Shown here one piece after another: positions 1 through 64,000 of a DNA stretch of 64,000 bases (within the stretch, counting starts at the first letter, position 1; the number at the start of each line of letters is the position of its first letter). The position numbers were made by a program, and so were the translations under genes. Below the pieces are notes generated by a model. That model had not been told where the DNA came from. It made no database searches and saw nothing but the letters and a program-made list of their open reading frames with translations. This DNA is from an archaeon. Lineage in GTDB: Archaea; Nanobdellota; Nanobdellia; Woesearchaeales; GW2011-AR9. Location of the stretch: contig JBDRMB010000029.1 in assembly GCA_043812455.1 (NCBI GenBank), positions 8,303 through 72,302 on the forward strand, read 5' to 3'.

Positions 1-934
1 CTACAAAGAAACCTTCAGTATCATTATCCTGTGGCCAGATTCTTAGCGTGTGTTTAACTTGAGGATTGTATATTGCTCCTTCAAATTCAGTTACTGGCTT
101 TCCAACTTTCAAACCCGGAAGAGTTATTTTTTCTAAAGTTGCGTTTGGAAAAGTTGTCAATAAATAGTCAATTACTCCTTCATTTTCTTCTGGTTCTAAA
201 GAACAAGTAGAATAAACCATTGTTCCACCAGGTTTAAGGTTATTGAATGCTGTAGTTGCTAATCGCTTTTGTTCTCGACAAATTTTCTTTACCATGCTCG
301 GATTCCAGATCCTTATTGTCTTCAAACTTTTCCTGATTGTTCCTGTACCAGAACAAGGTGCATCTACAAGAATCTTGTCAAATTGAAAATCTCTGAACCT
401 CGTACCGGACATTAAGGTTATGATTGTATTTGTCGCCCCACTGCGTTGTAGATTAATTCCTAACGGTTGTAACCTGATTCCTTGATAATCGTTAGCGATT
501 AACAGTCCTTTGTTTTGCATCATCGCTGCCATTTGTGTAGTTTTGCTTCCGGGAGAGGCACACATGTCCAGCACAATATCTCCCGGCTGTGGTTGTAACA
601 CTAACGGAGGTAGCATGCTGACAGCTTCCTGGATGTAAATTTTTCCAACGTGATGTTCCCAGAGATTACCTACATCTTTTCTATCAGTATGTCTGATCCA
701 GAACCCTTCTTTGCACCACGGAATGGGATCGAGAATCCATCCTTTTGCTTCGATAGATTCTTTGGTTTCTTTTATTGTGGTTTTTAATGTGTTAATTCTG
801 ATAGATCTTCTAAGGAATGATAATGAGAATGTTTTGAACTGTTCCCAATCTGTAAGTGCGGAATACCTTTTGATGAACCCTTCTTTGAATTCCATATCTT
901 CAGTGTTTGGTATTGGTGTTGGTTTTGATACCAT
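1..934 (-). CDS. tRNA/rRNA cytosine-C5 methyltransferase, NOL1/NOP2/Sun family (3' end lies beyond window start)
   Basis: The minus-strand frame opens at ATG 934..932 and stays open to position 1; it is not in the ORF track because there is no stop inside the window. The translation carries SAM-methyltransferase motifs DMCASPGSKT and DAPCSGTG and the TCSLEPEENE (TCS) motif typical of RsmB/Nop2/NSUN enzymes. Confidence 0.8.
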   Translation of the reverse strand, partial: MVSKPTPIPNTEDMEFKEGFIKRYSALTDWEQFKTFSLSFLRRSIRINTLKTTIKETKESIEAKGWILDPIPWCKEGFWIRHTDRKDVGNLWEHHVGKIYIQEAVSMLPPLVLQPQPGDIVLDMCASPGSKTTQMAAMMQNKGLLIANDYQGIRLQPLGINLQRSGATNTIITLMSGTRFRDFQFDKILVDAPCSGTGTIRKSLKTIRIWNPSMVKKICREQKRLATTAFNNLKPGGTMVYSTCSLEPEENEGVIDYLLTTFPNATLEKITLPGLKVGKPVTEFEGAIYNPQVKHTLRIWPQDNDTEGFFV

Positions 935-982
935 CTTTAGTACGATTTCTTACCACACTTAAATACATTTAGTTTATTTTAG

Positions 983-998
983 ACTACTTCAAAGTAGT
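983..998. promoter_or_regulatory. 16-nt palindrome ACTACTTCAAAGTAGT (7-bp arms) about 60 nt upstream of the small AbrB-like gene; candidate operator
   Basis: An inverted repeat read directly from the sequence. It lies in the divergent intergenic region between the Nop2-like gene and the AbrB-kinase pair, and TATA-like TTTATAAAG follows at about 1011. Confidence 0.3.
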
Positions 999-1058
999 TA
1001 CAAACCAAAAGATTTATAAAGAGAGTATGTTCTGGAATATGTATATTTTATACATAAA

Positions 1059-1202
1059 ATGAAACAGTTCACAATCACTAAAAAAATAGCAAAACATGGT
1101 AATCAAGCAATCATAGTTATACCTAGACTTATCGAGAAAGATCTTAAACCAGGAACTGTTGTTGAAGTAAAATTTAATATCCTGAAGGAGGCTAAAGAAT
1201 AA
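1059..1202 (+). CDS. small AbrB/MazE-type swapped-hairpin DNA-binding protein (47 aa), not in ORF track
   Basis: ATG 1059 to TAA 1200..1202 translates to MKQFTITKKIAKHGNQAIIVIPRLIEKDLKPGTVVEVKFNILKEAKE. The pattern hGNxxhhhIPxxhxxxLxLxxGDxVEh is typical of AbrB/SpoVT/MazE. Its stop overlaps the kinase ATG as TAATG. Confidence 0.6.
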   Translation: MKQFTITKKIAKHGNQAIIVIPRLIEKDLKPGTVVEVKFNILKEAKE

Positions 1203-3289
1203 TGGTAGCTCCAGACTTATTAGGACCAGTAAGAACAGTTGAAGATCTCATTAAACAATTATTGCCTTCTGAGAAATATAAAAATATTCAATTTTGGAAA
1301 TCTGGTGGAACAAGAGATCTTTACATGGCAGAATGGGGTCCAGGCAATGAAAAAAGAATTATTAAAGTAGACAAAAGTGAATTAGAAAGTCCTAGAGCTC
1401 AAAGACATGTTGAAAGAGGTTATGATACCTCTAATGATATCAGAGCTTTATCTGAGATATCAAACCCCGAAAGACACAACTTGATGCGTTTGGTTGATTA
1501 TTTTGATTTCAGCAAAACGCAAGGAATTACTGTTGCTGTTGAAAGACATTTTGAATCTCAATCTTTGGAAGAAAGAGTTCAAGATAAACCTTTAAAACTT
1601 AAAGAATTTGAAACTGTATTTTCGCAAGTGATTGAAGGTGCAAATTATTTCATTAACACTTGTGGAATGTACCATCGTGATCTAAAAGCTTCTAATATCC
1701 TAGTTAATGATGAACTAGAAGTCAGAATTACAGATTTTGCAAACGCTTGTAAGAAAAATGAAGTTCAGAAAAAATATATGCCAACTGCTGGCGGTCATTG
1801 GGTAAGTGATCCATTAGTTTTCTTCAATGGTTCTGAAAATGAATACAGAGAAACTTCAGAAATTTATGCAATTGGAACAGAGATGTTTTATGCTTTGACA
1901 GGGGAACATATTTTTGAGTATGATGCAGATAATGGTACAGGGATTTCTTGTTTTACAGGTGAAAGTTTACTTGATAAGAATGGTATTGTTGACAGAACAA
2001 GACATAATGCTACTTTAGATTATGCTCTCAAAAGATTACCATGGAGAATCAGAAGGAAATATGGTGAAGTTATCAAAAAAAGTTTAAGTTTGGATGACGA
2101 AGTAAGATATTCAAAAATCAGTGAATTGAAAAAAGATTTTGAAAATGAGAAAAATATGCCAAGTTGGTATCAGTATTTAACTTCAAGACTTATATTATCC
2201 TCACTATTGATTACGACAACTGGTTTTGCAATTGGTGGTGTTGGAATAATGCATCACTTAGAAAAAAAACTTGAAGAAACTCAAGCAGTTGCAGAAGAAA
2301 ATGCCAAATATTATGTCAAGCCAGAATGGGATGGCTTAAATCTTGAAATTAATAACAATCTTACAGAACTTGATTTAAAATTGTACATTCTTAATCGCAA
2401 AGGTCTTGATAATGATAGAGATTATGATAATTATCCCGAGTCTCATTTCCTAAAAGTTAACCCTGGAGAAAAATTGTCAGGATCAATTTCTTTTAGAGAA
2501 GTGGCGGGAGCCGATAATGGTGCTCTTGGACAGTGCAATGTTTCATTCTTCACTAGAGTATACATCGAAGGTTTTCCTGCTCAAGAGGAGTTTTATGTTC
2601 ATACAAGAGATCATGATAATTCTATAATTTATGGTATGGGAGCTATGGGATTGTACCAATTTCCAAACATTATTATTCCTGAGAACTTGCCTGACGGAAC
2701 TTATAATTTAATCATAGAGGCTTACTCTCCAAAAGATGATTCATATTTAAATGATAATATTATTGATGGTATGGAGAACTTAAGGTTCGATGAGTTCAGT
2801 CAGATTATACTAAGAAATCGTGTTCCTATAGTTGTTGGAAATCCTGAAGCTTTTGTGTCTGCAGAATATATGCGTGGAGATCTTGGACCAGCTATCCAAA
2901 TAAATAATCTGATAAGGAATCGTTATCATACCCCTGAGAATCTTTCAGGTAACTTAACATTTGAATTAGATTTGCTTGGAACTGACTATCACAAAGAATT
3001 TACTCCTCAAGGTCATTATGGTTCTTTATGGTTACCAAAAAAAGACAATCCAGAAGAACGGATATTACAAATAGTCACTCAGGACTCTGAAGGAGAAATG
3101 ATTTATTATACTTTTATCCCCATGGTTAATGAAATCCTTAACGAAGAAACTAGATATTCGCAATGGCGGCCAGGAATCCCAGGACCAGAATTCTACGAAA
3201 CTACAATTAAGTTAGGTCAAGCGTTGCGAGGAGAATCACATGATGAGCCCAGAGAGGGGACTGTTGGCCAGGTAGAAGTTCCTAATTGA
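1202..3289 (+). CDS. receptor-type Ser/Thr protein kinase-like membrane protein (cytoplasmic kinase domain, one TM, extracellular C-terminal domain)
   Basis: 695 aa. It has a catalytic-loop motif YHRDLKASNILV (HRDLKxxN) and a DFG-like TDFANA. A hydrophobic segment LILSSLLITTTGFAIGGVGIM lies near residue 340, followed by about 340 aa of predicted extracellular sequence. Confidence 0.7.
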   Translation: MVAPDLLGPVRTVEDLIKQLLPSEKYKNIQFWKSGGTRDLYMAEWGPGNEKRIIKVDKSELESPRAQRHVERGYDTSNDIRALSEISNPERHNLMRLVDYFDFSKTQGITVAVERHFESQSLEERVQDKPLKLKEFETVFSQVIEGANYFINTCGMYHRDLKASNILVNDELEVRITDFANACKKNEVQKKYMPTAGGHWVSDPLVFFNGSENEYRETSEIYAIGTEMFYALTGEHIFEYDADNGTGISCFTGESLLDKNGIVDRTRHNATLDYALKRLPWRIRRKYGEVIKKSLSLDDEVRYSKISELKKDFENEKNMPSWYQYLTSRLILSSLLITTTGFAIGGVGIMHHLEKKLEETQAVAEENAKYYVKPEWDGLNLEINNNLTELDLKLYILNRKGLDNDRDYDNYPESHFLKVNPGEKLSGSISFREVAGADNGALGQCNVSFFTRVYIEGFPAQEEFYVHTRDHDNSIIYGMGAMGLYQFPNIIIPENLPDGTYNLIIEAYSPKDDSYLNDNIIDGMENLRFDEFSQIILRNRVPIVVGNPEAFVSAEYMRGDLGPAIQINNLIRNRYHTPENLSGNLTFELDLLGTDYHKEFTPQGHYGSLWLPKKDNPEERILQIVTQDSEGEMIYYTFIPMVNEILNEETRYSQWRPGIPGPEFYETTIKLGQALRGESHDEPREGTVGQVEVPN

Positions 3290-4141
3290 AGCCATTAGAT
3301 GGTATACCATTAATGCTTCTTTACCTGTTTTCTTTTTCAGAAGGTTATATCCATCCCAATACAACAACTCTTTTTCTTTTTCGTGAACTTTTGCCAAAAG
3401 ATGAATGTCTTTGTTAAGATAAGACTTTTTTATAATTTCAAATATTTCTTGATTATCTTCTAAAAGTTTAATAATTTCCTTTGAAATGGGTATTTTACTG
3501 GTTAACAATTTACTGTTCAAATGATAAATTTCCCTTTGCCCTTGATTAATCAAAGTCATGAATGCCCATAAGAATTCAGAATTGTCTGCCTGAATTCTTT
3601 TTTTTGAAATAACTCTCCTACAAAAATTGTCAAATCTTTGTATTCTTTCTTCAACCTCAATAAATTCGTCATTCTTTACGTTACCGTTAATTCTATCTTT
3701 TGTTATTTCAAACAGTTCAGTAATATTATATAATATTTTTTTGAAGATTGTATCAAATTGGTCTGCAGTCGGTTCAGTTATATTTTCTATTGTGCAATAT
3801 CCCTTAGCTTTCTTTACAATTTCAAAACCCAATAGTCTTGTTTTTGTCACTTCGTTAAGAATTTTGAATTGAGATGGTTTGTCGTAAAATACTTTGACTT
3901 TATCGTAACCTCTTCGATAAGTGTTTGTAATTAATGTTCTTATTGATGATTCTGTTAAGTTTACTAATTTAATTTCTATTTCTGATTTAGTTTCAATTCC
4001 ACTTATTGAAATGATAAGGTTATTTCCAACCGCTTCGATATCAATCTCTGAACCTTTTTGGGCTTTGTTTTCTTTAACCCATTTGCTAGGTAAGCTGATC
4101 ATTAAAGTGCTTGTTCCTTGTTTTACTAGCTTTCTTCGCAT
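3236..4141 (-). CDS. AbrB-domain / PhoU-domain transcriptional regulator (archaeal phosphate-uptake-regulator-like)
   Basis: 301 aa. The N-terminus MRRKLVKQGTSTLMISLPSKWVKENKAQKGSEIDIE is a swapped-hairpin AbrB fold, followed by a helical PhoU-like body. The 3' end overlaps the kinase gene by 54 nt in convergent orientation. Confidence 0.75.
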   Translation of the reverse strand: MRRKLVKQGTSTLMISLPSKWVKENKAQKGSEIDIEAVGNNLIISISGIETKSEIEIKLVNLTESSIRTLITNTYRRGYDKVKVFYDKPSQFKILNEVTKTRLLGFEIVKKAKGYCTIENITEPTADQFDTIFKKILYNITELFEITKDRINGNVKNDEFIEVEERIQRFDNFCRRVISKKRIQADNSEFLWAFMTLINQGQREIYHLNSKLLTSKIPISKEIIKLLEDNQEIFEIIKKSYLNKDIHLLAKVHEKEKELLYWDGYNLLKKKTGKEALMVYHLMASIRNFYLANSPLSGLIM

Positions 4142-4179
4142 AGGTTGTTATTGTTTGGTGTATTTTTAAAACTTTTGCC

Positions 4180-4232
4180 AAAGTTTAAACATTTAAACTA
4201 AAATATATAGTTTAAACATAAAGTTTAAACAT
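4180..4232. promoter_or_regulatory. three copies of 13-mer A(A/T)AGTTTAAACAT plus one TTTAAAC half-copy; candidate operator array
   Basis: The palindrome GTTTAAAC occurs at 4183, 4210 and 4223, and TTTAAAC at 4193. The array lies in the divergent intergenic region between the AbrB-PhoU gene and the 4279 operon. The TATA-like AAAATATATA at 4201-4210 is interleaved with it. Confidence 0.4.
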
Positions 4233-4278
4233 TTCTTTCCAAAAACATTGTAACTACAAAAGAGTAAGAACACAAAAG

Positions 4279-5427
4279 GTGAGAACAATGAAATTAGAGA
4301 AAATACTTAACACAATCAAAAGAAAAATTACAGCACCATTAATTGCTGGTGCTTTAACAGTTGGTGCAATGATGCCAGCTTATGCTGCCGAGCAAGAATC
4401 AGTGGAAGCAGCCCAGGAAGATCCCAAAAAAACTGATGAATCATTTTTTCAAGGAAACTTAATCGGTTCAAACATTGATAACATAGTAACATTTAATCAT
4501 GATAACGGAGGAAGAGTACATTATGAAGCTGTCAACAGCCCATGGCAAGAAGTTCCTCAAAGTGATCATAGTTTAGGATTAAGAACTCCTTCTATTGCAG
4601 GAAAAGTCAGATTAAGTGGAACTTTAGATGCAAGTATTAGCTCTGAGAATTACCTAGGTGCTACTGAAATGGTTGAAGTTCTACCAGCAGATAATGTAAT
4701 TATTAGAGCTGGCGGAATTCAAAGTACTAGTGGCAAAATGGGAGGATTTGCAGGAGCAAAATTTACTCCAGAACATTTTACTGCAGATTTTGAAGCTTGG
4801 TATGACGGTACTAAATTTGACACTCACGGTTTCATTGCAGGAATAATTCCTGTAGGTAACGGAGAATTGTACCTAAGTATTGGTGGAGAATTAGGAGAGC
4901 GTGATATCAATACCACCAATGGTTGGTATAACGTTGGCGGAACAGGAATCTTTACTGGAACACACTTTGATATTGACAATAACACTCAAAGCTTGAAAGC
5001 AATAATTGTTCCAAAAGGTTACAGCAGAGGAAGAGGATTTAACGACTTTTATAGCCATATCAATAACAGAACAGAAATGCGAGCAGTAACTACTGGTTTT
5101 GTACAGGATAGTTGGGCACCTTTCGACGCTTTTGCTGTAGATGGTGAAAAAGGTCATGCAGCTGTTGCAGTGTATGCAAACAATAGTGAAGAAGCTATTG
5201 GTGGAAAAGCTCATCTTTATGTCAGACCGATACCACAAATATTCTTGGGAGTTGGTGCAGGATATTCTTATGACAAAGTTGCTGAAGAACATAATCCAAA
5301 CTTAGTTTTGGAAGCTTACGGTGCCGTACCTGGCACACCAGTAGAAGGTTGGATTACCATGGACCAGAACTTACGTACTGGCGAGCCTAATGTTACAGGT
5401 TATGTTGGTTTTGTGAACAAGTTTTAG
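4279..5427 (+). CDS. secreted beta-rich protein, possible beta-barrel (signal peptide, Gly-rich alternating strands, C-terminal Phe)
   Basis: 382 aa. The signal peptide is ...GALTVGAMMPAYA|AEQE. Gly/aromatic-rich amphipathic segments are abundant, and the C-terminus is ...TGYVGFVNKF. SD AGGTGA lies 8 nt upstream. Confidence 0.5.
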   Translation: MRTMKLEKILNTIKRKITAPLIAGALTVGAMMPAYAAEQESVEAAQEDPKKTDESFFQGNLIGSNIDNIVTFNHDNGGRVHYEAVNSPWQEVPQSDHSLGLRTPSIAGKVRLSGTLDASISSENYLGATEMVEVLPADNVIIRAGGIQSTSGKMGGFAGAKFTPEHFTADFEAWYDGTKFDTHGFIAGIIPVGNGELYLSIGGELGERDINTTNGWYNVGGTGIFTGTHFDIDNNTQSLKAIIVPKGYSRGRGFNDFYSHINNRTEMRAVTTGFVQDSWAPFDAFAVDGEKGHAAVAVYANNSEEAIGGKAHLYVRPIPQIFLGVGAGYSYDKVAEEHNPNLVLEAYGAVPGTPVEGWITMDQNLRTGEPNVTGYVGFVNKF

Positions 5428-6054
5428 GTGGAGAAAATGAATAGTAGAGATTGGGGACATTTTTGTTTTGGAGCTGCAGCAACACTAGGTTTAGGGATTG
5501 CAGCTTTTTCATATGTATCTTTTAGAGATAATCTTAACGTTGATAAAGATTATTACAAGAAAGGAGAACTCGAAATTGTTGTTAGTGATGTTGATAATGA
5601 TGGGGAGAGGGAAACTAACTTAATAGTAATTGACGAATACATTCGAGTTCCTTTAACCCATGATAATGTTAGAAGAAACTTTCCTGAAAAAGCAAATGAA
5701 AGACAAATTGAGAGAACTTACATGTTAAAAGAGTCAGGAACTCTTGATGATGGTACCAGACTTGGTAAACTTGGTGCTAGAAAGTTTGTGATAAATAATG
5801 TCAACTTGCCAATATCTCCTGGTTTTCATGAATTCATAGAATTAGATAACGGTGCTTATATTGGAAAATTAGGTGCTATGAGATATTTGCTTGATAAAGA
5901 TTGGAGTCCTACTTCTGCTGGATATCATGAAATAATTCCTAACAGTACAGGATATGATTCTATACTTGGCCAATGTCATTATACTTTAAGTTTGAAAGGA
6001 GAAATTCGGACCGCAAGTTCTGAAAAATGTAAACAATTACCAGAGAGTTATTAG
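5428..6054 (+). CDS. hypothetical membrane-anchored protein (N-terminal TM), translationally coupled to upstream gene
   Basis: 208 aa. The TM segment is FCFGAAATLGLGIAAFSYV. Its start is 1 nt after the upstream stop. Confidence 0.4.
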   Translation: MEKMNSRDWGHFCFGAAATLGLGIAAFSYVSFRDNLNVDKDYYKKGELEIVVSDVDNDGERETNLIVIDEYIRVPLTHDNVRRNFPEKANERQIERTYMLKESGTLDDGTRLGKLGARKFVINNVNLPISPGFHEFIELDNGAYIGKLGAMRYLLDKDWSPTSAGYHEIIPNSTGYDSILGQCHYTLSLKGEIRTASSEKCKQLPESY

Positions 6055-6055
6055 A

Positions 6056-6910
6056 ATGAAAAACCTTGAACTTATGACAAAATATTCTACTGGAAAACCT
6101 TTTTGGGAATCTCATAGTCCATACTACCAACCAGATTTCATTGAGGAATTGAGCCAATTACCAGAAGGCCCAGTTCTAGACGCGGGTTGTAGTGCTGGAT
6201 ATGATCACTTGGGTCTTCAAGATATTACTAAAAGAGAAATAATTGGGATTGATACAAATCCAAAAGCAATTGAAGAAGCAATTAAAAAAAGTCCAACTGG
6301 CACATTCTTTCGAAGAGATATTCAGGATACCAGTTTCAAAGATGAAACCTTTGCAGCGGTTTATATGATAAATGTTGCTCATTATCTTGATGACCAAGCA
6401 AAAGCCCTAAATGAAATGTACCGTGTATTAAAAACAGGAGGATATCTCTATATTCATTTTAATACAGAAATTATTGATAACGAAGGTAATATAGATTATC
6501 AACAAAGTGAAGAAGAAATTTCTGATTTAATTGAAAATTCTAAATTTCAGGTAGTATCTAAGAAAAATTTTACTAGAAGCGACCAGTTTCCAATACCACA
6601 TAAACATTCTGCAATCAAATATCTTCTCAAAAAAGAAGCTGAAAAAGAAAAGAAAAAAGTTAGTAAGCTTGGCACAGCTGTAATGATTGGAGCATTTGCC
6701 TTACTTTCTCAAATTGGTGGAAACCTTGCTATATATCAAAACCTAACAATCGAACTAAACAAGGGAGTAACAAAAGAAGAGATTGAAGCTAATTATTGTG
6801 GTAATGATCATGGTTTTGAGGAAGGTAGTTTACTTTGTCAATCTTTTTGGTACTTATCCGCACCAGCAAGGGAATTAGCTTATTGGAATCATGAGAGGAA
6901 AGAAAAATGA
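6056..6910 (+). CDS. class I SAM-dependent methyltransferase with C-terminal membrane segment
   Basis: Motif I is VLDAGCSAGYD, the post-I acidic residue is GIDTNP, and motif II-like is LKTGGYLYIHF. A C-terminal hydrophobic stretch LGTAVMIGAFALLSQIGG is present. Confidence 0.55.
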   Translation: MKNLELMTKYSTGKPFWESHSPYYQPDFIEELSQLPEGPVLDAGCSAGYDHLGLQDITKREIIGIDTNPKAIEEAIKKSPTGTFFRRDIQDTSFKDETFAAVYMINVAHYLDDQAKALNEMYRVLKTGGYLYIHFNTEIIDNEGNIDYQQSEEEISDLIENSKFQVVSKKNFTRSDQFPIPHKHSAIKYLLKKEAEKEKKKVSKLGTAVMIGAFALLSQIGGNLAIYQNLTIELNKGVTKEEIEANYCGNDHGFEEGSLLCQSFWYLSAPARELAYWNHERKEK

Positions 6911-7269
6911 AACCACGGAACGGTTGGGATTGGATAGAAACAACACTGGACGGAGAGTATAATGAAAACAAACAAATTGTAGTTGAGTTTTACTTCCGTA
7001 TGTTCTCAGAAGAATGTTGGAGTCGCAGAGTACCGTCATCGTATAGAGGAATTATCAGAAAAATTGGAGATCATTATTTATCATATTATATTGAATCCTC
7101 AGATGAAAAAACATATACAGATATTGATCACGATTTGCCAACAGCAGCTAGAAATATGTACCAACACATGAAAGAAAAATGCGATACACTTGCTGAGGAA
7201 AAAATAAGATTTATCGAAAGTATTGATGACAAATTAAGAGAAATTCTGGAGGGAGAAAATGAAACTTGA
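6907..7269 (+). CDS. hypothetical protein (120 aa)
   Basis: The ORF overlaps the upstream stop by 4 nt (operon-like). No recognisable motifs. Confidence 0.35.
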   Translation: MKPRNGWDWIETTLDGEYNENKQIVVEFYFRMFSEECWSRRVPSSYRGIIRKIGDHYLSYYIESSDEKTYTDIDHDLPTAARNMYQHMKEKCDTLAEEKIRFIESIDDKLREILEGENET

Positions 7270-7558
7270 ACAAGAAGATTTAGGAAAATGGATTGCTGTT
7301 ACTTTTAACCCACAAAAATTATCTGATGAAGATGTCGAATCGCAAAGAATACCTTATAGTTCTGTAATTGATTATGAATTGAGAGAAAAAGATGAAGAAT
7401 TTGAAAGATTCTTTGAACAGATTCCAACAGCAGGGATAGCAATGCCTGTAGTTGACAGTGTTAACCCATATTATGTCGGAAAACATTTAGGCGCAAGTAG
7501 AGGTATAATAAGAGGAAAATTAGAAGAAATTACAGACACTTACTTCAAATTAAAATAA
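7259..7558 (+). CDS. hypothetical protein (99 aa)
   Basis: The ORF overlaps the previous gene by 11 nt. No recognisable motifs. Confidence 0.3.
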   Translation: MKLEQEDLGKWIAVTFNPQKLSDEDVESQRIPYSSVIDYELREKDEEFERFFEQIPTAGIAMPVVDSVNPYYVGKHLGASRGIIRGKLEEITDTYFKLK

Positions 7559-7605
7559 AGCTTTAATCCATAAACTTTTAAAACTCCCGCGCACAAAACC
7601 AGTAC

Positions 7606-8529
7606 ATGACCAAAATATCGCTGATTGGTGCTGGTAACCTGGGAGCATCAATTGCATACGAAATTGCTACTAGAAACCTCGCAGATGAACTTGTTCTTGT
7701 AGATATTGCTAAAGAATTGTGTTGCGGTCAAGCAATGGACATTCAACAAGCCCTGCCGTTTAAGAACAAGACCAAAGTTTATGATGGAGATTATCCAAAC
7801 ATAGCAAATTCTGACATTATTGTAATTACTGCCGGCAAACCAAGAACACCAGACATGACAGACAGACTACAATTAGCTAAAATTAACATCAAAATCATGA
7901 ATAGTGTGTTAGAACAAATCAAACACCACTCCCCTAACTCAATTATTATTACAATTAGTAACCCATTAGATATTATCAATCATCACATTCACAAGTTTGG
8001 ATTTGACCGGCACAAAGTTATTGGTTCTAGTTCACAATTAGATTCTGCGCGGTTCAGAACTGTACTGGGCCATCCTGACAAAAAAGTTGAAGCTTATGTT
8101 ATTGGCGAACATGGTAATGATCAAGTTCCAGTATTCAGTAAAGTTAAGATTAACGGAGAACTAAAACAATTTACAGATGAAGAAAAACAATCTCTCAAAG
8201 AACAATTAAAATATTCTTCTCTTTGTGTGATTGAAAAGAAAGGTTGTACAGTTTTTGCTCCTACTTCAAACACAGTAGATTTAGTGGAAGCTATTGTTAA
8301 AGATCAAAACAAACTGGTAGTATGCTCAACAAACTTAGAAAATGATTACTATTGCAGTGACGTTTCTTTAGGAGTTCCAGTTATCTTAAACAAAAATGGA
8401 ATAAAAGAAGTTGTGGAATGGGACCTAAGCGCAGAAGAATTAGAACAGTTCAGGGCAGCCGCCAAAAAACTACAAGATTTCTATCAAGAACTTACAGAAT
8501 CAGTAGAAGTAGCACCAATACACGAGTGA
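7606..8529 (+). CDS. mdh: malate/L-lactate dehydrogenase (LDH/MDH family)
   Basis: The N-terminal Rossmann motif is KISLIGAGNLGASIAYEIA. The substrate and catalytic region IVITAGKPRTPDMTDRLQL and the His-bearing segment IGEHGNDQVPVF are present. Confidence 0.85.
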   Translation: MTKISLIGAGNLGASIAYEIATRNLADELVLVDIAKELCCGQAMDIQQALPFKNKTKVYDGDYPNIANSDIIVITAGKPRTPDMTDRLQLAKINIKIMNSVLEQIKHHSPNSIIITISNPLDIINHHIHKFGFDRHKVIGSSSQLDSARFRTVLGHPDKKVEAYVIGEHGNDQVPVFSKVKINGELKQFTDEEKQSLKEQLKYSSLCVIEKKGCTVFAPTSNTVDLVEAIVKDQNKLVVCSTNLENDYYCSDVSLGVPVILNKNGIKEVVEWDLSAEELEQFRAAAKKLQDFYQELTESVEVAPIHE

Positions 8530-8543
8530 TATATAGATTAACA

Positions 8544-8590
8544 TATTGGTTGCGGGAGGTGTTGCTCCTTACGGGAGGGCACCGCACTCG
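8544..8590. repeat. GC-rich structured element, copy a (GCGGGAGG..TGCTCCTTACGGGAGGGCACCGC), flanked by 7-nt direct repeats ATTAACA
   Basis: The local GC is far above the roughly one-third GC of its surroundings. ATTAACA occurs at 8537-8543 and again at 8591-8597. The core shares TGCTCCYTACGGGA with copies at 11686-11723 and 43603-43699. Confidence 0.35.
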
Positions 8591-8662
8591 ATTAACACTT
8601 AGAAAAAGCGAGTCCGCGCTACTCTCTAAGCAAATCATAACCAAAGATATTTAAACATCTAA

Positions 8663-8690
8663 TTCTTCTCAAATATATTACACTTAAGAG
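8663..8690 (+). promoter_or_regulatory. archaeal-type TATA box (AAATATATTA) plus SD AGGTGA for gap
   Basis: The A/T box lies about 27 nt upstream of ATG 8691, and GGTGA lies 6-10 nt upstream. Read from the sequence only. Confidence 0.35.
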
Positions 8691-9695
8691 GTGATTCCTA
8701 TGATAAATGTTGCAATTAATGGCTTTGGAAGAATCGGCCGGAACATTTTCCGAGCTGCATATAAAGATAAAAAAATCAATTTTGTGGCAGTAAACGACCT
8801 TACTGATCCAAGCTGCTTAGCATACTTACTAAAATACGATTCTGCCCATGGCAGATTTCCAGAAAAAGTTACCAGCACTCAAAGTTCTCTTAAAATAGGT
8901 AACAAAACTTTGAAAGTCTTTGCACAAAAAGATCCTGAACAATTACCTTGGAAAGAATTAAAGATTGATGTTGTAATTGAAAGTACTGGATTTTTCTTGA
9001 CAAAAGAACTAGCAAGCAAACATCTTAAAGCCGGAGCAAAAAAAGTCTTATTATCAGCACCTGCAAAAGATGATGCCATCAAAACTTTTGTGTATGGAGT
9101 TAATCACAAAAAATATAACAAAAAAACTGACCATATTGTAAGTAACGCTTCCTGTACAACTAACTGCTTAGCACCAGTAGCAATGGTCCTTGACAAAAAG
9201 TTTGGTATCACATCCGGACTCCTAACGACAACTCACGCTTATACCTCAACACAACGGATAGTTGACGGTCCAGCAAAGAAATTTAGAAGAGGACGAGCGG
9301 CTGGAGTAAATATGGTACCTACCACAACCGGAGCAGCAATTGCAACTACCAAAGTTTTGCCAAACTTAATCGGAAAAATTGATGGCCGAGCAATCAGAGT
9401 ACCAATAGTTGACGGTTCGATTTCAGACTTTACTTGCCAATTGAAAAAATCTGTAACTACAGAACAAGTTAATCAGGCATTCAAAGATGCTGCGATGAAA
9501 GAACTGAAAGGTGTACTTGAATATACTGAAGAGGAACTAGTTTCAAGCGACATTCTCAGCAACCCTTATTCCGCAATCCTAGACAGCAAATTGACCAAAG
9601 TAATTAACAAGAACATGGTAAAAGTTTTTGCTTGGTATGATAATGAATGGGGTTATAGTAATAGAATGATTGACATGGTTAAGTGGATTGCTTGA
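8691..9695 (+). CDS. gap: glyceraldehyde-3-phosphate dehydrogenase, class I (bacterial/eukaryotic type)
   Basis: INGFGRIGRNIFRAA is an NAD-binding motif. The active-site signature is SNASCTTNCLAP. The C-terminus WYDNEWGYSNRM is typical of class I GAPDH. Confidence 0.9.
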   Translation: MIPMINVAINGFGRIGRNIFRAAYKDKKINFVAVNDLTDPSCLAYLLKYDSAHGRFPEKVTSTQSSLKIGNKTLKVFAQKDPEQLPWKELKIDVVIESTGFFLTKELASKHLKAGAKKVLLSAPAKDDAIKTFVYGVNHKKYNKKTDHIVSNASCTTNCLAPVAMVLDKKFGITSGLLTTTHAYTSTQRIVDGPAKKFRRGRAAGVNMVPTTTGAAIATTKVLPNLIGKIDGRAIRVPIVDGSISDFTCQLKKSVTTEQVNQAFKDAAMKELKGVLEYTEEELVSSDILSNPYSAILDSKLTKVINKNMVKVFAWYDNEWGYSNRMIDMVKWIA

Positions 9696-11582
9696 TCATT
9701 CAAAAAATATTCTTTTTATTCCTTTTAATTTTAATAACCTATTAACAAGAACTTCAATAAGTTCCATTTCTTTAGGTACAATTACAAAAGAACATTCAGA
9801 ATCTTGACCAAGAAGTTTAGCTTTCGCTTCCCGGACTTCAAACTTAGCATTGACAATGGTATGCAACAAGTCTGCTAATAATCCTGACCGGTTTCCTGCA
9901 ACTACATAAAATTTGAAATTTTTGCTAAGAGTATCTTTCCAACTTACTTTGACCCATCGTTCTTCCTCTTTTTCAATTTGCTCACACTCTTTTTTATGTA
10001 CAGAAATCAATCTTCTTTTAGTAACCAAACCTACAATTTCATCACAAGGAACAGGATAACAACATCTCGCTAGAACACAAGAGGCCTGCTTAAATTCGGG
10101 GGAATATACCAAAGTTTCGTACTCTTCCATAACTTGTGGTTTTAAGATCCGATAATGTAATGCTGGTAATTTTTGATATTTCTTCACACCTTTCCTGATT
10201 TTTTGTTTAGCTCTAGATGAGATCACAAATTTAAGCCAGTTACGTCTTGGCAACTGTTTCTTAGAAGTTAAGACTTCAATAACATCCCCTTTTTTTAATT
10301 GAGTACGTAACGGAACAAACTTACCATTTACATTAGCTCCGACAGTACGATTACCTACTTCTTCATGTACAATGTACGCAAAATCTAATACCGTTGCTCC
10401 CAACGGCAAGTATTTAACGTCACCTTTAGGGGTATAACAATAAATCTGATCATTGAAAACGTCAATCTTAACATTTTCCAGAAATTCCCTTGCACTGGCA
10501 TCTTTTTGAAGGCTGAGGATATCCTTCATCCACTCCATTCGTTTCTCAAAATCAAAATCAGATTTCAGACCTTTATATCTCCAGTGTGCAGCCAAACCTT
10601 CTTCTGCAATATCATCCATTTCTTTAGTTCTGATCTGTACTTCTAAGAACTTGTTACCTTTCCATTTCAGTGCAGTATGGATTGACTGATAACCGTTAGG
10701 TTTTGGATGAGAGATGTAATCTTTTAATCTTCCTTCAATCGGTTCAAAATTTTCGTGCAGAAAACCAAGTACTGCATAACAATCATTTATTGTTTTTACA
10801 ACTACTCTTATCCCTAAAAAATCATAAATGTCCTGTAACCGTTTTCCTTTCTTGACAACTTTTTTGTAAATACTGTAAATATGTTTAGACCTTCCTTTGA
10901 CGTCAATAAATTCAACATTTTTCAAGGATTTAATCTTATCAATAGCTTCATTAACATCATCATCTCGTTCTTCTCGTGAAGTTTCTAAAAAATCAGCAAT
11001 CTCTTGAAATTTTTTTCGATTGATTGCTTTGAAAGCCAGATCTTCCAGCTCAGTCCTGATTCTTTCCATCCCTAGACGATAAGCTAACGGAGCATAAATG
11101 TCAAGAACTTCTTGAGAAATTCTGATTTGTTCATCTTTAGGTAAGGCATCAATATCTCTTTGATTATCTAACTTATCAGCAAGTTTAATGAAAATAACTC
11201 GGACATCGTTCACTGTTGCCAAAAGCACTTTTCTAATCGTTTCTGCAGTAAGTTTAATGTTTCTTTTCCTGATGGTAGTTATTTCATCCACACCTTTAAC
11301 TAAAGAAAGAACATCCTGACCAAACTTTTCTTTAATTTCCTGATCGGTTTTATACTTACTTGTCCCATGTATGATTGCTGCCAAGATAAGTTCAGGAGCA
11401 GCACCATTTTCTGCTAATATTTTCGCTACGCGCAAACTATGATCAAAATAATCATCTCCAGCCAATCTTTTTTTATCGCTTAAGATTTCTCTAGCAAAAA
11501 TAATTCCTTCTTCAAACTTAGTGATATCTTTATCGGAATAATCTTTTGTGTCCAGAAATCGAAAGAATGATTGAATATCCAT
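9696..11582 (-). CDS. bifunctional (p)ppGpp synthetase/hydrolase, RelA/SpoT homologue
   Basis: 628 aa. The HD hydrolase region is HSLRVAKILA. The synthetase motifs are DFLGIRVVVKTINDCYAVLGFLH and DYISHPKPNGYQSIHTAL. A TGS-like region (VYSPKGDVKYLPLGATVLDFAY) follows. Confidence 0.85.
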   Translation of the reverse strand: MDIQSFFRFLDTKDYSDKDITKFEEGIIFAREILSDKKRLAGDDYFDHSLRVAKILAENGAAPELILAAIIHGTSKYKTDQEIKEKFGQDVLSLVKGVDEITTIRKRNIKLTAETIRKVLLATVNDVRVIFIKLADKLDNQRDIDALPKDEQIRISQEVLDIYAPLAYRLGMERIRTELEDLAFKAINRKKFQEIADFLETSREERDDDVNEAIDKIKSLKNVEFIDVKGRSKHIYSIYKKVVKKGKRLQDIYDFLGIRVVVKTINDCYAVLGFLHENFEPIEGRLKDYISHPKPNGYQSIHTALKWKGNKFLEVQIRTKEMDDIAEEGLAAHWRYKGLKSDFDFEKRMEWMKDILSLQKDASAREFLENVKIDVFNDQIYCYTPKGDVKYLPLGATVLDFAYIVHEEVGNRTVGANVNGKFVPLRTQLKKGDVIEVLTSKKQLPRRNWLKFVISSRAKQKIRKGVKKYQKLPALHYRILKPQVMEEYETLVYSPEFKQASCVLARCCYPVPCDEIVGLVTKRRLISVHKKECEQIEKEEERWVKVSWKDTLSKNFKFYVVAGNRSGLLADLLHTIVNAKFEVREAKAKLLGQDSECSFVIVPKEMELIEVLVNRLLKLKGIKRIFFE

Positions 11583-11631
11583 AACAAGAGTTATTGGCTT
11601 AGATAATAAAAAACTTTCTCAAAGTGTGGGT

Positions 11632-11785
11632 GTGTTCCAAGAGTCCACCAGCATCAGTCAAAATGCCTTCCAATTAAACATTAAGTGCGTCGCGAGGGGA
11701 TGCTCCCTACGGGAACGCAGCACAAACAACTTAAGAAGTAAGCATTTTGAAGCTGGTGGTCGAGCGCCAGCGAGATTTGGAACAC
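11632..11785. ncRNA. candidate structured RNA containing GC-rich element copy b; long-range helices GUGUUCCAA/UUGGAACAC and CCACCAGC/GCUGGUGG enclose the core GUGCGUCGCGAGGGGAUGCUCCCUACGGGAACGCAGCAC
   Basis: A perfect 9-bp complement pairs 11632-11640 with 11777-11785. A perfect 8-bp complement pairs 11645-11652 with 11752-11759. The GC-rich hairpin core lies at 11686-11723, in a divergent intergenic region. Strand and identity are unknown. Confidence 0.35.
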
Positions 11786-11880
11786 ATCCGTTAAGTGCGA
11801 AAGTTTTAAATACAATTTACCTAAAGAACTACTTCAAAGTGGGAACTTATAAGTTAAAATTAAGAAATCAGCAAGAAGGT

Positions 11881-12522
11881 ATGTTCAAAGCAGTAATTAA
11901 ATCTATTATTGATGATGTCACTCACAATTATGTTAGAGGAATGCCTTTAGAGTTACTTCCAGAAGGAAGGCTAACTTACGTACCCCAATCTCCAGCGATG
12001 ATAGAAATTACCGGTGCTGAAAGTTCAGGAACATTATCTTTAAACGTAACTCATCGGAATTATCATAATGCCTATGAAGAATTAAGATGGGTAAAAGATC
12101 TTGTCATTGATGACATTGTAACTTTGTTTGAAAAGATAGAAGAGTTTGATGGTGCTTTAGATTACTTAAATCGTAAACCAGATAATTCAAAAACTTTTGG
12201 TTATGAATTTGATCTTAATAGTTGTCAACTAAGAAGTGCAGCAGAATATTTTGGCGAATTTGACCAACCAGGTTGGCGATGGTCAGAAAATAGAAGATAT
12301 CTCATTGAAGGTGAAAAGTTAGCTGGTCAAATGTCTTTGATCAGACCAGCTTACAAATATTTAGCTATAGTTTTAAGTGAATTAGAATCCCAATTTCGTC
12401 ATCACCAAACAACTACCAGTGATCAAAGAAAAATTGAACCATTCCTAAAGGTTTTACAAAGAATAAAAGATCCAAGAAACAAAGCTAAAACAATCAAAAA
12501 CCTTAGCAGAAGATTAAGTTAA
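11881..12522 (+). CDS. hypothetical protein (start trimmed from ORF-track 11626 to Met at 11881)
   Basis: Upstream of 11881 the ORF-track protein is Arg/Ser-rich and simply reads through the GC-rich structured element. From MFKAVIKSIID onward the composition is ordinary. No known motifs. Confidence 0.4.
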   Translation: MFKAVIKSIIDDVTHNYVRGMPLELLPEGRLTYVPQSPAMIEITGAESSGTLSLNVTHRNYHNAYEELRWVKDLVIDDIVTLFEKIEEFDGALDYLNRKPDNSKTFGYEFDLNSCQLRSAAEYFGEFDQPGWRWSENRRYLIEGEKLAGQMSLIRPAYKYLAIVLSELESQFRHHQTTTSDQRKIEPFLKVLQRIKDPRNKAKTIKNLSRRLS

Positions 12523-12524
12523 AA

Positions 12525-13556
12525 ATGAGACCAATAATTTCCAGATATCTTTCAAGTATTGCATTTATGGCTGCTTTAGCTCTAAGTCCAGGTTGTAATA
12601 AAGGTCCAGACTTTGAAACCAAACCAATAGAAATTATTGCAGATGCTGAAGAACAATTAGAAGATCTTTTACCAACAGAATGCCAAGGACGAACAACTGA
12701 ATACTTGCTTACTGAACAGGTTCTTCTTACTTTAAGAAAAAGTCCAAGAATAAGTGCAACCAAAGTTGGAGATGTTGAAAGATTTGATACATTAGAATTA
12801 TGTTCCAATGAGGAAAAGGAAGGTTGGCACGTCATCAGGAAAAATGGTACTGAAGGTTGGGCAGAGTTTGCTTTAGATGATATAGTCTTAAGTGAATGTC
12901 AAGGCCAAGATATATACATTGTTTCAAACAGTGCAAGAAATGGAATCACAATTTACGATAAAGCATATGGTAGTAAAGTATTAACCTATTTTAATCCTAG
13001 AGAAGTTTTCACTGCATGTGATAATATCACAGGTGGCGGAAGAAGAATGATAAAATTAAAAAGTGGGTCTATAGCATGGGCAAATATTGAACCAGGTTCA
13101 ATAATTGAGAAAGGTAAATTTGATAGAAGAATAGCTAATAACGTACTGATACCAAATCATGTTCGATTATATGAAAATAGTGAATCAAAAATCAGAACAT
13201 TCAAATTCTGCCAAACGAACAATATTGAGTGTGGTTATGATGACGGGTTTAATGTTGGAGATACTGTTTATTTTCAATTTAATTTTTTAGCTGATACTCC
13301 AGGAAGAAGAGTAGACTTAACTAAAAATTATAGAGTAATTAATCCTGAAGGAGAAATTATACGCGATTTTTCATCACAAGGTAAAATATATCAATTTCTT
13401 AGCCAGGATGATAATCATGGTTTTTCTAATATTCTAGTTGGTGGTAATAATTTTACATTAAGTTCTGACAGTATCCCGGGAACATATTTTTTAGTGGTTA
13501 CAATTAAAGATCACAATAATAAATATTATTTTCAAGAAGCTTTTGTTGTAAAATAA
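12525..13556 (+). CDS. secreted lipoprotein (lipobox ALALSPGC), member of a three-copy family with a C-terminal beta-sandwich-like module
   Basis: The N-terminus is MRPIISRYLSSIAFMAALALSPGCNK. It is a paralogue of the 50912..52351 protein (IEIIADAEEQLEDLLPTECQG versus IEIIEDAEKQLEEVRPLDCSN). The C-terminal module FKFC..C..GD.V.F.F...NYR.I.P.GE....PGTY.L.V also occurs in 18079..18651. Confidence 0.55.
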   Translation: MRPIISRYLSSIAFMAALALSPGCNKGPDFETKPIEIIADAEEQLEDLLPTECQGRTTEYLLTEQVLLTLRKSPRISATKVGDVERFDTLELCSNEEKEGWHVIRKNGTEGWAEFALDDIVLSECQGQDIYIVSNSARNGITIYDKAYGSKVLTYFNPREVFTACDNITGGGRRMIKLKSGSIAWANIEPGSIIEKGKFDRRIANNVLIPNHVRLYENSESKIRTFKFCQTNNIECGYDDGFNVGDTVYFQFNFLADTPGRRVDLTKNYRVINPEGEIIRDFSSQGKIYQFLSQDDNHGFSNILVGGNNFTLSSDSIPGTYFLVVTIKDHNNKYYFQEAFVVK

Positions 13557-13557
13557 T

Positions 13558-14949
13558 CTATTCATAATATTCACTTTTCTTGATTACCCAATTAACATAT
13601 TCTGCTTTGATAACTTTACCATCATTATTAACATCAAGATCACTATTCTTGCTATAAGCATCAGAACCTCGAGAAAATAAAACATAATCATCATTTTCTC
13701 CAACAGCATTTGGCCAGATTACTGCCATAGCAACATCACCTAAATCCTGCCCATCAAAGTTTGGATGGTGTTCTTTGATATCAACATAATATTTTTTAAC
13801 ATATTCTAACTGTTGAATTGCTGTCATACCTGATAAGATGCTAGTCGTTGTATCTAGGCCTTTAGCTGTACTTTCAACAAACTGAATTAAACCAACAGCA
13901 CTACTTCCGGGATTTTTTGCTGTCGGACTGAAAGTTCCTCCTGTTTCAAATTTCATTACTGCCAATAAATGTACAGGATTAATGTCAAGCTCTCCACAGA
14001 TTTCATTCAATTTGTCAATAAACCCAAGTTGATTATCAGTTAGATTATTCATATCTTCTTCCAATGTTCCGGAGTATACATTAACTTCAGAACTTAACAC
14101 TACAACATCTTCTGTTTTGCCAGTATAAATATTTTCAAAAGATTTCCAAGTAGATCTTACTGGATCCCAAACGGTATCTTCAGTCCCAATTATATTTGCT
14201 ACAGAAAGCCAGACCCTATCAAGTTCTTGACAAGTTTCCTGATTTTTACAATTTTCCTGTCCGGCAGATATTGTTGCACCAGCGATTTTGTTAACATCCC
14301 TATCAGCAGCAGTATTCCCACTTCTCTGCACTGAAGATTCTAACTTATCTCCAGTAGTGGTTTCTGGTGTTTCACTTGAAGTTATTTGTTCAGTTTCAGT
14401 ATAACCAAGACAAGGTGTTTCAGTTAAACTAAATGGATGGTACCCTTCTCCAACATAAAACTCATAGTCAGGAACTTCATAAACTGCAAATACCTTACTC
14501 TTATAGGTATTTTCTGTTTGTGCCGCAGGTTCAGATTCTACAAAACCTTCATTAAGATAAGAAAAATCAGCAATAAAACCGGTATTACCTAATTCTAAAC
14601 ATATTTCTGCTAACTGTTCTGTTGAAAATTCAGAATCCATTGGATAAATTATAGTATTATCAAGAAACTCACTACAATCATAATAGTTCCCATAAAGATA
14701 ATATTTGCCTACTTCTTGGCCTGCAACTTCTAAAAGTACATAATTATAATACCAACCAGAGCCATCTTCTTCATTAATTACCATTAAATATTTGCCATTT
14801 TCTACATGTTTAAAACAACCATTATCAGCCACACCATTCAGATCGTCATCAGTATAAAGAGTATCACTATAACTCAGAACCAGCATCGGAATAACTAGTA
14901 AAGAAAAAAGAACCATGGCCGACTTTCTGTTAATTTTGTTAAATTTCAT
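13558..14949 (-). CDS. secreted protein with C-terminal lytic-transglycosylase (SLT/GH23-like) domain
   Basis: There is an N-terminal signal or TM segment (AMVLFSLLVIPMLVLSYS). The C-terminal LAVMKFETGGTFSPTAKNPGSSAVGLIQFVESTA matches the SLT pattern E-[ST]..F.....N..G.AxGLMQ...T. It shares a CKxQ(E/D)TC(Q/E)ELD(R/K)VW module with the neighbouring gene. Confidence 0.6.
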   Translation of the reverse strand: MKFNKINRKSAMVLFSLLVIPMLVLSYSDTLYTDDDLNGVADNGCFKHVENGKYLMVINEEDGSGWYYNYVLLEVAGQEVGKYYLYGNYYDCSEFLDNTIIYPMDSEFSTEQLAEICLELGNTGFIADFSYLNEGFVESEPAAQTENTYKSKVFAVYEVPDYEFYVGEGYHPFSLTETPCLGYTETEQITSSETPETTTGDKLESSVQRSGNTAADRDVNKIAGATISAGQENCKNQETCQELDRVWLSVANIIGTEDTVWDPVRSTWKSFENIYTGKTEDVVVLSSEVNVYSGTLEEDMNNLTDNQLGFIDKLNEICGELDINPVHLLAVMKFETGGTFSPTAKNPGSSAVGLIQFVESTAKGLDTTTSILSGMTAIQQLEYVKKYYVDIKEHHPNFDGQDLGDVAMAVIWPNAVGENDDYVLFSRGSDAYSKNSDLDVNNDGKVIKAEYVNWVIKKSEYYE

Positions 14950-14951
14950 TT

Positions 14952-16775
14952 TTAATTTATACCCTTAACAACATCGCAATATCCTTCCCGACTGGTGTAC
15001 CTTGAATATTCATAAGGATTATCCGAGATTTCACAATTATCCTTAAACTCAAACCAACTGGTAGAACCATATTCAAAATGCCAGGTTTCTCCAGTATATC
15101 TCACCCAACCTTTACTGTACATGAAATTGTATAATTCTTCCCGTGGCAACTGCTTGCCACTTGAATCTCTTAACTGGATATCTACTGCAGACCCACTTAA
15201 ATGAGGGCAACTAGTGTAAGGGTCTGAACCAGTTGGATCACAAACTAAATCGGAATTGTGATACTGGTTCGAGTCGGAACAACCTTCCCAGAAATAATAT
15301 TGACCATACAAATTTCTATAAGCATAAGACACATAAATATTTTTCCCTTGAGTAGCAACCTCTTTGCCAACCGCTTCTAAAGCTGACCTCAAGTCAGATG
15401 TCCCATAACATGCCACTCCGCTTCCGCAAGTAATTCCATCTAACCCTTCAAGACTAACAAATCTTCTTTCAACAGCTTCTTGAGTTTCGTACGCTCGTCC
15501 TGCTCTTAAATAATCACAATCAAGACTTTCAGGAACAGCACTTAAATCAAAAGATGTGGGTGGTGAAGGTCCAGTAACACTCGAAGTGGTTGGACTGTAC
15601 TCAATTTGCCCATACAATTCATCCCAAGTTTTCCAAGCACCGCCCTCTGGTCCGAAACCCCAATACTTTTCACTGTTACTAGAAGATATTGCACCAGAGA
15701 TTAAACCCCACACTTTATCAAGTTCTTCACAAGTATCTTGATATTTGCAAGATTGAGCATAAACTTGTATTACTGCACCTGAACCTCGGTTAGTTACATA
15801 AGTCCCCACAACATTACCAGACTGCCATGATATTGACATTGTACCAATATCTTCATGATACATGTCCAGTGGCAGATAATTAATATTTGGATCAAAACTC
15901 TGTGCTACTGCAGGATCAAAATCAGTTATCCCTAATTCATTTTCAATAAAACTTTTAGTATTATCATAAGGATCAGGCATATATCCAAATCTAACCGGAT
16001 AACTTATCAAAAGATTTAATTCAACATTAGGATTATCTTTCACGTAACTGTTCCAAACAGATTCAGTTTGACTACCATAATCTGCATCTGAAAAAACCAC
16101 TCGGTCAACACCAATCTCAGCCATATCCCCATAAGATGCTGCTCTTCTTAACGCTGAACCACCAGCACTATGACCAATCATTGAAATTCTTCCAGAAGGA
16201 ATTTGTTGAACTCCTGATAATTGCCCAATTATTCCAATCACTTCATCATTTAGTTTACCTAAATCAGAATCTTGGCTGTTCCATACCAATGCATACTGTG
16301 AATCTACATGTCTTACTCCCCCTTCATCACCAGCAGACCATGGCAGTTCAGGGAAAATTATTACAAAATTTCTATTATCATCAATCATCTGTTTAATTTG
16401 TGGGGCTAACCGTTTATTGAAATCGTCATATTGATTAGTTCCGTCAGCATAATAAAACCCTTCAATACCATGAAAAAAATAAATTTTTTCAACACTTTTA
16501 GTGAAGTCAATATTGCTAGGAACAAAAATTATTGTCAATCTTCCAGCAGTACTTAACAGATAATTTTCATTAGCACCATTATTAGAAGAAACTCCGATCC
16601 AAGTCTTTCCGCAAACACTATCATCAGTTAAAGCCTTTTCCCATTCAGACAGATAAGTGTTCAAACGAGAATTGCTAGTTCCAGTCTCAGATTCTAAGCA
16701 ACCAGCACTAATAACACTACTACTTAACATAACCAAAAAAACAACTACAATCAAAACCAACAAAACTTTCCTCAT
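14952..16775 (-). CDS. secreted two-domain hydrolase: alpha/beta-hydrolase (GHSAG nucleophile elbow) plus C-terminal peptidase M15 (VanY / L-Ala-D-Glu peptidase-like)
   Basis: The signal peptide is [25 protein letters not shown]. The lipase/esterase elbow is [14 protein letters not shown]. The M15 zinc motifs are [12 protein letters not shown] (SxHxxGxAxD) and ETWHFEY (E.WH). Confidence 0.65.
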
Positions 16776-18037
16776 CTTTCACTCATGAACCTCTCAATAC
16801 GCAAAAGTTGATTATACTTAGCAGTCCGCTCCCCTCTACAAGGTGCACCAGCTTTAATCTGACCGCAACCAATACCAACTGCAAGATCAGCAATAAAAGG
16901 GTCAGTAGTCTCGCCACTTCTGTGAGACACCATCACTTGCCATTTGTTATCGTAAGCCATCCGTACAGCATCAAGAGCTTCAGATAAAGTTCCAATCTGA
17001 TTAACTTTCATCAACAGACAATTGCAGCTGTCTTCTTTGATTGCAATTTCAATCCGATTAACGTTAGTTACAGTAAGATCGTCGCCAACAACTTGTACTT
17101 CTTTATCTGCAAAATCTTCGCTCAACCTTTTCCTAAGCTTAGCAAAACTTTTGAAATCTTCTTGCTGGAAGGGATCTTCGATTGAAACTATTGGATATTT
17201 TCCAACCAACTGCAAATAATAATCTATTAATTGGTCAGCACTTTTCTTCCTAGGCAGTTTGTAATAACCACCACGACCACGTTTAACAAAAAATTCCGAA
17301 GCTGCTGCGTCCATGGCAATATCAACATAACCGGTATGACCTGCCTTAGCAATAGCAGTCTTTAACAATTCCAATGCTTCTTCAGCTTTCTTAACCGGTG
17401 GAACAAATCCGCCTTCATCACCAACATTGGCAGCATTCTTACCGTACTTCTTTTCAATAACTTTTTTCAAATGATGATATATCTCAGAACCCATCCGTAA
17501 AGCTTCACTAAACTTATCTGCTCGCGGTGAAATCATAAATTCTTGAAATCTAAGAAAACCTTCGGCATGTTTTCCACCATTGATTACGTTAAAGAATGGT
17601 CTTGGCATTAACAGTTCATTATCTCTTGACAAAAGATTGTTAATATATTCTGGCAAAGTTAAGTTATAATAATCAGCACCTGCACGTGCACATGCTAAAC
17701 TAATACCCAAAGTTGCGTTTGCACCTAATTTTGATTTATTGGTTGTTCCATCCAACTTGATCATGAAATCATCAATTTCACGCTGTCTGAATACTTCAAC
17801 TCCAATAAGTTTTGGAGCAATTTTCTTTTCAACATTTTTTACGGCATTCAATACACCTTTACCAAGATACCTGCTTCCACCGTCACGCAATTCCAGATCT
17901 TCATGTACACCAGTTGAAGCTCCGCTAGGTACTGCTGCAGAAAACTTACCATCAGTTGTGATAACATCCACTTCAATAGTAGGATTGCCTCTACTATCAA
18001 GAATTTCCATTGCTTTAATTTCTTTTATTATCGCCAT
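16772..18037 (-). CDS. eno: enolase (phosphopyruvate hydratase)
   Basis: 421 aa. The signature is SHRSGETTD, and the enolase N-terminus is [23 protein letters not shown]. Confidence 0.9.
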
Positions 18038-18078
18038 TTAACTACCTACTTACCACCCAAATTAACAAAATTTTATTT

Positions 18079-18651
18079 TTAATATGAAACAACGATCACA
18101 TCAAATGTTTTTGAATAAACTACTTCTTTCTCTAACATAGGATTTTCTATCACTAAATCTAAAGTATAAGTTCCAGGATAATCTTCATTGGAAAGAATGA
18201 AATAATCTGAATAGTAAACTGTTTCTTCATCTTTGTTACTAGTAGTTTCATAATAATAATTGTTTTCTTCTTCAACTTCTAACAATACTTTTCCGGAAGG
18301 ACTAATTAACCGATAATTTTCCACTAAGATGATATCCCCATAATAAGGTGTGGTTAAAACTTCAAAAAAGAAATGAACTTCATCACCTGGAAGAAAATTT
18401 AAAGCAGCAGTATTACACCCAGTAGCACTGCTATATTCATCACAAAACTTGAAATTTTGGATCACAACATTGCCACCACGACCAAAAGGCATGAATTCTG
18501 TATTGAGCATACTTGCACCAGTGTTAGAAGTTTGAGTTTCTTCTACGTTCAATAATCCTAACTTAACTAGTCCAAACACTGCTGCACTAGTTAACACCAC
18601 TGTAACTAAGACTACCAATGCTTCTTTTGCAATTGTTGCTTTTTTGTTCAT
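18079..18651 (-). CDS. membrane-anchored protein with the family beta-sandwich-like module (start trimmed to Met at 18651)
   Basis: From MNKKATIAKEALVVLVTVVLTSAAVFGL (TM), then FKFCDEYSSATGCN...GDEVHFFFEV...NYRLISPSGKVL...PGTYTLDLVIEN. The trimmed start lies 7 nt after the stop of the giant upstream gene. Confidence 0.5.
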   Translation of the reverse strand: MNKKATIAKEALVVLVTVVLTSAAVFGLVKLGLLNVEETQTSNTGASMLNTEFMPFGRGGNVVIQNFKFCDEYSSATGCNTAALNFLPGDEVHFFFEVLTTPYYGDIILVENYRLISPSGKVLLEVEEENNYYYETTSNKDEETVYYSDYFILSNEDYPGTYTLDLVIENPMLEKEVVYSKTFDVIVVSY

Positions 18652-18658
18652 TTTTAAT

Positions 18659-21600
18659 TTAATCACAACCATATCCGGAACTGTCATAATCATCAAGATT
18701 AATTTTGTCAGGCAATTCTTTTCCAACTTCACACATATACTTCCTGATCTTCTGGAACTCGGCAGTGTTAATGTCATCTTCATCAAAATCAAGTAAGGCA
18801 TAACCGTTAGCGTCCATCCGTAAAAAGAAGCGGTCAAATAACGGTTTGTAATCTCCTGATTTCCAATTACTGCCCAACTGAGCAATGACTGCTGCCATAT
18901 AATAATAAATTCCTATTGCTTCATCCAAATATCCTCGTAGTTCATCCATTTTCACAATGGCAAGCTGCATAACATCTTCATATCTTTGATTCTCAAAATA
19001 AGTATAAATCTCGCTAGTAGCTTCTTGAACTTCATGCTCTCTCTGAACCGTGATACTCTCAGGATGGCTAGATTTTCCTAAAGCAACAGTAGGCACTCTG
19101 TCTTTAGCACCGTAACATGAACCTAAACTGTTAGGTTCAAGTAAATCTGCAGTTACAGTCACTGTTCTTACATTGGAACTTGTACTTGACCTGCCTTGCT
19201 GGGTATTATACACACACGCTCCAGTACCAGTGGCACTGCCCAACACTCCACTTACTTGCATGTTGCCTACTGTAAATACAATATTATTAATCTCATCAAT
19301 GCCAAACTCATCATCACCGTTAGAGTTTACCAACTTACCACCTGTTAACTGGTATTGACTTCCAGCAACACTAATTCCTGCAGCAGAATTTACATTATCT
19401 AACACATAATCATTTCCACTCTTAGAAAAACCAAACGTGACTTCTTGACCTGGAGCAACTGTCCCGGAAGTATAAGAAGCGTCAATACTTCTTGGACAGC
19501 CACTATTACTTTTACTGCTAATCCTGTCCAGACCAGCATTTGAACCGCCAAACATTTCTTCATTAACAGTACCTAGACTAAACACCGGACCCATAAACCC
19601 GGCAGCACCAGCTGGTATTTCATAACTTCTTTCTCTGTTAGCTTCATCAATACCAGCAGAACTGGTCTTTAACCTTAAACAATAATTTTCTCCGTCAGTG
19701 TTCATGTGAACCTTAACTTTAATTTCATCGCCCATCAATAACATGTTAGGAGTATCACAGTCAACATAAGTACCAGCATTTTTATCATAACAAGTGATGT
19801 ACGGATCTTGCAGATAAGCCAGACCTTCACCATAGAACAGACCTGCCAGTTCTGGACAGGAATATTGTCCAGTAGAAGCTTCAACTTGACAACTTACTAC
19901 ACCAGGGGGTGAAGCGTCAGTGATCGGGAAATAAAACAAACCATCTTTATATCCCTCATCAAAACAGGCATCTGGATTCTCGTAAGGATCTAACTGTAGA
20001 TGAACAACTACATGATCGTACCTGAAATGTTTGTCAACCTTTTGCGGGGATTCAATTGGCAATTCTACCACACTACCCTGTTCTAAGTTAGAACCACGAC
20101 CACCATCAAGATAATGTATTCGTTCGCTAGCTAATGGTGAAGTACTACCAACGTTAAGACAATCACAACCTTGACTGCCACAATCAACTCCTGGATGACC
20201 CATATCTTCCGGTCCGACACATTTCAAATAAGTTTGGTATGAGGCAATTTTACAACCTGGGAAGATTACCGTTCCAACTTCATAATTGAACTGCGCAGTT
20301 AAAGTTTGAGGATTATAATTAGTTAGTTCTCTGAACGCTGGGAACACTAATACACTAGATTTCATTGGAACTGAATAAGCTACATCTTCAATAAAGTCAA
20401 AGCCCATTGGCCAGTCAAAACCAAAGGCCGCCATACAGATTGATTCTGCTACACCTTGCACTCCGCTGGCAAAATATTCGTTAAGTGCAGAATTGCCATA
20501 ATCACTTTGCAAGTCATCAATAGAATATTGCATTGAATCATAGATTGATTCTGTTCCGGCACCAAAAAGTTCAGCAGCTGTAGTTTGATTACCTTTGTTT
20601 GCATCTTTCAAACTTAATGGACTACACTTGCCACTGAAAGAAGCAATAAGTTTGTAAATCAAACCGCAAACGTGTTGCGAGAATAAAGTTTTACACATTC
20701 CAGCGTCATGGAATCCAGTATATTTCGCTTCTTCAATACATCTTCTTAATCCGTCTAAGATGCTACGTAACATTACTAACCGTGCTCTTATTCCAGTTAA
20801 ACATACTGTCTGGAATGCACTAATATGTTGAGTGTGCGGGTTAACTTGAGTTTTCTTTTTCAATTCGCTAGGTACTGCATAATCTGGAAGATAATCTAAC
20901 CCGAATGCACCAGATAGGTCTCTGCCGTCATAATATCTTAATTCAGAATAATGTGTTCCTTTGAAACCTTTACTTTCAGTGTATAATCGATCTTGTCGGT
21001 AACTGAACTTCTCTGCAACACCATCTTCCTTTAATGCTTCTCTATATCCAGTAGTTGTAATTTTCTTTTCGGAACCTTCACAGACACATTGGTACTTTTC
21101 CCCATCACTGCCTACAAAACAATCTTTAGTATGACCGCCAGAGATCATATTACCTTCCATTTTTCTTGAAGGACCAACTAATTGGTCGTCTTCTCCTACT
21201 CTATAACAAGAACCTCCTGTTGTACTAGAGATAATTTCAGATGGTGCCTCACTAGGGTCAACAACAATATCTGCGTCAGCGCTAGCAGCCTGCCCAGTAA
21301 TTGCTTCATCTGTAGAAGCAGTAGCAGTACTTACAATTCCACTAACCGAACCATCTTTAATTGTATACCCATCAGTCACTGCTTTATAACCAGAATTCTT
21401 TGCACAAACTGCTTTACAGGTAGTGTCAGGAGCACCACAATAACCACCGTTAGCTTCTTTGTAAACTAATATTGTTTGGGATTCAAAACCGGTTGACAGA
21501 CCATTACCACTCACTATCTTTTCTAACCGATAAATTCCGTTTTCTTCACTGACAAAATTATCAGGGTTCTTACCATTAAAATAATATAAAGAACCACTAA

Positions 21601-24139
21601 TGGTACCACCAGTACTACTTATCACATTTTCATTATCAAACCGTTCCCAACATTCTCCTGAAGCAGGTATCGCTGTAGTGTCAACTCGATGAATACTAGG
21701 CAAGGTATTTTTCACATACTGCCCGCAATTCTCAATTTTTCGTAACGGGATACAACCAGAAGTTACTGCACAACCTTTCTGAGTGGCAATCGCAGCTTCA
21801 ATCTCTTCTTCTGTTTTTTCTGAAGTCCATCCAGCAGGTACTGCTCGGCATAAGAACCGATCACATGTCCAACGATATGCTTGGTCCAATGCTTCTTCCG
21901 CTTTCCAGAGATTTGCAGTGTTTTCACATTTATCTTCTAAATTGTGTTTACCATCATTATAATCAGAAGGTAAATTGTTAGCGCCAGGATTTCCTGCTGC
22001 TAACTCATCCCACTTTTCCCTAGTCGTATCAAGATACAAATCACTTTGATCCAACGGACATCTTTCATCTTCAGGCTTATTTCTAGATGTAAGATATTCT
22101 GCTTTAGAACTGAATATCCTTGCGAACCTAATCACGGTCTTAACACCGACAGAAACGAAACAAGTAACACCAGTAACTAGAATAACTTTTTCCAGCACCG
22201 GTAAGATCTTGTCAATAACTGTTATCGTACCGTTAAGAACTTTGATTCCTTCATTGGCCATCCAGTCAGGAATAAGTTTCTCGCTGTCTACTGGAATGTC
22301 AACAAAATATCCTAAATCATAACAACTTGTTTGAGTTTTAGATTCTCCTAAGTTGCCTAAAGAATCATACTCTTGATAATTAACCATAACCTTTAACGGA
22401 AATACTACCTGCCGTTTCTTAAAATCGTTCCAGAAATCATCGTCAACATAACTTAAACCTTCTGTGGTTAACAAGTCCCATGTTAAGTAATATGCTGTCT
22501 TGTCGGGACTGTCTAAAACTTTTGGTCCGGAACTAGGTAAGATTGCACAACCCACACCAAACTGTTCATCATCCATCATTGACTGTGTACAAGCTTTCTC
22601 AAACCGGACACTGTTAACCTGGAAAGCGTCCCTATTTTCTTCACCGGTGACTATATCGCGTTCAGCAATTCCACTGCCAACATAACTTAAATTGAATACT
22701 GCAGTTGCAACTTCTCGGCCATCTTCAATCAAATCAGGGTTTAATCTCATTGGTTGCTGGAACTTAGCAATGCTAGTAATCTGAAAATCAAAATTTGACG
22801 AGTAACAGGTATGGACAGTAACCACATCATGCCAATAACCGCTTTTTCCACTTTTGTCAACAGAGATAAGATAAACGTTATAGGTCCATTCTTGTGCTTG
22901 ACTTACAGATTCGATTGGATAAATTGAAACACCTTCTAAGCCTGAAGGTACCAGTTCAAACTCAAAATCTTCAAAACTTAACGGTTCAGTTTCAAAGTTA
23001 ACTTTTTCAAACGTAAAATTTCCGTCCTCACCAGCTTCTACTGCAAACCACGGTCCCCTAAAGTCAGGTTCGTATTGATAACTTAACGGTCGGTAAATGA
23101 ATAGATATACTGTGGAACCTGGTTCTGTAGTTCCATGAAGATTAGTTGTTGCTCTGTTTTGATAATATTCATTCCCTTTTTCAAATTCTGCTTCAACGTC
23201 TGGCGGTTGAGTGTCAGCATCAATCTCAATCTTTTCTCTTGCCACCCAACCTGCTCGGTCAGTCGCTTCAATAGTAATTTTATTAATGCCTTCATCAAGA
23301 TGTAATTCTTCACTAAAACTAGTTCCTTCAGTATTGTAAATTGAATTTCCATTTACAAATATTTCAATACTACATTCTTCATTGACTGCTCCTTTCAATG
23401 TAACATGATCTTCAAGTGCAATTTCGCTATAAGTCTCAAGAGCAATTTCTGGATGAGTATTATCAGAATAAACTACTCCTGAATATGTTTGGACCTGACC
23501 GTCAGTTGTGGTGGCTTCTAAGTCTAGAACATTACTTTCGTCAGCATTCAAAGGTACATTCTGGAACTGAAAAGTTCCATCCGAAGCAGCAGTTTTCTTG
23601 GCATGATATCCGCCATTAACATAAACTCTAACTTCAGCGTTTGCCAGAGTACTTCCATTAATGTCAAAATATTCTCCAGCAACAATTTCTGGATGTTCCA
23701 CGCTCAAACTTAACGAACTGCTGCCAGTAGTTACAGTTTCTCCAGAACTTTCTCCACTAGCTTCAGTCGTTCCCAAAGTCTGGAAATTATAATTATTGCC
23801 AGAATTGTTCTCTGCCACGCCGTTGCTCATAACATAATAATAATAGTCTGTTCCTGGCATCAATCCGTCAATTGCAAGACTATGATCAGTAACAGCACTT
23901 GTATCACTCTCTACTCTTGTTAAACTGAACTCATTATCCCCATAATAAATAAAACTGTCTGCTTCTTCATCAGTGTTCCATTCAATAATTATTCCAGTTT
24001 CAGTAAGGTCCTTTTCAGTAATTCCAGAAATTTGTATTGCACTGACTAATGGTAGATTAACAACTAGAATCACTACTAAGATTGTCCAAAGTTTCCAATG
24101 CATACCAAACTTTTTATTTTCTACCATTTCATAAATCAA
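18659..24139 (-). CDS. giant secreted cell-surface protein (1826 aa), N-terminal FN3-like domain, Ig-like repeats, Cys-rich central and C-terminal region
   Basis: The signal peptide is WKLWTILVVILVVNLPLVSA. An FN3-like (purple-acid-phosphatase N-terminal type) segment is ISGITEKDLTETGIIIEWNTDEEADSFIYYGDNEFSL...PGTDYYYYV. The rest has many Cys pairs and Thr/Ser/Gly/Asn-rich segments. No catalytic motif recognised. Confidence 0.6.
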   Translation of the reverse strand: MIYEMVENKKFGMHWKLWTILVVILVVNLPLVSAIQISGITEKDLTETGIIIEWNTDEEADSFIYYGDNEFSLTRVESDTSAVTDHSLAIDGLMPGTDYYYYVMSNGVAENNSGNNYNFQTLGTTEASGESSGETVTTGSSSLSLSVEHPEIVAGEYFDINGSTLANAEVRVYVNGGYHAKKTAASDGTFQFQNVPLNADESNVLDLEATTTDGQVQTYSGVVYSDNTHPEIALETYSEIALEDHVTLKGAVNEECSIEIFVNGNSIYNTEGTSFSEELHLDEGINKITIEATDRAGWVAREKIEIDADTQPPDVEAEFEKGNEYYQNRATTNLHGTTEPGSTVYLFIYRPLSYQYEPDFRGPWFAVEAGEDGNFTFEKVNFETEPLSFEDFEFELVPSGLEGVSIYPIESVSQAQEWTYNVYLISVDKSGKSGYWHDVVTVHTCYSSNFDFQITSIAKFQQPMRLNPDLIEDGREVATAVFNLSYVGSGIAERDIVTGEENRDAFQVNSVRFEKACTQSMMDDEQFGVGCAILPSSGPKVLDSPDKTAYYLTWDLLTTEGLSYVDDDFWNDFKKRQVVFPLKVMVNYQEYDSLGNLGESKTQTSCYDLGYFVDIPVDSEKLIPDWMANEGIKVLNGTITVIDKILPVLEKVILVTGVTCFVSVGVKTVIRFARIFSSKAEYLTSRNKPEDERCPLDQSDLYLDTTREKWDELAAGNPGANNLPSDYNDGKHNLEDKCENTANLWKAEEALDQAYRWTCDRFLCRAVPAGWTSEKTEEEIEAAIATQKGCAVTSGCIPLRKIENCGQYVKNTLPSIHRVDTTAIPASGECWERFDNENVISSTGGTISGSLYYFNGKNPDNFVSEENGIYRLEKIVSGNGLSTGFESQTILVYKEANGGYCGAPDTTCKAVCAKNSGYKAVTDGYTIKDGSVSGIVSTATASTDEAITGQAASADADIVVDPSEAPSEIISSTTGGSCYRVGEDDQLVGPSRKMEGNMISGGHTKDCFVGSDGEKYQCVCEGSEKKITTTGYREALKEDGVAEKFSYRQDRLYTESKGFKGTHYSELRYYDGRDLSGAFGLDYLPDYAVPSELKKKTQVNPHTQHISAFQTVCLTGIRARLVMLRSILDGLRRCIEEAKYTGFHDAGMCKTLFSQHVCGLIYKLIASFSGKCSPLSLKDANKGNQTTAAELFGAGTESIYDSMQYSIDDLQSDYGNSALNEYFASGVQGVAESICMAAFGFDWPMGFDFIEDVAYSVPMKSSVLVFPAFRELTNYNPQTLTAQFNYEVGTVIFPGCKIASYQTYLKCVGPEDMGHPGVDCGSQGCDCLNVGSTSPLASERIHYLDGGRGSNLEQGSVVELPIESPQKVDKHFRYDHVVVHLQLDPYENPDACFDEGYKDGLFYFPITDASPPGVVSCQVEASTGQYSCPELAGLFYGEGLAYLQDPYITCYDKNAGTYVDCDTPNMLLMGDEIKVKVHMNTDGENYCLRLKTSSAGIDEANRERSYEIPAGAAGFMGPVFSLGTVNEEMFGGSNAGLDRISSKSNSGCPRSIDASYTSGTVAPGQEVTFGFSKSGNDYVLDNVNSAAGISVAGSQYQLTGGKLVNSNGDDEFGIDEINNIVFTVGNMQVSGVLGSATGTGACVYNTQQGRSSTSSNVRTVTVTADLLEPNSLGSCYGAKDRVPTVALGKSSHPESITVQREHEVQEATSEIYTYFENQRYEDVMQLAIVKMDELRGYLDEAIGIYYYMAAVIAQLGSNWKSGDYKPLFDRFFLRMDANGYALLDFDEDDINTAEFQKIRKYMCEVGKELPDKINLDDYDSSGYGCD

Positions 24140-26328
24140 ATCAGTTCTGGCACAGGCAATTCCTGGCTGTAATCATCCATGTTCGATAGGAACTCATAAT
24201 AGTAATCTTCATTGCTCGGACTAACTTCAAGAACATGGAACTGAATCATACTTCCTTCCTGCAAACTGGTCCAAGGTAATAACCACTGACCGCGGTAACC
24301 GCCGATCAAATCTTCTTCATTAACAAGATAAATCAAAACATCATATTCAAAATCTGCACCAGACAATAACTGCACTTTAGTTTCTTCTAAGATTTCAGTA
24401 TCTAACGTTGGTGAATAAACTAGCTCTACTTTATGTAATTCAGCACCACCTTGCAAGAACTCTCCTAGTTCTAATACATCAGAACTGGCACCGCCAGTTT
24501 CAAGATCCGTACCAGTTTCATTTCCAATAGTCTCATTTGTAGCTGTTTCAACTGGGGCTACTGGTGCACTTCCCGGGAAATATTTTATAGTTACTAAAGC
24601 AGTTTCATCATCATCTAATGCCTTACCATCTGATATGTCAAAACATAACACATCTTCACCTTGCATTTCAATTTCTTCATCAGTACAATCTCTTTCTTCA
24701 ACTTGATGCTTAACAACTTCAACATCCGCCATACTAAATTCAACTAGTGGTCTCATCTCAAGTTCCACAACTAAGTCGTCACTTGAAACTACATATTGCC
24801 AAGTTTCAAGATAACTTTCTTTATTACCGCGCATGATTGCTGCTGCACAGTATGGGAATTGATCACTAAGTCCAGCAACATCGCCTCGCTCTTCAAAGTC
24901 ATATTCAGTTTGACCCATTTCACACTTATAACGGATACAAGTATAACTTATGTTAACACCATCTAAAGGTTCTCTATAATACACACCTGTTGCTTCATTA
25001 GAAACTAAAGAATAAGTTTCTATACTCATCGGAACATAACTTGGACTGTTATAACAATAATCTTCATCAGTCACACTTGGAATATTTTGCGATTCTCTAG
25101 CAATTGCCGGACCTTTGTAAGGATAATTTCCAATCAGGTTTACAGTAAATGCCATCTGAAAAACTCCACCACTTTGTTCATCACGCAATTCAATAATTAC
25201 TGGGTAAATTACATCGTAAGTAAACTTCCAATTCTGGATACATAAGAAAGATAACATTGTTCCTCCGCCTAGACGATCACTGGTCATATAATTTCCTTCT
25301 CGAGGAGTTACCTGGAAAGTAAACGGATAAGTATTTTCAAATTTAAAAACTCCAGAAATGTCTTCATCATAATGTTCAATATCCCACACATAATGGTTTT
25401 GATAATAAGGTAAGTCATCAGGGAAATCTTGATAATCTGTCCCGTCAATCTTAAGGTTACGCAAATTTATCCGTAACATATCTTTTAAAGTATTTTCAGC
25501 AGTATCTACTCTCCACTTCTTTTCGTTACAGCTTATTTCCATTCCAGCAACTGGTACATCTTCATGCTCTAACGCGATCAAATCCTGAGTAATATCTTCT
25601 AATTTTAAAGTATCCATTTCAGAGTCAAGAACTGCGTCAGCCATTTCATATAAACTTTTGAACCTGATCCGAGATTCAGCAGTATGATCAATCAGTTCTG
25701 CTACCAATTCCCCTTCTTTATCTTTAACCAATAAGTTCCAATGAACATTAAACTGAGTTTTCCCACTAAGAAATTCAGTATCTGCTTCAATGTCGCTAAT
25801 TTCTACAATGTCATAAGTTTCCTGGAAAACTTCTGGATCGAACAAACAAGAAGGAACATTTTCTTCTATATAATCATCAACTTGAATTTTAATCTCATCT
25901 AAACTTGGCTGATCAATCTCAGCACCATTTGCCCATAACGGAACATACATAAACGGTGAAAGTTGGATACTCCAAGTGATATCATCAGTATAACGTTCTG
26001 GAACTTTAACATAACCGCCTTGTTTTCCAGCCAAAAGTAACGCTTCTTCCCCAACATTAGTTATACAATCAGTAACATAAGTTTCGACTGCCCCTTTCTG
26101 GATTAAAATTAAATCCTGACCAGGAAGTTTGATAAGTTCTTGCTGTAAAAGAATGATTAAAGCTACTGCAATTAACAAAATTATTCCTAAAATTATGTAA
26201 ACTGTAACCTGAGCTTTTCTATTTGATCTGTTGAGTATGTTGAGCGCATTTTTTCTTGCGTTGAGCCTTGAAAATAGGTTAGAACTAGCACTACTTTTAC
26301 CTCTATCACCACTCTTACTAAACATCAC
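24136..26328 (-). CDS. type II membrane-anchored protein with large extracellular domain (730 aa); first gene of the surface operon
   Basis: A basic cytoplasmic N-terminus is followed by a TM (VYIILGIILLIAVALIILL) and an acidic roughly 650-aa extracellular region. ATGA overlaps the giant gene. Confidence 0.5.
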   Translation of the reverse strand: MMFSKSGDRGKSSASSNLFSRLNARKNALNILNRSNRKAQVTVYIILGIILLIAVALIILLQQELIKLPGQDLILIQKGAVETYVTDCITNVGEEALLLAGKQGGYVKVPERYTDDITWSIQLSPFMYVPLWANGAEIDQPSLDEIKIQVDDYIEENVPSCLFDPEVFQETYDIVEISDIEADTEFLSGKTQFNVHWNLLVKDKEGELVAELIDHTAESRIRFKSLYEMADAVLDSEMDTLKLEDITQDLIALEHEDVPVAGMEISCNEKKWRVDTAENTLKDMLRINLRNLKIDGTDYQDFPDDLPYYQNHYVWDIEHYDEDISGVFKFENTYPFTFQVTPREGNYMTSDRLGGGTMLSFLCIQNWKFTYDVIYPVIIELRDEQSGGVFQMAFTVNLIGNYPYKGPAIARESQNIPSVTDEDYCYNSPSYVPMSIETYSLVSNEATGVYYREPLDGVNISYTCIRYKCEMGQTEYDFEERGDVAGLSDQFPYCAAAIMRGNKESYLETWQYVVSSDDLVVELEMRPLVEFSMADVEVVKHQVEERDCTDEEIEMQGEDVLCFDISDGKALDDDETALVTIKYFPGSAPVAPVETATNETIGNETGTDLETGGASSDVLELGEFLQGGAELHKVELVYSPTLDTEILEETKVQLLSGADFEYDVLIYLVNEEDLIGGYRGQWLLPWTSLQEGSMIQFHVLEVSPSNEDYYYEFLSNMDDYSQELPVPELI

Positions 26329-26484
26329 TTAAAGGATAACTTTTCCGTTTATAAAGCTTCTGTTTTATATAATATAAAATAAAGGAGAGAAAACACCTAA
26401 TGAAGCATTAAATAAAGGACTAAAATTAATAATTAAAATATTAAAACTATATCAAAATGAAAAAATTAAAATTGCACTTAACAA

Positions 26485-27837
26485 TTACTTAATTTTCCTA
26501 ACCTTAAATCCTTCCTTTTGATCATCAACAGAATAACCTTTCTTGGTCAGTTCATCCCTTAATTTGTCTGAAGTTGCCCAATCTTTAGTTTGCCTAGCTT
26601 TTTCCCGTTCTTTTGCAAGTTTCAGAATTTCAGCAGGAATCTTTTCTTCCTTAACATTTTCAAGACCCAATCCAAACACTTGGTCAAAATAATACAATAA
26701 ACATAACTTCTCGTTATCCTTAACAGTACTGTCTTTAAGCAAGTCCCACATTGTTGCTAAAGCTTGTGGAGTATTCAAATCATCACTAACTTGTTCCAAA
26801 AACAGGTCTTGATATCTTCTAGCTACACCTGAAAATTTTTCAGGATTAAGTTTTCCCTTACCAATTTTAACTTCTTCCTTCAAATCTAAAACTCGCTCAA
26901 CCAACTTTTCTCGAGCAGTTTTAGCGGACTCTAAAGCTTCATAGTCAAACATTAACGGCTTTCGGTAAACTGTTCCTAAGCAGAAATATCTATAATCAAG
27001 TGCAACAAAACCTTTTTCTTTCAAAGTAGATAAAGTGACAAAATTATCACCAGACTTGGCCATCTTTTCTCCTTTCTTCAAAACGAGAAATTCATTATGT
27101 AACCAATATTTAACCCACGGTTTTTTACCAGTTGCAGCTTCTGACTGTGCAATTTCATTTGTATGATGTACAGGAATATGATCAATGCCACCACAATGAA
27201 TGTCAAATTGTTCGCCTAGATATTTCATGCTCATTGCTGAACATTCCAAATGCCAGCCAGGATAACCCATCCCAAACGGAGAATCCCACTTCATTTCTTG
27301 TTCATCAAACTTAGATTTGGTAAACCATAACACAAAATCATAGGGATTTTTCTTGTTTATGTCTTTTTCAACCCTTGCTCTTGCCTTTTCTCCATCTTCT
27401 TCCAGATTCAATCGTGCAAGTTTTCCATAATCTTTCAGTTTAGAAGTATCAAAATAAACATTTCCGCCCGCTTGATAAATGAAACCTTTTTTCTCTAATT
27501 TTTTTATCAGTTCAATCTGTTCCTTGATATGTTCAGTGGCTTTGGGAAATACTTTTGGAAATAAAAGATTCAGTTCCTTAATGTCATTCTTGAAAGCTTT
27601 AGTGTAAAAATCTGCAACTTCCCAAACAGTCTTTTTTTCACGTTCAGCACCTTTCAATAATTTATCTTCTCCAGTGTCAGCATCAGAAGTAAGATGTCCA
27701 ACGTCAGTGATGTTCATGATATGTTCAACTTTAAAACTATTCAACTCCAGAACTCTTCTCAAAACATCTTCAAAGATATAACTACGCAAATTTCCGATAT
27801 GTGCATAATTGTAAACAGCATGCCCAAAATTTCTTAT
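26485..27837 (-). CDS. cysS: cysteine--tRNA ligase, main reading frame (HIGH motif through C-terminus)
   Basis: The HIGH motif is [13 protein letters not shown] and the KMSKS-like motif is KMAKSGDN. It is class I CysRS-like throughout ([19 protein letters not shown]). The frame is closed upstream by TAA at 27840-27838. Confidence 0.8.
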
Positions 27838-27944
27838 TTAGAAACTTTGTTTGGCCCGCAACAATATATGCCCACAGATTTGGAATTTATTGGTTCAAAT
27901 GTTTCTTTTTTCCTAGTTAAAGTATTATATACTTTTAATTTCAT
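27834..27944 (-). pseudogene. cysS: out-of-frame N-terminal fragment of cysS (36 codons, [31 protein letters not shown]...)
   Basis: ATG 27944 opens a frame matching the CysRS N-terminus up to CGP. It then runs NKVSK-stop. Deleting the 32 nt at 27817-27848 restores [13 protein letters not shown], which is collinear with CGPTVYDYxHxGH in other CysRS proteins. Confidence 0.55.
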
Positions 27945-27946
27945 CG

Positions 27947-29089
27947 TCACCCCACTACAAGGTTAATTAATTTGTTTTGTTTTCTGTCTAATGAATATCC
28001 AATGTATTTATAAAATTTTGTGAGGCTACCTTTCCTAGCAATATGTAAATCAAAGCAGAGACTGTATCTTCCAGCATGTGTTCTACTCAAGCGACCTGCA
28101 AAAATTCTGTTTTTAATATCAAGTTCCTTAAGAATTTTGGATTCTCCTTGCAAAAGTTTAGGAGCTTTATTTAACTCACTCAGTAACTTTTTATCTTCAA
28201 TTAGTCCTGATGCTTTCTTGATTGTAATAACCTTGGTTATATGTCCTGTAGGGAATTTGTTAATCAACATAAACTTATCAAGCAGTTCTAATTCTTTTAT
28301 TTGTTTTTTAGTTAAATTATTTAGATGCCTATAACGCGAAAGTGTGATATACCCATAATTTCCTTTCTTATCTTTGTACACTGAAGATTCATCATCAAAC
28401 GCTGCCTTCAAGTAATTCGCTTTCATTTCTTTAGTTCCTTTCTTTATCAACCAAGGTACTTCACCATCAACTGTCGCTTTTCTTCCAGAAATTGCTCCAA
28501 CTCTTAATAAGGACTCACCAATTATAGATGAGCCAATTCTAAGCAGAATACAATTTCTTACAAATTCTTTTTGTATGTGAACCTCGCCAAATAATTTATT
28601 TATTATTTTTATAAAATTCTCTGCAGATTGCTCCTCACCAGCAGCATATTTTGTTCTAAATTTGTTTCTTGCTTTCTTATCTTTGAAAATGCAACCATCA
28701 GAAACAATTAATCCTAAAAGATAAGCACCATCTTCATTGTTGAGGTTTATTGGAAATTTTGGATTTTTTATAGAAATAACTTTCCCTTTTTTAGTCATCA
28801 AGATTTTATCATTCATATAATTATAATTAATCCCTAAGTAATCCAACAATTTCTTAAGTTTCATAACAGAAACCATATTAACACCTTTATTGTTTATCAG
28901 ATTATAAAATGTGGGACTACTCAAGTTCAATTCATTACAAAGCAGAGACAGGTTACCAGCTTTTTTAATTCCTTTTAGGATTAATTTTTCTAGTAGATCA
29001 TCTTTTAGTTCAAATAGAAATGTATCTTTAAGTTGATACCAATGAGTTTCCCAATGAGGGATTGCCAAATCTTCATTAATTGAATTCAT
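27947..29089 (-). CDS. LAGLIDADG-family (double-motif) homing-endonuclease-like protein with N-terminal HTH-like region
   Basis: The two motifs are [14 protein letters not shown] and [14 protein letters not shown] (LAGLIDADG-like), about 100 aa apart. N-terminal [24 protein letters not shown] resembles an HTH. The start is trimmed to ATG 29089, preceded by SD GGAGGT. The stop lies 2 nt before the cysS ATG. Confidence 0.6.
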
Positions 29090-29098
29090 TTTTATTAC

Positions 29099-29128
29099 CT
29101 CCAAGTTTCCACCTACTTAAACTTGGAG
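29099..29128 (-). promoter_or_regulatory. 10-bp perfect inverted repeat (CTCCAAGTTT / AAACTTGGAG) whose 3' arm contains the SD of the LAGLIDADG gene
   Basis: The arms are 29099-29108 and 29119-29128 with a 10-nt loop. The SD GGAGGT (minus strand) lies at 29097-29102. The predicted mRNA hairpin would occlude the ribosome-binding site. Confidence 0.3.
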
Positions 29129-29336
29129 TTAGTTAGAAAAAGAGTAGTATAGCGTAACTCATTAAATTTCTTTATGTAAGGCAAAAGAATTTTATTGGGA
29201 GTTTTGCGTAGCTCTCTTTCTCTATTTTACTAGTTAAACTAGTATATAAAGAATTTGTATACTTGACCAGTGTATTTCGCTAGAAATAAACAGAAAATCT
29301 CTGATTTTCAAGTGGGTATGTGGTCAGATATATTAA

Positions 29337-29825
29337 TTACTTAACCTTAACATAATTTGTCAACCCCTGAGTTATTAACAATACTGCTAACGCCCCCAAA
29401 CATAACGATATTAACCAAACCAGATATCCAAATGCCTTAATCATACTTGCTAGCATTATTACCTCAGAAATAAATTGCGCAACAATTTTAGAACTTGATG
29501 CTGAATATTCTAGATATACTTCAGAACTGTTATCTTTCTGAACATTACGATATTCATCTTCAGTTAAACTATATTTTGACATTAAATAGTTATTATTAGT
29601 TTCTCCTACTTCTGCCCAAGATTCAGCAATATCTCTAATTCCTGAGACTAGAATTGCATCATCAGTATCATCATAAACATCATTTAAATCCCCTAAAAGT
29701 AAATCATAAGCAACATAATACGATCCAGCCAGTGCTAAAAATAGGAATACACAACCAAAAGCAATCTGCACCAAAGCAATATCTTTTAGAATTTTATTTT
29801 TATCTTTTATATCTTTCATTTTCAT
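29337..29825 (-). CDS. hypothetical membrane protein (two TM segments)
   Basis: 162 aa. The hydrophobic segments are IALVQIAFGCVFLFLALAGSYYVAY and VIMLASMIKAFGYLVWLISLCLGALAVLLI. Confidence 0.4.
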   Translation of the reverse strand: MKMKDIKDKNKILKDIALVQIAFGCVFLFLALAGSYYVAYDLLLGDLNDVYDDTDDAILVSGIRDIAESWAEVGETNNNYLMSKYSLTEDEYRNVQKDNSSEVYLEYSASSSKIVAQFISEVIMLASMIKAFGYLVWLISLCLGALAVLLITQGLTNYVKVK

Positions 29826-30488
29826 CTACCGTTCAGCCTTTTTCAAGTCTTTCCACCAATCATTGCAACTGATGGTTTCAATTTCCTTTAACATTCTCTT
29901 TGAATTTTCAGTCACTAAAACTTCTCTGATATTATCAATCCAGTTCTGAGCATCTTTATATCCAATTTCAATATATTCTTTTGCTTGGAAGGCATTTTCA
30001 AGCAGGTCAGCATCCCTAGCGATGATAGATTCTTTAGTTTTCTGCGCTTGAAATTCTTCATGAAATCCAAATATCTCTTCGCCAACATCCCCAAGATTTT
30101 CGGTCTGCTCTCCATGTGCAGCAGTTTCAGCTTTTCTGAAATCAATATAACGATGTCCTACTTTGTGTAAATCATTTAATCTTGCCTCATGTAAATCATT
30201 AAACAAGCACATCATTGTAACTTTATTAACATCAACACTACTAACATTAATATTATCTTTTCCTTTGAAGCTGTCTTTACTTTTTCCAGAGCCATTTTCC
30301 ATCTTTGCAAGAACATAACCTATAACCGCTGCCCGAAAACTGTGTTCAGCAACATTTTCTGGATCTTTAACATTGATCAGCCACCAGCCACTTCTTTTAA
30401 CATGTTTGAGAGCACCTAGTTCAAATAAAAAGTTAGTAAAATTGTTTACTTCACTAATTTTATTACTTTTAGCCATTGTTTTTGCCAT
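29826..30488 (-). CDS. HD-superfamily phosphohydrolase, YfbR-like 5'-deoxynucleotidase family (HD dyad reads ND)
   Basis: KRSGWWLINVKDPENVAEHSFRAAV and ARDADLLE match the YfbR-family pattern RSGW...ESVAEHS...K.ADKLE. The usual LxHDLxEA reads LFNDLHEA. Confidence 0.55.
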   Translation of the reverse strand: MAKTMAKSNKISEVNNFTNFLFELGALKHVKRSGWWLINVKDPENVAEHSFRAAVIGYVLAKMENGSGKSKDSFKGKDNINVSSVDVNKVTMMCLFNDLHEARLNDLHKVGHRYIDFRKAETAAHGEQTENLGDVGEEIFGFHEEFQAQKTKESIIARDADLLENAFQAKEYIEIGYKDAQNWIDNIREVLVTENSKRMLKEIETISCNDWWKDLKKAER

Positions 30489-30491
30489 CTT

Positions 30492-31127
30492 TTACAATTC
30501 TAACACTTCAGCTTTATTTAAACTTTCTTCTTGTAAAGTCTTCAGGTCTAGCTTTTTTAATTCCAGTTCAATATTCTCTTGCTTAGATCTAGTTGCAGGG
30601 TGTTTCGGTCCGAGCAAACAACAGATTTCTGGTCCTTTCGAAATTTCATAAGTTTCAATTTCTTTGGCAATTTCAATGATTTCTTGTTTGTCGTAAGTCA
30701 AAAGTGGCCGGAGAATTTCTAAGCTTAGTTGGCTGCTGATAACTTCAAGATTACTCAATGTCTGGCTGCTTACTTGCGCAAGATTTTCTCCTGTGATCAA
30801 AAATTTAGCGCCTTCTTTTTCAGCGACCATCTCTGCTGCTTGGAACATGGCAATCTTTTGCAAGATGAAATAATTCTTATGCTGACACTTATTTACTAAT
30901 TCTTTAAGCACATTAGCAAAAGGCACTAAATAAACTTTTTTAACGCCAAGCTTCTTAACCAGCTCTTTTACTTTGTCTAACTCTTTCTCATCGGTCAACG
31001 GCACTTGATGGAAATGCACTGCAATGATGTCTAATTTTTCTTTCATTAGGTACCCTGCAACTACTGAATCAAATCCCCCTGACAAGAGTAATATGGCTTT
31101 TTTCATCTTTTTATTGGAATCCTCCAT
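30492..31127 (-). CDS. PP-loop ATP pyrophosphatase, ThiI-like (tRNA 4-thiouridine synthase catalytic domain only, no THUMP)
   Basis: KKAILLLSGGFDSVVAGYLM is the SGGxDS PP-loop. IAVHFHQVPL resembles the ThiI HF motif. At 211 aa it is much shorter than full-length ThiI. Confidence 0.55.
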   Translation of the reverse strand: MEDSNKKMKKAILLLSGGFDSVVAGYLMKEKLDIIAVHFHQVPLTDEKELDKVKELVKKLGVKKVYLVPFANVLKELVNKCQHKNYFILQKIAMFQAAEMVAEKEGAKFLITGENLAQVSSQTLSNLEVISSQLSLEILRPLLTYDKQEIIEIAKEIETYEISKGPEICCLLGPKHPATRSKQENIELELKKLDLKTLQEESLNKAEVLEL

Positions 31128-32524
31128 TTTTGAACTTGACTATTAATTTTATATTTATAGACTTTGCCCGATTTATAACGTTCCAAAACATCACAGCTTA
31201 ACAAAAATTCTAAATATTTGTATAGAGTCGAATATCCAACTTCGGTTTCTCTGGAGATTTTAGATTTGAGCTCATAAAGAGTCTTGTCTTTACAATTAAA
31301 CAACATTAAAAAATCACCGAGCTTTACACTCATGCTTGAGTGTGAGAAACGATTTAAATAATCAGTTGCTACTACTAGAGATGCCGGTTTGTAAGAATAG
31401 TTTCTAGTTAATAATTCATATTTTGTAGTCCCAGGAAAAAATAAAAAAGATAAATCCTTATTACTTTTTTTCCTTACTTTTATTGTGTAACATCCTTTTT
31501 TGTCAACTTTTTTAGAACAATTGGAAATAATTTTCTTTTTATTAAAATAATTAGCTAAATCTACTGACATTAATTTACTTTTAGTTTGTAAATTTATGTT
31601 TCCATCTAATTCCACTGAACCATCAAATTGCAAAAAACCCCTGACAAATGCATCATTAAAAATTAATGAAGAAGTTTTAATAATTGAAGGGATACTTACA
31701 GAATTAGATTTTGCTCCGTGATTAAAGCCTAAGAATTTTATTAAATGGCGAATAATTATCTTATTTCCTATTGTAAGGTGCCAAGCTCCTACTTCTTTAA
31801 ACTTTTGAGGAGAATAAACAATTTCAAAGCAATTATTAAATTGTTTTGCTAATTTCTCCAAAGGTAATTTTGAACCTTCAACTATCCTTAAGAAATAACT
31901 TACTTTAATTCTCTCAAAGCACCCATAATCTTTTACTATTGGAAGTAATTTAGCAATTGAATCTTCATTAGAACAAAATGTAAAATAACAGTGTTTTATA
32001 GAAGAATCATAACAAACATTTACTTTCCTACCAAATTTCTTATTTACATCATCAATTAAACTAAGTTCTGGTTTAGTCTTAAAAATGATATTAATTCTCA
32101 ATGGAAGCGTGCCATCAGCAGCATGAGCTCCCGCAATTTCACATAAGGGGATAGTTAATTGCTTCAAAGCCTTAACTTTTTGTGAAGTCGAGCCTGCAGT
32201 CTTGAGTAACTTTATATTAGAATTAATCTCTTTTACAAGTTTACTTTTGCTTTTGGAAGAAATTTTCAGCAATTCTAAAAATAGAGGTATGGAAAACCAG
32301 CTTTTACGAAAACTTAGATATTTTTCAATTGTATCATACGAACAATTCAACTGTTCTGCGAGATAATTAATTAAATCTTTTTTATATTGATATTTTTGAA
32401 GAATATCTCTTAAAATAAAATTGATAGTTCTCCTAGTCTCATTGTTTAAATCAAAACAAATCCATGAAAAAGGTCTTACATCTATCCTTTCATCGTGAAG
32501 TTCTAATAAATTGAATTTTTTCAT
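31103..32524 (-). CDS. LAGLIDADG-family (double-motif) protein with N-terminal HTH-like region, second copy
   Basis: The two motifs are CEIAGAHAADGTL and FVRGFLQFDGSVELDG. The N-terminal DLINYLAEQLNCSYDTIEKYL is HTH-like. 473 aa. Confidence 0.5.
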   Translation of the reverse strand: MKKFNLLELHDERIDVRPFSWICFDLNNETRRTINFILRDILQKYQYKKDLINYLAEQLNCSYDTIEKYLSFRKSWFSIPLFLELLKISSKSKSKLVKEINSNIKLLKTAGSTSQKVKALKQLTIPLCEIAGAHAADGTLPLRINIIFKTKPELSLIDDVNKKFGRKVNVCYDSSIKHCYFTFCSNEDSIAKLLPIVKDYGCFERIKVSYFLRIVEGSKLPLEKLAKQFNNCFEIVYSPQKFKEVGAWHLTIGNKIIIRHLIKFLGFNHGAKSNSVSIPSIIKTSSLIFNDAFVRGFLQFDGSVELDGNINLQTKSKLMSVDLANYFNKKKIISNCSKKVDKKGCYTIKVRKKSNKDLSFLFFPGTTKYELLTRNYSYKPASLVVATDYLNRFSHSSMSVKLGDFLMLFNCKDKTLYELKSKISRETEVGYSTLYKYLEFLLSCDVLERYKSGKVYKYKINSQVQKWRIPIKR

Positions 32525-32802
32525 TGTTTTTAAATCACCAAGATATTAATTCATAATGAAGTAACATAAAATATTTCATCTTTCAGCGAAAGCTTAATTT
32601 AGTAACTGAAGGTACTTACAAGGGATTTAAATGATTAAGTAGAAAATTAATTTATAAGCTTTACGTCGATAATTGATCAGACCCGATAAAAGTGCAATCG
32701 CTTTTTGTTTTTTACTCATTTTTCTGAGCAATATATTTTTAACCTATTTTACAATACTTATCATATAACTTAAACAAAAAACTTAAAACGTTTAGATTAT
32801 TA

Positions 32803-34797
32803 TTGATTAATACCTTCACAAAAATGAGAAAAATTATCCTTTTGTTAATAATTATTAGCTTAATACTAGTTAGCACAGCAGTTGCAGAAAATCTTTACTT
32901 TTATGATAGTTTAGACATCAGCTTAGATGTTAACGGGCAACTATCTCTTTACGAAGCAGGAAATAATCCAGAGGTCAGTGAACTTACCACTACATTATTA
33001 CTCTATCCCGAAGAAGATTACCGACAAGAACTGTTAAGTTTCCAATCTAGTGGTGAAGTTGAAGAAAACAAAGTTGTTTTCTATTGGAAAGACCCTACCC
33101 TTGGCGAGAAGGATTATTCTTTCCAATCATTAGTAAGAACTACCTATCACCGCAACCAGATCAGCGAAAAAATATTTTTTCCAACAGAATTTACTGAACA
33201 AGAAATTGAAGAAGAACAGCTTTATTTATATTTAGAAGATTCTGAAATTATTGATTGGAATGAACCAAGTATTATTGCTCAAGCTAATGAACTTACTGCA
33301 GATAGTGACGATTATTTTGAAGTAGTTTTTTTACTGGCCTCTTGGGTAGAAGAAAACATTGAATATGATTTGAACTCATTGACTGCTAAATCCAGCCAAA
33401 AATCAAGTTGGGTATTAGAAAACAAAGAAGGGGTATGTGACGAAATGACTTCTTTATTCATCTCCATGTGTCGATCACAAGGAATTCCCGCTAGGTTTGT
33501 AACTGGAGTATCTTATACTAACTCACCATTATTTGCTGAACCTTGGCAAGCCCACGGTTGGGCAGAAGTTTATTTTCCTAATCATGGTTGGGTCAGTTTT
33601 GATCCTACGTTTGGGGAATATGGTTATATTGATTCCACTCATGTTAAACTTAAAGATGATGCTGATCCTAGTGAAGCTTCTACACTTTACGAATGGACTG
33701 CCCATAACGTTAATATTGTCAGCAAAGAACTTGACTTTGATGTTGATGTTGTTGGTTATGGAGATCAGATAGATAAAGAATTTTCATTAGAAATGTCAAG
33801 TTTGGGAGAAGAATTGGCCTTTGGCAGTTATAATTTGATTACAGCAATAATCAAAAATGAAAAGGAATATTATTCAGCAAGCACATTGACATTAACCGTG
33901 CCAGAAGAAATTCAAATTATTAATAATAAAAAACAAACAGTATTATTAGAACCTAAAGAAGTACAAGAATTATACTGGATTATCAAGATTCCTCAAAACC
34001 TAAATGAAGGATATCGATATGAATTTCCTTATACAATCTCCACTGAAAAGAATTTAAGTATTGAAGATTCTTTCTTCTCACAGAAAAGTGCAGTATCTTA
34101 CACTAAATCTGAAGTAGAAGATCTTATTCCAGAAGATCTTGACGAGAATAGTTACTCCAGGGTGCTTGTTTTATCTTGTGAATACCAAGAAGAAGTTCAA
34201 GTTAACCAAGATAATATAATTTCTTGTTCGTTAAAGAATTCAGGAGATACCAAACTCGAAAATCTTAATTTTTGTATTGCAAATGAATGTTTAAATATTG
34301 ATCAATTGCCAATTAGTAAAGAATATAGTTATGAAGTTGAATTAAGTTCATTAGAAGCTGGCTGGAAAACTGTCTTTGTCTCAGCAAAAAATGATCTGGT
34401 TCAAAAAGGCCAATACTTAACCTACCAAGTCTTAGATCAAGCTTCATTAGAATTTTCTTACTCAGTTTCAGAGAATATTCATTATGGCGAAGAATTCTTA
34501 ATTACAATCTCTTTGATTCCGGATTCATTTACAATACCACAAAACCTTACTATGACAATAACTTTGCCAGGGAAGATTAACACTTGGGAAATTAGTGAAC
34601 TTACCCAGCAACAAGACATTATTTTAGAGATTAATAGTCTGGGACTTGGCTCTGAAAACTATTTACCATTAGAACTTGCTTGGCAGGATGAACAAGGTAA
34701 TGAATTTAGTTATTATGAAGAAATTTTAGTTGAGATTGAAAGCAATACTTTTTGGGACAAAGTAGTCATGTTTTTTAACACACTAACCAGTTTTTAG
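32803..34797 (+). CDS. secreted transglutaminase-like cysteine protease superfamily protein
   Basis: The signal peptide is MRKIILLLIIISLILVSTAVA. The Cys-His-Asp triad context is EGVCDEMTSLFISMCRSQGIPARFV ... HGWAEVYFPNHGWVSFDPT. A long C-terminal beta-rich region follows. Confidence 0.65.
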   Translation: MINTFTKMRKIILLLIIISLILVSTAVAENLYFYDSLDISLDVNGQLSLYEAGNNPEVSELTTTLLLYPEEDYRQELLSFQSSGEVEENKVVFYWKDPTLGEKDYSFQSLVRTTYHRNQISEKIFFPTEFTEQEIEEEQLYLYLEDSEIIDWNEPSIIAQANELTADSDDYFEVVFLLASWVEENIEYDLNSLTAKSSQKSSWVLENKEGVCDEMTSLFISMCRSQGIPARFVTGVSYTNSPLFAEPWQAHGWAEVYFPNHGWVSFDPTFGEYGYIDSTHVKLKDDADPSEASTLYEWTAHNVNIVSKELDFDVDVVGYGDQIDKEFSLEMSSLGEELAFGSYNLITAIIKNEKEYYSASTLTLTVPEEIQIINNKKQTVLLEPKEVQELYWIIKIPQNLNEGYRYEFPYTISTEKNLSIEDSFFSQKSAVSYTKSEVEDLIPEDLDENSYSRVLVLSCEYQEEVQVNQDNIISCSLKNSGDTKLENLNFCIANECLNIDQLPISKEYSYEVELSSLEAGWKTVFVSAKNDLVQKGQYLTYQVLDQASLEFSYSVSENIHYGEEFLITISLIPDSFTIPQNLTMTITLPGKINTWEISELTQQQDIILEINSLGLGSENYLPLELAWQDEQGNEFSYYEEILVEIESNTFWDKVVMFFNTLTSF

Positions 34798-34849
34798 AAT
34801 TTATATATCAAAATTGGAATTATTGAAAAAAAAAGAAAAAAAATAAAAT

Positions 34850-35074
34850 TTATTTCTTCTTAGCAGTTTTCTTCTTAGCTACTTTTTTCTTAGCTACTTT
34901 TTTCTTAGCTACTTTTTTCTTAGCTACTTTTTTCTTAGCTACTGCTTTCTTAACTGCTTTCTTTTTAGCAACTTTTCTTTTAACTGCTTTTTTCTTAGCT
35001 ACTGCTTTCTTAGCAACTTTCCTTTTAACAGTCTTTTTCTTAGCTGCCTTCTTCTTCATAACTTTCTTAGCCAT
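34850..35074 (-). CDS. lysine/alanine-rich basic protein (74 aa) built of KKxVAKK repeats; histone-H1/Hc1-like nucleoid protein candidate
   Basis: The whole translation is low-complexity K/A/V and is encoded by 15-nt tandem repeats. Confidence 0.5.
   Translation of the reverse strand: MAKKVMKKKAAKKKTVKRKVAKKAVAKKKAVKRKVAKKKAVKKAVAKKKVAKKKVAKKKVAKKKVAKKKTAKKK
34876..34950. repeat. tandem repeat, 15-nt unit TAGCTACTTTTTTCT x about 5 (coding for KKVAK units on minus strand)
   Basis: Read directly from the sequence: four exact copies plus one variant (TAGCTACTGCTTTCT). Confidence 0.75.
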
Positions 35075-35384
35075 CGTAATTCACCTCTTATTTACTAAGT
35101 TGGGTGTAGAAAGTTTTTTTCCTTTTTAAAAGTTTCCTTTTTCAAAATATTTTTTAAAAATATTTTTGTTAACACTGATAATTAAAAATTTAAGATCATG
35201 AAAAATTAAAAATTAAACACATTATTTTATCGACGATAAAACTCTGCAAGATATCATTGGGATCAAGAATGAATAAAACTGTCAAAACAATAATTACAAA
35301 TTACTTAAATAAAACTTAATTACTTACTTTCAAACTTCAAAAAGTTTATATAATCAAAGCATTGAGAATATTCTGAGGGTAAAA

Positions 35385-36356
35385 ATGATAAGTTCAATCT
35401 GGACAGAAAAGTATCGGCCGCAACAATTTGGCGACGTTAAAGGTCAAAAAGAGATTATAGAAAAAGTTCAAGCATTTGTTAGTTCACACAATATGCCACA
35501 TTTATTATTCTCAGGTCCGGCTGGCGTTGGTAAAACTACATTATCATTAGTAATTGCTAAAGAATTATTTGGTGAAAGTTGGAGAGAAAACATCTTGGAG
35601 CTTAATGCCAGTGATGAACGTGGGATTGATGTTATCAGAACCAAGGTTAAAGATTTTGCAAGAACTAAAGCCATTGGAGATATACCTTTCAAAGTAATAT
35701 ATCTTGACGAAAGTGACGCTTTAACCAGGGAAGCACAACAAGCTTTACGTCGAACAATGGAAAATTATACCAAAACTTGCCGATTCATATTAAGTTGCAA
35801 TTTTTCATCCAAGATTATTGATCCAATCCAGTCAAGATGCGCAGTGTTTAGATTTAAACCATTAAGCAAAGATGATGTTATTGAAGTTATTAACAAGATT
35901 TCACAACAAGAAAGTCTTAGCGTTCCTGAAGATGTAAAAGATGCTTTATATGAAATATCTGATGGTGACTGCCGAAAGTTAGAGAACGTTTTACAAAGTT
36001 GTGCAGTTATCAAGAAAGATCTTGATTTAGAATTAGTATATTCTATGGCTTCTGCAGCAAAACCTAAAGAGATAAAGGAAGTGTTAGAACTTGCTTTAAA
36101 ACAAGATTTTCTGACCTCACGGAAAAAATTATTAGACCTTATGCTGAACTATGGTCTTTCTGGAATTGATGTAATCAAACAAGTTCAAAAGGCAATCTGG
36201 CAATTAGATTTTAATATAATATCCGATGATAAAAAAGTAACTTTGATTGATAAATGTGGTGAAATTGAGTTCAGAATAGTTGAAGGTAGTGATGAATATC
36301 TACAGTTGGAAGCTTTCTTAGCATTTGTAATGTTGCAAGGAACTAAATCTGTTTAA
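35385..36356 (+). CDS. rfcS: replication factor C small subunit
   Basis: Walker A FSGPAGVGKTT, DExx box IYLDESDAL, SRC motif IDPIQSRCAVFRF, and an N-terminal KYRP motif typical of RFC/clamp loaders. A TATA-like TTTATATAA lies about 32 nt upstream. Confidence 0.9.
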   Translation: MISSIWTEKYRPQQFGDVKGQKEIIEKVQAFVSSHNMPHLLFSGPAGVGKTTLSLVIAKELFGESWRENILELNASDERGIDVIRTKVKDFARTKAIGDIPFKVIYLDESDALTREAQQALRRTMENYTKTCRFILSCNFSSKIIDPIQSRCAVFRFKPLSKDDVIEVINKISQQESLSVPEDVKDALYEISDGDCRKLENVLQSCAVIKKDLDLELVYSMASAAKPKEIKEVLELALKQDFLTSRKKLLDLMLNYGLSGIDVIKQVQKAIWQLDFNIISDDKKVTLIDKCGEIEFRIVEGSDEYLQLEAFLAFVMLQGTKSV

Positions 36357-36371
36357 GATGAATAAATCACA

Positions 36372-36653
36372 ATGAAAAACCTAAAATTTCATCCTTCTTT
36401 GATTGAAAAAATTTTAAGTGGTCATAAAGTAACCACTTGGCGTTTATTTGATGATAAAGATTTGACTAAAGGTGATAATCTTATATTCCTAAATTCAGAT
36501 ACTAAAGAAGAGTTCGCTAAGGCAAGAATCGTTAGTGTTAAAGAAACAACTTTTGAGAATCTAACAGATAAAGATTGGGAAGGCCATGAAAAGTTTTCTT
36601 CAGATGAAGAAATGTATAGAGCATATCAAGATTATTATCAAAAAAAAAAGTAA
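36372..36653 (+). CDS. ASCH/PUA-like domain protein (93 aa)
   Basis: Its size and the pattern IEKILSGHKVTTWRL...GDNLIFL resemble ASCH-domain proteins. Weak. Confidence 0.4.
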   Translation: MKNLKFHPSLIEKILSGHKVTTWRLFDDKDLTKGDNLIFLNSDTKEEFAKARIVSVKETTFENLTDKDWEGHEKFSSDEEMYRAYQDYYQKKK

Positions 36654-36722
36654 ATAAGAATACAAAAGTTAAAGTGATAAAATTTAAATTAAAATAAAGA
36701 AAAAATAAAAATTCTTTGACAA

Positions 36723-37634
36723 TTAACTTGCACTTTCTTTGATTCTTAACTTCTCAAAAATCAAATCTTGGTAAGTGTATGAGAAAGTTAAAGTTATAGA
36801 ATCGCTGTAAAGATCACTCTCAGCCAAAGGTTCATTTAATCGACAGATAACTTCTGCTTTTCCATCAATCATCCTAGCTTCATTCAACTGACCACCAGAT
36901 TTACATTCCCAGTCTTCTGGACTTTCAATTTCGTAAGCCACTTGACTGAACCGATTATCAAAATCTTCACTTTGAATAGTGGAATCACCAGTGCCAACAT
37001 TACTTACTTGTATTTTTAACAACACAATTCCTTTCCCAGCAGTATCTTCCTCAACTGAAGTTATGGTAATTGGTGCTCCTGAAACTGAATAAGACTTGTA
37101 TTCTTGAACTTCGCAAACCTTTTCATCAGTTAGATCTCCCTTAAAACAAACATCATTAATGATTAATGTTGTTTCATAATCATACTTATAATTAATGTTC
37201 CAAGTAACATCGTTATATCCAATAATTTCGCTGTTATACTTAGCATAAGCATTTGGAGTAAAAGAGATTATTTCCTCACCACCAGTAGGATTGAATTCAG
37301 AAATTTTCTCAATTTCTTCAGTGTTTGACTTTTCCCAATCGGGAATATTACTAAAATCTTCATGTGCTGGGCCTATTAAGGTTAAAACCACATCACCAGG
37401 TTCAACAGTATTTTCACCCATGTTTTTTATTACCAATTCTATTGGAAAATCTTCAGTATCAAAAATAGTATAAACACCATCTTCCATAATACTAAACGGT
37501 TCGAAACTTAATACAATCCCGTCTGTTCCACCAATGAAAGCTCCACTTGTAGTATCAACTTGTTGACCCTGACAAGCTGTTAAAAGAATTAAACTGACCA
37601 AAGCCAGTACCAATAATAATTTTTTGAAAACCAT
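36723..37634 (-). CDS. secreted lipoprotein, paralogue 1 of a three-copy family in the surface cluster (lipobox LLTAC)
   Basis: The N-terminus is MVFKKLLLVLALVSLILLTACQG. It shares a segmental pattern with 38286 and 39336 (..ELxIKNxGxxxxxxxxxxLxLxGxxxxxF.., later GG.G.P....VEE). Confidence 0.5.
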   Translation of the reverse strand: MVFKKLLLVLALVSLILLTACQGQQVDTTSGAFIGGTDGIVLSFEPFSIMEDGVYTIFDTEDFPIELVIKNMGENTVEPGDVVLTLIGPAHEDFSNIPDWEKSNTEEIEKISEFNPTGGEEIISFTPNAYAKYNSEIIGYNDVTWNINYKYDYETTLIINDVCFKGDLTDEKVCEVQEYKSYSVSGAPITITSVEEDTAGKGIVLLKIQVSNVGTGDSTIQSEDFDNRFSQVAYEIESPEDWECKSGGQLNEARMIDGKAEVICRLNEPLAESDLYSDSITLTFSYTYQDLIFEKLRIKESAS

Positions 37635-37755
37635 CCTAACAACCTCTTTATGTTTGTCTTTAATCGTGTTTGATCAATAATTTAGTATTTAAACGTATTA
37701 AACTAAGAAAAAAAGAGTTTAGCTATAAAAAATCTTCGCTTTTCTAAGCTAAAAA

Positions 37756-38271
37756 TTGAAGAGGAATGCCGATATAGGACTCAATGAAAAAACATTTAAA
37801 TATCGCGGACTTTTCAGTTTTATCATGAAAACAGATTTAGTAATTGCAGGTTATATAATTCATCAAAACAAAGTTTTACTAATTCACCATAGAAAATTAA
37901 ATTTGTGGCTTCCGGTTGGTGGCCACATTGATGAAAACGAAACACCTAATCAAGCATTACTTCGCGAAATCAAAGAAGAAATTGGCATTGATGTAGAAAT
38001 ACTTAATAAAAGCAATATCCCCGCGGAGGGAAATATTAAATGCAATCTCGCTACTCCTTTTTATGTTAATGTTCATTCTGTTGGAGACCATGACCATTGT
38101 TGTTTATTCTATGTTTGTAAAGCGATTAATCCAGAACAATTGAAAATAAACAATGAACTAAAAAATTTTGAATGGTTCGCTAAAGATGACCTAAACAAAG
38201 ATCATGTCCCTGCTGATGTGAAAAATCAAAGCTTAGCAGCCCTAAAATTATATAATAATCTTCTAGATTAA
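37756..38271 (+). CDS. NUDIX hydrolase
   Basis: The Nudix box is GGHIDENETPNQALLREIKEEIGIDV (GX5EX7REUXEEXGU). Confidence 0.75.
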   Translation: MKRNADIGLNEKTFKYRGLFSFIMKTDLVIAGYIIHQNKVLLIHHRKLNLWLPVGGHIDENETPNQALLREIKEEIGIDVEILNKSNIPAEGNIKCNLATPFYVNVHSVGDHDHCCLFYVCKAINPEQLKINNELKNFEWFAKDDLNKDHVPADVKNQSLAALKLYNNLLD

Positions 38272-38285
38272 AACCTAGCGAGAAA

Positions 38286-39227
38286 TTAAGGTGTTTCAAT
38301 GATTTGGATGCTTTTTTGAAGATTTTCTATATAATTGTAATCTAAAGTTATCTGTAATGGGGTTTCGAACGCAGTAGCACCATTGATCCTGAAACTACAA
38401 ATGATCTTACCAGCATCGTTACTCATCCTTACCAACCAGTCAGAAGGAGTACATTTGATTAGACTTCCACCAGTCATTTCTACATTGTACAAGATCTTAT
38501 CCAAATCATCATAATCTAAACTTGCTTCACCACAATTAACAATGTCTGCATAAGGACTTAATACTCTGCCATTACCTGAATTTCGGACACTAATTTCAAA
38601 AATTGCAGTATCTCCAGTCATCTCTACTCCAACATAACTTACACTAACTGGCGCACCTTGACCGCCACCCATCATCACATTTTGTGGAGTACAAGCTTTC
38701 TGTTCAGAAGTTATCTGATAAAATAATGGATCTACACACACGCTTGGACTGGTCCTAGTTTGATAATTGTAACACATAACTAAATTTAAATTTGGTGAGT
38801 ATTCATAAGTTCCAGTCGGTAAATCAATGTTAGAAGATTCCCACTGTACTTGATTATAACCACCATCTAAGTTATAAACACTTTTACCATCAATATCTCC
38901 ACAAGATTGCACATAATTAATGCCTCTTATAATATTAGCATCAAACCCAGTTATCTGTAAATAACAATCGTACGCACTTAAATCATAATTACCTTTATTC
39001 TCTAGTTCAACAATCGCTACAAAATCGTTAATGTCATATATCTTACTTGGAGGATAACCTGTAACAAAACTTGCCTTTAAACCCTCTGTTCCAGACTGAA
39101 CTTGTGCAAGAGCTACAGAAGTTTCCATTGGTTCTTCACCAGCAGGAACCCTGTTACAAGATGCTAATAGAAATACTAAGAGAACTAAAGATACAACTAA
39201 CAACCCTTTTTTGATTCTAAATGCCAT
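38286..39227 (-). CDS. secreted lipoprotein, paralogue 2 (lipobox LLASC)
   Basis: The N-terminus is MAFRIKKGLLVVSLVLLVFLLASCNR. It is a paralogue of 39336 (YDINDFVAIVELENKGNYDLSAYDCYLQITGFDANII versus EVYQAEDIEFQIELKNEGAYDLSNGHLQILGFDSKYV). Confidence 0.5.
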   Translation of the reverse strand: MAFRIKKGLLVVSLVLLVFLLASCNRVPAGEEPMETSVALAQVQSGTEGLKASFVTGYPPSKIYDINDFVAIVELENKGNYDLSAYDCYLQITGFDANIIRGINYVQSCGDIDGKSVYNLDGGYNQVQWESSNIDLPTGTYEYSPNLNLVMCYNYQTRTSPSVCVDPLFYQITSEQKACTPQNVMMGGGQGAPVSVSYVGVEMTGDTAIFEISVRNSGNGRVLSPYADIVNCGEASLDYDDLDKILYNVEMTGGSLIKCTPSDWLVRMSNDAGKIICSFRINGATAFETPLQITLDYNYIENLQKSIQIIETP

Positions 39228-39335
39228 ACACCTATCAAAGCGATAATAAACTTTTTAGTTATTTAAAGCTTTTGTTTAAGTAGCTTTACTAATTATGCTT
39301 AAATCGTACCCACACTTTACTAAAAATCTAATTTC

Positions 39336-40235
39336 TTAACTCCTAACCCTTAAAGTATAATCTTTAGAGACTTTATAAGTATAAAAATATTCTAAGAATA
39401 ACGTTGTTGGATATGAAGAAGTAATATCATGATATTTTGTACAGACTAGTTCTGCATATTGTTCATCTTCAAACTCAAAACTTTTATCTCCGGTCTTTCT
39501 AAATTCACAATCAATAGTATCCTGACCTAGATTTGATTTAATTAAAGTAACTTCTTCAGCCTGACTTCTTGAACTACCCATATTTTCTATCAAAATTCTA
39601 AATTCAACTTTAGTACCTGTACTGATTTCTTCAATTTCAGTTACTGCTAATGGGCCGCCTTGCCCGCCTAACCTCATTGGATTTGGATAATCTCTACTAC
39701 CTACAGTACAGCCACCATAAACTTCATAATCCGGTTCAGAAGGATCAATACAGACATCAACTGCTAGCTCATTACTATAGTCATAAGTTGCAGTGATGAG
39801 ATAAGGAAAATCTTGCCGTTCAGCACCAACTTTAATGTCCCATACACTAGCTTCAAAATTTAAATTTTCTTTATCTCCAACCGGATTTGTAACACTTCTG
39901 CCTTCCATCACACCACCTTTAGTTGGAAAACTTTTACCTTCCCAATCATATATGTCAACATATTTAGAATCAAAACCTAAAATTTGTAAATGACCGTTAG
40001 ATAAATCGTATGCTCCTTCATTTTTTAGTTCAATTTGAAATTCAATATCTTCAGCTTGGTAAACTTCATCAGGAGGATAATTTTTCACTTTTTCAATTAC
40101 CAAACCAGTATAACCCTGTTTATATGTTCCTTCAAAGGCTGCACCAGTATCTTCAGAACTACAAGAACTTAAAAGTAAGCTTAACATTAAAATCGCACAG
40201 ATTACAATTGTAAATTTAATTTTTTTAATTTTCAT
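39336..40235 (-). CDS. secreted lipoprotein, paralogue 3 (lipobox LLSSC)
   Basis: The N-terminus is MKIKKIKFTIVICAILMLSLLLSSCSS. See the paralogy evidence above. Confidence 0.5.
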   Translation of the reverse strand: MKIKKIKFTIVICAILMLSLLLSSCSSEDTGAAFEGTYKQGYTGLVIEKVKNYPPDEVYQAEDIEFQIELKNEGAYDLSNGHLQILGFDSKYVDIYDWEGKSFPTKGGVMEGRSVTNPVGDKENLNFEASVWDIKVGAERQDFPYLITATYDYSNELAVDVCIDPSEPDYEVYGGCTVGSRDYPNPMRLGGQGGPLAVTEIEEISTGTKVEFRILIENMGSSRSQAEEVTLIKSNLGQDTIDCEFRKTGDKSFEFEDEQYAELVCTKYHDITSSYPTTLFLEYFYTYKVSKDYTLRVRS

Positions 40236-40266
40236 TTCTTATTTTATTTTTTTTAATTTCACTTTT

Positions 40267-42204
40267 TCAAACTATTGTAACAGTAATTGTATTTTGTGTA
40301 CTGATTTGATAATCATAATTCAAAATTGCATCAAAAGATTGTACTACAAAATCCTGGGCAGCAATCAAATCTTCCATCTCTGCACCCCATTCCAAGAAGC
40401 AAAGAGATAAAGGGATATCAGAACCTTTGCTAGTTTTATCAGGAACAATTACTGTACCACCTTGCAAACAACTAACATCTAAATCTCCTGGATTATACAT
40501 GTAAGGTTCCAAGTCAATAAAATAATCATTAACATTTATTATTTTTCCAGTACCAGCGTTTTCAATTGATGATACTAAAAGTAAATTATCATCTTTTTCT
40601 ATAATTGGATTAGTTTCTGGTTGACCAAACCCAAAATTTATCCGCGCAAATTCATCTGGTGCACTTGATAAAGCATTAGTACCTGAAAAGTATGTACTTC
40701 TTGCTTCTGCTAAAAGTTCATTATTTTCGTCATAATCTTCAACAAACATTCTAGTTAATGTTGAAGTAGTTTCCAGGCCACTAAACTCTGCTTGATAAGT
40801 TAATGTATAACTCCCATTCAGAAGTTGACCACTTGGTGGACTACAGATTGCCGCTAAAGTATCTGACTTCTCATTAAAAGTAATACTTGAACTTGGAGAA
40901 ATCTCACCTAAGAAACTTTCAGAATTGTCTGAACTACCAGTCTTAGTAAAATTACATATTAATGTTATTCCTAATTCTTGTTCTCTTGGGTTTTCAATTT
41001 CTAAGTTTATTGGATATTGTAAAGCTTGAGTTGTGCCAACACTGACTACTCGTTTTGTTGGAAAACTGTTTCTGTCAACCTTAAAACTAGCTTCGGTCTT
41101 TTCCAAGATTGATCTGTCAACAGTACCTTGTGCAGTTTGTTGTTCATCTTCTTCAATTCTAGTTTTTTCATCTTCTAAACAACGATTATAATCTGAACTT
41201 CCTTCAGTGAAACCATAAACATCGCTGCAAGTATACTTCACTTGAGAATTAAGCTGCCTTTCGGCCACGCAATCATCCACATCAAACCCACCAATGTCAG
41301 CAACGTTTTGTATTGCCTGAAGTGTACATATAAAATTTGACCAGCCCGGATTTTCAGTTTTCGGTGCTTGTTCTCTTAACTGTTCTTGTGCACCTTCAAG
41401 ATCCTCAAGACCTGGAACTACAGAATTTTCATAAGCCACAGTAGGAATCACTGGAATGAGTATTACAACAACCAAATAAAGGATTCCTATAACTCGTGCA
41501 ACATTAATAACGGTATTGCTGCCTTTACCTTCTTCAGTAGGCAACATTAACAATCCAAAAAATGCCCACCATGGCATAAAAAGTACCATGTATTCAAAAC
41601 CATCTTTAACTGCAAAACCTAAAGTTTCAACAAGAAAAGGAATAAGTCCGGCGTCTAGATAAAAAAATAGTACTGGCAACAAACCCCACAATTCTGGACG
41701 AGTTACCCTACCCTTAGTGATGACCATAGAACCAAAAAGGATTAGTATTGAAATTCCTCCAAAGTACATTAAAAAATTTGGGTCATAATTTCCACCAAAA
41801 ACAAAGTACCATAATATCCATATGGCCATTGGTATAAATACTGCAAATTTATCTACTTGAACCTTATTAGAAACAGCATAGCCTGCAAAGATAAATAGTA
41901 AAAAAGAAAGTATTAAAGTTAAGGTTGAATAACCGACAACAAGTTTAACGAAAAAATAAACACCACCGATGATCATCATCACAAAACTAATATTCTTCAA
42001 AGCACTAACAGCATTTGCACCCGCTGCAGCACCTGCACCCCAAATAACTCCCGGACCCGCACTTGCTGCAGCACCCGCACCGCCAGCAAGACCAGTAGCA
42101 CCTTTCAATGCTCCAAGAGCGCCAGCTGCTTTACTTCCAGCACCAGCTGCTGCACTACCTATTCCTTTTAACACTCCTCCTGCTGCTGCACTCTCGCCGG
42201 CCAT
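40267..42204 (-). CDS. polytopic membrane protein: Gly/Ala-rich low-complexity N-terminal region (about 70 aa), about 6-7 TM helices, then about 330-aa extracellular beta-rich domain
   Basis: The N-terminus is AAGGVLKGIGSAAAGAGSKAAGALGALKGATGLAGGAGAAASAGPGVIWGAGAAAG, encoded by a GC-rich island. There are multiple hydrophobic helices (IGGVYFFVKLVVGY, TLILSFLLFIFAGYAV, MAIWILWYFVFGG, ...). No known family recognised. Confidence 0.5.
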   Translation of the reverse strand: MAGESAAAGGVLKGIGSAAAGAGSKAAGALGALKGATGLAGGAGAAASAGPGVIWGAGAAAGANAVSALKNISFVMMIIGGVYFFVKLVVGYSTLTLILSFLLFIFAGYAVSNKVQVDKFAVFIPMAIWILWYFVFGGNYDPNFLMYFGGISILILFGSMVITKGRVTRPELWGLLPVLFFYLDAGLIPFLVETLGFAVKDGFEYMVLFMPWWAFFGLLMLPTEEGKGSNTVINVARVIGILYLVVVILIPVIPTVAYENSVVPGLEDLEGAQEQLREQAPKTENPGWSNFICTLQAIQNVADIGGFDVDDCVAERQLNSQVKYTCSDVYGFTEGSSDYNRCLEDEKTRIEEDEQQTAQGTVDRSILEKTEASFKVDRNSFPTKRVVSVGTTQALQYPINLEIENPREQELGITLICNFTKTGSSDNSESFLGEISPSSSITFNEKSDTLAAICSPPSGQLLNGSYTLTYQAEFSGLETTSTLTRMFVEDYDENNELLAEARSTYFSGTNALSSAPDEFARINFGFGQPETNPIIEKDDNLLLVSSIENAGTGKIINVNDYFIDLEPYMYNPGDLDVSCLQGGTVIVPDKTSKGSDIPLSLCFLEWGAEMEDLIAAQDFVVQSFDAILNYDYQISTQNTITVTIV

Positions 42205-42300
42205 CCATTTACCTCTTTACATTACTATCTAGTTCAATCGTCTAGCTTTTAATTTATATAATAAGAAATAAAAACTTAAGCATATAAAAAGGTTGCTACT

Positions 42301-43491
42301 CTAATCTTCCTTCAATTCAACAGTAAGTTCGCGAACTTCGATAGTCTTACTTGGTACCACTTGTAATGCATTGTTACCTTCAACAACATCATCACTAATA
42401 TCAATAGTATAAGACAATTCCCTAGTATCAAAATGACTTTTATCCCCGTTTACATTGATATAACCAGTCTTTTCAGAAGTGTCATCAACAAAATCTAAAG
42501 TTACTTTAACAAAACTATCTTCATCTTCAACAGATTCCAGTTCTTCTTTGTCAAGTCCAAAATAATAAGTAGTATACTCAATTTCTTCCAAATTAGAGAT
42601 AATTTTCATATGATAAAGTTCATACTCTTCATATTCAGTGTAAAAAGTAATATCATTCTCACCGCGATAAACTAGTTCTGGTGAAAACTCGATTGGAACC
42701 ATACTCAAACCACAATCTGGAACTCCAGAATAAATATTATAATCGTTAATTGTGATGATTAATCTTCCAACATCATCATAATCACATTCTGGCTGGAACC
42801 TCAATTCCAATGCTTCTAAGTTATCATATTCAGTTTCTGATATTAAGAAAGTATTGCTTGCAGATTGGAAATTTAAATCAGTTACTCTTCCTACAACTTT
42901 TACTCTTTCAATACTGGCAGAATTAGTTTTCCAGAATGCAAGTCCTGGTGAAGAAACGCTAATACTAACATTGTTAACATTTTCTAATGAATAATCAGGA
43001 ATAGTGATTATTGGATTTTCGTTCTCATCCAACGGTTTATTGTAAAGTTCTTCCCCATTAACAGTTATTATCAAATTCCCTTGTCCTGAACTTATGGAAA
43101 AACTCATTACAACACTATCAGTATTATCTAAATCATCAACTTCAAAAGTAAATTCAGCAGCTTCTTCAGAAAAAATACCATTTTTTGCATAAAGTGTACT
43201 TTTCTCTAACAGAATTTTACTTTCAGTTTTTGTATAAATGCGCATTGAAGCCAAGCTGTGTTCAACTTCATCCAAAGACAAATATTCAATTTTTCCAGGA
43301 TATTCACTTAAGAGAACTTGTTCTTCAACAGTTGAACTGGTATCTTCAACACTCCCCCCATCAGAATCGCCCAAAATGTTTGCTCTTTCTTCAGGAGATA
43401 CTACAATAATGAACATGATAATCAAACCAGCCACAATAGCTAAAAATATTGCTGCTGCTGCAGCTTGCCCCTTTTTACTTGACTTAAACAT
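42301..43491 (-). CDS. surface protein with class III (type IV pilin-like) signal peptide candidate; start trimmed to Met at 43491
   Basis: MFKSSKKGQAAAAAIFLAIVAGLIIMFIIVV consists of a basic stretch, KG|Q, and about a 22-aa hydrophobic helix, as in archaeal prepilin-peptidase substrates. The ORF-track extension upstream reads through GC-rich element copy c and was dropped. Confidence 0.45.
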   Translation of the reverse strand: MFKSSKKGQAAAAAIFLAIVAGLIIMFIIVVSPEERANILGDSDGGSVEDTSSTVEEQVLLSEYPGKIEYLSLDEVEHSLASMRIYTKTESKILLEKSTLYAKNGIFSEEAAEFTFEVDDLDNTDSVVMSFSISSGQGNLIITVNGEELYNKPLDENENPIITIPDYSLENVNNVSISVSSPGLAFWKTNSASIERVKVVGRVTDLNFQSASNTFLISETEYDNLEALELRFQPECDYDDVGRLIITINDYNIYSGVPDCGLSMVPIEFSPELVYRGENDITFYTEYEEYELYHMKIISNLEEIEYTTYYFGLDKEELESVEDEDSFVKVTLDFVDDTSEKTGYINVNGDKSHFDTRELSYTIDISDDVVEGNNALQVVPSKTIEVRELTVELKED

Positions 43492-43602
43492 CTTCAAGGT
43501 AAAATAAGTACTCTCTGATATATAAATATTGCTTTTCTTGAGGCACCGTAGAATTGCTTTTTGCATCCAAAGGTCAAAACTTTTTCTATAAACATAATCA
43601 GG

Positions 43603-43699
43603 CTCGTCGCGAGGGGTTGCCCCATACATGAAAATCAAAAACTATTGATTTTCAGTACTGAAATTAAGTAGTTTCTTAATTTCATGTACGGGAACGCAG
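43603..43699. repeat. GC-rich structured element, copy c, interrupted by a 62-nt AT-rich insertion (43628-43689) bounded by a 9-bp inverted repeat TACATGAAA/TTTCATGTA and containing three internal hairpins
   Basis: The core halves CTCGTCGCGAGGGGTTGCCCCATAC and GGGAACGCAG are collinear with copy b at 11686-11720. The insert has hairpins AATCAA-aaacta-TTGATT, TTCAG-ta-CTGAA and ATTAAG-tagttt-CTTAAT inside a closing stem, giving a cloverleaf-like fold. Confidence 0.35.
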
Positions 43700-43853
43700 A
43701 TCTATTGATAAAATATTGAAAGTTTTGAAGATGCATTTAGCAATTCTACAGAGCCTTTTCTTTAGAAGAGCTAAAAAGTTAGCATCCTGAGGTCACAAAA
43801 CAAGAAAAATTAAATAAAGCAACAGATAAACTAACTATAAGCACAAACCAAAA

Positions 43854-44906
43854 ATGGACATTATCAACAAAGATTTCAAAAAAGGTACTGTAAAGTTAAA
43901 AATTAACGATGCTGATGATCTATGGTATCTTAGCCATTTAATAGATCCTGGCGATTTTGTTAGAAGTAAAACTACTCGAAAAATTAAAATTGGTGATAAT
44001 GAAAATGCTTCGGTTGTCAAGAAGACTGTAACTTTAACAATTGAAGCCGAAAAAGTTGAGTATGTTGTAGAAAATAATATTCTTAGAGTTAATGGAAAAA
44101 TTGCGCAAGGTCCAGAAGAATATCCTAAAGGAAGTTACCAAAATATTAGTTTAGAAGAAGGTAGCGAATTCTTACTTGAAAAAGTTCACTGGATGAAATA
44201 TCAAAAAGATAAATTGAAAGAAGCTAGTGAAAAAAAATACAGTTATTTGATTTGCTTATTTGATCGCGAAGAAGCTTTATTTGCTTTAACTAAAAAGTCA
44301 GGCTACCAGATTCTTGGTAAAGCTACTAGTGATTTACCTAAAAAGGGTAATCCTAGCCCGGCACAACAAAGTAACTTTTATCAAGAAATAATCAAAGCAT
44401 TAGATACTTATCAAGCAAGATATAACTCTGAAAGTATTATTCTAGCTTCTCCAGCTTTTTATAGAGAAGATTTATTGAAACAAGTTAAAGATAAAGAGCT
44501 CAGAGCAAAGATTGTAAGTGTTGTGTGCAATTCCGTTAGTGACCCGGCTTTAGATGAAGTCATGCGCAGACCAGAACTTAGAGAAGTACTTAAACAAAGC
44601 AGAAATAGAGAAGAAATGCTTTTAGTCGAAGAATTGTTGGAAGAAATCGGTAAGAATGGTCTTTATTCTTACGGTAAAAAAGAAGTTCTTAGCGCAGTTG
44701 AAGCTGGTGCAGTTTCAAGATTGCTCTTAACGGAAAAACTAGTACAAAAAGAAAGAATGGAAGGGGATTATACTAAAATTGATGAAGCCCTGAAAATGGT
44801 TGATAACTTAAAAGGTGAAGTCCATATCATTTCAAGCGAAAATGATGCCGGTAAAAAAATTGATGGTTTAGGTGGAATTGCCGCAATTTTAAGATATAAA
44901 ATTTAA
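43854..44906 (+). CDS. pelA: Pelota/Dom34 homologue (mRNA surveillance, ribosome rescue)
   Basis: 350 aa. It has the eRF1-like three-domain organisation without a GGQ motif. The N-terminus MDIINKDFKKGTVKLKINDADDLWYLSHLIDPGDFV is typical of archaeal Pelota. Confidence 0.75.
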   Translation: MDIINKDFKKGTVKLKINDADDLWYLSHLIDPGDFVRSKTTRKIKIGDNENASVVKKTVTLTIEAEKVEYVVENNILRVNGKIAQGPEEYPKGSYQNISLEEGSEFLLEKVHWMKYQKDKLKEASEKKYSYLICLFDREEALFALTKKSGYQILGKATSDLPKKGNPSPAQQSNFYQEIIKALDTYQARYNSESIILASPAFYREDLLKQVKDKELRAKIVSVVCNSVSDPALDEVMRRPELREVLKQSRNREEMLLVEELLEEIGKNGLYSYGKKEVLSAVEAGAVSRLLLTEKLVQKERMEGDYTKIDEALKMVDNLKGEVHIISSENDAGKKIDGLGGIAAILRYKI

Positions 44907-45000
44907 TTCTGAGATTCCAATTTTTAGTAAACATTAGTATAAAAAGAATATACTTCTCTGAAAATAATTTCTAAAATATTGTTATTTATCCTCTATTTTT

Positions 45001-45020
45001 AAAAACTTTTAAAAGTTTTT
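45001..45020. terminator. perfect 20-nt palindrome AAAAACTTTTAAAAGTTTTT flanked by T-runs, downstream of pelota
   Basis: Read from the sequence. It is an oligo-T-rich context of the kind archaeal terminators use. It could equally be an operator for the downstream trmB-like gene. Confidence 0.3.
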
Positions 45021-45168
45021 TACCCCTTAAGCGTTATTTTGCAAAACCACAACCTTTTAATAGTAGTTCTTTTTACTGATAAGCTAGTAACAAAAAATTG
45101 AATTTACCAAAATTTGATGGTTGTTACAAGTTTAATTTGTTTCAAAAAAAGAGGGGGTTTGGGGTAAA

Positions 45169-45966
45169 ATGATTGTAAAAGACGATTTATTGGTCGAATT
45201 GAGAAGATATTTCGACTTGAACTTGTACGAAGTTAAACTGTGGGCAGCATTACTTAGTAGAGGTGTTTCTACAGCAGGTGAACTTTCTGATATTGCAGAC
45301 GTACCAAGAAGTAGAAGTTATGACGTTCTAGAATCTTTAGAAAAGAAAGGTTTTGTAGTAATGAAAACAGGTAAGCCAATCAAGTATATTGCAATTCCAC
45401 CAACTGAAGTAGTTAACAGAGTTAAGAAAAATATGCAAATTAACGCTCAGGAAAAAATTAAAAGATTAGATACCGTTAAGAACTCAGAATTATTAAATGA
45501 ATTAGAATCACTACATTCTAACGGAATTGCTTTAGTTGATCCAACAGAATTGAGTGGATGTTTGAAAGGCCGACATAATTTATACAACCATTTAGATTAC
45601 TTAATTAAGAATTCTAAGAAAAGTGTTAACATTATGACCACTGATCAAGGATTTTTAAGAAAAGCAGAAGGTTTAAAATCTTCATTGGAAAAAGCTAGGA
45701 AAAGAGGAGTTAAAGTTAGGATTGCAGCTCCAATGAACAAAGAAAACAAAAAAGCTAAAGATGGTCTGAAAGGTATTGCTGACATTAGAAACTTAACTAA
45801 AATTAATTCCAGGTTTGTTAATGTTGATGGAAAAGATTTGGTGTTTATGATGTTGAACGATAAAGAGGTTCACCCAACTTATGATTTAGGAATTTGGGTA
45901 AAGACTCCATTCTTCGCAACATCTATGGACAGCATGTTTGACCATGTTTGGAATACCTTAAAATAA
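45169..45966 (+). CDS. TrmB-family transcriptional regulator
   Basis: The N-terminal wHTH is LNLYEVKLWAALLSRGVSTAGELSDIADVPRSRSYDVLESLEKKGFV. Its length and C-terminal domain are consistent with TrmB. Confidence 0.7.
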   Translation: MIVKDDLLVELRRYFDLNLYEVKLWAALLSRGVSTAGELSDIADVPRSRSYDVLESLEKKGFVVMKTGKPIKYIAIPPTEVVNRVKKNMQINAQEKIKRLDTVKNSELLNELESLHSNGIALVDPTELSGCLKGRHNLYNHLDYLIKNSKKSVNIMTTDQGFLRKAEGLKSSLEKARKRGVKVRIAAPMNKENKKAKDGLKGIADIRNLTKINSRFVNVDGKDLVFMMLNDKEVHPTYDLGIWVKTPFFATSMDSMFDHVWNTLK

Positions 45967-46044
45967 GGTTTTTTTAACCTTAATTTTTATTTTTCTCTTT
46001 CTTAATTTATTGCTTTTAACTTTACAACCGAGTTAATTTTATAA

Positions 46045-47634
46045 ATGAACATCCATTCTTATTCTCTCATTATGGGGAATGAGGATTTGAGTAAAATAAG
46101 TTCTAAATTACATCCATTAGAACGGAAAATATTACCAGTATTAAAGGAAACTATTGATTACAATAAGATTATTGAACTTTCTGAACTGCAAGAAATTGAA
46201 ATTATGCGAGCTTTGCAGTGGTTAGCTAACAAAGAGGTTATTGAACTTAAACAAGAATCTTTCAAAGTTGTAATTTTGGATCAGAATGGATTAAAATATT
46301 CAAAAGAAGGCCTTCCAGAACGAAAATTCTTAGAAGTTCTTAACGAAAAATCAGATCAAGCATTAAGTGTTGATGAGATCCAAGAAAAAACCGGTCTTTC
46401 CAAAGAAGAACTTAACGTTAGTTTAGGGCAACTTAAACGTAAAATCGCAATTGAAATTGAAAAAGGCGATAAGGGATTAAGTGCTAAGATTACACAACGA
46501 GGTAAACAATTACTAAGAGAAGCTAGTCCAGAAGAAAAATTCTTAATGCGCAAATTTCCAATTAAGCTTGAAGATATCAAAGATCTTGATAAATTAGCAT
46601 TTGATGAACTGAAAAAGAGAAAAGGCTTTGTTAAAGTTGATGATGTGAAAAAAAATGAGATTACTTTGACTAAATTAGGCGAAAAACTGTGTCAAGAAGA
46701 TTTTAGTGCTGAAGTTGTTAATCGATTGACGACAAACATGCTAAAAACTGGCAGTTGGAAAGATCAATCATTTCGTGCTTATGATGTAGAAATCAACGTG
46801 CCTAAAATTTATCCTGGGAAAGTACATTTTGTGAACCAGGCTGTAGATTATATTAAAAGTATTTGGCTAGAGATGGGCTTTCAGGAAATGAATGGTAATT
46901 ATGTTCAATCGTCATTTTGGGATCTGGACGCTTTATTTGTTCCACAAGATCATCCTGCTAGAGAAATGCAAGACACTTTTTATTTAAATGGTAAAGCTAA
47001 ATTGCCAGATTTCTGGGAAAAAGTAAAACAGGTCCACGAAAACGGTGCTGATACTAACAGTAAAGGATGGAACTACAAATTTTCTAAAGAAGAAACTGAA
47101 AAATTATTGTTGAGAACTCATACTACTGTCCTTTCAGCACAAACTATTGCTTATTTGAAAAAAGGAACTGAAGAAGAAACAAGAAAAAATCTTCCTGCCA
47201 AATTTTTTGCAGTAGGTAAAGTTTTTAGGAATGAAACTTTAGACTGGAAACATTTGTTTGAATTTTATCAAGTTGAAGGTATTGTTATTGACCCAAACGC
47301 TAATTTGAAACATTTGAAAGGTTATCTTCGTGAATTTTACAAAAAAATGGGTTATACTGATGTTAGAATGAGACCTGCACATTTCCCGTACACAGAACCA
47401 AGTGTTGAAGTTGACGTTTATCATCCTGTGAAAAAAGAATGGGTTGAACTTGGCGGAGCAGGAATATTCCGACCTGAAGTTGTCAAACCTCTGCTAGGAT
47501 TTGAATGTCCAGTACTTGCTTGGGGACAAGGGATGGGTAGAATCATTTCTGAATATTGGAAAATTACTGACATCAGAGATCTTTACAAGAACGATCTGAA
47601 ACAGTTAAGAGAAATGAAAGCGTGGTTGAAATAG
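46045..47634 (+). CDS. pheS: phenylalanine--tRNA ligase alpha subunit, archaeal/eukaryotic type
   Basis: 529 aa with an N-terminal wHTH extension. The class II motifs are FRNETLDWKHLFEFYQVEGIVI and GAGIFRPEV. Confidence 0.9.
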   Translation: MNIHSYSLIMGNEDLSKISSKLHPLERKILPVLKETIDYNKIIELSELQEIEIMRALQWLANKEVIELKQESFKVVILDQNGLKYSKEGLPERKFLEVLNEKSDQALSVDEIQEKTGLSKEELNVSLGQLKRKIAIEIEKGDKGLSAKITQRGKQLLREASPEEKFLMRKFPIKLEDIKDLDKLAFDELKKRKGFVKVDDVKKNEITLTKLGEKLCQEDFSAEVVNRLTTNMLKTGSWKDQSFRAYDVEINVPKIYPGKVHFVNQAVDYIKSIWLEMGFQEMNGNYVQSSFWDLDALFVPQDHPAREMQDTFYLNGKAKLPDFWEKVKQVHENGADTNSKGWNYKFSKEETEKLLLRTHTTVLSAQTIAYLKKGTEEETRKNLPAKFFAVGKVFRNETLDWKHLFEFYQVEGIVIDPNANLKHLKGYLREFYKKMGYTDVRMRPAHFPYTEPSVEVDVYHPVKKEWVELGGAGIFRPEVVKPLLGFECPVLAWGQGMGRIISEYWKITDIRDLYKNDLKQLREMKAWLK

Positions 47635-47689
47635 AACATAATTTATTTTTACTAAAATACATTAAAACAAACAAAAAAAAATACAAAAA

Positions 47690-48454
47690 ATGACAAAAGC
47701 AAAAGACATAGCTAAATATTTGGACGAAGAACTAAAGGTCGCAGAGATTGAAGACCATTCTAATAATGGTTTGCAAGTTCAAAATAGTGATAATACAGAG
47801 ATCAAAAAAGTAGCCTTTGCAGTTGATGCTAATGTTGAAACCTTTGAAAAAGCTGCCCAAGCGGGGTGCCAGATGCTTATAGTTCATCATGGCCTAATTT
47901 GGGATGGTATCAAATCCGTTACTGGACTAGACTATTCACGAGTCAAGTTCCTTATTGAAAATGATTTGGCATTATATGGTGTGCACCTCCCTTTAGATGC
48001 CCATCCAAAGTATGGTAATAATTCCCAATTAGCTAAATTGCTAAGTTTGAAAAATTTGAAAGAATTTGGAAAATATCATGGAACTGCAATAGGTTTTATT
48101 GGACAATTTTCAGGAACTCTAGCTGATGTTAAAAAAATCTTAGAAAATAATGATATAAACACAAAATGCTGGGAATTTGGTAAGAAGGATAACGAACAGA
48201 TTAAAACCATTGGTATAGTTTCTGGTGGTGGAATGATGTCAATTAAAGAAGCTAGCGAAATAGCTGCAGATTTATTGCTAACTGGAGATGATAGTAGTTA
48301 TAGTGCTTACTCCTGGGCAAAGGAATTGCAACTTACTGTAATCATTGGCGGACACTACAAAACTGAAGTTTGGGGAGTAAAGGCTTTGATGCCAATTATC
48401 AAAGAAAAATTTAATGTTGGCGTTGAATTTATTGATGTGCCAACTCCAATTTAA
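47690..48454 (+). CDS. Nif3-family dinuclear metal-centre protein (YqfO/GTP cyclohydrolase 1 type 2 homologue)
   Basis: LIVHHGLIWDG and GGHYKTEVWG are the characteristic metal-binding segments. Confidence 0.75.
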   Translation: MTKAKDIAKYLDEELKVAEIEDHSNNGLQVQNSDNTEIKKVAFAVDANVETFEKAAQAGCQMLIVHHGLIWDGIKSVTGLDYSRVKFLIENDLALYGVHLPLDAHPKYGNNSQLAKLLSLKNLKEFGKYHGTAIGFIGQFSGTLADVKKILENNDINTKCWEFGKKDNEQIKTIGIVSGGGMMSIKEASEIAADLLLTGDDSSYSAYSWAKELQLTVIIGGHYKTEVWGVKALMPIIKEKFNVGVEFIDVPTPI

Positions 48455-48463
48455 GATTGTAAT

Positions 48464-48499
<36 letters not shown>

Positions 48500-48539
48500 C
48501 AATCAGAAGAGGTTATGATAAATAAAAATAACAAATCAA

Positions 48540-49211
48540 TTGAGGTTTAAAAAAATGATGAATAGATTTTTTGCAACTTGGAAAAATGTTGTGTTCAACC
48601 CCATGGAAACTTTCCAACAGTTACCTAACAAAAACCAAATTAAAAATGGTTCTTGGTTTTTCATTAAAGTGCAGGTTCTTATGGCAGCAGTGCTTTTATT
48701 GTTTTTTCTAATAACCTTACCATTAAGAATGTTACCTTACGCTTTTCAAGGGGGAAGTGAAACTTTAATTGGTGGTTTTGGATTATTTGCTAGTGCTTTA
48801 ATCATGGTGATAGCTGTCCCATTTATAATATTAATATCTTGGGGATTTTTATTTGTAGGCGCAGGAATATTACATTTATTCGTTAAATTATTTGGTGGAA
48901 AAGGACCTTACCGTGAAACTTTTCAGGCAGTAGCTTATGCTTCAGCGCCAGCAGTTTTTAATGGAATACCAATAATAGGATATTTTGCTCCAATTTACAT
49001 AGTAGTATTACAAGTGATTGGTATCAATAAAAGACAAAAACTTTCTGTTGGAAGAAGTGTTGGAGTAGTATTGTTGCCGGGAGCAATTATACTTGCAATA
49101 TTAATGATATTACTGATTATAGGACTTATTTTCTTGTTCGCAACTGCAGCAGGTGGTGCAATGTTAACAGGAAATTCGGTTTTATCAGGACTTGGAGGAT
49201 TACTTAACTAA
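48540..49211 (+). CDS. Yip1-like multi-pass membrane protein
   Basis: 223 aa. The soluble N-terminus (NVVFNPMETFQQLP) is followed by 4-5 hydrophobic helices. Weak family call. Confidence 0.45.
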   Translation: MRFKKMMNRFFATWKNVVFNPMETFQQLPNKNQIKNGSWFFIKVQVLMAAVLLLFFLITLPLRMLPYAFQGGSETLIGGFGLFASALIMVIAVPFIILISWGFLFVGAGILHLFVKLFGGKGPYRETFQAVAYASAPAVFNGIPIIGYFAPIYIVVLQVIGINKRQKLSVGRSVGVVLLPGAIILAILMILLIIGLIFLFATAAGGAMLTGNSVLSGLGGLLN

Positions 49212-50870
49212 ATGCCAACCATAACTGTCAATAAAGAAGTTTTTGAAGAACTGGTCGGGAAGAAATTACCTCTTGAAGAACTGAAAGATCGAATTAGTAT
49301 GCTAGGTACCGATCTTGAAGGGATTGAAGGTAATGAAATCAAAGTAGAGATTTTTCCTAACCGGCCAGACATGCTTTCTGTGCAAGGTTTTGCCAGAGCA
49401 TTTTCTTCTTTTATTGGAGTTAATACTGGATTGAAAGAGTATAAGGTTGAAAGTTTTGGAAGTTCTTTAACTGTTAAGGATTTACCTTCACAATGGCCTT
49501 ATGCGATTGCATGTATTGTTAAAGGTTTAAATTTTGACAATGAGAAGATTAAAGAAATAATCCAAGTACAAGAGAAGCTTGGTACAACATTCACCCGAAA
49601 TAGAAAGAAAGGGGGGTTAGGATTATACCCGCTTGAAAAAATTAATTTCCCAGTAACTTTTACTAGTAAAAAACCAGAAGATATAACATTTCGACCATTA
49701 GAGTTTCCAACAGAATTAACTGCAAAACAAATCCTTTCAAAACATCCAAAAGGTAGAGAACATGGTTACATCATGGAGGGGTGGGACAAATATCCAGTTT
49801 TTATTGATTCTAAAAACAAAATTATGTCTATGCCACCTATTATCAATTCTCATGATGTTGGAAAGATTGACGAAACTACTACTGATGTTTTCATTGAAGG
49901 AACTGGTCCAGATCTAAACACGATAATGAGTTCACTCTATATTCTTACCACAACTTTAGCTGATATGGGAGGAAAAATTTATTCCTTAGAAATAATCTAT
50001 CCTGACAAAAAATTTCTATTTCCTGATTTCACTCCAGAAAAAATTGAACTTGACTTAAAGTATATTAACAAAATTTTAGGTTTGGAACTTGATGAAAAAA
50101 AGGCTTCTGAATTGCTGGCACGGATGGGTTTCGGCTATGAGAATGGAAAAGTGCAAGTTCCTGCGTACAGATCAGATATCTTACATCAAATAGATTTTGC
50201 AGAAGATATTGCAATTGCCTATGGATATGAAAATTTCGAAGAAGTTATCCCTAAAGTTGCAACTGTTGCTAGTGAAGATAAGTTTGAAAGGTTTGCGAAA
50301 AAATTGCGTGAGATTCTCATTGGAGTACGATTACTTGAAATCAAAAATTATCATTTAGTTAAGTATGAAGATCTTACAGAAAAAATGCTGGAAGGAGAAA
50401 AGTTAATTGATGATGTTATTAAACTCAAGAATTCTTTAGGTGAGCATAATACCTTACGTTATAATTTGATGGTAAGTTTGCTGAAAACTTTAACTGACAA
50501 TCAAGATAAAGAACAGCCATTAAATATATTTGAAATTGGCAGAGTATTTTCCAAAGATAAATCCACAGAAACTGGAATTTTAGAAAAAGAACATTTAGCA
50601 GTTGCTATATGTCACGAAAAAGCGGACTTCACTGAACTCAAACAAGTGCTTGAAATTCTCGGCACTGATTTAGGTGTTGAATTGATAGTTAAAGAATCTG
50701 ATGAAGATAATTTCATTTCAGGTAGAGCTGGGAAAATTATGCTTGAAGGTGAAGAAGTTGGAATCATTGGCGAAGTTCATCCACAAGTTCTTAATAATTG
50801 GAATTTGGTTGTTCCAGTAAGCCTTTTTGAAATTGATGTAGAATTGTTATTGGGTAAGATATTATTTTAA
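49212..50870 (+). CDS. pheT: phenylalanine--tRNA ligase beta subunit, archaeal type
   Basis: 552 aa, adjacent to pheS. It has a B3/B4 and B5 domain-like organisation, and the N-terminus MPTITVNKEVFEELVGKKLPLEELKDRISMLGTDLE is typical of archaeal PheT. Confidence 0.85.
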   Translation: MPTITVNKEVFEELVGKKLPLEELKDRISMLGTDLEGIEGNEIKVEIFPNRPDMLSVQGFARAFSSFIGVNTGLKEYKVESFGSSLTVKDLPSQWPYAIACIVKGLNFDNEKIKEIIQVQEKLGTTFTRNRKKGGLGLYPLEKINFPVTFTSKKPEDITFRPLEFPTELTAKQILSKHPKGREHGYIMEGWDKYPVFIDSKNKIMSMPPIINSHDVGKIDETTTDVFIEGTGPDLNTIMSSLYILTTTLADMGGKIYSLEIIYPDKKFLFPDFTPEKIELDLKYINKILGLELDEKKASELLARMGFGYENGKVQVPAYRSDILHQIDFAEDIAIAYGYENFEEVIPKVATVASEDKFERFAKKLREILIGVRLLEIKNYHLVKYEDLTEKMLEGEKLIDDVIKLKNSLGEHNTLRYNLMVSLLKTLTDNQDKEQPLNIFEIGRVFSKDKSTETGILEKEHLAVAICHEKADFTELKQVLEILGTDLGVELIVKESDEDNFISGRAGKIMLEGEEVGIIGEVHPQVLNNWNLVVPVSLFEIDVELLLGKILF

Positions 50871-50911
50871 ATTATTCTTATTAAATTTAACATTCTCGGA
50901 ACAATAAAACC

Positions 50912-52351
50912 TTAGCGATTATAACATTGTTTAAACTTGAAACGCAAGTCTATAGAATCACCGGCTTCAATAGAAAAAGTTTTTTCCTGAGCAGGCACAT
51001 CTAAAGAACTGGTTTTATCTTTCGCAAGACAAGTAAATGGACTTAATTCAAGTTTATATTCACCTTCAGACAGATTTAATCTTCCAGATCCATTATTAAT
51101 ATTGAATCTGTCTATTCTTCTATAATCATTACCTATTTTTTCATATAATGATGCTTTTACTGAAGGAATATTCCCATAAGCACTCTGAACATAAATTATT
51201 GCCGCACCGCCAAGATCAACAATAAAATCTTCCTCTACAGAAGTGCTTAAGCTAGGAAACTCTGAATTAGTTACCTCGCCTTTAAACTGACAATTTGTTC
51301 TTTCAGAATTAACTCCAATACCTCGACTAATTTGCCCAAAATAAGAACTGTTTGATCTGCTAGTTGATACATTCCTCCATTGAGTATCGGGTTCACAGAG
51401 ATAAGAAACATTGACGTTAGGTGTACCTCTTTCCTGGTAAGTATCAACACTAAAAGAAAAAGACAAATCGGGAAACAAAAATCTTTCCGTAAATCTTGCA
51501 CCACCATGACCTTCTATCTGATAATCTGTTAAAAAACTTGTTTCTCCTCTTGAACATTTGCTAGTTGTACCTTTACAAATTTTGAGCCCTTTAATTTTCA
51601 AATCATTGTAAACAAAAGATCCGCTTTCTTCCACTAGCTCTCCTTTAGTATCTTCAAGTTCAATTCTTAATGTATACTTACCTAAGTCCAAACCGCCAAG
51701 ATCAATCTCATCACTAAATAAAAACTTTCCAGAAGAACCTTTTTGCTCAGAAAGTTCTTTTTCTAAATTAATTTCCCCTGAACGAACCACTTCCCCATCA
51801 CTGCTTAACAATTGATAATTTCCATTAATCTTAATCTCTCTTCTTTCATAATTTTGGTATCCTAAGACCGCAGAAAAAGAAACCGTTTTTTGAGCTCCTC
51901 TCAAAAATAAATCTGATAGTTCTAAACAAGAATCATTAATAACCTCACTACAAAACATTATATTTTTAATATTTATACTTTCATTATCTAAAGCTTGCCT
52001 GCTAACAATTTCCTGACCTTGCTTAATCCATCCTAATTGCCCATTGTAATTAGCTAACTGCCAACTGCTTCTCACGTCACCAGAACAAAGTTCAAACCAA
52101 GTATTTTGAGGAATTTTTGATAATTCAGTACTTTCATCCCTGTCTTCATAAACTAATATCCCTTCTTCTTCAAGTACTAAATGCTCCAAAGCATTACTAC
52201 AATCTAACGGTCTAACTTCTTCCAATTGCTTTTCAGCATCTTCAATAATTTCTATCTGTCTGATATCAGCTTCTTTATTACAGCCAGAAGATAAAGCTAA
52301 CACTCCTAAAAAAGAAACTATAGTTGCTAATCTTCGGAAAACCATAATCAT
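50912..52351 (-). CDS. secreted lipoprotein, paralogue of 12525..13556 (lipobox ALSSGC)
   Basis: The N-terminus is MIMVFRRLATIVSFLGVLALSSGCNKEADIRQIEIIEDAEKQLEEVRPLDCSN. The family beta-sandwich-like module is IMFCSEVINDSC...NYQLLSSDGEVV...GKYTLRIELEDTKGE. Confidence 0.55.
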   Translation of the reverse strand: MIMVFRRLATIVSFLGVLALSSGCNKEADIRQIEIIEDAEKQLEEVRPLDCSNALEHLVLEEEGILVYEDRDESTELSKIPQNTWFELCSGDVRSSWQLANYNGQLGWIKQGQEIVSRQALDNESINIKNIMFCSEVINDSCLELSDLFLRGAQKTVSFSAVLGYQNYERREIKINGNYQLLSSDGEVVRSGEINLEKELSEQKGSSGKFLFSDEIDLGGLDLGKYTLRIELEDTKGELVEESGSFVYNDLKIKGLKICKGTTSKCSRGETSFLTDYQIEGHGGARFTERFLFPDLSFSFSVDTYQERGTPNVNVSYLCEPDTQWRNVSTSRSNSSYFGQISRGIGVNSERTNCQFKGEVTNSEFPSLSTSVEEDFIVDLGGAAIIYVQSAYGNIPSVKASLYEKIGNDYRRIDRFNINNGSGRLNLSEGEYKLELSPFTCLAKDKTSSLDVPAQEKTFSIEAGDSIDLRFKFKQCYNR

Positions 52352-52451
52352 CTTAATAATATAAATAATATTTAAAGGTTTCCTAAAGTTAGTACTAAAT
52401 AGAAGTAAAAATACAAAATCTTTTTAAATTACAAGCATTATTGAGTTATTA

Positions 52452-53972
52452 ATGGAATCAGACTTAATGATCACTAAGGATTTGCTATTTGAGCAAGGTT
52501 TAATTGAAAGCTTAGAACCTGAAAGAATCTATTGTCTTAATGAAACAGACGTTTTTCCATTCTCAGATTATTATGGTGCTCTGATCTTAGCAGAAAGATT
52601 GGTTCAGCTGGAGCAAGGCACTGGAAGTGACTATAAGAATGAAGTTTTGGAAAAGTTAGCTCAAAATGTTAAAGTACCTAACTTTCATACATCCAACGGT
52701 AATTTACAAGACAGGATTCTAAAGCTGATACATGATGCTAATCGGCCAAAAGAATTAAATCAAGGGTCATTGACAAAAAAAGTTGCAGGTATGTTTGGAA
52801 ATTCTGGCCGTCAGGAGGAAACTTATTCGCCGAATACCAGCAGTTTGACTGTAAAAAATTTACTTTTTGACTTAGAACTGATTAAAAGTCTTGATCCAGC
52901 CAATATTAAATTTTTAGGTGATTCTGAGATCTTTCAATTCTCAGACTATTACGGTGCTTTAGTTCTTGCTGAAGAATTCCTCAGGATACAGGACATTTAT
53001 AGGCAAAGAAACAAGGCAAATGCTGGTCTCTTTGAGATACAAAAGGCAAAAGTTGTAAAACGTTTAACAAAAAATATGAGTGTTCCACAGCTTAATACAA
53101 CTAATGGCAATCTGCAGGAAAGAATCATGTTCTTAATCAATAACGCAAATAATCCAAACATACTTAACCAAAAACTGCAGATTGCAGGACAGAGTCCAAA
53201 GAATGCTGATAATCTTACAGAATTAACTGAAAGTTACAAACCAGGTTTTAAATTCAAACTGCCAGAATTTGATCTTTCAGGAATAAACACTCGTGCTGTT
53301 GTTGGTGTGGGTTTAGTTGCTTTAGCTGGAGTTCTGACATTAGGTACAGTTGTAGGAGTATCTCCACGGTTAAGGAATGGTTTAGGTCTGCCAATTAGTG
53401 ATAGTGAAAAAGTTAGAATTCTTTTAGATGAAGGTAATCTTGACAAAGCATATGAGTTAGCAGAAAACATGGAAGGACCAAAAGGAGCTTACTTATCAAC
53501 ACAAGTTTATTTTGCAAATTTCGATGATCTTTTATCTCACATTAGAGCTTCTGAAGTTCATAGCATGACTCCACGTCTTGATGTGCTTATGGGAAGACTG
53601 GAAGGCAGCAGATATGAAACTCAAGTAATGGAAAATCTAGTTCAACATGGGTTTGTTAAGTATAAATCTAACATTTTTGCTCAGGATGATTATTCAACAA
53701 GAACAAGTGCAGCAGTTTCACATCTAACCTCAATTTTAAGTGCCAATAGCGAAGAACAAAAAGGCTTAGAACCTGAAGAAAGAATTATTAGGTTAAATTT
53801 GCAAGAACATTCCATTTTAATGTTCAGAGAGACTGGTAACAAGGTAAGTTTTACCGCTTATGAGAATGGTCCAAGAACTCGTGCGACTGAAGATTATGTT
53901 TTAACATTTACATTAGAAGAAAATAATGGAAAATACCAAGTTACAGAAATTGTAACTCAACAGATAAAATGA
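52452..53972 (+). CDS. membrane protein with internally duplicated about 140-aa N-terminal domain, one TM, extracellular C-terminal domain
   Basis: Repeat 1 is LLFEQGLIESLEPERIYCLNETDVFPFSDYYGALILAE...VPNFHTSNGNLQDRILKLIHDANRP. Repeat 2 is LLFDLELIKSLDPANIKFLGDSEIFQFSDYYGALVLAE...VPQLNTTNGNLQERIMFLINNANNP. The TM is AVVGVGLVALAGVLTLGTVVGV. Confidence 0.45.
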   Translation: MESDLMITKDLLFEQGLIESLEPERIYCLNETDVFPFSDYYGALILAERLVQLEQGTGSDYKNEVLEKLAQNVKVPNFHTSNGNLQDRILKLIHDANRPKELNQGSLTKKVAGMFGNSGRQEETYSPNTSSLTVKNLLFDLELIKSLDPANIKFLGDSEIFQFSDYYGALVLAEEFLRIQDIYRQRNKANAGLFEIQKAKVVKRLTKNMSVPQLNTTNGNLQERIMFLINNANNPNILNQKLQIAGQSPKNADNLTELTESYKPGFKFKLPEFDLSGINTRAVVGVGLVALAGVLTLGTVVGVSPRLRNGLGLPISDSEKVRILLDEGNLDKAYELAENMEGPKGAYLSTQVYFANFDDLLSHIRASEVHSMTPRLDVLMGRLEGSRYETQVMENLVQHGFVKYKSNIFAQDDYSTRTSAAVSHLTSILSANSEEQKGLEPEERIIRLNLQEHSILMFRETGNKVSFTAYENGPRTRATEDYVLTFTLEENNGKYQVTEIVTQQIK

Positions 53973-54688
53973 CATTAGACCAAGAACTGGAACTGGCAAG
54001 AAGCAAAGAGCTTGAGCTGTTAGGAAAAGGAAAACAGCAAGGTGTAAGCTTTAGTTCAGGTACTGCTCTGCTTAACAAACGAAATTTTATACGCGCAGGA
54101 GCAGGTCTGGGAATATTGCTGGCTGCCATTCTAGGAATAAAAACTTGCACCTGTGTTTGCTCAAGCACAGTTAATGGTGTTAGTGAAGTTATCAGTAAAA
54201 AAAATAAGTATGTTCCAAAAGGTTTTGAAGGAGTACATTTAGGAATGAGTTATGAAGAGTTGCAAGAAGTTAGACCATTTGTAAAAACTGGTGATGAAAT
54301 TAGTGAAGCTTATGAGATGGTTAAAGATAATGATGACTTTACTGGAACAGATTTTAACAATTACAGAACATTCTTTGGTTATGAACCTGAACTTCCTAAT
54401 AAAAGTGATATAATGGATTTAACTGTGACTTATCGCTTTTATGATAATGAACTTCAAGAAATCACTTTTACTGCAACAGGTTGGAAAGGTTCTAATGATT
54501 TAAGAGGAGATCTTTGCCCAGGAGCTTATGGGAAATTAGAAACTCTAGCTACAGGTAAAGAACATAGTTATGATGCTTTAAGGGAAATTGAAACAGAACA
54601 AACTTGGTCAGCAGGTGATATTAATATTAGTTTTGCATGTCTTGACGGCAGATTTGAGATTATGAAGTATAGTTTGACTGGGAGATAA
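53969..54688 (+). CDS. hypothetical membrane-anchored protein
   Basis: 239 aa. The TM is FIRAGAGLGILLAAILGI. ATGA overlaps the upstream gene. Confidence 0.4.
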   Translation: MTLDQELELARSKELELLGKGKQQGVSFSSGTALLNKRNFIRAGAGLGILLAAILGIKTCTCVCSSTVNGVSEVISKKNKYVPKGFEGVHLGMSYEELQEVRPFVKTGDEISEAYEMVKDNDDFTGTDFNNYRTFFGYEPELPNKSDIMDLTVTYRFYDNELQEITFTATGWKGSNDLRGDLCPGAYGKLETLATGKEHSYDALREIETEQTWSAGDINISFACLDGRFEIMKYSLTGR

Positions 54689-54703
54689 TGTCGAGTTAAC
54701 TTA

Positions 54704-55408
54704 TCATTCTCCACCCAGATATACTTTCTTTATTTTTTTGTTATGAATAATCTCTTTCCCACCAACTAAAGCAATCTTGCCATCTTCCAACAAATAAGTT
54801 CTGTCAGCCATCTCAATAGCTTTCTTGGCGTTTTGTTCAACAATCAGAATTGCAAGACCTTCATCCCTCAACTTTTCAATAATGGCAAAAATTTCTTGCT
54901 GTAATTTCGGACTCAATCCTAAAGAAGGTTCATCCATCAACAATAATCTTGGCTTTTGCATTAAAGATCTGCCAATCGCTAACATTTGTCGTTGCCCGCC
55001 ACTTAGCGCAAACGCTTGCTGTTTTCTTCGCTCTTTCAAGATTGGAAATTTTTGATAAACTTCTTCCAACCTTTGCTTGATGATATCTGAATTTCTAATG
55101 TGATTACAAGCAATTTCTAAATTTTCCTGAACAGTTAAGTGGTCAAACACAATTCTTCCTTGTGGCATATAACTTACTCTTCTAGAAAGGAGTTGATGAG
55201 TTTTTAATTTTGAGATGTTTTTGTTATTGAAAACTATTGCACCAGAATACTGGTCAGCTATACTGTACACAGATTTGATAACTGTACTCTTTCCAGCACC
55301 GTTCGGTCCGATTAAAGCGACAACTTCATTTTCATTTACTTCTAGGTCCACTCCTTTCAGTATCTTAAGTTCCCCGTACCCAGCACGTAAATCTTTTATT
55401 TTTAACAT
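54704..55408 (-). CDS. livF: branched-chain amino acid ABC transporter ATP-binding protein (LivF-like); start trimmed to Met 55408
   Basis: Walker A GPNGAGKST, the ABC signature LSGGQRQMLAIGRSL, and Walker B LLLMDEPS. Confidence 0.8.
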   Translation of the reverse strand: MLKIKDLRAGYGELKILKGVDLEVNENEVVALIGPNGAGKSTVIKSVYSIADQYSGAIVFNNKNISKLKTHQLLSRRVSYMPQGRIVFDHLTVQENLEIACNHIRNSDIIKQRLEEVYQKFPILKERRKQQAFALSGGQRQMLAIGRSLMQKPRLLLMDEPSLGLSPKLQQEIFAIIEKLRDEGLAILIVEQNAKKAIEMADRTYLLEDGKIALVGGKEIIHNKKIKKVYLGGE

Positions 55409-55415
55409 TTTAATC

Positions 55416-56150
55416 TCACCCTCCCAGATACGCCTCAAGAACCTTTTTGTCATTCTGCACTTCCTTAGGCTTGCCGTGTGCAATAACCTTCCCAGCGTCA
55501 AGAACAAAAACATAATCCGCAATGTCCATCACAAAATTCATATCGTGCTCAATAAGAATTACGGTTTCGCCTTGACCTTTCAAATTTCTCAAAATCTCTT
55601 TGATCTTAACTCTTAATTTCGGATTAACCCCAGCAACAGGTTCATCAAGCATCAACAGGTAATGTGGTTTAGCAATCGCAACTGCAAGATCAAGTAATTT
55701 CCGTTGACCGTAACTTAAATCATTAGCATAAGTTTCAAGAGGTTTGTTCAACCCCACTAACTCAAGAACTTTTTTGATCTTATCAATACTATTACGTTTC
55801 TGGTTCAGGATACTCCACAACATACTTTCATCTTTCTTAGAGAAAGTTATTCCCAAATGATCTTGAATCGTTAAATTTTTGAATAGTCTAACTTCCTGGA
55901 AAGTTCTTGAAACTCCAGCTTTAGCAATCTTATAATCTTCAAGTTTAGTAAGATCTCTTTTACCTAAAGTTATTTTCCCAGTATCAGGTTTGATCAATTT
56001 TGAAATCACATTGAATAGAGTTGTCTTTCCAGAACCATTCGGACCAATGATAGCTGTAATTTCTCCTTGCTCAACGGTTAGCTGACAATTATCTAATGCT
56101 TTCACACCGCCAAAATTTTTACTGATTCCTCGGATTTCTAACAGACTCAT
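55416..56150 (-). CDS. livG: branched-chain amino acid ABC transporter ATP-binding protein (LivG-like)
   Basis: Walker A GPNGSGKTT, the signature LSYGQRKLLDLAVAI, and Walker B LLMLDEPVAG. Confidence 0.85.
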   Translation of the reverse strand: MSLLEIRGISKNFGGVKALDNCQLTVEQGEITAIIGPNGSGKTTLFNVISKLIKPDTGKITLGKRDLTKLEDYKIAKAGVSRTFQEVRLFKNLTIQDHLGITFSKKDESMLWSILNQKRNSIDKIKKVLELVGLNKPLETYANDLSYGQRKLLDLAVAIAKPHYLLMLDEPVAGVNPKLRVKIKEILRNLKGQGETVILIEHDMNFVMDIADYVFVLDAGKVIAHGKPKEVQNDKKVLEAYLGG

Positions 56151-57019
56151 TCTAGATCAACCCTCCCAAATATTCCCCGTGGTCGGTAAATTAAGATCAG
56201 CAATAATACTACTGCATAGAAAACCATCCTTAACGGACCTAACAGATGTCCAGGTAATGGAATAAACCGTAGCAATTCTAATAAGATGAAAATTATAAAA
56301 GTTCCAATGATCGAACCACTGATTGAAGCAATCCCACCGATAATTACAATTGTGAAAATGAAAATAACTTCTAAAATTGTAAAGTGAGTCGGATCAATGT
56401 AAGATAAATAATGTGCTAGAAGACTACCAGCAATCCCTGCAAAGAACGCAGAAATCATCATCGCTTTATACTTTAATCTAAAAGTATTCTTACCAAGTAC
56501 TCTTAACCCAACTTCATCATCTCTGGTAGCTTCCAATAATCTGCCAAATGGTGAACGCATCAACAAATACATGATAAGAACTGAGAGAACTGTGATAATT
56601 GCAACTAGTATTAAGTAAGACCAACTTGCAGAAAATGCTATTCCAAAAATTTCCGGTTTTGGAATACCTGGCAAGCCTAAAGGTCCACCGGTTAAACTGC
56701 TCCAATTAATAAGTACTGCATAAACAACAAAACTAAACCCTAAAGTTGTCAATGCCAAATAATCTCCCCTTAGTCTTTTGGTAGCACTTGTTAATATAAA
56801 ACCAAACAAGCTGGCAAACAACCCTGCGATGATCAATGAGAAGAAAAACGGTACTCCGGCAATATTCAATAATGCTGAAGTGTAAGCTCCTACTGCAAAG
56901 AAAGCCACATGACCTAAGTTCAATAATCCAGTATAACCTAATGCAACATTCAAGCTTACTGCTAGGATAATATAAATACCAATCATGATTAAGATGTGAA
57001 TAAGGTATGCTTCAATCAT
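56147..57019 (-). CDS. livM: branched-chain amino acid ABC transporter permease (LivM-like)
   Basis: 290 aa with about 8 hydrophobic helices, positioned between the ATPase and LivH-like genes. Confidence 0.75.
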   Translation of the reverse strand: MIEAYLIHILIMIGIYIILAVSLNVALGYTGLLNLGHVAFFAVGAYTSALLNIAGVPFFFSLIIAGLFASLFGFILTSATKRLRGDYLALTTLGFSFVVYAVLINWSSLTGGPLGLPGIPKPEIFGIAFSASWSYLILVAIITVLSVLIMYLLMRSPFGRLLEATRDDEVGLRVLGKNTFRLKYKAMMISAFFAGIAGSLLAHYLSYIDPTHFTILEVIFIFTIVIIGGIASISGSIIGTFIIFILLELLRFIPLPGHLLGPLRMVFYAVVLLLILIYRPRGIFGRVDLE

Positions 57020-57891
57020 TTTCTCGCCCCCTTATCAACACCAAACAATCCTTGTGGTCTCAGTAACAAAAATAAGAACAGTAAGATGAAAGTAATCGCA
57101 TCCTTAAATCCAGAAGGCAAAAACCAAATTCCAAAATTTTCTGCTAAACCCAAAATATAACTTCCAATAATTGAGCCTGGTACAAAACCTATCCCTCCTA
57201 TAATTGCGCCGGTAAAACCTTTGATGATAAGATTAGTTCCCATAGCCGTCATCAAAGTTTGTTCTAACGCTATCAAGATACCAGCAACTCCTGCCAAGAA
57301 TGAACCAAGTATGAAAGAATAATCTGCAATTTTTTTACTGTCAATACCGGTTATGTCAGCTAATTCCTTATTATCAGCAACTGCCCGGAAATTTCTTCCA
57401 AGCTTAGTTTTTTTCATCAGCAGATAAAGTAAGATGAATAATACAACTGAAACAATAAAAATGATAATTTGTAGTACTGTTACTGTTGCTCCAAAAATAG
57501 TAATAGCTAACGGCCGGACAAATTCTAACGTTTTGATGTTAGGCCCGAACGCAATCAATATTAAATTTTCAAACAAAACTAATAATCCTACGGAAGCGAT
57601 TAATAATATAACATTAGACGATTTTCTCTGCTGTAACGGTCTGTAAATTAATCTGGACATCAATAATCCAAATATGCTTGTTAAGGTTAAAGTTAATAAA
57701 CATGATATGACAAAAGGCATTCCCAGCATTGAGAACGTCCAATACAGCAAGTAAGAGCTAACTACTACTGCCACACCATGTGCAAAGTGCATGAACTTGT
57801 TTGTGGAATATACTAGCGAGAACCCACAGGCTACGAGAGCATAGATTGATCCTATTACAAGTGAGTTTGCTAGTATTTGCGTGAATGTCAT
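57016..57891 (-). CDS. livH: branched-chain amino acid ABC transporter permease (LivH-like)
   Basis: 291 aa, polytopic. ATGA overlaps livM. Confidence 0.75.
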   Translation of the reverse strand: MTFTQILANSLVIGSIYALVACGFSLVYSTNKFMHFAHGVAVVVSSYLLYWTFSMLGMPFVISCLLTLTLTSIFGLLMSRLIYRPLQQRKSSNVILLIASVGLLVLFENLILIAFGPNIKTLEFVRPLAITIFGATVTVLQIIIFIVSVVLFILLYLLMKKTKLGRNFRAVADNKELADITGIDSKKIADYSFILGSFLAGVAGILIALEQTLMTAMGTNLIIKGFTGAIIGGIGFVPGSIIGSYILGLAENFGIWFLPSGFKDAITFILLFLFLLLRPQGLFGVDKGARK

Positions 57892-58212
57892 CTACTCTTC
57901 CCTCAACTTTTCTAAATTCTCATAAGTAAGTGGAACGTCATAGCATTCTCTTTCTTTTCCACCGTTAATACAATATGAAAGATAAGTTTCACGTAATCCA
58001 TCCTTGTCCCCATCATATGAATGAATTGATAAGGCATTATCAAAAGAATTAAGATAATCAGGATTATCAATAGGAGAATTTTTAACCACAAATCCAAATA
58101 CACCAATAGCAGATAAGAGACAAACACCAAATACTACTTGTGCTTTGATTTCTCCAGGAATTTTATAGTACAAGTCCTCTATTGTGTCTATTAGTTTCAT
58201 TCCTCCAAACAC
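57892..58212 (-). CDS. small single-TM protein, paralogue A (DGDKDG..ETYL motif)
   Basis: The TM is VVFGVCLLSAIGVFGFVV. A shared motif with the next gene is NSPIDNPDYL...DGDKDGLRETYLSY...ENLEKL. The true start may be Met5 at 58200. Confidence 0.4.
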   Translation of the reverse strand: MFGGMKLIDTIEDLYYKIPGEIKAQVVFGVCLLSAIGVFGFVVKNSPIDNPDYLNSFDNALSIHSYDGDKDGLRETYLSYCINGGKERECYDVPLTYENLEKLREE

Positions 58213-58505
58213 CCAACCATCTTCTCAAGGTTATCATCTGTCAAAGGAATTCTTACTTTACCATCATCTTGTTTAACATCGAGATAAGTTTCCTTGTAAC
58301 CATCTTTATCAGTATCTTTGACCACGATTGAAACTTCTTCATCTTTCAAATAATCTGGAGATACATTATTATTAGATAATGTTTTAGTTATAGCAAATGT
58401 TAATGACATAGATGCCATTCCTACTGCTACCCCTAACAAATAATCTTTGAATCCTTCCATTTCCCATTCACCTATTCCTAGTAAAACGATTATACAAAGC
58501 ATCAA
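58197..58505 (-). CDS. small single-TM protein, paralogue B (DTDKDGYKETYL motif)
   Basis: The TM is LLGVAVGMASMSLTFAI. The motif is SPDYL...DTDKDGYKETYLDV...DNLEKM. Start uncertain (Met1 or Met16). Confidence 0.4.
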   Translation of the reverse strand: MMLCIIVLLGIGEWEMEGFKDYLLGVAVGMASMSLTFAITKTLSNNNVSPDYLKDEEVSIVVKDTDKDGYKETYLDVKQDDGKVRIPLTDDNLEKMVGCLEE

Positions 58506-58737
58506 CTATGGCCCCACCCAGAATCCCTGTGCTATAAGAAGGAACTGCAATTACGCCCATTACAAGAACATCCAATGTCCCCCTACCAACAGTACTTTCA
58601 ATATTCATAGCATCATTAATTGCGGTACCTATTTCATATCCGCCCCAAAATGTAGCAATAGAAGCTCCAACAAATCCTGCTCCAACACATAGCATCTTAA
58701 GGTTACTAGGTTCATCATTATCAGTATATCTTTTCAT
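58468..58737 (-). CDS. small glycine-zipper membrane protein (start trimmed to MKRYTDND)
   Basis: GAGFVGASIATFWGGYEIG and GVIAVPSYSTGILGGAI are GxxxG-type glycine-zipper helices. Confidence 0.35.
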   Translation of the reverse strand: MKRYTDNDEPSNLKMLCVGAGFVGASIATFWGGYEIGTAINDAMNIESTVGRGTLDVLVMGVIAVPSYSTGILGGAIVDALYNRFTRNR

Positions 58738-58800
58738 TTTTATTCCTCCATCTAACAACCCCAGAAACCACAAAATAAAAAAAATAAAAAAAAGTAAAAT

Positions 58801-59940
58801 TTACTTCAAAAGTACAGACTCACTATCTTTGATCATGAAGAAATCATAACCAGCAGATGCAATGTCACCAATCTCATCAAACTGAATCAAATCATTAGAT
58901 TCTCCTGAATAAGAAGTATCTCTTAACGCTGCTTTGATATCGTTTGCATCAGTACTGCCAGCATCTTCAATCGCTTCTACCATTACCATGAAAGCATCGT
59001 ATCCTAAAGATGCTGCAATGGAAATCTCTAGATTTTCATAACCAGGTAAAGCGTGGATTTTGTTTTCAAAAGCATTTGACTGTTCGATACTTACAGTAGA
59101 GTAAATTGCTCCGTCACCATAACCGCTGGCCCAAACTTCTTCACCCTGCCAAGCATCGCCGCCAAGCATTGGTAAATTTAAACTAAGTTCTTCTGCTTGC
59201 TTGAAAAATGCTACCGCGTTAGTTGGATAGATTGGAGCAAAGATTGCTTCTGCGCCACTGTTTTTAATTTTGGTAATTTCAGTTCTGAAATCAGTATCTG
59301 TTTGTAACACTCCGCTTTCGTAAACAATTTCGCCGCCCATTTCTTCAAATGATTTAGTGAAAACGTTTTTCATACCTTCTCCCCAATCATTCTTGGTGTA
59401 AACCAAAGCAACTTTATCATAACCAAGTTCTTCCATCATATATTCAGCACCGACAACTCCTTGCAATGAATCGCTAGGGTAAATTCTGAATATACAATCA
59501 CCTACACTTGTAAGATCTGGAGCAGACGCTGCTACCATCATAACAGGTACGTTAGCACTTTGTGCAATAGGAATTGCTGGACCTGCTGCTGCGGAACAGA
59601 TTGGACCAACAATAGCATCAACCTGATCAACATTAACTTCTTTGTTAAAAGCTGCAACACTACTAGCGCTACAACTATCATCTTCTAAAACAACCTCAAC
59701 TTCCTGACCGCTAATTCCACCTTGTGCATTAACTTCATTTAAAGCTAAAGTAATTCCCGCAAAAGCATTTTCTCCCCAAGAAGCTGCTTCACCAGTCATT
59801 GGTAATACAACACCAATCTTAATTGGATCATCACTTCCAACTTTCACATATTCTCCAGTCGGACTTTGTGTACATCCAACTACTGAAAATAGTAACATTG
59901 CTGTTACTAAACTAAACATTAGTACATTCATTATTTTCAT
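58801..59940 (-). CDS. livK: branched-chain amino acid ABC transporter substrate-binding lipoprotein (LivK/LivJ-like)
   Basis: The signal plus lipobox is MLLFSVVGCTQS. The LIVBP family pattern is IKIGVVLPMTGEAASWGENAFAGITLALNEVNAQGGISGQEV. Confidence 0.8.
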   Translation of the reverse strand: MKIMNVLMFSLVTAMLLFSVVGCTQSPTGEYVKVGSDDPIKIGVVLPMTGEAASWGENAFAGITLALNEVNAQGGISGQEVEVVLEDDSCSASSVAAFNKEVNVDQVDAIVGPICSAAAGPAIPIAQSANVPVMMVAASAPDLTSVGDCIFRIYPSDSLQGVVGAEYMMEELGYDKVALVYTKNDWGEGMKNVFTKSFEEMGGEIVYESGVLQTDTDFRTEITKIKNSGAEAIFAPIYPTNAVAFFKQAEELSLNLPMLGGDAWQGEEVWASGYGDGAIYSTVSIEQSNAFENKIHALPGYENLEISIAASLGYDAFMVMVEAIEDAGSTDANDIKAALRDTSYSGESNDLIQFDEIGDIASAGYDFFMIKDSESVLLK

Positions 59941-60031
59941 TTTTTACTTTCCCCCACAATTTTTTAATTGTACCTAAAAAGTGGTTAATGATTCCTGAGA
60001 AAAATATATTAATTTTCTGTTAGTATACTAT

Positions 60032-60055
60032 ATATCTATATATATATATAGATAT
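60032..60055. promoter_or_regulatory. perfect 24-nt palindrome ATATCTATATATATATATAGATAT in divergent intergenic region upstream of the second AbrB-PhoU gene
   Basis: Read from the sequence. It could be TATA-box-rich promoter DNA, an operator, or both. Confidence 0.4.
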
Positions 60056-60096
60056 TTTAGAAAGATTTATATAAAATCATTGCCAAGAACAACTAA

Positions 60097-60999
60097 ATGA
60101 AAAGAAAAATTGTCAAACTCGGACCTGCGACATTAGTAGTCAGTTTACCAAGCAAGTGGGTAAGAAAAATTAATGTTAAAGTGGGAGATGAAGTAGAATT
60201 AGAAGAAAGAGACGATGGTCTGTTAATTAGTCCAGAAAGAACTAGTAGAACGATGAAAGACAATTTAGAATTCATTAAGCCAAATCGCTTAATGCGCAGA
60301 ATTGTTGCAGCTAAATATATGAAAGGTGCTGATGAGATTGATATTAAAGTTGGATCGACAGCAATCTCAAGAGAAATCCAGAAAAGAGTTGATCAAATGA
60401 TTGGTATGGAAATTGTTGATCAATCAAAAGATAAACTGCTAATTAAAAGTCTTGGGATCAGCGAAGAAGATAATATTGAAACAATCTCTAAAAGAATATT
60501 ATATTTACTCCAATCAATTTCTGATGAAAGTCTTAATGCCATTAAAAACAGAGAGACTGATTTGGAATATCTGAAAGATATGGAACTTAACGTTAACAAG
60601 TTTTCAGAATATTGTTTTCGATTATTAAATAAGAAAGGACATCCTCAACCGAGCAAAACTGCTAGTTTTTATTGCAGTTTATTTTTGTTAGAAGAACTGG
60701 CCGATGAATACAAGAAACTTATCGATCACATTAATGATAACAAGGTTAAATTAAATAATAAATTAACTGATATTTATGCTAAAATTAATTCTTATCAAAA
60801 AAGCATGAACAAGATCTTTCTTAAATACAATGAAGAGAAAGCATTATCTTTAGCCAAAGAATATGATATTATTTCTAAAGATATTGAACTTGAACTGAAG
60901 AAGACCAAATCCGTTAAGGAAGCAATTGTCTTAAAAACTTTTGAAAACATTTCCCATATCATAATTAAGATCATGAATGAGTTCATGAATATCAATTAA
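60097..60999 (+). CDS. AbrB-domain / PhoU-domain transcriptional regulator, second copy
   Basis: The N-terminus MKRKIVKLGPATLVVSLPSKWVRKINVKVGDEVELEE is a swapped-hairpin, with a helical PhoU-like remainder. It is a paralogue of 3236..4141. Confidence 0.75.
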   Translation: MKRKIVKLGPATLVVSLPSKWVRKINVKVGDEVELEERDDGLLISPERTSRTMKDNLEFIKPNRLMRRIVAAKYMKGADEIDIKVGSTAISREIQKRVDQMIGMEIVDQSKDKLLIKSLGISEEDNIETISKRILYLLQSISDESLNAIKNRETDLEYLKDMELNVNKFSEYCFRLLNKKGHPQPSKTASFYCSLFLLEELADEYKKLIDHINDNKVKLNNKLTDIYAKINSYQKSMNKIFLKYNEEKALSLAKEYDIISKDIELELKKTKSVKEAIVLKTFENISHIIIKIMNEFMNIN

Positions 61000-63095
61000 A
61001 AATCTTCTTCCCGTGGAGTAGCAAAGTATAAAGAACCAATATTATCACTAGCAGGACCATAATTCATCGCAGCATAAACTAATTCTCTGATGTCTTTAGA
61101 TATTATTTCATTATACGGATTGTTTAAATCAATCAAATTATAAGCGCATTCGGGACAACTAGAAGACCCCATATTACCAAGATCTCTTTCTTGAGGAGTA
61201 TAAAATTCATACAATGCTGCTTTTATATATCCATTATGTTTTTCTACCAATTGTGCTAATCTAGCAGCACCTTGATCCAAATTTTCTAATGGGTCAATTG
61301 TATTATCCCCATCTTTAAAATCTCGGTCAGCAAGTAAGGGGTCAAGAATATTTATATCAATTGTCCTCTCACTTTCTCGCATTATTCCTTGCCAACCATA
61401 GAGACGATTACTCTCCAACATATTTCTCAAAACTTTTGGTTCTAAAGAATATTTGTTTGCAATTTGATTTACAACTTCATCACCAATTTCATAACGTCCA
61501 TTTTCTACTTTACCATCAAGAATATCACTTTTAGCTGTTTCAAATGATCCGGTGAAGTTTATTCGATAGAGCTCTTCGCGAATTCCCTGCATATCAAAAA
61601 GCAAATCTTCCTGCCTTTCAATTTCATTCCTTCTTTCTTCCAAATACCTTGCACCAACTGCAACACCAACAATTGCAGATAGTCCAACAACTGGAAGCAT
61701 AACTCGATAAATTGCCCTTTTCCATTTTTTTTTTCTAATCTCTTTCCTTATTTTGGCAATCTCATCACTAGCGTTCTCTTCTACCAACTCAGTCAGAGGT
61801 ACCGGGGAAGCATTCTCCTGAGTCATGGCCTCGTGCGGATTACATCTCTCTTTCAACTGACGATAATCTCCTTCCATAAGTTCTCTAACAGAATATTTTC
61901 CGACAAACGGTCTATTCTCCCTGACAGCTTTCAAAAATTCTTGACTTACGATTCCCCGTGCCGTGGCATCGCCAATCCTCCTGGTAGCATCATTATACAA
62001 TACATTAGCCATGTTTTGCAACTTCTGAGCACTTAAATCATCTTCAGCGTTATCAGCCATCTTAATATACTTCTTAACAGCAACAAGTTCTTGCAAGATT
62101 TTGTTCTTAACGTAAATTCCAAAAGATTGAGTTTGCATCTCTTCATCATCCTCATGTAACTTCTCAGCAGCGTACATTGTTAATTGATATTCCGTATCCA
62201 TATCTAAGTTAGATTTGGTCAGCAATTTCCTCAAATCAAATTCAAAGAATCCATCAGAACAGGCAGCTGCCCAATCTAAATAAACAAACTTTCCATTAAC
62301 AAGAATATTGTTACCATGTAAATCACCATGAATGTTACTTCCTTTAGCAGCATTGAGATCGTCACCGATATCTTGCTTAAACAATTCGCACAACTTAGAA
62401 TCATCAGAATAAGACCTTACAAAATATTCATTAAAATCTGCTAACCTTTTTGGAAGGTCTAACCGTTCTCTAAATTCTTTAATATTAAGTACAGTATACA
62501 AACCAACATAATCATCAATCACTTTTTCGAGCAATGCAACATTATTTGCTTCATAATTTATATCCTGCAATGTTTTCAAAGTACTTCCTTCTACGAAAGG
62601 TGTGATAGTAATTCTTTTTCTTCTGTTGATAAAAGGCAGTGTTGGTACTTGACCTTCATAGGCTGTTCCTTCCAACAAATCACTTAATTCTCTTTGAGTC
62701 CTAACTGCAATTTTGAAATCTTCTTTCTTTGAAGATTTTTTTACTATATGTCTGATTGCAACTTTATCAGTTAATTGAAGAACTGCTTCTGCCACATAAC
62801 CGTCTTGTTCAGAAGTGTTTAATGTTACAGCATCTAAGAACCTTAATTCAGCTGCAAGAACATCAATACCTTTATCAGTTACAGCATTAGCTATCTTGCT
62901 TAATTGTTGGGGTGAGATTACACCACTTGCACTTAAACGTTCCAGTTCTGGCAATACAATTTGCTCTATGTATGCATCACAAGTTCTGTTTCCTAATGTT
63001 TCTCGTAATGGAAGATTCATAGCTTGGGCAAAGTGTTGTTTTCCAAACTTTTTTACTAAGTCCATATCAATCCTTCCCGGTACTTCTGAACTCAT
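60996..63095 (-). CDS. membrane-anchored protein-kinase-like protein (APH/CotS/RIO-like fold), one TM, extracellular C-terminal domain
   Basis: The beta3 Lys context is VAIRHIVKK. The catalytic loop is NIHGDLHGNNILVN. The metal-binding element is VYLDWAAA. The TM is AIYRVMLPVVGLSAIVGVAVGA near residue 460. About 230 aa of extracellular sequence have weak SLT-like spacing (RESER ... GAARLAQL ... YIKAALYEFY). Confidence 0.65.
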   Translation of the reverse strand: MSSEVPGRIDMDLVKKFGKQHFAQAMNLPLRETLGNRTCDAYIEQIVLPELERLSASGVISPQQLSKIANAVTDKGIDVLAAELRFLDAVTLNTSEQDGYVAEAVLQLTDKVAIRHIVKKSSKKEDFKIAVRTQRELSDLLEGTAYEGQVPTLPFINRRKRITITPFVEGSTLKTLQDINYEANNVALLEKVIDDYVGLYTVLNIKEFRERLDLPKRLADFNEYFVRSYSDDSKLCELFKQDIGDDLNAAKGSNIHGDLHGNNILVNGKFVYLDWAAACSDGFFEFDLRKLLTKSNLDMDTEYQLTMYAAEKLHEDDEEMQTQSFGIYVKNKILQELVAVKKYIKMADNAEDDLSAQKLQNMANVLYNDATRRIGDATARGIVSQEFLKAVRENRPFVGKYSVRELMEGDYRQLKERCNPHEAMTQENASPVPLTELVEENASDEIAKIRKEIRKKKWKRAIYRVMLPVVGLSAIVGVAVGARYLEERRNEIERQEDLLFDMQGIREELYRINFTGSFETAKSDILDGKVENGRYEIGDEVVNQIANKYSLEPKVLRNMLESNRLYGWQGIMRESERTIDINILDPLLADRDFKDGDNTIDPLENLDQGAARLAQLVEKHNGYIKAALYEFYTPQERDLGNMGSSSCPECAYNLIDLNNPYNEIISKDIRELVYAAMNYGPASDNIGSLYFATPREEDF

Positions 63096-63226
63096 TTTTT
63101 ATTCCCCATCCGTTTAAGCGCATATTCAAAAGCGTGCGATCTATTTCTGAACTTTCCAGTTAGAACACTAGCATCTACATCTACTAAAACATCTTCATTT
63201 ACAGTGATACTGATCTTACGCTTCAT
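63092..63226 (-). CDS. small ribbon-helix-helix (CopG/Arc-like) DNA-binding protein, 44 aa, not in ORF track
   Basis: The translation is MKRKISITVNEDVLVDVDASVLTGKFRNRSHAFEYALKRMGNKK, with a beta-strand (KISITV) followed by two helices as in RHH. Its stop TGA overlaps the kinase ATG (ATGA). A TATA-like TTTATAAA lies about 27 nt upstream. Confidence 0.5.
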   Translation of the reverse strand: MKRKISITVNEDVLVDVDASVLTGKFRNRSHAFEYALKRMGNKK

Positions 63227-63373
63227 ACAGTGTGATATTATCCCACCCCATTTATAAAGCTTTTGGTTATTTGTTACTTAGAAGGAGTTACAGATACACG
63301 GAGTCACAATAAATCCTATTGATCAAAAAATAAGAATTAAAATATTAAGAAATAAAATAAAAAAAGGAAGAAT

Positions 63374-63754
63374 TTACTCTTCTACTGCTTTTTCAAGCTT
63401 AGTTTCTGGAGCTTTAGCTTTAGGAGCCTTCTTCTCCTTAACCGGCTTAGTTTTCTTAACAGGAGCTTTAACCTTAACTTTTCTAGGTTTTGTAGGTCTT
63501 TTAGCAGGAGTTTTACTTTTCTTTTCCTTGACTTCAATACCTAAAGCTTTAGCTACAGCAGCAGTATCAGCATTCTCTTTAATGTCAACCATTTCAGCAG
63601 AAGGTTCTAAATGTTTAACATTAACTTTCCTTCTTCTGGTTTCTCCGTCAACTAGAACAAAGATATCATCAACTTTGCTAACAACAACACATTTCTTTCC
63701 AGCATCTCGGCCAGCAATCTTGATACAAACCCGTCCTATTTCGTATAGACTCAT
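63374..63754 (-). CDS. rpl14e: ribosomal protein L14e (KOW domain) with lysine-rich C-terminal tail; start trimmed to MSLYEIGR
   Basis: EIGRVCIKIAGRDAGKKCVVV is the KOW motif of L14e. A basic K/P/A-rich tail follows. ATGA overlaps the L34e stop. Confidence 0.8.
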   Translation of the reverse strand: MSLYEIGRVCIKIAGRDAGKKCVVVSKVDDIFVLVDGETRRRKVNVKHLEPSAEMVDIKENADTAAVAKALGIEVKEKKSKTPAKRPTKPRKVKVKAPVKKTKPVKEKKAPKAKAPETKLEKAVEE

Positions 63755-64000
63755 TCTTCTGACCTCGCTCTTTCTTTCATCATCATTCGCAAACATTTAG
63801 TACACAATAATCCACCGTAAGGTCTTTCTGGCCTTTTCTTGGACTTTGGTATGTTTGCCATCTTTGCTGGCAGTTCTCTAGGTACAGTAGTTAGTATTGC
63901 ACCGCAAGCACCACAATGTGCTCGGGAAGGTTTTCTTTTTCTGTAATGTAGAACATTCTTCCCACTAGGAGTTTTCACGAAAACTCTTCGTAACGTTCTT
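63751..64000 (-). CDS. rpl34e: ribosomal protein L34e (5' end lies beyond window end)
   Basis: RTLRRVFVKTPSGKNVLHYRKRKPSRAHCGACGAIL...CTKC is the L34e zinc-ribbon. The frame stays open to position 64000. Confidence 0.8.
   Translation of the reverse strand, partial: RTLRRVFVKTPSGKNVLHYRKRKPSRAHCGACGAILTTVPRELPAKMANIPKSKKRPERPYGGLLCTKCLRMMMKERARSEE

Follow-up and report, generated by a model that had tools for sequence, protein, structure and literature searches.

Gene organization of the locus

The DNA analyzed here (64 kb, hereafter the window) belongs to a metagenome-assembled genome of a Woesearchaeota/Nanoarchaeota (DPANN) archaeon. Five minus-strand open reading frames (ORFs) were confirmed in it, encoding three lipoproteins (LP1, LP2 and LP3), a polytopic membrane protein (TM645) and a protein with a class-III-like signal (PIL396). 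The initial annotation described five consecutive genes; they are indeed real and co-oriented ORFs, but a plus-strand NUDIX gene splits LP1 from LP2. The features of the locus are as follows.

36723..37634, minus strand: LP1, 303 aa; lipobox LLTAC, Cys21; two beta-sandwich domains
37756-38271, plus strand: NUDIX gene (Pfam 1e-15), between LP1 and LP2
38286..39227, minus strand: LP2, 313 aa; lipobox LLASC, Cys24; LP3 paralogue
39336..40235, minus strand: LP3, 299 aa; lipobox LLSSC, Cys25
40267..42204, minus strand: TM645, 645 aa; 7-TM protein with predicted N-terminus in and C-terminus out and a large outer domain
42301..43491, minus strand: PIL396, 396 aa; class-III-like signal, linker, N-terminal segment and three tandem jelly-roll-like domains
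43519..43526, minus strand: TATA-like box TTTATATA, read from sequence, ~31 nt upstream of the PIL396 ATG (43491)

Signals for export or anchoring, together with conserved pairs of Cys, were present in all five gene products. An AT-rich region and a Shine-Dalgarno-like site precede every gene separately, including LP1, which is cut off from LP2 by the NUDIX gene. The longest ORF of PIL396 begins at a TTG codon (43638) upstream of the ATG at 43491; the latter start, which gives 396 aa, is supported by the lengths of homologues and by the TATA-like box. Judging from the position of this box, the transcript of PIL396 may be nearly leaderless.

Architecture and homology of the encoded proteins

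The lipoboxes ascribed to LP1, LP2 and LP3 were all present, and the lipobox Cys was invariant in 91 homologues. When a lipoprotein was defined by a signal peptide ending in [LVI][ASTVI][GAS]C (as in PMC12462473), this ending was found in LP1-3 (LTAC, LASC and SSC) and in 37 of 41 locus copies; of the remaining four, two resembled wrong start calls and two had a near-lipobox Cys (LTTAC and LLMGC). No lipidation enzyme AliA or AliB was found in the window; AliA (arCOG02177) has been reported in DPANN archaea, with gaps (PMC12462473). The paralogy of the three lipoproteins proved to be real (E=2e-21 for LP2/LP3, 1e-7 for LP1/LP3 and 3e-6 for LP1/LP2). The blocks said to be shared by all of them (ELKNEGAYDLS/LQI.GFD and GGQG.P) were common to LP2 and LP3 but not to LP1, which is far more divergent. 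LP1 is the best conserved of the three orthogroups, and LP1-type sequences made up 83 of the 91 aligned homologues. In the AF2 model of LP3 (pLDDT 90), a signal helix and a short linker are followed by two beta-sandwiches, and the predicted fold is tandem Ig-like. The linkers of the lipoproteins are short (~15-20 residues), with a predicted membrane-proximal placement of the domains. The first domain gave recurrent sub-threshold matches to CARDB, DUF11 and DUF4352, all below the Pfam gathering scores; for CARDB, LP3 scored 18.7 bits (cut-off 22.7), and 9 of the 91 lipoprotein members matched at E<=0.1 (best E 1e-4). A Foldseek search of the PDB with the LP3 model returned generic Ig-like matches (TM-score <0.3), and FimA/Mfa entries were absent from the 50 best matches.

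TM645 could be divided into four parts.

41998..42204, minus strand: residues 1-69, Gly/Ala-rich (64%) disordered tail, probably cytoplasmic; AF2 pLDDT <35
41458..41991, minus strand: residues 72-249, membrane domain of ~7 helices, weakly conserved
41131..41409, minus strand: residues 266-358, helical 'stalk' on the extracellular side, its four Cys (293, 312, 326 and 342) conserved
40273..41097, minus strand: residues 370-644, two beta-sandwich domains, collinear with the mature lipoproteins

The ~7 hydrophobic helices agreed with the initial annotation, which had further proposed a pure Gly/Ala head and a 330-aa extracellular beta domain. The head is not pure (see the Gly+Ala content above); its local GC content is 0.61, versus ~0.33. 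It is confined to a sub-lineage, the tail of relatives being Lys/Glu-rich, Pro-rich or absent, and is thus no defining part. A large C-terminal outer part does exist, but it spans ~385 aa and comprises a Cys-rich helical segment of ~95 aa as well as two beta-sandwiches. The sole near-invariant residue of the membrane domain was W213 in a PWW motif, ~2 helices were missing in four lineages, and no conserved residues of a catalytic type were found in the tail or membrane part.

Profile comparison (hhalign) aligned the outer domain of TM645 with the lipoproteins at E=5e-5 over 232 columns, and the C-terminal domains alone at E=2.7e-6 (probability 88%); the predicted secondary structure agrees with this homology. 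By this comparison, the outer domain of TM645 is a fourth paralogue of the lipoproteins, which is a new finding, and the idea of a novel multipass protein unrelated to them had to be given up. No transporter or enzyme family matched TM645 in Pfam, NCBIfam, PDB sequences or Foldseek-PDB: the PDB sequence search gave matches at E>1 only, and the Foldseek-PDB matches of its model, which is of moderate quality (pLDDT 64), covered the beta-sandwiches and not the membrane domain. The poor conservation of both the Gly/Ala head and the membrane part suggests an anchoring role for TM645, not one in transport.

PIL396 has the following parts.

43399..43491, minus strand: residues 1-31, basic leader MFKSSKKG, a putative cleavage site ahead of Gln9 and a 22-residue hydrophobic helix
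43306..43395, minus strand: residues 33-62, a conserved (L)PPxER..LL ahead of an acidic linker of low complexity
42592..43194, minus strand: d1 (residues 100-205) and d2 (203-300), homologous ~95-aa repeats, nearly free of N-glycosylation sequons
42304..42600, minus strand: d3 (residues 298-396), third repeat, sequon-neutral

The class III signal held up, as the leader, the QAAAAA that follows it and the hydrophobic helix pass a FlaFind-type pattern (a short positive leader ending in [KRDE][GA], a permitted +1 residue and a hydrophobic stretch of ~20 residues). A [KR][GAS]Q motif was present in 115 of 144 representatives of the PIL396 family, 3-9 residues before the hydrophobic core. The strict pattern was passed by 26 of 146 members, a low rate because, in most members, a spacer of 3-9 polar or Gly residues lies between the Q and the core. 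No pilin or archaellin N-terminal model matched PIL396 (Pfam or NCBIfam, E<=1) or the 95 family members searched (Pfam E<=0.1, NCBIfam E<=1). The repeats were homologous to each other (hhalign E=3e-13 for d1/d2 and 1.3e-5 for d2/d3), and their candidate jelly-roll/CBM assignment comes from sub-threshold family matches to CBM-like (7/95), Glyco_hydro_2_N (7/95) and rhamnoside_JR (10/95) domains. In the ~560-aa variants of relatives, d3 tolerates a Cys/Asp-rich insert of ~160 aa; from this tolerance and its sequon neutrality, we infer that d3 is an exposed distal domain. The family forms 813 clusters at 50% identity, and PIL396 was 30-53% identical to the top 150 of the 813 cluster representatives; conservation as high as this is more in keeping with a constitutive machine than with an adhesin that evolves quickly. 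To speak of a pilin-like subunit appears to be an overstatement, given the Pro-Pro and disordered linker after the helix, the lack of a pilin N-terminal model match and the absence of assembly genes in 58 loci. PIL396 is probably a tethered surface protein and not a filament subunit.

Conservation of the module and sequon avoidance

The module was syntenic among relatives, so the lack of synteny that the initial annotation had named as refuting its system reading was not observed. The order PIL396-TM645 was kept in all 38 informative related loci, and TM645 adjoined a lipoprotein gene in all 36 informative loci, with LP3 immediately downstream of TM645. Order and orientation persisted down to TM645 identities of ~20%, and many loci of relatives have an overlap of the TM645 stop with the LP3 start. 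All related loci that were examined share this gene order, which puts the arrangement far outside what chance would give. The relative position LP3-LP2-LP1 is also fixed, but LP2 and LP1 form a second block that adjoins the core in about one-third of loci and is unlinked from it in many genomes, as seen at the locus level, with copies elsewhere possible. Thus, the proposed five-gene block is a real module, but one that consists of a three-gene core (PIL396, TM645 and LP3) and a separable LP2-LP1 pair, and all five may not always act together because of this unlinking.

Recurrent neighbours within +/-10 kb of 23 clustered loci were housekeeping genes only, and no TFF ATPase or TadC/PilC-like platform family recurred there; nor did an ATPase, platform protein or peptidase recur in the 58 related loci. 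No type IV pilus ATPase, TadC or prepilin peptidase domain was detected in the Pfam-scanned ORFs of the window (all non-overlapped ORFs of at least 110 aa, that is, leaving out overlapped ORFs and three tandem ~100-aa ORFs at 57892-58773), and an A24 peptidase was absent from the window. The locus is therefore not a canonical pilus operon, as had been thought from the missing ATPase and TadC component. An Ig/fn3-rich protein of 1826 aa and its 730-aa partner, both also conserved, are encoded nearby.

Sequons were unevenly distributed over the module proteins. In the mature domains of the lipoproteins, 1 was observed and 139 were expected (control ratios: 0.67 for S/T-X-N and 1.13 for D-X-S/T), and the 83 LP1-type homologues contained 3 N-X-S/T sequons versus 132 expected. 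The helical stalk of TM645 was also depleted (ratio 0.19). The ratio in PIL396 was 0.21 for residues 62-205, 0.02 for residues 205-300 and 0.14 for residues 62-300 as a whole; d3 showed no depletion (1.05-1.07), and the linker was 2.8-fold enriched family-wide (94 observed versus 35 expected; mirror motif ratio 0.98). The cytoplasmic proteins of the window had a ratio of 1.16, and mild depletion was seen in several other secreted proteins of the window. As a matter of sequence statistics, this pattern indicates that the module proteins are exposed to the N-glycosylation machinery, that strong selection keeps certain surfaces bare, in line with buried interfaces, and that the uncultured archaea with this module are likely to N-glycosylate their surface proteins. 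It provides a protein map in which the lipoproteins, PIL396 residues 62-300 and the TM645 stalk are predicted to be buried, and the PIL396 linker and last domain to be exposed. Sequon avoidance could alternatively arise from folding or ligand-binding constraints and not from interfaces.

A proposed surface complex and its alternatives

We interpret the module as a set of membrane-tethered, mostly all-beta surface proteins that most likely form one tightly packed hetero-oligomeric complex serving as a passive structural or adhesive device, a reading in which we place about even confidence. The complex would sit on the outer face of the cytoplasmic membrane, with TM645 as its base (its cytoplasmic tail disordered and variable, its anchor of 7 helices weakly conserved, its helical stalk stapled by disulfides and its head made of two beta-sandwiches). 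LP1, LP2 and LP3, of which LP3 is probably translationally coupled to TM645, would be lipid-anchored paralogues of this head that pack against it as a pseudo-symmetric set. PIL396 might be held by its N-terminal hydrophobic helix, perhaps trimmed before Gln9 by a prepilin-type peptidase, and might extend via its glycosylated acidic linker; the sequon-free segment (residues 62-300) would dock into the complex, and the last jelly-roll domain would be presented as a ligand-binding, probably glycan-binding, tip. The role might be envelope organization, or binding of partner cells or cell walls. The complex is considered passive, neither a pilus nor a transporter, because no NTPase is linked to it. 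Synteny, gene content, homology, the anchoring signals and the sequon statistics are results of the analysis; that the proteins form a complex, which of their surfaces are exposed and what kind of ligand they bind are deductions.

DPANN archaea rely on touching other cells physically. Our literature searches found no cultured representative or surface structure for the abundant Woesearchaeota-type lineages, and no description of this module. Nearly all of the clade has the module, which is strongly conserved, extracytoplasmic throughout and composed of unannotated families only. These properties make it a leading candidate for a core structure of the envelope or of host contact, and it may take part in envelope building or partner attachment. 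The label of an undescribed envelope or attachment system given by the initial annotation is still the best one. For database curation, the module offers three new protein families, or arguably four, whose domain boundaries are now defined. There is also a modest chance that it is an as yet unrecognized, DPANN-specific cell-surface machine with no relation to pili, S-layers or any known system of secretion or uptake. In it, a glycan-free hetero-oligomer of four paralogous ectodomains with a lectin-like arm would form the site of contact or transfer between the ultra-small symbiont and the cells or cell walls of its partners.

Among the other explanations, a TFF substrate or accessory part with its machinery encoded elsewhere survives best, but is unlikely. 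PIL396, cleaved before Gln9, would then be part of a short pseudopilus or bindosome-like structure, or act as a large minor pilin or tip adhesin, and TM645 and the lipoproteins would be accessory. The class-III-type motif is conserved across the PIL396 family, and Gln at +1 is reportedly typical of EppA-type substrates. TFF loci are carried by DPANN genomes, there are known 'minor pilins' that are large (250-550 aa), all-beta and FlaFind-positive (arCOG02911; PMC4858521), and class-III-signal substrate-binding proteins exist that are not filament subunits (10.64898/2026.04.22.720090). However, besides the missing assembly genes in the window and the 58 related loci, the missing N-terminal model match and the low pass rate of the strict pattern with Q mostly set apart from the core, the Pro-Pro and disordered linker right after the helix would break the continuous alpha-1 helix used by filament subunits.

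We consider it quite unlikely that the module is the main cell-wall lattice (the S-layer or the anchors that hold it to the membrane). Its universal occurrence, strong conservation and housekeeping neighbours would fit such a role, as would anchoring through lipid and TM segments and the CARDB/DUF11-like Ig domains, which are frequent in archaeal envelope proteins. However, archaeal S-layer proteins are normally heavily N-glycosylated, whereas sequons are almost excluded from the module proteins. These are also small and membrane-proximal, with short lipoprotein linkers, and a better canopy candidate is the nearby 1826-aa protein with its partner. The module may still serve as S-layer anchor or pedestal, a role that overlaps with the surface complex that we favor.

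An uptake or transfer conduit, for example for host lipids or glycans, built like the bacterial Lpt bridge, seems improbable. The architecture is analogous, with a polytopic protein that shares ectodomain homology with its partners and a further partner anchored by a single helix; DPANN archaea generally depend on hosts for lipids, and glycan-free surfaces would suit a continuous groove. Against this, no ABC or other NTPase is linked, the membrane domain of TM645 is poorly conserved and varies in helix number, and neither sequence nor fold searches matched the Lpt, Lol or Mla proteins (the sole hit was LptF at E=5; Foldseek matches were generic Ig-like, TM-scores <0.3). Finally, that these are functionally unrelated surface-protein genes lying together by chance is hardly credible, since the separate upstream regions and Shine-Dalgarno-like sites and the unlinked LP2/LP1 pair are outweighed by the invariant order and orientation (38/38 and 36/36 loci), the TM645/LP3 overlaps, the TM645-lipoprotein homology and the common, unusual sequon-avoidance signature.

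The proposed surface complex resembles several known systems in part. Like archaeal type IV pilins and other class-III-signal proteins (Epd/Aap, arCOG02911), PIL396 has a basic leader ending in K-G, Gln at +1, a ~20-residue hydrophobic helix and an all-beta extracellular part. It differs from them in lacking a linked ATPase, platform or peptidase and a pilin N-terminal model match, and in the Pro-Pro and disordered, glycosylation-prone linker after its helix; its partners, a 7-TM protein and lipoproteins, occur in no described TFF locus. It also resembles the substrates of the Sulfolobus bindosome (GlcS and AraS) in carrying a large non-pilin ectodomain on a class-III-type helix and flexible linker, but it has three jelly-roll-like repeats instead of a solute-binding fold, and neither Bas genes nor a cognate ABC transporter are adjacent. 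An operon of ~300-aa paralogous lipobox lipoproteins with two beta-sandwich domains recalls the type V pili of Bacteroidia (FimA/Mfa), whereas the archaea considered here have no outer membrane, and the lipoproteins, known from sequence and models, show no sign of proteolytic maturation or strand exchange. With the bacterial Lpt bridge (LptF/G, LptC and LptA), the module shares a polytopic protein whose outer beta-domain is homologous to the domains of its partners, but it has no ABC ATPase, no beta-jellyroll fold match and a poorly conserved membrane domain. The first lipoprotein domain is similar to CARDB/DUF11-type Ig-like domains in its sub-threshold matches and its modelled tandem Ig-like sandwich; however, the conserved motifs and the Cys pattern are particular to the family, and the structural matches are generic. 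Although no significant similarity to the archaellum stator ArlF/ArlG was found (ArlF at a chance-level E=0.08), the archaellum context is absent and the anchors here are lipid and a 7-TM protein, the module is like it in consisting of paralogous membrane-tethered beta-sandwich proteins, which in the case of ArlF/ArlG form a hetero-complex at the membrane/envelope.

Gene order and conservation of the module

The five minus-strand ORFs that the initial annotation had grouped into a surface-apparatus-like cluster are present exactly as claimed. They had been described as consecutive; the series is instead broken between two of the lipoprotein genes by a plus-strand NUDIX hydrolase gene.

36723-37634, minus strand: LP1, lipobox lipoprotein, 303 aa
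37756-38271, plus strand: NUDIX hydrolase gene (Pfam 1e-15)
38286-39227, minus strand: LP2, lipobox lipoprotein, 313 aa
39336-40235, minus strand: LP3, lipobox lipoprotein, 299 aa
40267-42204, minus strand: TM645, 7-TM protein, 645 aa
42301-43491, minus strand: PIL396, pilin-like protein, 396 aa

In close relatives (L001, L006, L007 and L031), LP2 and LP1 are adjacent and the NUDIX gene is absent there, so that its presence here seems to stem from a recent insertion or rearrangement. To characterize the module in other genomes, we gathered related loci via TM645 homologs and lipoprotein homologs; 20 loci came from GTDB species representatives and 35 from a metagenome scan. The ORFs of all these loci were assigned with profile HMMs of the pilin-like, 7-TM and lipoprotein families. 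Patterns for the metagenome scan were taken from a 5-sequence PIL alignment, the 95-sequence alignment being too diverse for this purpose. The relatives came from Woesearchaeota, Nanoarchaeota or Nanoarchaeia metagenome-assembled genomes (MAGs), and a GenBank entry of a 'Nanoarchaeota archaeon' MAG has the identical TM645 sequence, which identifies the source of the window as a Woesearchaeota-type DPANN archaeon. It should be noted that several GTDB records (L011-L013, L015, L017, L019-L021, L023 and L026) are titled 'uncultured Methanosarcinales archaeon'; these labels look wrong, because the genes present and their synteny are those of Woesearchaeota or Nanoarchaeota MAGs.

The module order was kept across relatives. 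Among the loci with enough sequence, the 7-TM gene was on the same strand as the pilin-like gene and downstream of it in 38 of 38, and a lipoprotein gene followed within 200 bp in 36 of 36, often overlapping the 7-TM stop codon. This first lipoprotein gene was of the LP3 type without exception, and where further ones followed the order was invariably LP3, LP2, LP1 (three lipoprotein genes in 8 loci, two in 1 locus and one in 20 loci). LP2-type and LP1-type genes were also found paired elsewhere in other genomes, such as next to RFC or at a distance of 7 kb upstream. Thus, the conserved order and the separately located LP2/LP1 pair define a three-gene core (PIL396, TM645 and LP3 types) plus a separable two-gene block. 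The other recurrent families around the loci were housekeeping genes only, and the unit so defined is genuine and has no linked cytoplasmic component. In a few lineages (L017, L055-L057 and a locus of JGI sample 3300072015), an extra gene of ~1.6 kb, a UvrD-type helicase in the sole annotated case, lies between the pilin-like and 7-TM genes and leaves the module order unaffected.

The window has a GC content of ~33%, no tRNA or Rfam features were found in it, and the surrounding housekeeping genes encode the RFC small subunit, Pelota, TrmB, PheRS alpha and beta, and CysRS. A viral or mobile origin was rejected on the basis of this stable housekeeping synteny and zero PHROG matches. Other genes in the window include the following:

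1202-3289: Ser/Thr protein kinase, 695 aa
3236-4141, minus strand, and 60097-60999, plus strand: two ~300-aa proteins with an N-terminal AbrB/MazE (SpoVT-type) domain, otherwise unmatched
9696-11582, minus strand: full-length RelA/SpoT homolog (RSH), 628 aa, with HD_4, RelA_SpoT, TGS and ACT domains
27947-29104 and 31103-32524, minus strand: two free-standing LAGLIDADG_3 homing-endonuclease-like ORFs flanking housekeeping genes, one with a weak HTH_7 match

Long RSH enzymes are typical of bacteria, and a full-length one in a DPANN archaeon suggests horizontal acquisition.

Architecture of the encoded proteins

Scans of the five proteins against Pfam, NCBIfam, PHROGs and PADLOC gave nothing significant (the phrog_902 matches were restricted to signal peptides), and PDB sequences searched with profiles of the lipoprotein, TM and PIL families yielded no match below E=0.4. 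The predicted lipoboxes were present (LTAC in LP1, LASC in LP2 and SSC in LP3), and the claimed paralogy was evident between LP2 and LP3 (E=2e-21), LP1 and LP3 (1e-7), and LP1 and LP2 (3e-6). A profile search yielded at least 179 relatives of ~300 aa, all unannotated, and every named one belonged to DPANN. An AlphaFold2 model of LP3 (91 sequences; pLDDT 90) consisted of two beta-sandwich domains preceded by a signal helix and a short linker of low confidence. With this model, Foldseek returned only generic tandem Ig-like matches (TM-scores no higher than 0.29), including integrin legs, complement MG domains and the AglB C-terminal domain, and comparison with viral structures again gave only generic Ig-like resemblance. 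Matches of the lipoproteins to CARDB, DUF11 and DUF4352 recurred, all below threshold. Besides the lipobox Cys, four Cys were invariant in the 91-sequence alignment, as would be expected for disulfide-bonded extracellular domains.

In TM645, about seven hydrophobic helices were identified, in agreement with the initial annotation, and the positive-charge distribution fits an N-in/C-out topology. Its N-terminal head had been described as pure Gly/Ala; the 69-residue tail (41998-42204, minus strand) is 64% Gly+Ala and accounts for a local GC of 0.61 in a ~33% GC genome. No meaningful DNA tandem repeat was found under the tail, and a Pro/Ala-rich plus-strand ORF antisense to it (41969-42232) was judged spurious. 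Word-based searches with TM645 recovered 7 relatives only, many further ones being obtained through synteny; a second word-indexed search with a wider alignment added none, probably because candidates were swamped by Gly/Ala words. On the basis of a 25-sequence alignment that included the synteny-derived relatives, the Gly/Ala-rich tail is confined to the sub-lineage of the window, and in other relatives this region is Lys/Glu-rich, Pro-rich or nearly absent. About two helices are missing in four lineages, and the membrane part contains almost no invariant residue except W213 in a PWW motif. The conserved portion is extracellular: a helical segment with four conserved Cys (the stalk, residues 266-358), followed by two beta-sandwich domains in a predicted model with a pLDDT of only 64. 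In a profile-profile comparison, residues 370-644, the beta head, aligned collinearly with the mature lipoprotein over its full length (232 columns, E=5e-5); when only the C-terminal domains were compared, E was 2.7e-6 with a probability of 88%, and a terminal ...Y.Y... strand and an IEN.G.G motif are common to both. The lipoprotein ectodomain thus occurs a fourth time, in TM645, where it is attached to a membrane anchor. No transporter or enzyme family was matched. An AglB/STT3 or other GT-C glycosyltransferase was rejected (STT3 unmatched, a helix count that is too low, acidic residues that are nowhere invariant, and PWW rather than WWDYG), as was an archaeosortase (no match, and partner proteins without PGF-CTERM).

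A TTTATATA box lies ~31 nt upstream of the PIL396 start codon (ATG 43491), and this box together with homolog lengths made the 396-aa start preferable to TTG 43638. The predicted class III signal was recovered: MFKSSKKG, then QAAAAA and 22 hydrophobic residues, agrees with the FlaFind-type pattern, which was reportedly described by Szabo et al. in 2007. An exhaustive phmmer search gave 813 cluster representatives, of which 336 had E-values below 1e-30, and nearly all of the best 150 of the 813 were 390-410 aa long. The cluster records of 10 PIL relatives carried neither names nor taxa. The form of the N-terminus is conserved in the family: a basic leader of 4-12 residues, then [KR][GAS]Q (115 of 144 representatives), 3-9 small or polar residues, and a hydrophobic helix under strong conservation, after which come (L)PPxER..LL and an acidic linker of variable sequence. 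Such an N-terminus would fit recognition by a prepilin-type peptidase, with cleavage putative; a +1 Gln is typical of EppA substrates. The Pro-Pro and disordered linker seem out of keeping with an alpha-1 helix of the filament-forming kind, and the family matched no model of pilin N-termini. Among all non-overlapped window ORFs of at least 110 aa scanned with Pfam, no A24 peptidase was present, nor, as first noted, was there a secretion ATPase or a TadC-like protein. PIL396 is probably a tethered protein instead of the pilin-like subunit suggested initially.

The remainder of PIL396 is made up of an N-terminal segment plus three domains of ~95 residues that are homologous to one another, d1 (100-205), d2 (203-300) and d3 (298-396), with the signature G.L.I.lNG...N.l.F (d1/d2 E=3e-13, d2/d3 1.3e-5). 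Sub-threshold matches to jelly-roll models of the galactose-binding-like or glycoside-hydrolase type (CBM-like, Glyco_hydro_2_N, BetaGal_ABD2 and rhamnoside_JR) recurred in the family. In variants of ~560 aa (P0159, P0170, P0175 and others), d3 carries an insert of ~160 aa rich in Cys, Asp and Glu and duplicated internally (C..D.D..CP..C...D.DCCFE...WCD), which could be a metal-binding or docking module. SelW/Rdx matches in 15 of 95 members were put down to a chance resemblance of beta-strand motifs, and a relationship between PIL396 and the lipoproteins was rejected (hhalign E ~0.3).

Distribution of N-glycosylation sequons

We also counted N-X-S/T sequons against the expectation from shuffles of the same sequence. 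In the mature lipoprotein domains (91 sequences), 1 was observed vs 139 expected, alike in all three orthogroups, with no comparable depletion of control motifs (S/T-X-N 0.67, N-X-A/G 2.3, Q-X-S/T 1.4 and D-X-S/T 1.1). Sequons were 2.8-fold enriched in the pilin-like linker (residues 33-62; 94 observed vs ~34 expected; mirror motif 0.98). The ratio was 0.14 in PIL residues 62-300 (d2 alone, 2 observed vs 95 expected) and ~1.05, that is, neutral, in d3, which is homologous to d2. In TM645, depletion affected the stalk (0.19) and, to a mild degree, the beta head (0.62). The window's cytoplasmic proteins showed no depletion (1.16), and other secreted proteins ranged from neutral to ~0.3, or zero where expected counts were small. 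These counts suggest that surface proteins are N-glycosylated in these lineages and that the five proteins, being exposed to this machinery, are truly extracytoplasmic. Strong selection would keep the lipoproteins, PIL 62-300 and the TM645 stalk glycan-free, which would be most simply explained by tight protein-protein packing, and the PIL linker and d3 would be solvent-exposed. Two more lipobox lipoproteins of the window (50912-52351, minus strand, and 12525-13556, plus strand), mutual paralogs (E=2e-18) without a Pfam match, showed no sequon depletion, in contrast to LP1-3.

Proposed complex and comparison with known systems

The module is genuine and conserved, its function is putative, and our searches of the literature on Woesearchaeota or DPANN turned up no account of such a cluster. 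The cautious initial interpretation, a possible envelope or attachment system distinct from a canonical pilus, was largely right; its architecture had to be corrected to a three-gene core, a fourth paralog within the 7-TM protein and a Gly/Ala head that is not conserved. We propose that TM645 would form the base of a complex, with LP3, LP2 and LP1 as lipid-anchored paralogs of its head packed against it. PIL396 would be tethered via its N-terminal helix, the 8-residue leader being removed or retained, and might dock by residues 62-300 and present d3 as a distal binding module. Since no energy source is linked, such a complex would be passive, a structural or adhesive envelope element.

The window also encodes several other secreted proteins:

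13558-14949 and 14952-16775, minus strand: two secreted proteins with weak SLT and Peptidase_M15 matches
18659-24139, minus strand: giant secreted protein, 1826 aa, with Pur_ac_phosph_N/fn3-like, Glucodextran_B and Ig-like matches
24136-26328, minus strand: unannotated 730-aa protein adjoining the giant protein
32803-34797, plus strand: secreted transglutaminase-like protein, 664 aa (Transglut_core 2e-28), with Ig-like C-terminal domains

The transglutaminase-like gene is conserved beside RFC in several relatives. The 1826-aa/730-aa pair is kept near the module in relatives L006 and L007 and is the stronger candidate for the role of an outer canopy or an adhesin. In one lineage, a distant TM645 homolog is fused to a C-terminal M23 peptidase (Peptidase_M23, 4.6e-27), which would place the TM645-type ectodomain where cell-wall polymers are accessible. 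Ddl, Glu/Asp racemase and GH3 genes adjoin the module in one relative. Together with the M23 fusion and the two SLT/M15 proteins of the window, these genes are hints of murein-directed enzymes, the stretches concerned in relatives being L004 14852-18406 and L029 2979-5690. Taken together, weak hints (the jelly-roll/CBM-like repeats, the M23 fusion, the SLT/M15 proteins and the Ddl, racemase and GH3 neighbors) point to a glycan or cell-wall polymer, its own or a partner's, as the candidate ligand. The strong conservation of the sequences speaks against a rapidly evolving determinant of host specificity.

Proteins with a lipobox are common among DPANN archaea (PMC12462473), and archaeal type-IV-filament loci contain large all-beta proteins with class III signals (PMC4858521). 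The module does not match the definition of type IV filament systems, given the missing pilin model, the lack of assembly genes among the scanned window ORFs and the recurrent neighbors in relatives, and the probably broken helix, nor does it match that of type V pili or any known transporter family. In its proposed mode of action, its closest parallel is with membrane-tethered surface complexes, the ArlF/ArlG pair for example; it likewise resembles the bindosome-type class-III-anchored proteins and has a design principle in common with the Lpt bridge, namely, a polytopic protein whose ectodomain is homologous to those of its partners.

Follow-up and report, generated by a model that had tools for sequence, protein, structure and literature searches.

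The window, by which we mean the whole 64,000-nucleotide stretch of DNA analysed here, includes genes for pelota, TrmB and an archaeal-type PheRS, and the best relatives of its pelota are labelled Woesearchaeota or Nanoarchaeota, which places the source organism among the DPANN archaea. It holds three copies of a GC-rich element, which we call a, b and c. Copies a and b border a pair of genes (8691–9695 and 9696–11582) read, from their translations only, as a bacterial-type GAPDH (motif SNASCTTNCLAP) and a long RelA/SpoT-like protein; both are likely to be bacterial acquisitions. A membrane-protein gene and pelota are transcribed divergently, and copy c lies between their promoters; no promoter of its own is evident. 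Elsewhere in the window, a free-standing 385-aa ORF on the minus strand (27947–29104) adjoins the cysteinyl-tRNA synthetase gene and gives a weak LAGLIDADG-like domain match (E 1.9e-5); it is possibly the relic of a homing endonuclease. A further two ORFs, each about 300 aa long (3236–4141 and 60097–60999), have an N-terminal MazE/AbrB-type (SpoVT-AbrB) domain (E 4.5e-7 and 9.9e-11, respectively) and appear to be paralogous putative DNA-binding proteins.

The features of the three copies, in window coordinates, are as follows.

About 8544 to 8589, plus strand: copy a, a diverged 46-nt solo core (TGCGGGAGGTGTTGCTCCTTACGGGAGGGCACCGCA) with no long arms and with the direct repeat GATTAACA on either side
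11628 to 11789, plus strand: copy b, a MITE of 162 bp with no interruption, equal in length to the class-1 copies, with its core at 11686 to 11722 and the ends GGGTGTGTTCCAA and TTGGAACACATCC
43533 to 43541, no strand: left copy of a 9-bp target-site duplication (TTTTCTTGA), matching 43756 to 43764 at 8 of 9 positions and abutting the GGC terminus
43542 to 43755, plus strand: copy c, the host foldback MITE, 214 bp (152 bp without the insert), with the ends GGC...GCC, a 27-nt terminal inverted repeat and an inner stem
43605 to 43626, plus strand: 5' part of the conserved GC-rich core, through the target TA (CGTCGCGAGGGGTTGCCCCATA), collinear with copy b and with 47 uninterrupted cores
43625 to 43657, plus strand: hairpin module 1, TAC-A-TGAAAATCAA / AAACTA / TTGATTTTCA-GTA, with a 10-bp perfect stem, seen in the folds and in covariation
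43627 to 43686, no strand: 60-bp two-hairpin palindromic element, CATGAAA...TTTCATG, belonging to a metagenome family; the 64-nt unit that includes the TAs is identical in locus L117
43656 to 43688, minus strand: hairpin module 2, the module in inverted orientation, whose stem (TTAAG/CTTAA) differs from that of module 1 and is self-compensated; it is seen in the stem, in a minus-strand match to the unit pattern and in covariation
43687 to 43688, no strand: second copy of the TA flanking the insert (the first is at 43625 to 43626); uninterrupted cores have one TA, in CCNTACGGG
43689 to 43699, plus strand: 3' part of the GC-rich core (CGGGAACGCAG)
43756 to 43764, no strand: right copy of the 9-bp target-site duplication of the host MITE (TTTTCTTTA), a direct repeat
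43765 to 43797, plus strand: remnant like the 5' arm of a second MITE (GAAGAGCTAAAAAGTTAGCATCCTGAGGTCAC), from a by-eye comparison with the arm GGTTAGCATCCTCAGGTCAAAA of L117

The extra bases of copy c

A reading of the sequence alone had held that copy c is collinear with copy b apart from 62 additional nucleotides, and direct inspection of both sequences bears this out. Copy c (43605–43699) reads CGTCGCGAGGGGTTGCCCCATAC, then 62 nt, then GGGAACGCAG, and copy b (11688–11720) reads CGTCGCGAGGGGATGCTCCCTACGGGAACGCAG with no interruption, so providing an in-window 'empty site' reference. The extra bases start right after ...CCCCATAC and occupy 43628–43689. The 12-mer CGTCGCGAGGGG occurs exactly twice in the window; with up to two mismatches it is found three times, against 0.18 expected. 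The 9-bp inverted repeat said to bound the insert, TACATGAAA (43625–43633) and TTTCATGTA (43680–43688), is indeed perfect, but it is merely the outermost stretch of a 36-nt palindrome that is 81% complementary and consists of one hairpin module present twice, in inverted orientation. By its most symmetrical parse the insert is best read as a 60-bp element with perfect terminal inverted repeats (CATGAAA/TTTCATG) and a duplicated TA at either side, an arrangement that would look the same if the element brought one TA of its own and inserted 3' of an existing TA.

Folded either as RNA or as DNA, the insert forms two adjacent hairpins of 10 perfect base pairs each (43629–43654 and 43659–43684), and the fold of the 64-nt unit is far better than that of shuffled sequences (z −6.9 as RNA and −7.6 as DNA; 0 of 200 shuffles as good). 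The three hairpins closing into a cloverleaf that had been proposed for it are not recovered: the fold has two, and the minimum free energy structure is not a closed cloverleaf. Copy c as a whole folds into a rod-like structure (z −6.5 as RNA, −7.6 as DNA) with the core at its apex, and copy b into a long rod (z −4.6), again with the core at the apex. In a consensus fold of 18 diverse cores the sole supported helix is CCN-UAC-GGG, whose base shows U-A to C-G covariation and in which UAC is the triloop of a CCN/GGG hairpin. The target TA is thus predicted to sit in the triloop at the very apex of the host, and the original placement of the insert at the hairpin loop was a reasonable one. The central GTAC of the hairpin pair is the position equivalent to this apex triloop. 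For the host, the 60-bp insert has no known role and simply splits the core hairpin. A K-turn in the core (CGU-CGC-GA ... GA-ACG) was considered and set aside: on paper it fits b- and c-type cores, but a-type cores do not fit.

The GC-rich element as the centre of a foldback MITE family

A scan with TCGCGAGGGGNTGCNCCNTAC, using one genome per species, returned 53 loci. Six are non-archaeal, high-GC chance matches without the 3' half, and the other 47 come from Woesearchaeota/Nanoarchaeota-type MAGs, some of them mislabelled as Methanosarcinales. In all 47 archaeal reference-genome cores TAC runs straight into GGGAAC, a continuity that the search pattern did not demand, and the insertion is therefore the derived state. 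The cores are carried by a family of non-coding foldback MITEs of about 160 bp with GGC...GCC ends and 9-bp target duplications, present at up to about 10 copies per genome and often located at contig ends. In one MAG, contigs are broken at copies that measure 163 bp, are nearly identical, have 17-bp terminal inverted repeats (GGCTAATATGAAACCCT) and lie in differing flanks. Among the class-1 copies the 9-bp duplication matches at 7 or more of its nine positions in 14 of 17 cases and is perfect in eight. In other subfamilies the arms are unrelated, while the foldback shape, the GTCRAAA/TTTYGAAG inner stem and the 35-nt core are all retained; the shared core despite unrelated arms identifies the GC-rich element as the strongly conserved centre of a foldback MITE family of the Woesearchaeota and Nanoarchaeota.

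Copy c is itself an insertion, since its site is empty in the closest relatives. In these (L114–L116, pelota 91% identical) the gene order is kept and ...ATATTGCTGTATTGA joins CCAATAAACAAG... directly, with no MITE, and the orthologous site of L118–L122 (pelota about 70% identical) likewise lacks one. In L117 (pelota 79% identical) a MITE is present at the same place upstream of pelota. The window and L117 share the 64-nt insert without a single difference (100% identity), about five positions of the core separate them, and by eye their host arms are only about 50–60% alike. The remnant to the right of copy c (43765–43797) appears to be what is left of a second MITE that was mostly deleted, and since it resembles the 5' arm of the L117 MITE, the MITEs of the window and of L117 may be neighbours, not orthologues. 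The pair has the same orientation at all eight core-type sites. This shared orientation, together with the identity to L117, fits two histories: an active lineage may have inserted time and again at this site with this orientation, or a single old insertion may have been conserved better than its host. The latter would hint at a function.

Copy a is flanked by an exact 8-bp direct repeat, GATTAACA, at 8536–8543 and 8590–8597. This arrangement suggests that the core plus a short closing stem is possibly a small insertable unit itself. In metagenomes, similar a-type cores (L064, L101 and L112) are interrupted at the same TA by the hairpin pair.

Among known systems, the host element is most like MITEs of the IS5 family, IS903 group, whose signature is a 9-bp duplication together with GGC termini. 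Both are present in the host element (in copy c the duplication matches at 8 of 9 positions). It differs from IS903-group MITEs in that it folds back nearly perfectly over its full length around a GC-rich centre of 35 nt, and in that this centre is conserved across subfamilies with unrelated arms. No transposase-bearing parent was found in the fetched loci, where the class-1 terminal repeats enclose MITE-sized elements only and none surrounds a longer, transposase-sized element. Viral contigs gave no match to the core and none to the insert. We also considered a stand-alone sRNA gene with its own promoter. By eye, a TATA-like box lies about 20–25 nt upstream of several copies, but in a count over 39 MITE copies, which is crude because end-finding is noisy, boxes were found at two left and at five mirrored right flanks, and the idea was dropped.

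Several other sequence features of these MITEs were observed. The reference-genome copy L021 (about 2013–2180) has a core with CTCC replacing GCAG after GGGAAC, and its 3' arm of about 65 nt, where about 20 nt is usual, is another insertion or rearrangement within this MITE family. An asymmetric motif with two AGCG repeats is confined to the 3' arm, near the right end, and recurs in subfamilies with unrelated arms: it reads TCGAGCGCCAGCGAGA in copy b (11760–11775), GGCGAGCGAAGCGAGAGGG in class-1 copies (L015 and L022) and GAGTGAGCGAAGCGAACGG in the B-type (L068). GCGAG-like words recur on one strand, in this motif and in GCGAGGGG of the core, and the AGCG- and GCGAG-like words may mark a candidate protein-binding site. 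ATGAAA is common to the class-1 MITE terminus GGCTAATATGAAACCC (for example in L015) and to the terminus of the hairpin pair at 43625–43633; since one makes a 9-bp target duplication and the other duplicates TA, the match is probably coincidental.

The hairpin pair at independent loci

A second copy of the insert was found neither elsewhere in the window nor in the 53 reference-genome loci. Metagenomes were searched with a pattern for one module, TACATGAAA-N5-AAACTA-N5-TTTCAGT, which fixes TAC, GAAA, the AAACTA loop and TTTCAGT. Sixty metagenome loci match, of which by a rough hand estimate a few would be chance matches, and nearly every match is followed by a second, inverted module, though the pattern did not ask for one. 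The insert is therefore found independently of copy c, the check that the sequence-only reading had called for. Among 58 arrays, 54 have two units and measure 62–65 nt, almost always 64 nt; the remaining four have four units (about 125 nt) and consist of one pair set in the central TA of a second, and the second also occurs on its own (for example L066 versus L067). All 53 complete copies have TA at both sides, and this is the only invariant feature of the flanks. The pairs comprise 39 distinct sequences, assembled from 49 distinct modules that have been recombined among pairs.

From the 53 complete copies 32 empty sites were reconstructed, only eight of them GC-core-like and 24 not. TAC is present on one strand at 21 of the 32 sites and on neither strand at 11. 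In each of L068, L091 and L110, a single contig bears a host element in both filled and empty form, and L087 and L076 together show the same contrast; for such other host elements the two alleles differ by exactly TA plus 60–62 nt, and a single TA is present in uninterrupted cores and in empty B-type and D-type host elements. Filled and empty cores are both present in L072 and L096, and L108 holds a class-1 MITE of 228 bp, that is, 164 + 64. The pair therefore occupies many unrelated sites, and its 60 bp have no coding capacity. At a TA, it also adjoins the central GC-rich hairpin of other small foldback families (...GCGTAA-TA-CCCCACAGCTCTGCTGTGG...), namely the B-type (L066, L068, L087, L091 and others), the C-type (L060 and L071) and the D-type (L076 and L092), which indicates that small foldback elements centred on a GC hairpin are diverse in these groundwater archaea. 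Loci L054–L113 and L117 derive from groundwater sites.

Forty modules were aligned to the scheme TAC / bulged A / 10-bp stem / 6-nt loop / stem / GTA. In this alignment pairing holds in 98.7% of cells and drops to about 40% once the partners are shifted by 1–3 columns; double compensatory changes occur in 7 of 13 pairs, and double-change cells number 103 against 33 in shuffles, figures to be read with the caveat that the search pattern partly fixed one module per match. Complementarity is preserved inside each module and not across the two modules of a pair, and the bulged A is conserved. This suggests that each arm must matter as a hairpin in single-stranded nucleic acid.

Two explanations had been put forward for the 62 extra bases, and the evidence now favours one of them strongly. 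With 60 independent loci, a near-constant length of 64 nt, TA bounds, filled and empty alleles and self-nesting, the bases are very probably a nested insertion of a second miniature mobile element into the host MITE. The other explanation was an archaeal intron of the bulge-helix-bulge (BHB) type, in which a splicing endonuclease would cut the 62 nt from a transcript of the structured core. Such introns are likewise short inserts in GC-rich, hairpin-forming archaeal sequence with uninterrupted paralogues, and the archaeal host (pelota, TrmB and archaeal-type PheRS), the coexistence of interrupted and uninterrupted versions of one element and the position of the insert within a predicted hairpin loop all agree with the idea. 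The junctions do not. We scored the BHB geometry (outer helix, 4-bp helix, 3-nt bulge cut after its second base) at both junctions in all four equivalent registers, and none yields a 3-4-3 bulge-helix-bulge; the best register pairs 3 of 4 central and 3 of 6 inner positions with two contiguous outer pairs, and enforcing it gives −15.9 kcal/mol against −32.3 kcal/mol for the minimum free energy structure, a cost of about 16 kcal/mol. The host is itself a transposon with target duplications and not a tRNA, rRNA or other RNA gene: ARAGORN found no tRNA gene in the window, and Rfam gave no match in the window at gathering score, with only a chance-level hit to mir-3140 (E 4.6) over the site. Moreover, the same insert is present in multiple copies, within its own copies and in flanks that are unable to pair together; since these flanks are mutually unrelated, a conserved exon-intron pairing is impossible. 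We give the intron reading almost no credence. As identities for the element, a tRNA or split tRNA was dropped on the ARAGORN result, and the known RNA families (ribozymes, SRP, RNase P, snoRNAs and riboswitches) on Rfam matches at chance level (E up to 5).

A further possibility is that the core encodes a functional structured RNA, or a single-stranded DNA signal, of which the hairpin pair is an optional expansion arm, inherited with the core and under selection. The strong compensatory evolution of the hairpins would be expected of such an arm, as would the complete identity of the insert between the window and L117 despite their diverged host arms, and the fact that eight diverged core types hold the pair at one and the same TA and with one orientation. 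Against this reading, 24 of the 32 sites are not core-like, unrelated host elements show filled and empty alleles, pairs nest within pairs, and the 47 b-type reference cores are without exception devoid of a pair. The setting of copy c, between two divergent promoters and with none evident of its own, and the negative outcome of the crude promoter-box count also speak against a functional RNA. We consider an expansion arm very improbable.

In the nested insertion that we favour, the MITE of copy c came first, between the divergent promoters. A 60-bp non-autonomous element made of two inverted hairpin modules of about 30 nt that meet at a central GTAC later inserted at the TA within the UAC triloop that tips the core; a transposase presumably encoded elsewhere would have mobilised it in trans. 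As no autonomous parent or transposase was found, we infer this mobility from the sequence pattern only.

Candidate enzymes and related systems

We looked for the responsible enzyme both in the window and around the other copies. No transposase domain was detected among the 40 window ORFs scanned, no transposase recurs near the copies (the recurring ORF clusters are all housekeeping genes), and neither the window nor the approximately 0.8 Mb of fetched loci contains an autonomous partner with matching ends. A cut-and-paste DDE enzyme of the Tc1/IS630 type, which we propose tentatively as the possible mover, would best account for a target limited to TA, for its duplication, for the two-fold symmetry and for the preference for TAs at palindrome centres. 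The compensatory evolution within modules and the conserved bulged A point to an alternative, an enzyme that recognises structure as in REP/REPIN systems. Here the insertion would still be nested, but the mover would be a single-strand HUH/tyrosine enzyme that recognises hairpins (REP-RAYT or IS200/IS605-like), and the pair would be an archaeal analogue of a REPIN. Like a REPIN, the pair consists of two inverted modules, each an imperfect palindrome, and can form one long or two short hairpins; its covariation is confined to the modules, the modules are shuffled among pairs, and the targets are TAs at hairpin tips or palindrome centres. The flanks, however, are invariant only at TA, with TAC on neither strand at 11 of the 32 sites, whereas enzymes of the IS200/IS605 type have a target of 4–5 nt. 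Nor is there a GTAG or CGTC tag, and no Y1 transposase was seen near any copy. Such a mover is in our view rather unlikely, and we know of no report of RAYTs in archaea. A fuller version of the idea, which we regard as quite doubtful, is that the two-hairpin element is an archaeal counterpart of the REPIN, a replicator that is recognised as single-stranded hairpins and homes to TAs at the tips of other hairpins, with the core as its preferred landing pad or as a carried single-stranded DNA or RNA signal. If so, the locus would be a three-level 'Russian doll' of palindromes, in which the foldback MITE holds the GC-rich core, the core a hairpin pair, and the pair a second pair.

MITEs of the Tc1/mariner-IS630 type that duplicate TA (Stowaway, Correia, ERIC/MITEEc1 and pithovirus M1/M2) are likewise non-coding, palindromic, multi-copy, flanked by TA and found inserted in other repeats, and TA is the duplicated target here as well. 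In pithovirus, adjacent M1 and M2 units have a TA in common (PMC10664404), as do the modules of the hairpin pair. The pair differs from these MITEs in being far smaller (60 bp), in that each end is a hairpin of its own with compensatory evolution, in its DPANN archaeal host, and in that no parent IS630-like element was found in the fetched loci.

Bacterial REPINs are inverted doublets of REPs mobilised by RAYTs, and the organisation of REPs and their dimers has been described (PMC3116915, PMC3733652). REPINs and the hairpin pair are alike in consisting of two inverted short imperfect palindromes, in lying in intergenic DNA, in having many stem and loop variants and in forming dimers of unlike units (PMC3116915, PMC3733652); in the pair, too, the unit is a short imperfect palindrome and the mobile form an inverted doublet. 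REPs are defined by an unpaired GTAG or CGTC tag at one end (PMC3733652), whereas the units described here start with TAC and end with GTA, both of them paired, so that the conserved boundary is the palindromic GTAC. The pair differs further in its duplicated TA and archaeal host, and no RAYT gene lies near any of its copies in the fetched loci. As the core starts with CGTC, we also considered an identity with CGTC-tagged REPs; these families have 8–9-bp stems that start with A-T pairs, loops of 4–5 nt and CCA tails (PMC3733652), and the core does not resemble them.

Palindrome-associated elements derived from IS200/IS605 (PATEs) are also small, non-coding and built of hairpins. They make no duplication, use a fixed target of 4–5 nt and have left and right hairpins in the same orientation, whereas in the pair the hairpins are inverted, and TA alone is fixed while the flanks beyond it vary. 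A woesearchaeal genome is among the most MITE-dense of archaeal genomes, and neither of the two repeat families is described there (PMC11602168). In the literature searched we found no description of a foldback MITE with an invariant 35-nt core or of the 60-bp hairpin pair.

The result removes a false lead, in that what seemed a GC-rich island with an 'intron' in an AT-rich DPANN genome is two nested non-coding transposons and no split RNA gene. It also illustrates that mobile DNA hairpins can produce strong compensatory base-pair evolution, and covariation alone should therefore not count as evidence of a functional RNA. Its main use is this corrected annotation and the caution on covariation; it is not a new kind of system. 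For the small genomes of the Woesearchaeota and Nanoarchaeota, it documents two repeat families, the foldback MITE with its invariant 35-nt core and the 60-bp hairpin pair, whose filled and empty alleles are possible strain markers and may offer a handle on the transposases responsible.

What the first reader, a model, noticed from the sequence alone, without database searches (positions are those of the whole stretch)
60032..63226. Module 2 (mirror copy): RHH protein overlap-coupled to an APH/CotS-like membrane kinase, converging with a second AbrB-PhoU regulator
On the minus strand a 44-aa ribbon-helix-helix ORF (MKRKISITVNEDVLVDVD...) overlaps by ATGA the start of a 699-aa protein. That protein has a protein-kinase-like core (VAIRH..K, HGDLHGNNILVN, YLDW), a single TM helix and an extracellular tail. 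The AbrB-PhoU gene at 60097..60999 converges on it with a 4-nt overlap, and a perfect 24-nt palindrome precedes that regulator. Two independent instances of the pattern (small DBP, then overlap, then membrane kinase, then convergent AbrB-PhoU) within 64 kb are unlikely to be chance. The small partners use different DNA-binding folds (AbrB versus RHH) and the kinases belong to different PKL subfamilies, which argues for a modular system type rather than a recent duplication.
Basis: partly seen in the sequence, partly recalled or inferred. Interest (0 to 1): 0.75.

Follow-up and report, generated by a model that had tools for sequence, protein, structure and literature searches.

The report
Archaeal receptor-kinase and AbrB-PhoU signalling cassette
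This is a real, widely conserved gene cassette of tiny symbiotic (DPANN) archaea: a membrane kinase whose outer part is an apparently inactivated cell-wall-cutting enzyme domain, paired with a small DNA-binding protein, an AbrB-PhoU regulator and an amino-acid-type importer, so it is a candidate way for these cells to sense cell-wall material and adjust nutrient uptake.

Summary
The 44-aa ORF is a conserved CopG-type ribbon-helix-helix (RHH) gene. The 699-aa protein is a membrane kinase. Inside the cell it has an APH/choline-kinase fold with intact catalytic motifs. It has one TM helix. Outside it has a diverged SLT (lytic transglycosylase) domain whose catalytic Glu aligns to an invariant Asn. 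The 300-aa protein is AbrB + α/β + PhoU (pLDDT 90.7; top 17 PDB matches are PhoU).

The order RHH→kinase→←AbrB-PhoU recurs in about 14 lineages, mostly labelled Woese-/Nanoarchaeota. It is usually divergent from a LivK/LivHMGF-type ABC importer. More distant AbrB-PhoU genes face other kinases, mostly Hanks-type, with RHH, AbrB or no small partner. About 24 of 27 lineages have a convergent kinase or kinase-like gene. One Hanks kinase carries the same SLT-like ectodomain.

So the modular reading is supported. The invariant core is AbrB-PhoU plus kinase; the small DNA-binding protein and the transporter are accessories.

The mechanism is inferred: a glycan-sensing receptor kinase signals to AbrB-PhoU and/or RHH, which control conserved promoter dyads. 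This resembles PASTA kinases and Pst-PhoU-PhoR. I found no prior description. Interest 0.66.

The parts
63092..63226 (-). 44-aa CopG-type ribbon-helix-helix protein, first gene of a probably leaderless bicistron. Its stop codon overlaps the kinase start (ATGA).
   Evidence: ORF. Orthologues in 12 of 14 kinase lineages, with invariant M1 K2 K4 F26 S30 H31 E34. RHH_1 matched by 8 of 14 orthologues, best E 9.7e-5. Profile hits RHH antitoxin Rv0298 (E 0.014) and CopG. Codon changes 9 synonymous/6 non-synonymous and 19/8.
60996..63095 (-). 699-aa single-pass receptor kinase: cytoplasmic APH/choline-kinase-fold domain, one TM helix, extracellular SLT-derived domain.
   Evidence: Pfam APH 19.5 bits (below the 23.2 cutoff); orthologues carry PF01636. 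AF2 model pLDDT 68.4, and Foldseek top PDB hits are LicA, corramycin and capreomycin phosphotransferases and APH(2''), prob 1.0. Invariant K119, H256 G257 D258 H260 N263, D274.
61808..62804 (-). Kinase catalytic domain (about aa 98-430), with beta3 Lys K119, Brenner motif HGDLHxxN 256-263 and Mg-binding D274 (YLDW).
61647..61715 (-). Transmembrane helix (aa 461-483, AIYRVMLPVVGLSAIVGVAVGAR), preceded by KKKWKR. This implies N-in/C-out topology.
   Evidence: Hydropathy scan. The positive-inside rule and the ATP requirement of the kinase domain are inference.
61179..61580 (-). Extracellular SLT (lytic transglycosylase)-derived domain (aa 506-639). The SLT catalytic Glu aligns to invariant Asn N563, GLMQ is replaced by N-I/L-L-D-P, and NLxxGxxxL...G....AL is retained.
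   Evidence: The kinase-family profile (positions about 500-610) hits PF01464 proteins at library-wide E 1e-5 to 1e-6, and 5 of 5 tested are SLT by Pfam. Motif alignment. The same domain is fused to Hanks kinases.
60097..60999 (+). 300-aa regulator: AbrB/MazE swapped-hairpin DNA-binding domain (1-50), small alpha/beta domain (54-118) and six-helix PhoU domain (127-299) with the LEELxD signature (E199, D203).
   Evidence: Pfam MazE_antitoxin 41.9 bits. Family profile versus PDB: PhoU 4q25 E 1.7e-5, 2i0m 1.2e-3. AF2 pLDDT 90.7 and the top 17 Foldseek PDB hits are all PhoU or PhoU-like, TMt 0.49-0.77.
60028..60055 (.). AT-rich dyad (CTATATAT-N8-ATATATAG, with a perfect 24-nt palindrome at 60032-60055) between the two divergent TATA boxes. 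Candidate operator of the AbrB-PhoU protein.
   Evidence: unique in the window, 0 expected. Position and core TATATAT...ATAT conserved in 16 loci.
60066..60073 (+). TATA box (TTTATATA) 23 nt before the AbrB-PhoU ATG. The transcript is probably leaderless.
   Evidence: Invariant columns in the 16-locus alignment.
60000..60016 (-). TATA-like element for the divergent binding-protein/ABC operon.
   Evidence: Conserved ATAT core in alignment A4. The role is inferred.
59980..59987 (+). AGTGGTTA box between the binding-protein TATA and its ATG. The same box type occurs upstream of the RHH-kinase promoter.
   Evidence: 13 of 15 AbrB-PhoU upstream regions have the box at -105..-125 in the same orientation. 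Background is 5.9e-4 per position. The motif is post hoc.
63270..63277 (-). AGTAACAA box about 12 nt upstream of the RHH TATA box.
   Evidence: 11 of 13 RHH promoters have the box at -50..-56.
63251..63258 (-). TATA box (TTTATAAA) 24 nt before the RHH ATG. It is followed by the GATAATATC dyad (63234-63242), a candidate autoregulatory operator.
58801..59940 (-). LivK-type periplasmic-binding-protein lipoprotein, divergent from the AbrB-PhoU gene.
   Evidence: Peripla_BP_6 E 3.9e-56. Present in this position in 11 of 13 informative lineages.
57892..58773 (-). Three overlapping ORFs of about 100 aa with hydrophobic N-termini, two sharing a D-x-DKDG-x-x-ETYL motif, between the binding-protein and permease genes.
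   Evidence: No Pfam hit. Two such ORFs of 118 and 120 aa in L001.
54704..57891 (-). LivH, LivM, LivG and LivF-type ABC importer genes (57016..57891, 56147..57019, 55416..56150, 54704..about 55410).
   Evidence: BPD_transp_2 x2, ABC_tran + BCA_ABC_TP_C, and ABC_tran.
1059..4141 (.). Paralogous cassette (module 1): 47-aa AbrB-like protein 1059..1202(+), Hanks-type membrane kinase 1202..3289(+), AbrB-PhoU paralogue 3236..4141(-) with a 54-nt 3' overlap. Four GTTTAAA(C/T) sites at 4183-4230 lie upstream of the regulator.
   Evidence: Orthologous cassette in a related genome, L036.

Best explanation
The region is a chromosomal signal-transduction cassette, seen here almost only in contigs labelled Woesearchaeota or Nanoarchaeota.

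**Shown:**
- A leaderless-type promoter drives a translationally coupled pair: a CopG-like RHH protein and a single-pass receptor kinase.
- The kinase has an intact APH/choline-kinase-type catalytic core inside the cell.
- Outside it has an SLT-derived domain in which the catalytic Glu aligns to an invariant Asn.
- Tail-to-tail with it lies an AbrB-PhoU regulator.
- That regulator shares a conserved dyad-containing divergent promoter region with a LivK/LivHMGF-type ABC importer operon.

**Inferred:**
- The dead-enzyme ectodomain binds a glycan ligand of cell-wall type (peptidoglycan, pseudomurein or a similar GlcNAc polymer from a host or neighbour).
- Ligand binding switches the cytoplasmic kinase.
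- The kinase then acts on the AbrB-PhoU protein and/or the RHH protein, by phosphorylation or by PhoU-mediated contact at the membrane.
- AbrB-PhoU binds the AT-rich dyad to set transcription of itself and the importer. The RHH protein autoregulates the kinase operon at the dyad between its TATA box and its ATG.
- The PhoU domain may also contact the ABC ATPases, as bacterial PhoU bridges PstB and PhoR.

My confidence in the anatomy and in a functional link is about 0.85. My confidence in the specific signalling mechanism is about 0.35.
For: **Anatomy.** (kinase; SLT-like domain, Glu to Asn; AbrB-PhoU; RHH; Liv-type ABC).

**Functional link.**
- RHH→kinase→←AbrB-PhoU occurs in about 14 independent lineages, although the genes on the RHH side of the block differ: ribosomal genes, NTP transferase, SIMPL, GINS.
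- AbrB-PhoU homologues down to 24% identity still face a convergent kinase or kinase-like gene in 10 further lineages. By Pfam, 7 are Hanks-type and one is APH (weak); two are kinase-like by motif only.
- The L024 kinase joins a Hanks domain (30% identical to the module-1 kinase) to this TM + SLT-like tail (29% identical). It sits in the same neighbourhood. This argues that the APH-type and Hanks-type domains do the same job.

**Cis elements.**
- The dyad and both TATA boxes are conserved in 16 loci.
- A shared AGTRRYWA box sits at fixed positions in both the RHH-kinase promoter and the binding-protein promoter.

**Precedents.**
- PhoU bridges the Pst ABC transporter and the kinase PhoR (PMC13577022, PMC9239213, PMC4423584).
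- B. subtilis AbrB is a substrate of Hanks kinases, and PASTA kinases sense peptidoglycan (PMC6213207).
- In a Bathyarchaeia contig, AbrB-PhoU-like genes flank a probable pst-phoU phosphate ABC operon (assigned by eye from ORF translations), consistent with control of a neighbouring ABC importer (L026).
Against: - No experimental or expression data exist. Phosphotransfer, the substrate and the ligand are all inferred.
- The nearest structural neighbours of the kinase domain phosphorylate small molecules, not proteins. The window protein itself is below Pfam's APH threshold.
- The kinase model is only moderately confident (pLDDT 68; 6 sequences).
- The Glu to Asn assignment rests on an HMM alignment. 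An acidic residue two positions upstream (E561 here) is present in about half of the family, so residual activity is not excluded.
- The RHH gene is missing in 2 of 14 lineages, and no small DNA-binding gene was found in L031-L033.
- The gene divergent from AbrB-PhoU is not always a transporter: PEP-utiliser-domain/HAD genes in L021 and L023, and an unknown secreted protein in module 1.
- The tail-to-tail arrangement rules out co-transcription of kinase and regulator. What keeps them together is unexplained.
- The promoter boxes were defined post hoc in AT-rich DNA.
Confidence: 0.5

Rival explanations
1. Salvage enzyme rather than signalling kinase. The APH-type domain phosphorylates an imported small molecule (amino sugar, peptide or choline-like compound). 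The SLT-like ectodomain captures cell-wall material outside. AbrB-PhoU is simply the local transcription regulator of an uptake/salvage locus.
For: The closest solved structures are small-molecule kinases: choline kinase LicA, corramycin and capreomycin phosphotransferases, APH(2''). The cassette sits next to an ABC importer. It is established knowledge that the APH family includes sugar and amino-sugar kinases.
Against: The same TM + SLT-like tail and the same neighbourhood occur with Hanks-type protein-kinase domains (P0148, P0150, P0162, P0175, L024). The kinase is translationally coupled to a DNA-binding protein. A membrane tether has no obvious use for a metabolic kinase.
Confidence: 0.15
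2. The regulator and kinase are linked at the RNA level, not by phosphorylation. The conserved 3'-overlapping convergent arrangement makes the two transcripts antisense to each other, so that expression of one damps the other. The proteins need not interact.
For: The stop codons overlap or nearly touch in almost every locus: from 2-6 nt gaps up to 54-nt overlaps, with L032 (286-nt gap) as an exception. There is no room for a terminator, and none was found.
Against: This would not explain why the partner is always a kinase, of three unrelated types. It is compatible with protein-level signalling as well. It cannot be tested with these tools.
Confidence: 0.12
3. Type II toxin-antitoxin or defence-like module: the RHH (or AbrB) protein is an antitoxin and the kinase a toxin, as in HipBA, with the MazE-like AbrB-PhoU protein as a second antitoxin.
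For: A small DNA-binding gene overlaps a kinase gene. The AbrB domains score as MazE_antitoxin. The profile's best PDB hit for the RHH is an antitoxin. The module-1 kinase hits defence kinase models such as PD-T4-6.
Against: There are no PADLOC hits for any module-2 protein. The PD-T4-6 hits reflect generic Pkinase similarity. The kinases are receptor-like, with a TM helix and a large ectodomain. The cassette is in stable synteny with a housekeeping importer and with ribosomal and glycolytic genes across lineages at 34-76% identity, with no mobile-element context apart from one IS in L006.
Confidence: 0.05
4. The AbrB-PhoU protein is a phosphate-specific regulator, as its database name 'phosphate uptake regulator' says. 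Its adjacency to the kinase and the Liv-type transporter is incidental.
For: Several sources give that name. AbrB-PhoU-like genes flank a probable pst-phoU operon in a Bathyarchaeia contig.
Against: In none of the roughly 24 loci labelled Woese-/Nanoarchaeota did I see a pst operon next to it. The kinase association holds across 24-100% identity.
Confidence: 0.05

Closest known systems
PASTA-domain receptor Ser/Thr kinases (PknB, PrkC, StkP) of Gram-positive bacteria
   Same: Single-pass N-in/C-out kinase whose extracellular part is a non-catalytic domain related to cell-wall enzymes. It is thought to report cell-wall fragments to cytoplasmic targets that include transcription regulators; AbrB is a known substrate of B. 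subtilis Hanks kinases (PMC6213207).
   Different: The ectodomain is SLT-derived, not PASTA. The catalytic domain here is APH/choline-kinase-type, although Hanks-type in sister proteins. The organism is an archaeon with no murein pathway shown here. The co-transcribed partner is an RHH protein, not a PP2C phosphatase. The ligand is unknown.
PstSCAB-PhoU-PhoR/PhoB phosphate-signalling complex
   Same: An ABC importer, a PhoU-fold protein, a membrane kinase and a DNA-binding regulator are encoded together. PhoU is known to bridge the transporter ATPase and the kinase (PMC13577022, PMC9239213, PMC4423584).
   Different: There is no histidine kinase or response regulator. PhoU is fused to an AbrB DNA-binding domain. 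The transporter is Liv-type, not Pst. The kinase gene is convergent, not in the operon. Physical contacts are untested.
Archaeal SpoVT/AbrB-PhoU regulators (e.g. TK2245 of Thermococcus kodakarensis; the 'PhoU' TF family of Pyrococcus)
   Same: The same AbrB + PhoU architecture (PMC7325993, PMC6316755). The 300-aa protein belongs to this kind.
   Different: No kinase partnership is mentioned in the papers found, and the function of the family is uncharacterised. The clade found here is tied to convergent kinase genes.
Large extracellular SLT-domain proteins of Pace- and Woesearchaeota
   Same: A bacterial-type lytic-transglycosylase domain exposed on the surface of DPANN cells, proposed to bind bacterial cell walls (PMC8204110).
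   Different: Those are giant secreted proteins (up to 3,000 aa), presumed to be enzymes or adhesins. Here the domain is short, lacks the catalytic Glu in the HMM alignment, and is fused through a TM helix to a kinase.
HipBA-type kinase toxin-antitoxin pairs
   Same: A small DNA-binding gene overlaps a downstream kinase gene, with a probable autoregulatory operator.
   Different: The kinase fold differs (APH or Hanks, not HipA). The topology is that of a membrane receptor. The chromosomal synteny is stable. No defence or toxin-antitoxin model matched.
Plant receptor kinases with glycan-binding ectodomains (recalled from memory: LysM receptor kinases; tobacco chitinase-related kinase CHRK1, which lacks the catalytic Glu)
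   Same: A glycan-binding or dead glycoside-hydrolase-like ectodomain is used as the sensor of a single-pass kinase.
   Different: Unrelated lineage and unrelated domains. This is an analogy only and was not checked in the literature here.

Membership tests
APH/choline-kinase-type kinases (Pfam PF01636 clan) | Brenner catalytic motif HxDxxxxN | tested here: met
   H256-G-D258-L-H-x-x-N263 is invariant in 6 orthologues.
APH/choline-kinase-type kinases (Pfam PF01636 clan) | Mg-binding Asp (DFG-equivalent) and beta3 Lys | tested here: met
   D274 (YLDW) and K119 are invariant.
APH/choline-kinase-type kinases (Pfam PF01636 clan) | Bilobal kinase fold closest to APH/ChoK structures | tested here: met
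   Foldseek top hits are 4r77 LicA, 8ahd/8agy, 8i8g and 5iqc, with prob 1.0 and TMt 0.38-0.52. The model pLDDT is only 68.
APH/choline-kinase-type kinases (Pfam PF01636 clan) | Score above the Pfam gathering threshold | tested here: not met
   19.5 bits against 23.2 for the window protein. Relative P0154 passes at 30.2 bits, and orthologues carry precomputed PF01636.
Protein (Ser/Thr) kinase activity | Phosphorylates protein substrates | not testable with these tools
   Only indirect evidence: Hanks-type domains occupy the same position with the same ectodomain.
SLT lytic transglycosylase (PF01464) | Sequence/profile relationship to the SLT domain | tested here: met
   Family profile positions about 500-610 hit PF01464 proteins at E 1e-5 to 1e-6 over 1.8 billion proteins. 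5 of 5 checked are SLT.
SLT lytic transglycosylase (PF01464) | Catalytic Glu of the E-S motif | tested here: not met
   It aligns to invariant Asn N563. A non-conserved E/D lies 2 residues upstream. The domain is therefore SLT-derived and not filed as an active member.
PhoU (PF01895) | Six-helix fold made of two three-helix bundles | tested here: met
   AF2 pLDDT 90.7. The top 17 PDB hits are PhoU or PhoU-like (4q25, 1sum, 2i0m, 1t72, 3l39 with TMt 0.77).
PhoU (PF01895) | E/DxxxD signature | tested here: met
   LEELADE, with E199 and D203 invariant in 13 orthologues, aligns to the LERIGD signature of 4q25. The second repeat is degenerate.
PhoU (PF01895) | Pfam model match | tested here: not met
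   No PF01895 hit for the window protein. Several homologues carry it.
PhoU (PF01895) | Role in phosphate signalling next to pst genes | tested here: not met
   The neighbour is a Liv-type transporter. A probable pst context was seen only in the Bathyarchaeia contig L026.
AbrB/SpoVT/MazE swapped-hairpin DNA-binding domain (PF04014) | Pfam match above threshold at the N-terminus | tested here: met
   41.9 bits against 24.7, residues 11-50. Foldseek also finds MazE 1mvf/2mrn for this part.
CopG/RHH_1 (PF01402) | Strand-helix-helix pattern and model match | tested here: inconclusive
   The window protein has no Pfam hit at E<=0.1. 8 of 14 orthologues match RHH_1, best E 9.7e-5. Weak NikR and CdrS N-terminal hits. 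The profile hits Rv0298 and CopG.
Type II toxin-antitoxin / anti-phage defence | Match to known toxin, antitoxin or defence models, and mobile or patchy context | tested here: not met
   PADLOC found nothing for the three module-2 proteins. Synteny with housekeeping genes is stable.
Two-component (PhoR/PhoB-type) system | Histidine kinase and receiver domains | tested here: not met
   No HisKA, HATPase or Response_reg hits in the cassette.

The most novel reading that the evidence does not exclude
Woese-/Nanoarchaeota-type DPANN archaea use a family of receptor kinases whose sensor is a catalytically dead lytic transglycosylase. With it they detect the cell wall of a bacterial or pseudomurein-bearing host or neighbour. 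The signal passes through an AbrB-PhoU adaptor-regulator to switch on nutrient importers. This would be a host-contact sensing pathway of episymbiotic archaea. It would also show that PhoU is a general coupler between kinases and ABC transporters well beyond phosphate. The interchangeable kinase folds (APH-like, Hanks, a third atypical type) and small partners (RHH, AbrB) would then define a previously unrecognised archaeal signalling architecture that takes the place of two-component systems.
Probability: 0.25. Interest if true: 0.85.

Novelty: new variant of a known kind. Interest (0 to 1): 0.66.

Why it matters
How DPANN archaea recognise hosts and regulate uptake of the metabolites they cannot make is largely unknown, and little is known about their signalling systems. 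This cassette gives a concrete, testable candidate. It has a surface-exposed cell-wall-type binding domain wired to a kinase. It has two small DNA-binding outputs with identifiable operators, and an importer as the probable target. It also assigns a genomic partner (a kinase) to the widespread but uncharacterised archaeal AbrB-PhoU regulators. Finally, it extends the PhoU 'kinase-transporter bridge' idea outside phosphate signalling.

Tried and rejected
- **PDB sequence search with the 699-aa protein.** It gave only a chance hit, 2wv6 at E 0.48. Fold comparison was needed instead.
- **Weak Pfam hits.** The TCAD9 hit (19.4 bits against a cutoff of 40) covers only the catalytic loop. The ETRAMP and HTH_3 hits are also sub-threshold. 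I dismissed all three. The helical N-terminal 95 residues remain unassigned.
- **PADLOC.** Nothing for module 2. The PD-T4-6 and Mad6 hits of the module-1 kinase reflect generic Pkinase similarity.
- **The search for related loci.** The metagenome scan with the kinase alignment gave only 4 loci, which fit the same pattern where the sequence reaches far enough.
- **Bacterial promoter/terminator scan.** Uninformative for an archaeon: fewer sites than in shuffles, and no terminator between the convergent genes.
- **AGTRGTWA motif.** Not enriched in the whole window (14 found against 10.4 expected). It is therefore not a general promoter element. Its significance rests only on its fixed position across loci.
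- **GTTTAAAY motif.** Not enriched overall, but clustered upstream of the module-1 regulator.
- **Literature.** Eight searches, one of them rejected for syntax, found no description of the kinase/AbrB-PhoU pairing or of an SLT-kinase fusion.
- **Not done.** I did not model the ectodomain alone, so the Glu to Asn call is not checked in 3D. The third fold search was left unused.

Full report
**Observation.**
- A 44-aa ORF at 63092..63226(-) overlaps by ATGA the start of a 699-aa ORF at 60996..63095(-).
- A 300-aa ORF at 60097..60999(+) converges on the 699-aa ORF. The two stop codons share the tetranucleotide TTAA at 60996-60999.
- A perfect 24-nt palindrome lies at 60032-60055. The wider dyad CTATATAT-N8-ATATATAG at 60028-60051 is unique in the window, with none expected in shuffles.
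- The second instance of the pattern is at 1059..4141.
- The window is chromosomal DNA of a low-GC archaeon. Ribosomal proteins L34e and L14e-like, enolase, GAPDH, malate dehydrogenase and tRNA synthetases lie around it.
- Identical proteins are deposited as 'Nanoarchaeota archaeon' or 'archaeon' MAG proteins.

**The kinase.**
- Pfam gives only sub-threshold APH and TCAD9 hits. However, the catalytic residues of the APH/choline-kinase class are all present and invariant in six orthologues that are 35-75% identical: K119, HGDLHxxN 256-263, D274 and E285/D287.
- An AlphaFold model (mean pLDDT 68.4) finds choline kinase LicA, corramycin and capreomycin phosphotransferases and APH(2'') as its best PDB matches. 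Probability is 1.0 and target TM-scores are 0.38-0.52.
- One hydrophobic helix (461-483) follows a KKKWKR cluster. The kinase domain should therefore be cytoplasmic and the last roughly 215 residues outside the cell.
- A family profile searched against 1.8 billion representatives finds only 222 proteins, 58 of them below 1e-30. This is a small family.
- Profile positions about 500-610 also match many small proteins. Five of five that I checked are bona fide SLT lytic transglycosylases, Pfam E 5e-15 to 2e-35.
- In the HMM alignment the catalytic Glu of the SLT 'E-S' motif corresponds to an Asn (N563) that is invariant in the six close orthologues and predominant across the wider family. The GLMQ motif is replaced by N-I/L-L-D-P. 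The distal NLxxGxxxL...G....AL motif is kept.
- I read this as a glycan-binding pseudoenzyme. One caveat: an acidic residue two positions upstream (E561 here) occurs in about half of the family, and I could not check the geometry.

**The regulator and the small protein.**
- The 300-aa protein has an N-terminal AbrB/MazE domain above the Pfam threshold.
- A profile of 35 homologues hits PhoU structures by sequence: 4q25 at E 1.7e-5 and 2i0m at E 1.2e-3. The LEELxD signature aligns to PhoU's LERIGD.
- Its model is confident (pLDDT 90.7, pTM 0.82), and the top 17 PDB matches are all PhoU or PhoU-like proteins. MazE matches the N-terminus.
- The AbrB + PhoU architecture is known in other archaea but is functionally uncharacterised (PMC7325993, PMC6316755).
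- The 44-aa protein is conserved. M1, K2, K4, F26, S30, H31 and E34 are invariant in 14 sequences.
- Its gene changes mostly at synonymous sites: 9 against 6, and 19 against 8. It matches RHH_1 in 8 of 14 orthologues.

**Recurrence.**
- Starting from the kinase, four lineages at 34-76% identity all show kinase →← AbrB-PhoU, divergent from a LivK-type binding protein and LivHMGF. Three of the four also have the small RHH ORF upstream. The genes on the RHH side of the block differ completely between lineages.
- Starting from the regulator, a scan of one genome per species returned 18 loci. With my own HMMs, every locus carrying this kinase type shows the same order. So do the three metagenome loci whose sequence reaches past the kinase; the fourth is a 3.9-kb fragment of the window's own contig.
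- After collapsing duplicates there are about 14 such lineages, plus one contig-end fragment. The RHH gene is present in 12 of the 14. The Liv-type genes are present in 11 of 13 informative cases.
- More distant AbrB-PhoU genes (24-36% identical) were examined in 13 further lineages. Ten face a directly convergent kinase or kinase-like gene. Seven of these are Hanks-type by Pfam (module 1/L036, L022, L023, L024, L025, L033, L038) and one is APH-type with a weak hit (L031). L032 and L021 are kinase-like by motif only.
- The small upstream partner is RHH in L025 and AbrB-like in module 1, L021, L022, L023 and L024. L038 has an untyped 49-aa ORF. I found none in L031-L033.
- Exceptions:
  - L035 has the kinase two genes away.
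  - L037 faces a 277-aa unknown.
  - The Bathyarchaeia contig L026 has two AbrB-PhoU-like genes flanking what I read from ORF translations as a pst-phoU phosphate ABC operon, with no kinase.
- The L024 kinase is a natural chimera. Its N-terminus is 30% identical to the module-1 Hanks kinase. Its TM + ectodomain is 29% identical to the module-2 protein.
- Representatives P0148, P0150, P0162 and P0175 show the same Pkinase + SLT-like architecture.
- A second RHH gene in L021 overlaps by 4 nt a Hanks kinase of at least 1,011 aa.
- Within the window, the two regulators are old paralogues (27% identity, E 7e-20). The two kinases are unrelated outside the catalytic loop.
- Module 1 is itself conserved in a related genome.
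- Record titles name Woesearchaeota, Nanoarchaeota/Nanoarchaeia or 'archaeon'. Four say 'uncultured Methanosarcinales archaeon', which I could not verify.

**Cis elements.**
- Both the RHH and the AbrB-PhoU genes have a BRE/TATA element 23-24 nt before the ATG, so their transcripts are probably leaderless.
- The 115 nt upstream of the AbrB-PhoU gene align across 16 loci. Three blocks are invariant: a TATA-like element facing the binding-protein gene, a central TATATAT...ATAT dyad region, and the regulator's own TATA box. The window's perfect palindrome is the local version of that dyad.
- Between the RHH TATA box and its ATG there is a short dyad. It reads GATAATATC here and GTAGGA..TCCTAC-like elsewhere.
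- A box AGT[AG][AGC][TC][AGT]A has a background of 5.9e-4 per position.
  - It sits at -50..-56 from the RHH ATG in 11 of 13 promoters.
  - It sits at -105..-125 from the AbrB-PhoU ATG in 13 of 15 intergenic regions. That is between the binding-protein TATA and its ATG.
  - It is always in the same orientation.
- That motif was defined after seeing the data. If real, it ties the kinase operon and the importer operon to one regulator.
- Module 1 has a different array: four GTTTAAA(C/T) sites within 48 nt at 4183-4230.

**How it most likely works.**
- Shown: the parts, their folds, their conserved catalytic or degenerate residues, their conserved linkage, and the conserved promoter architecture.
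- Inferred:
  1. The dead SLT domain binds a cell-wall-type glycan outside the cell.
  2. This controls the cytoplasmic kinase.
  3. The kinase acts on the AbrB-PhoU and/or RHH proteins.
  4. These proteins bind the dyads to control the importer operon, the regulator gene and the kinase operon.
- Three observations favour signalling over metabolism:
  - Hanks protein-kinase domains replace the APH-type domain in the same architecture and neighbourhood.
  - The kinase is translationally coupled to a DNA-binding protein.
  - The topology is that of a membrane receptor.
- The PhoU domain suggests a contact-based step, because bacterial PhoU binds both the kinase PhoR and the ABC ATPase PstB (PMC13577022, PMC9239213, PMC4423584).
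- Phosphorylation of an AbrB-type regulator by Hanks kinases has a precedent in B. subtilis (PMC6213207).
- The persistent tail-to-tail overlap of kinase and regulator genes is unexplained. Mutual antisense control is a live alternative or addition.

**Comparison and novelty.**
- The cassette works like a PASTA-kinase pathway crossed with the Pst-PhoU-PhoR logic, but it is a member of neither.
- The regulator belongs to the archaeal AbrB-PhoU kind. The kinase belongs to the APH/ChoK fold class.
- The ectodomain is SLT-derived but fails the catalytic-residue test.
- Surface SLT proteins of Woese- and Pacearchaeota have been described as giant extracellular proteins (PMC8204110). I found no report of an SLT-kinase fusion or of a kinase/AbrB-PhoU pairing.
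- I rate it a new variant of known kinds of system, with interest about 0.66. The anatomy and recurrence are solid. The mechanism is a hypothesis.

Noticed in passing
window 4183-4230: Four GTTTAAA(C/T) sites (three are the 8-nt palindrome GTTTAAAC) lie within 48 nt, between the module-1 AbrB-PhoU gene (ATG at 4141, minus strand) and the divergent 382-aa gene. Only one other GTTTAAAC occurs in the 64 kb. This is a candidate operator array, different from the AT-rich dyad of module 2.
   Followed up: partly
window 59980-59987 and 63270-63277(-); also 993-1000: An AGTRRYWA box lies at fixed positions in both the RHH-kinase promoter and the binding-protein promoter across many loci. One copy lies 59 nt upstream of the module-1 small AbrB gene. 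The motif is post hoc and is not enriched window-wide.
   Followed up: partly
window 57892-58773(-): Three overlapping ORFs of about 100 aa with hydrophobic N-termini, two sharing a D-x-DKDG-x-x-ETYL motif, lie between the binding-protein gene and livH. They have no Pfam match. Similar unannotated ORFs are in L001.
   Followed up: no
window 9696-11582(-): A full-length bacterial-type RelA/SpoT homologue (HD, RelA_SpoT, TGS, ACT) lies in this archaeal contig and is conserved in a related genome (L036). I have not checked how common this is in DPANN.
   Followed up: no
window 4279-5427(+): A 382-aa protein with an N-terminal hydrophobic segment and no Pfam match is divergent from the module-1 regulator. 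It takes the place that the Liv-type binding protein has in module 2.
   Followed up: no
window 18659-24139(-) and 24136-26328(-): A 1,826-aa ORF has only Glucodextran_B and purple-acid-phosphatase-N-like domains. It is followed by a 730-aa ORF with no match. These are probably giant surface proteins.
   Followed up: no
window 62810-63011 (aa 29-96 of the kinase): A conserved helical N-terminal extension of the kinase (invariant R31, L34, G35, L54, G58, G76) has a sub-threshold HTH_3 hit at residues 55-88. Its role is unknown.
   Followed up: no
L021 1-3161: A second RHH gene (3030..3161, minus strand) overlaps by 4 nt a Hanks kinase of at least 1,011 aa, 7 kb from that genome's AbrB-PhoU triad. 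The RHH-kinase pairing therefore also occurs on its own, although the far end of the kinase gene runs off the locus.
   Followed up: partly
L033 5465-9879: Three Hanks-type kinase genes lie in tandem (849, 580 and at least 608 aa), convergent on an AbrB-PhoU gene.
   Followed up: no
L021 6193-9743 and L023 6511-9491: In two lineages the genes divergent from AbrB-PhoU are paired paralogues of about 480-510 aa with a C-terminal PEP-utiliser mobile domain, plus a HAD-like gene in L021, instead of a transporter.
   Followed up: no
L006 4775-5707: A DDE_Tnp_1 transposase is inserted just upstream of the kinase gene in one of four otherwise near-identical contigs. This lineage also lacks the RHH gene.
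   Followed up: no
window 27947-29104(-): A 385-aa ORF has a weak LAGLIDADG_3 hit next to the cysteinyl-tRNA synthetase gene. It may be a homing-endonuclease remnant.
   Followed up: no
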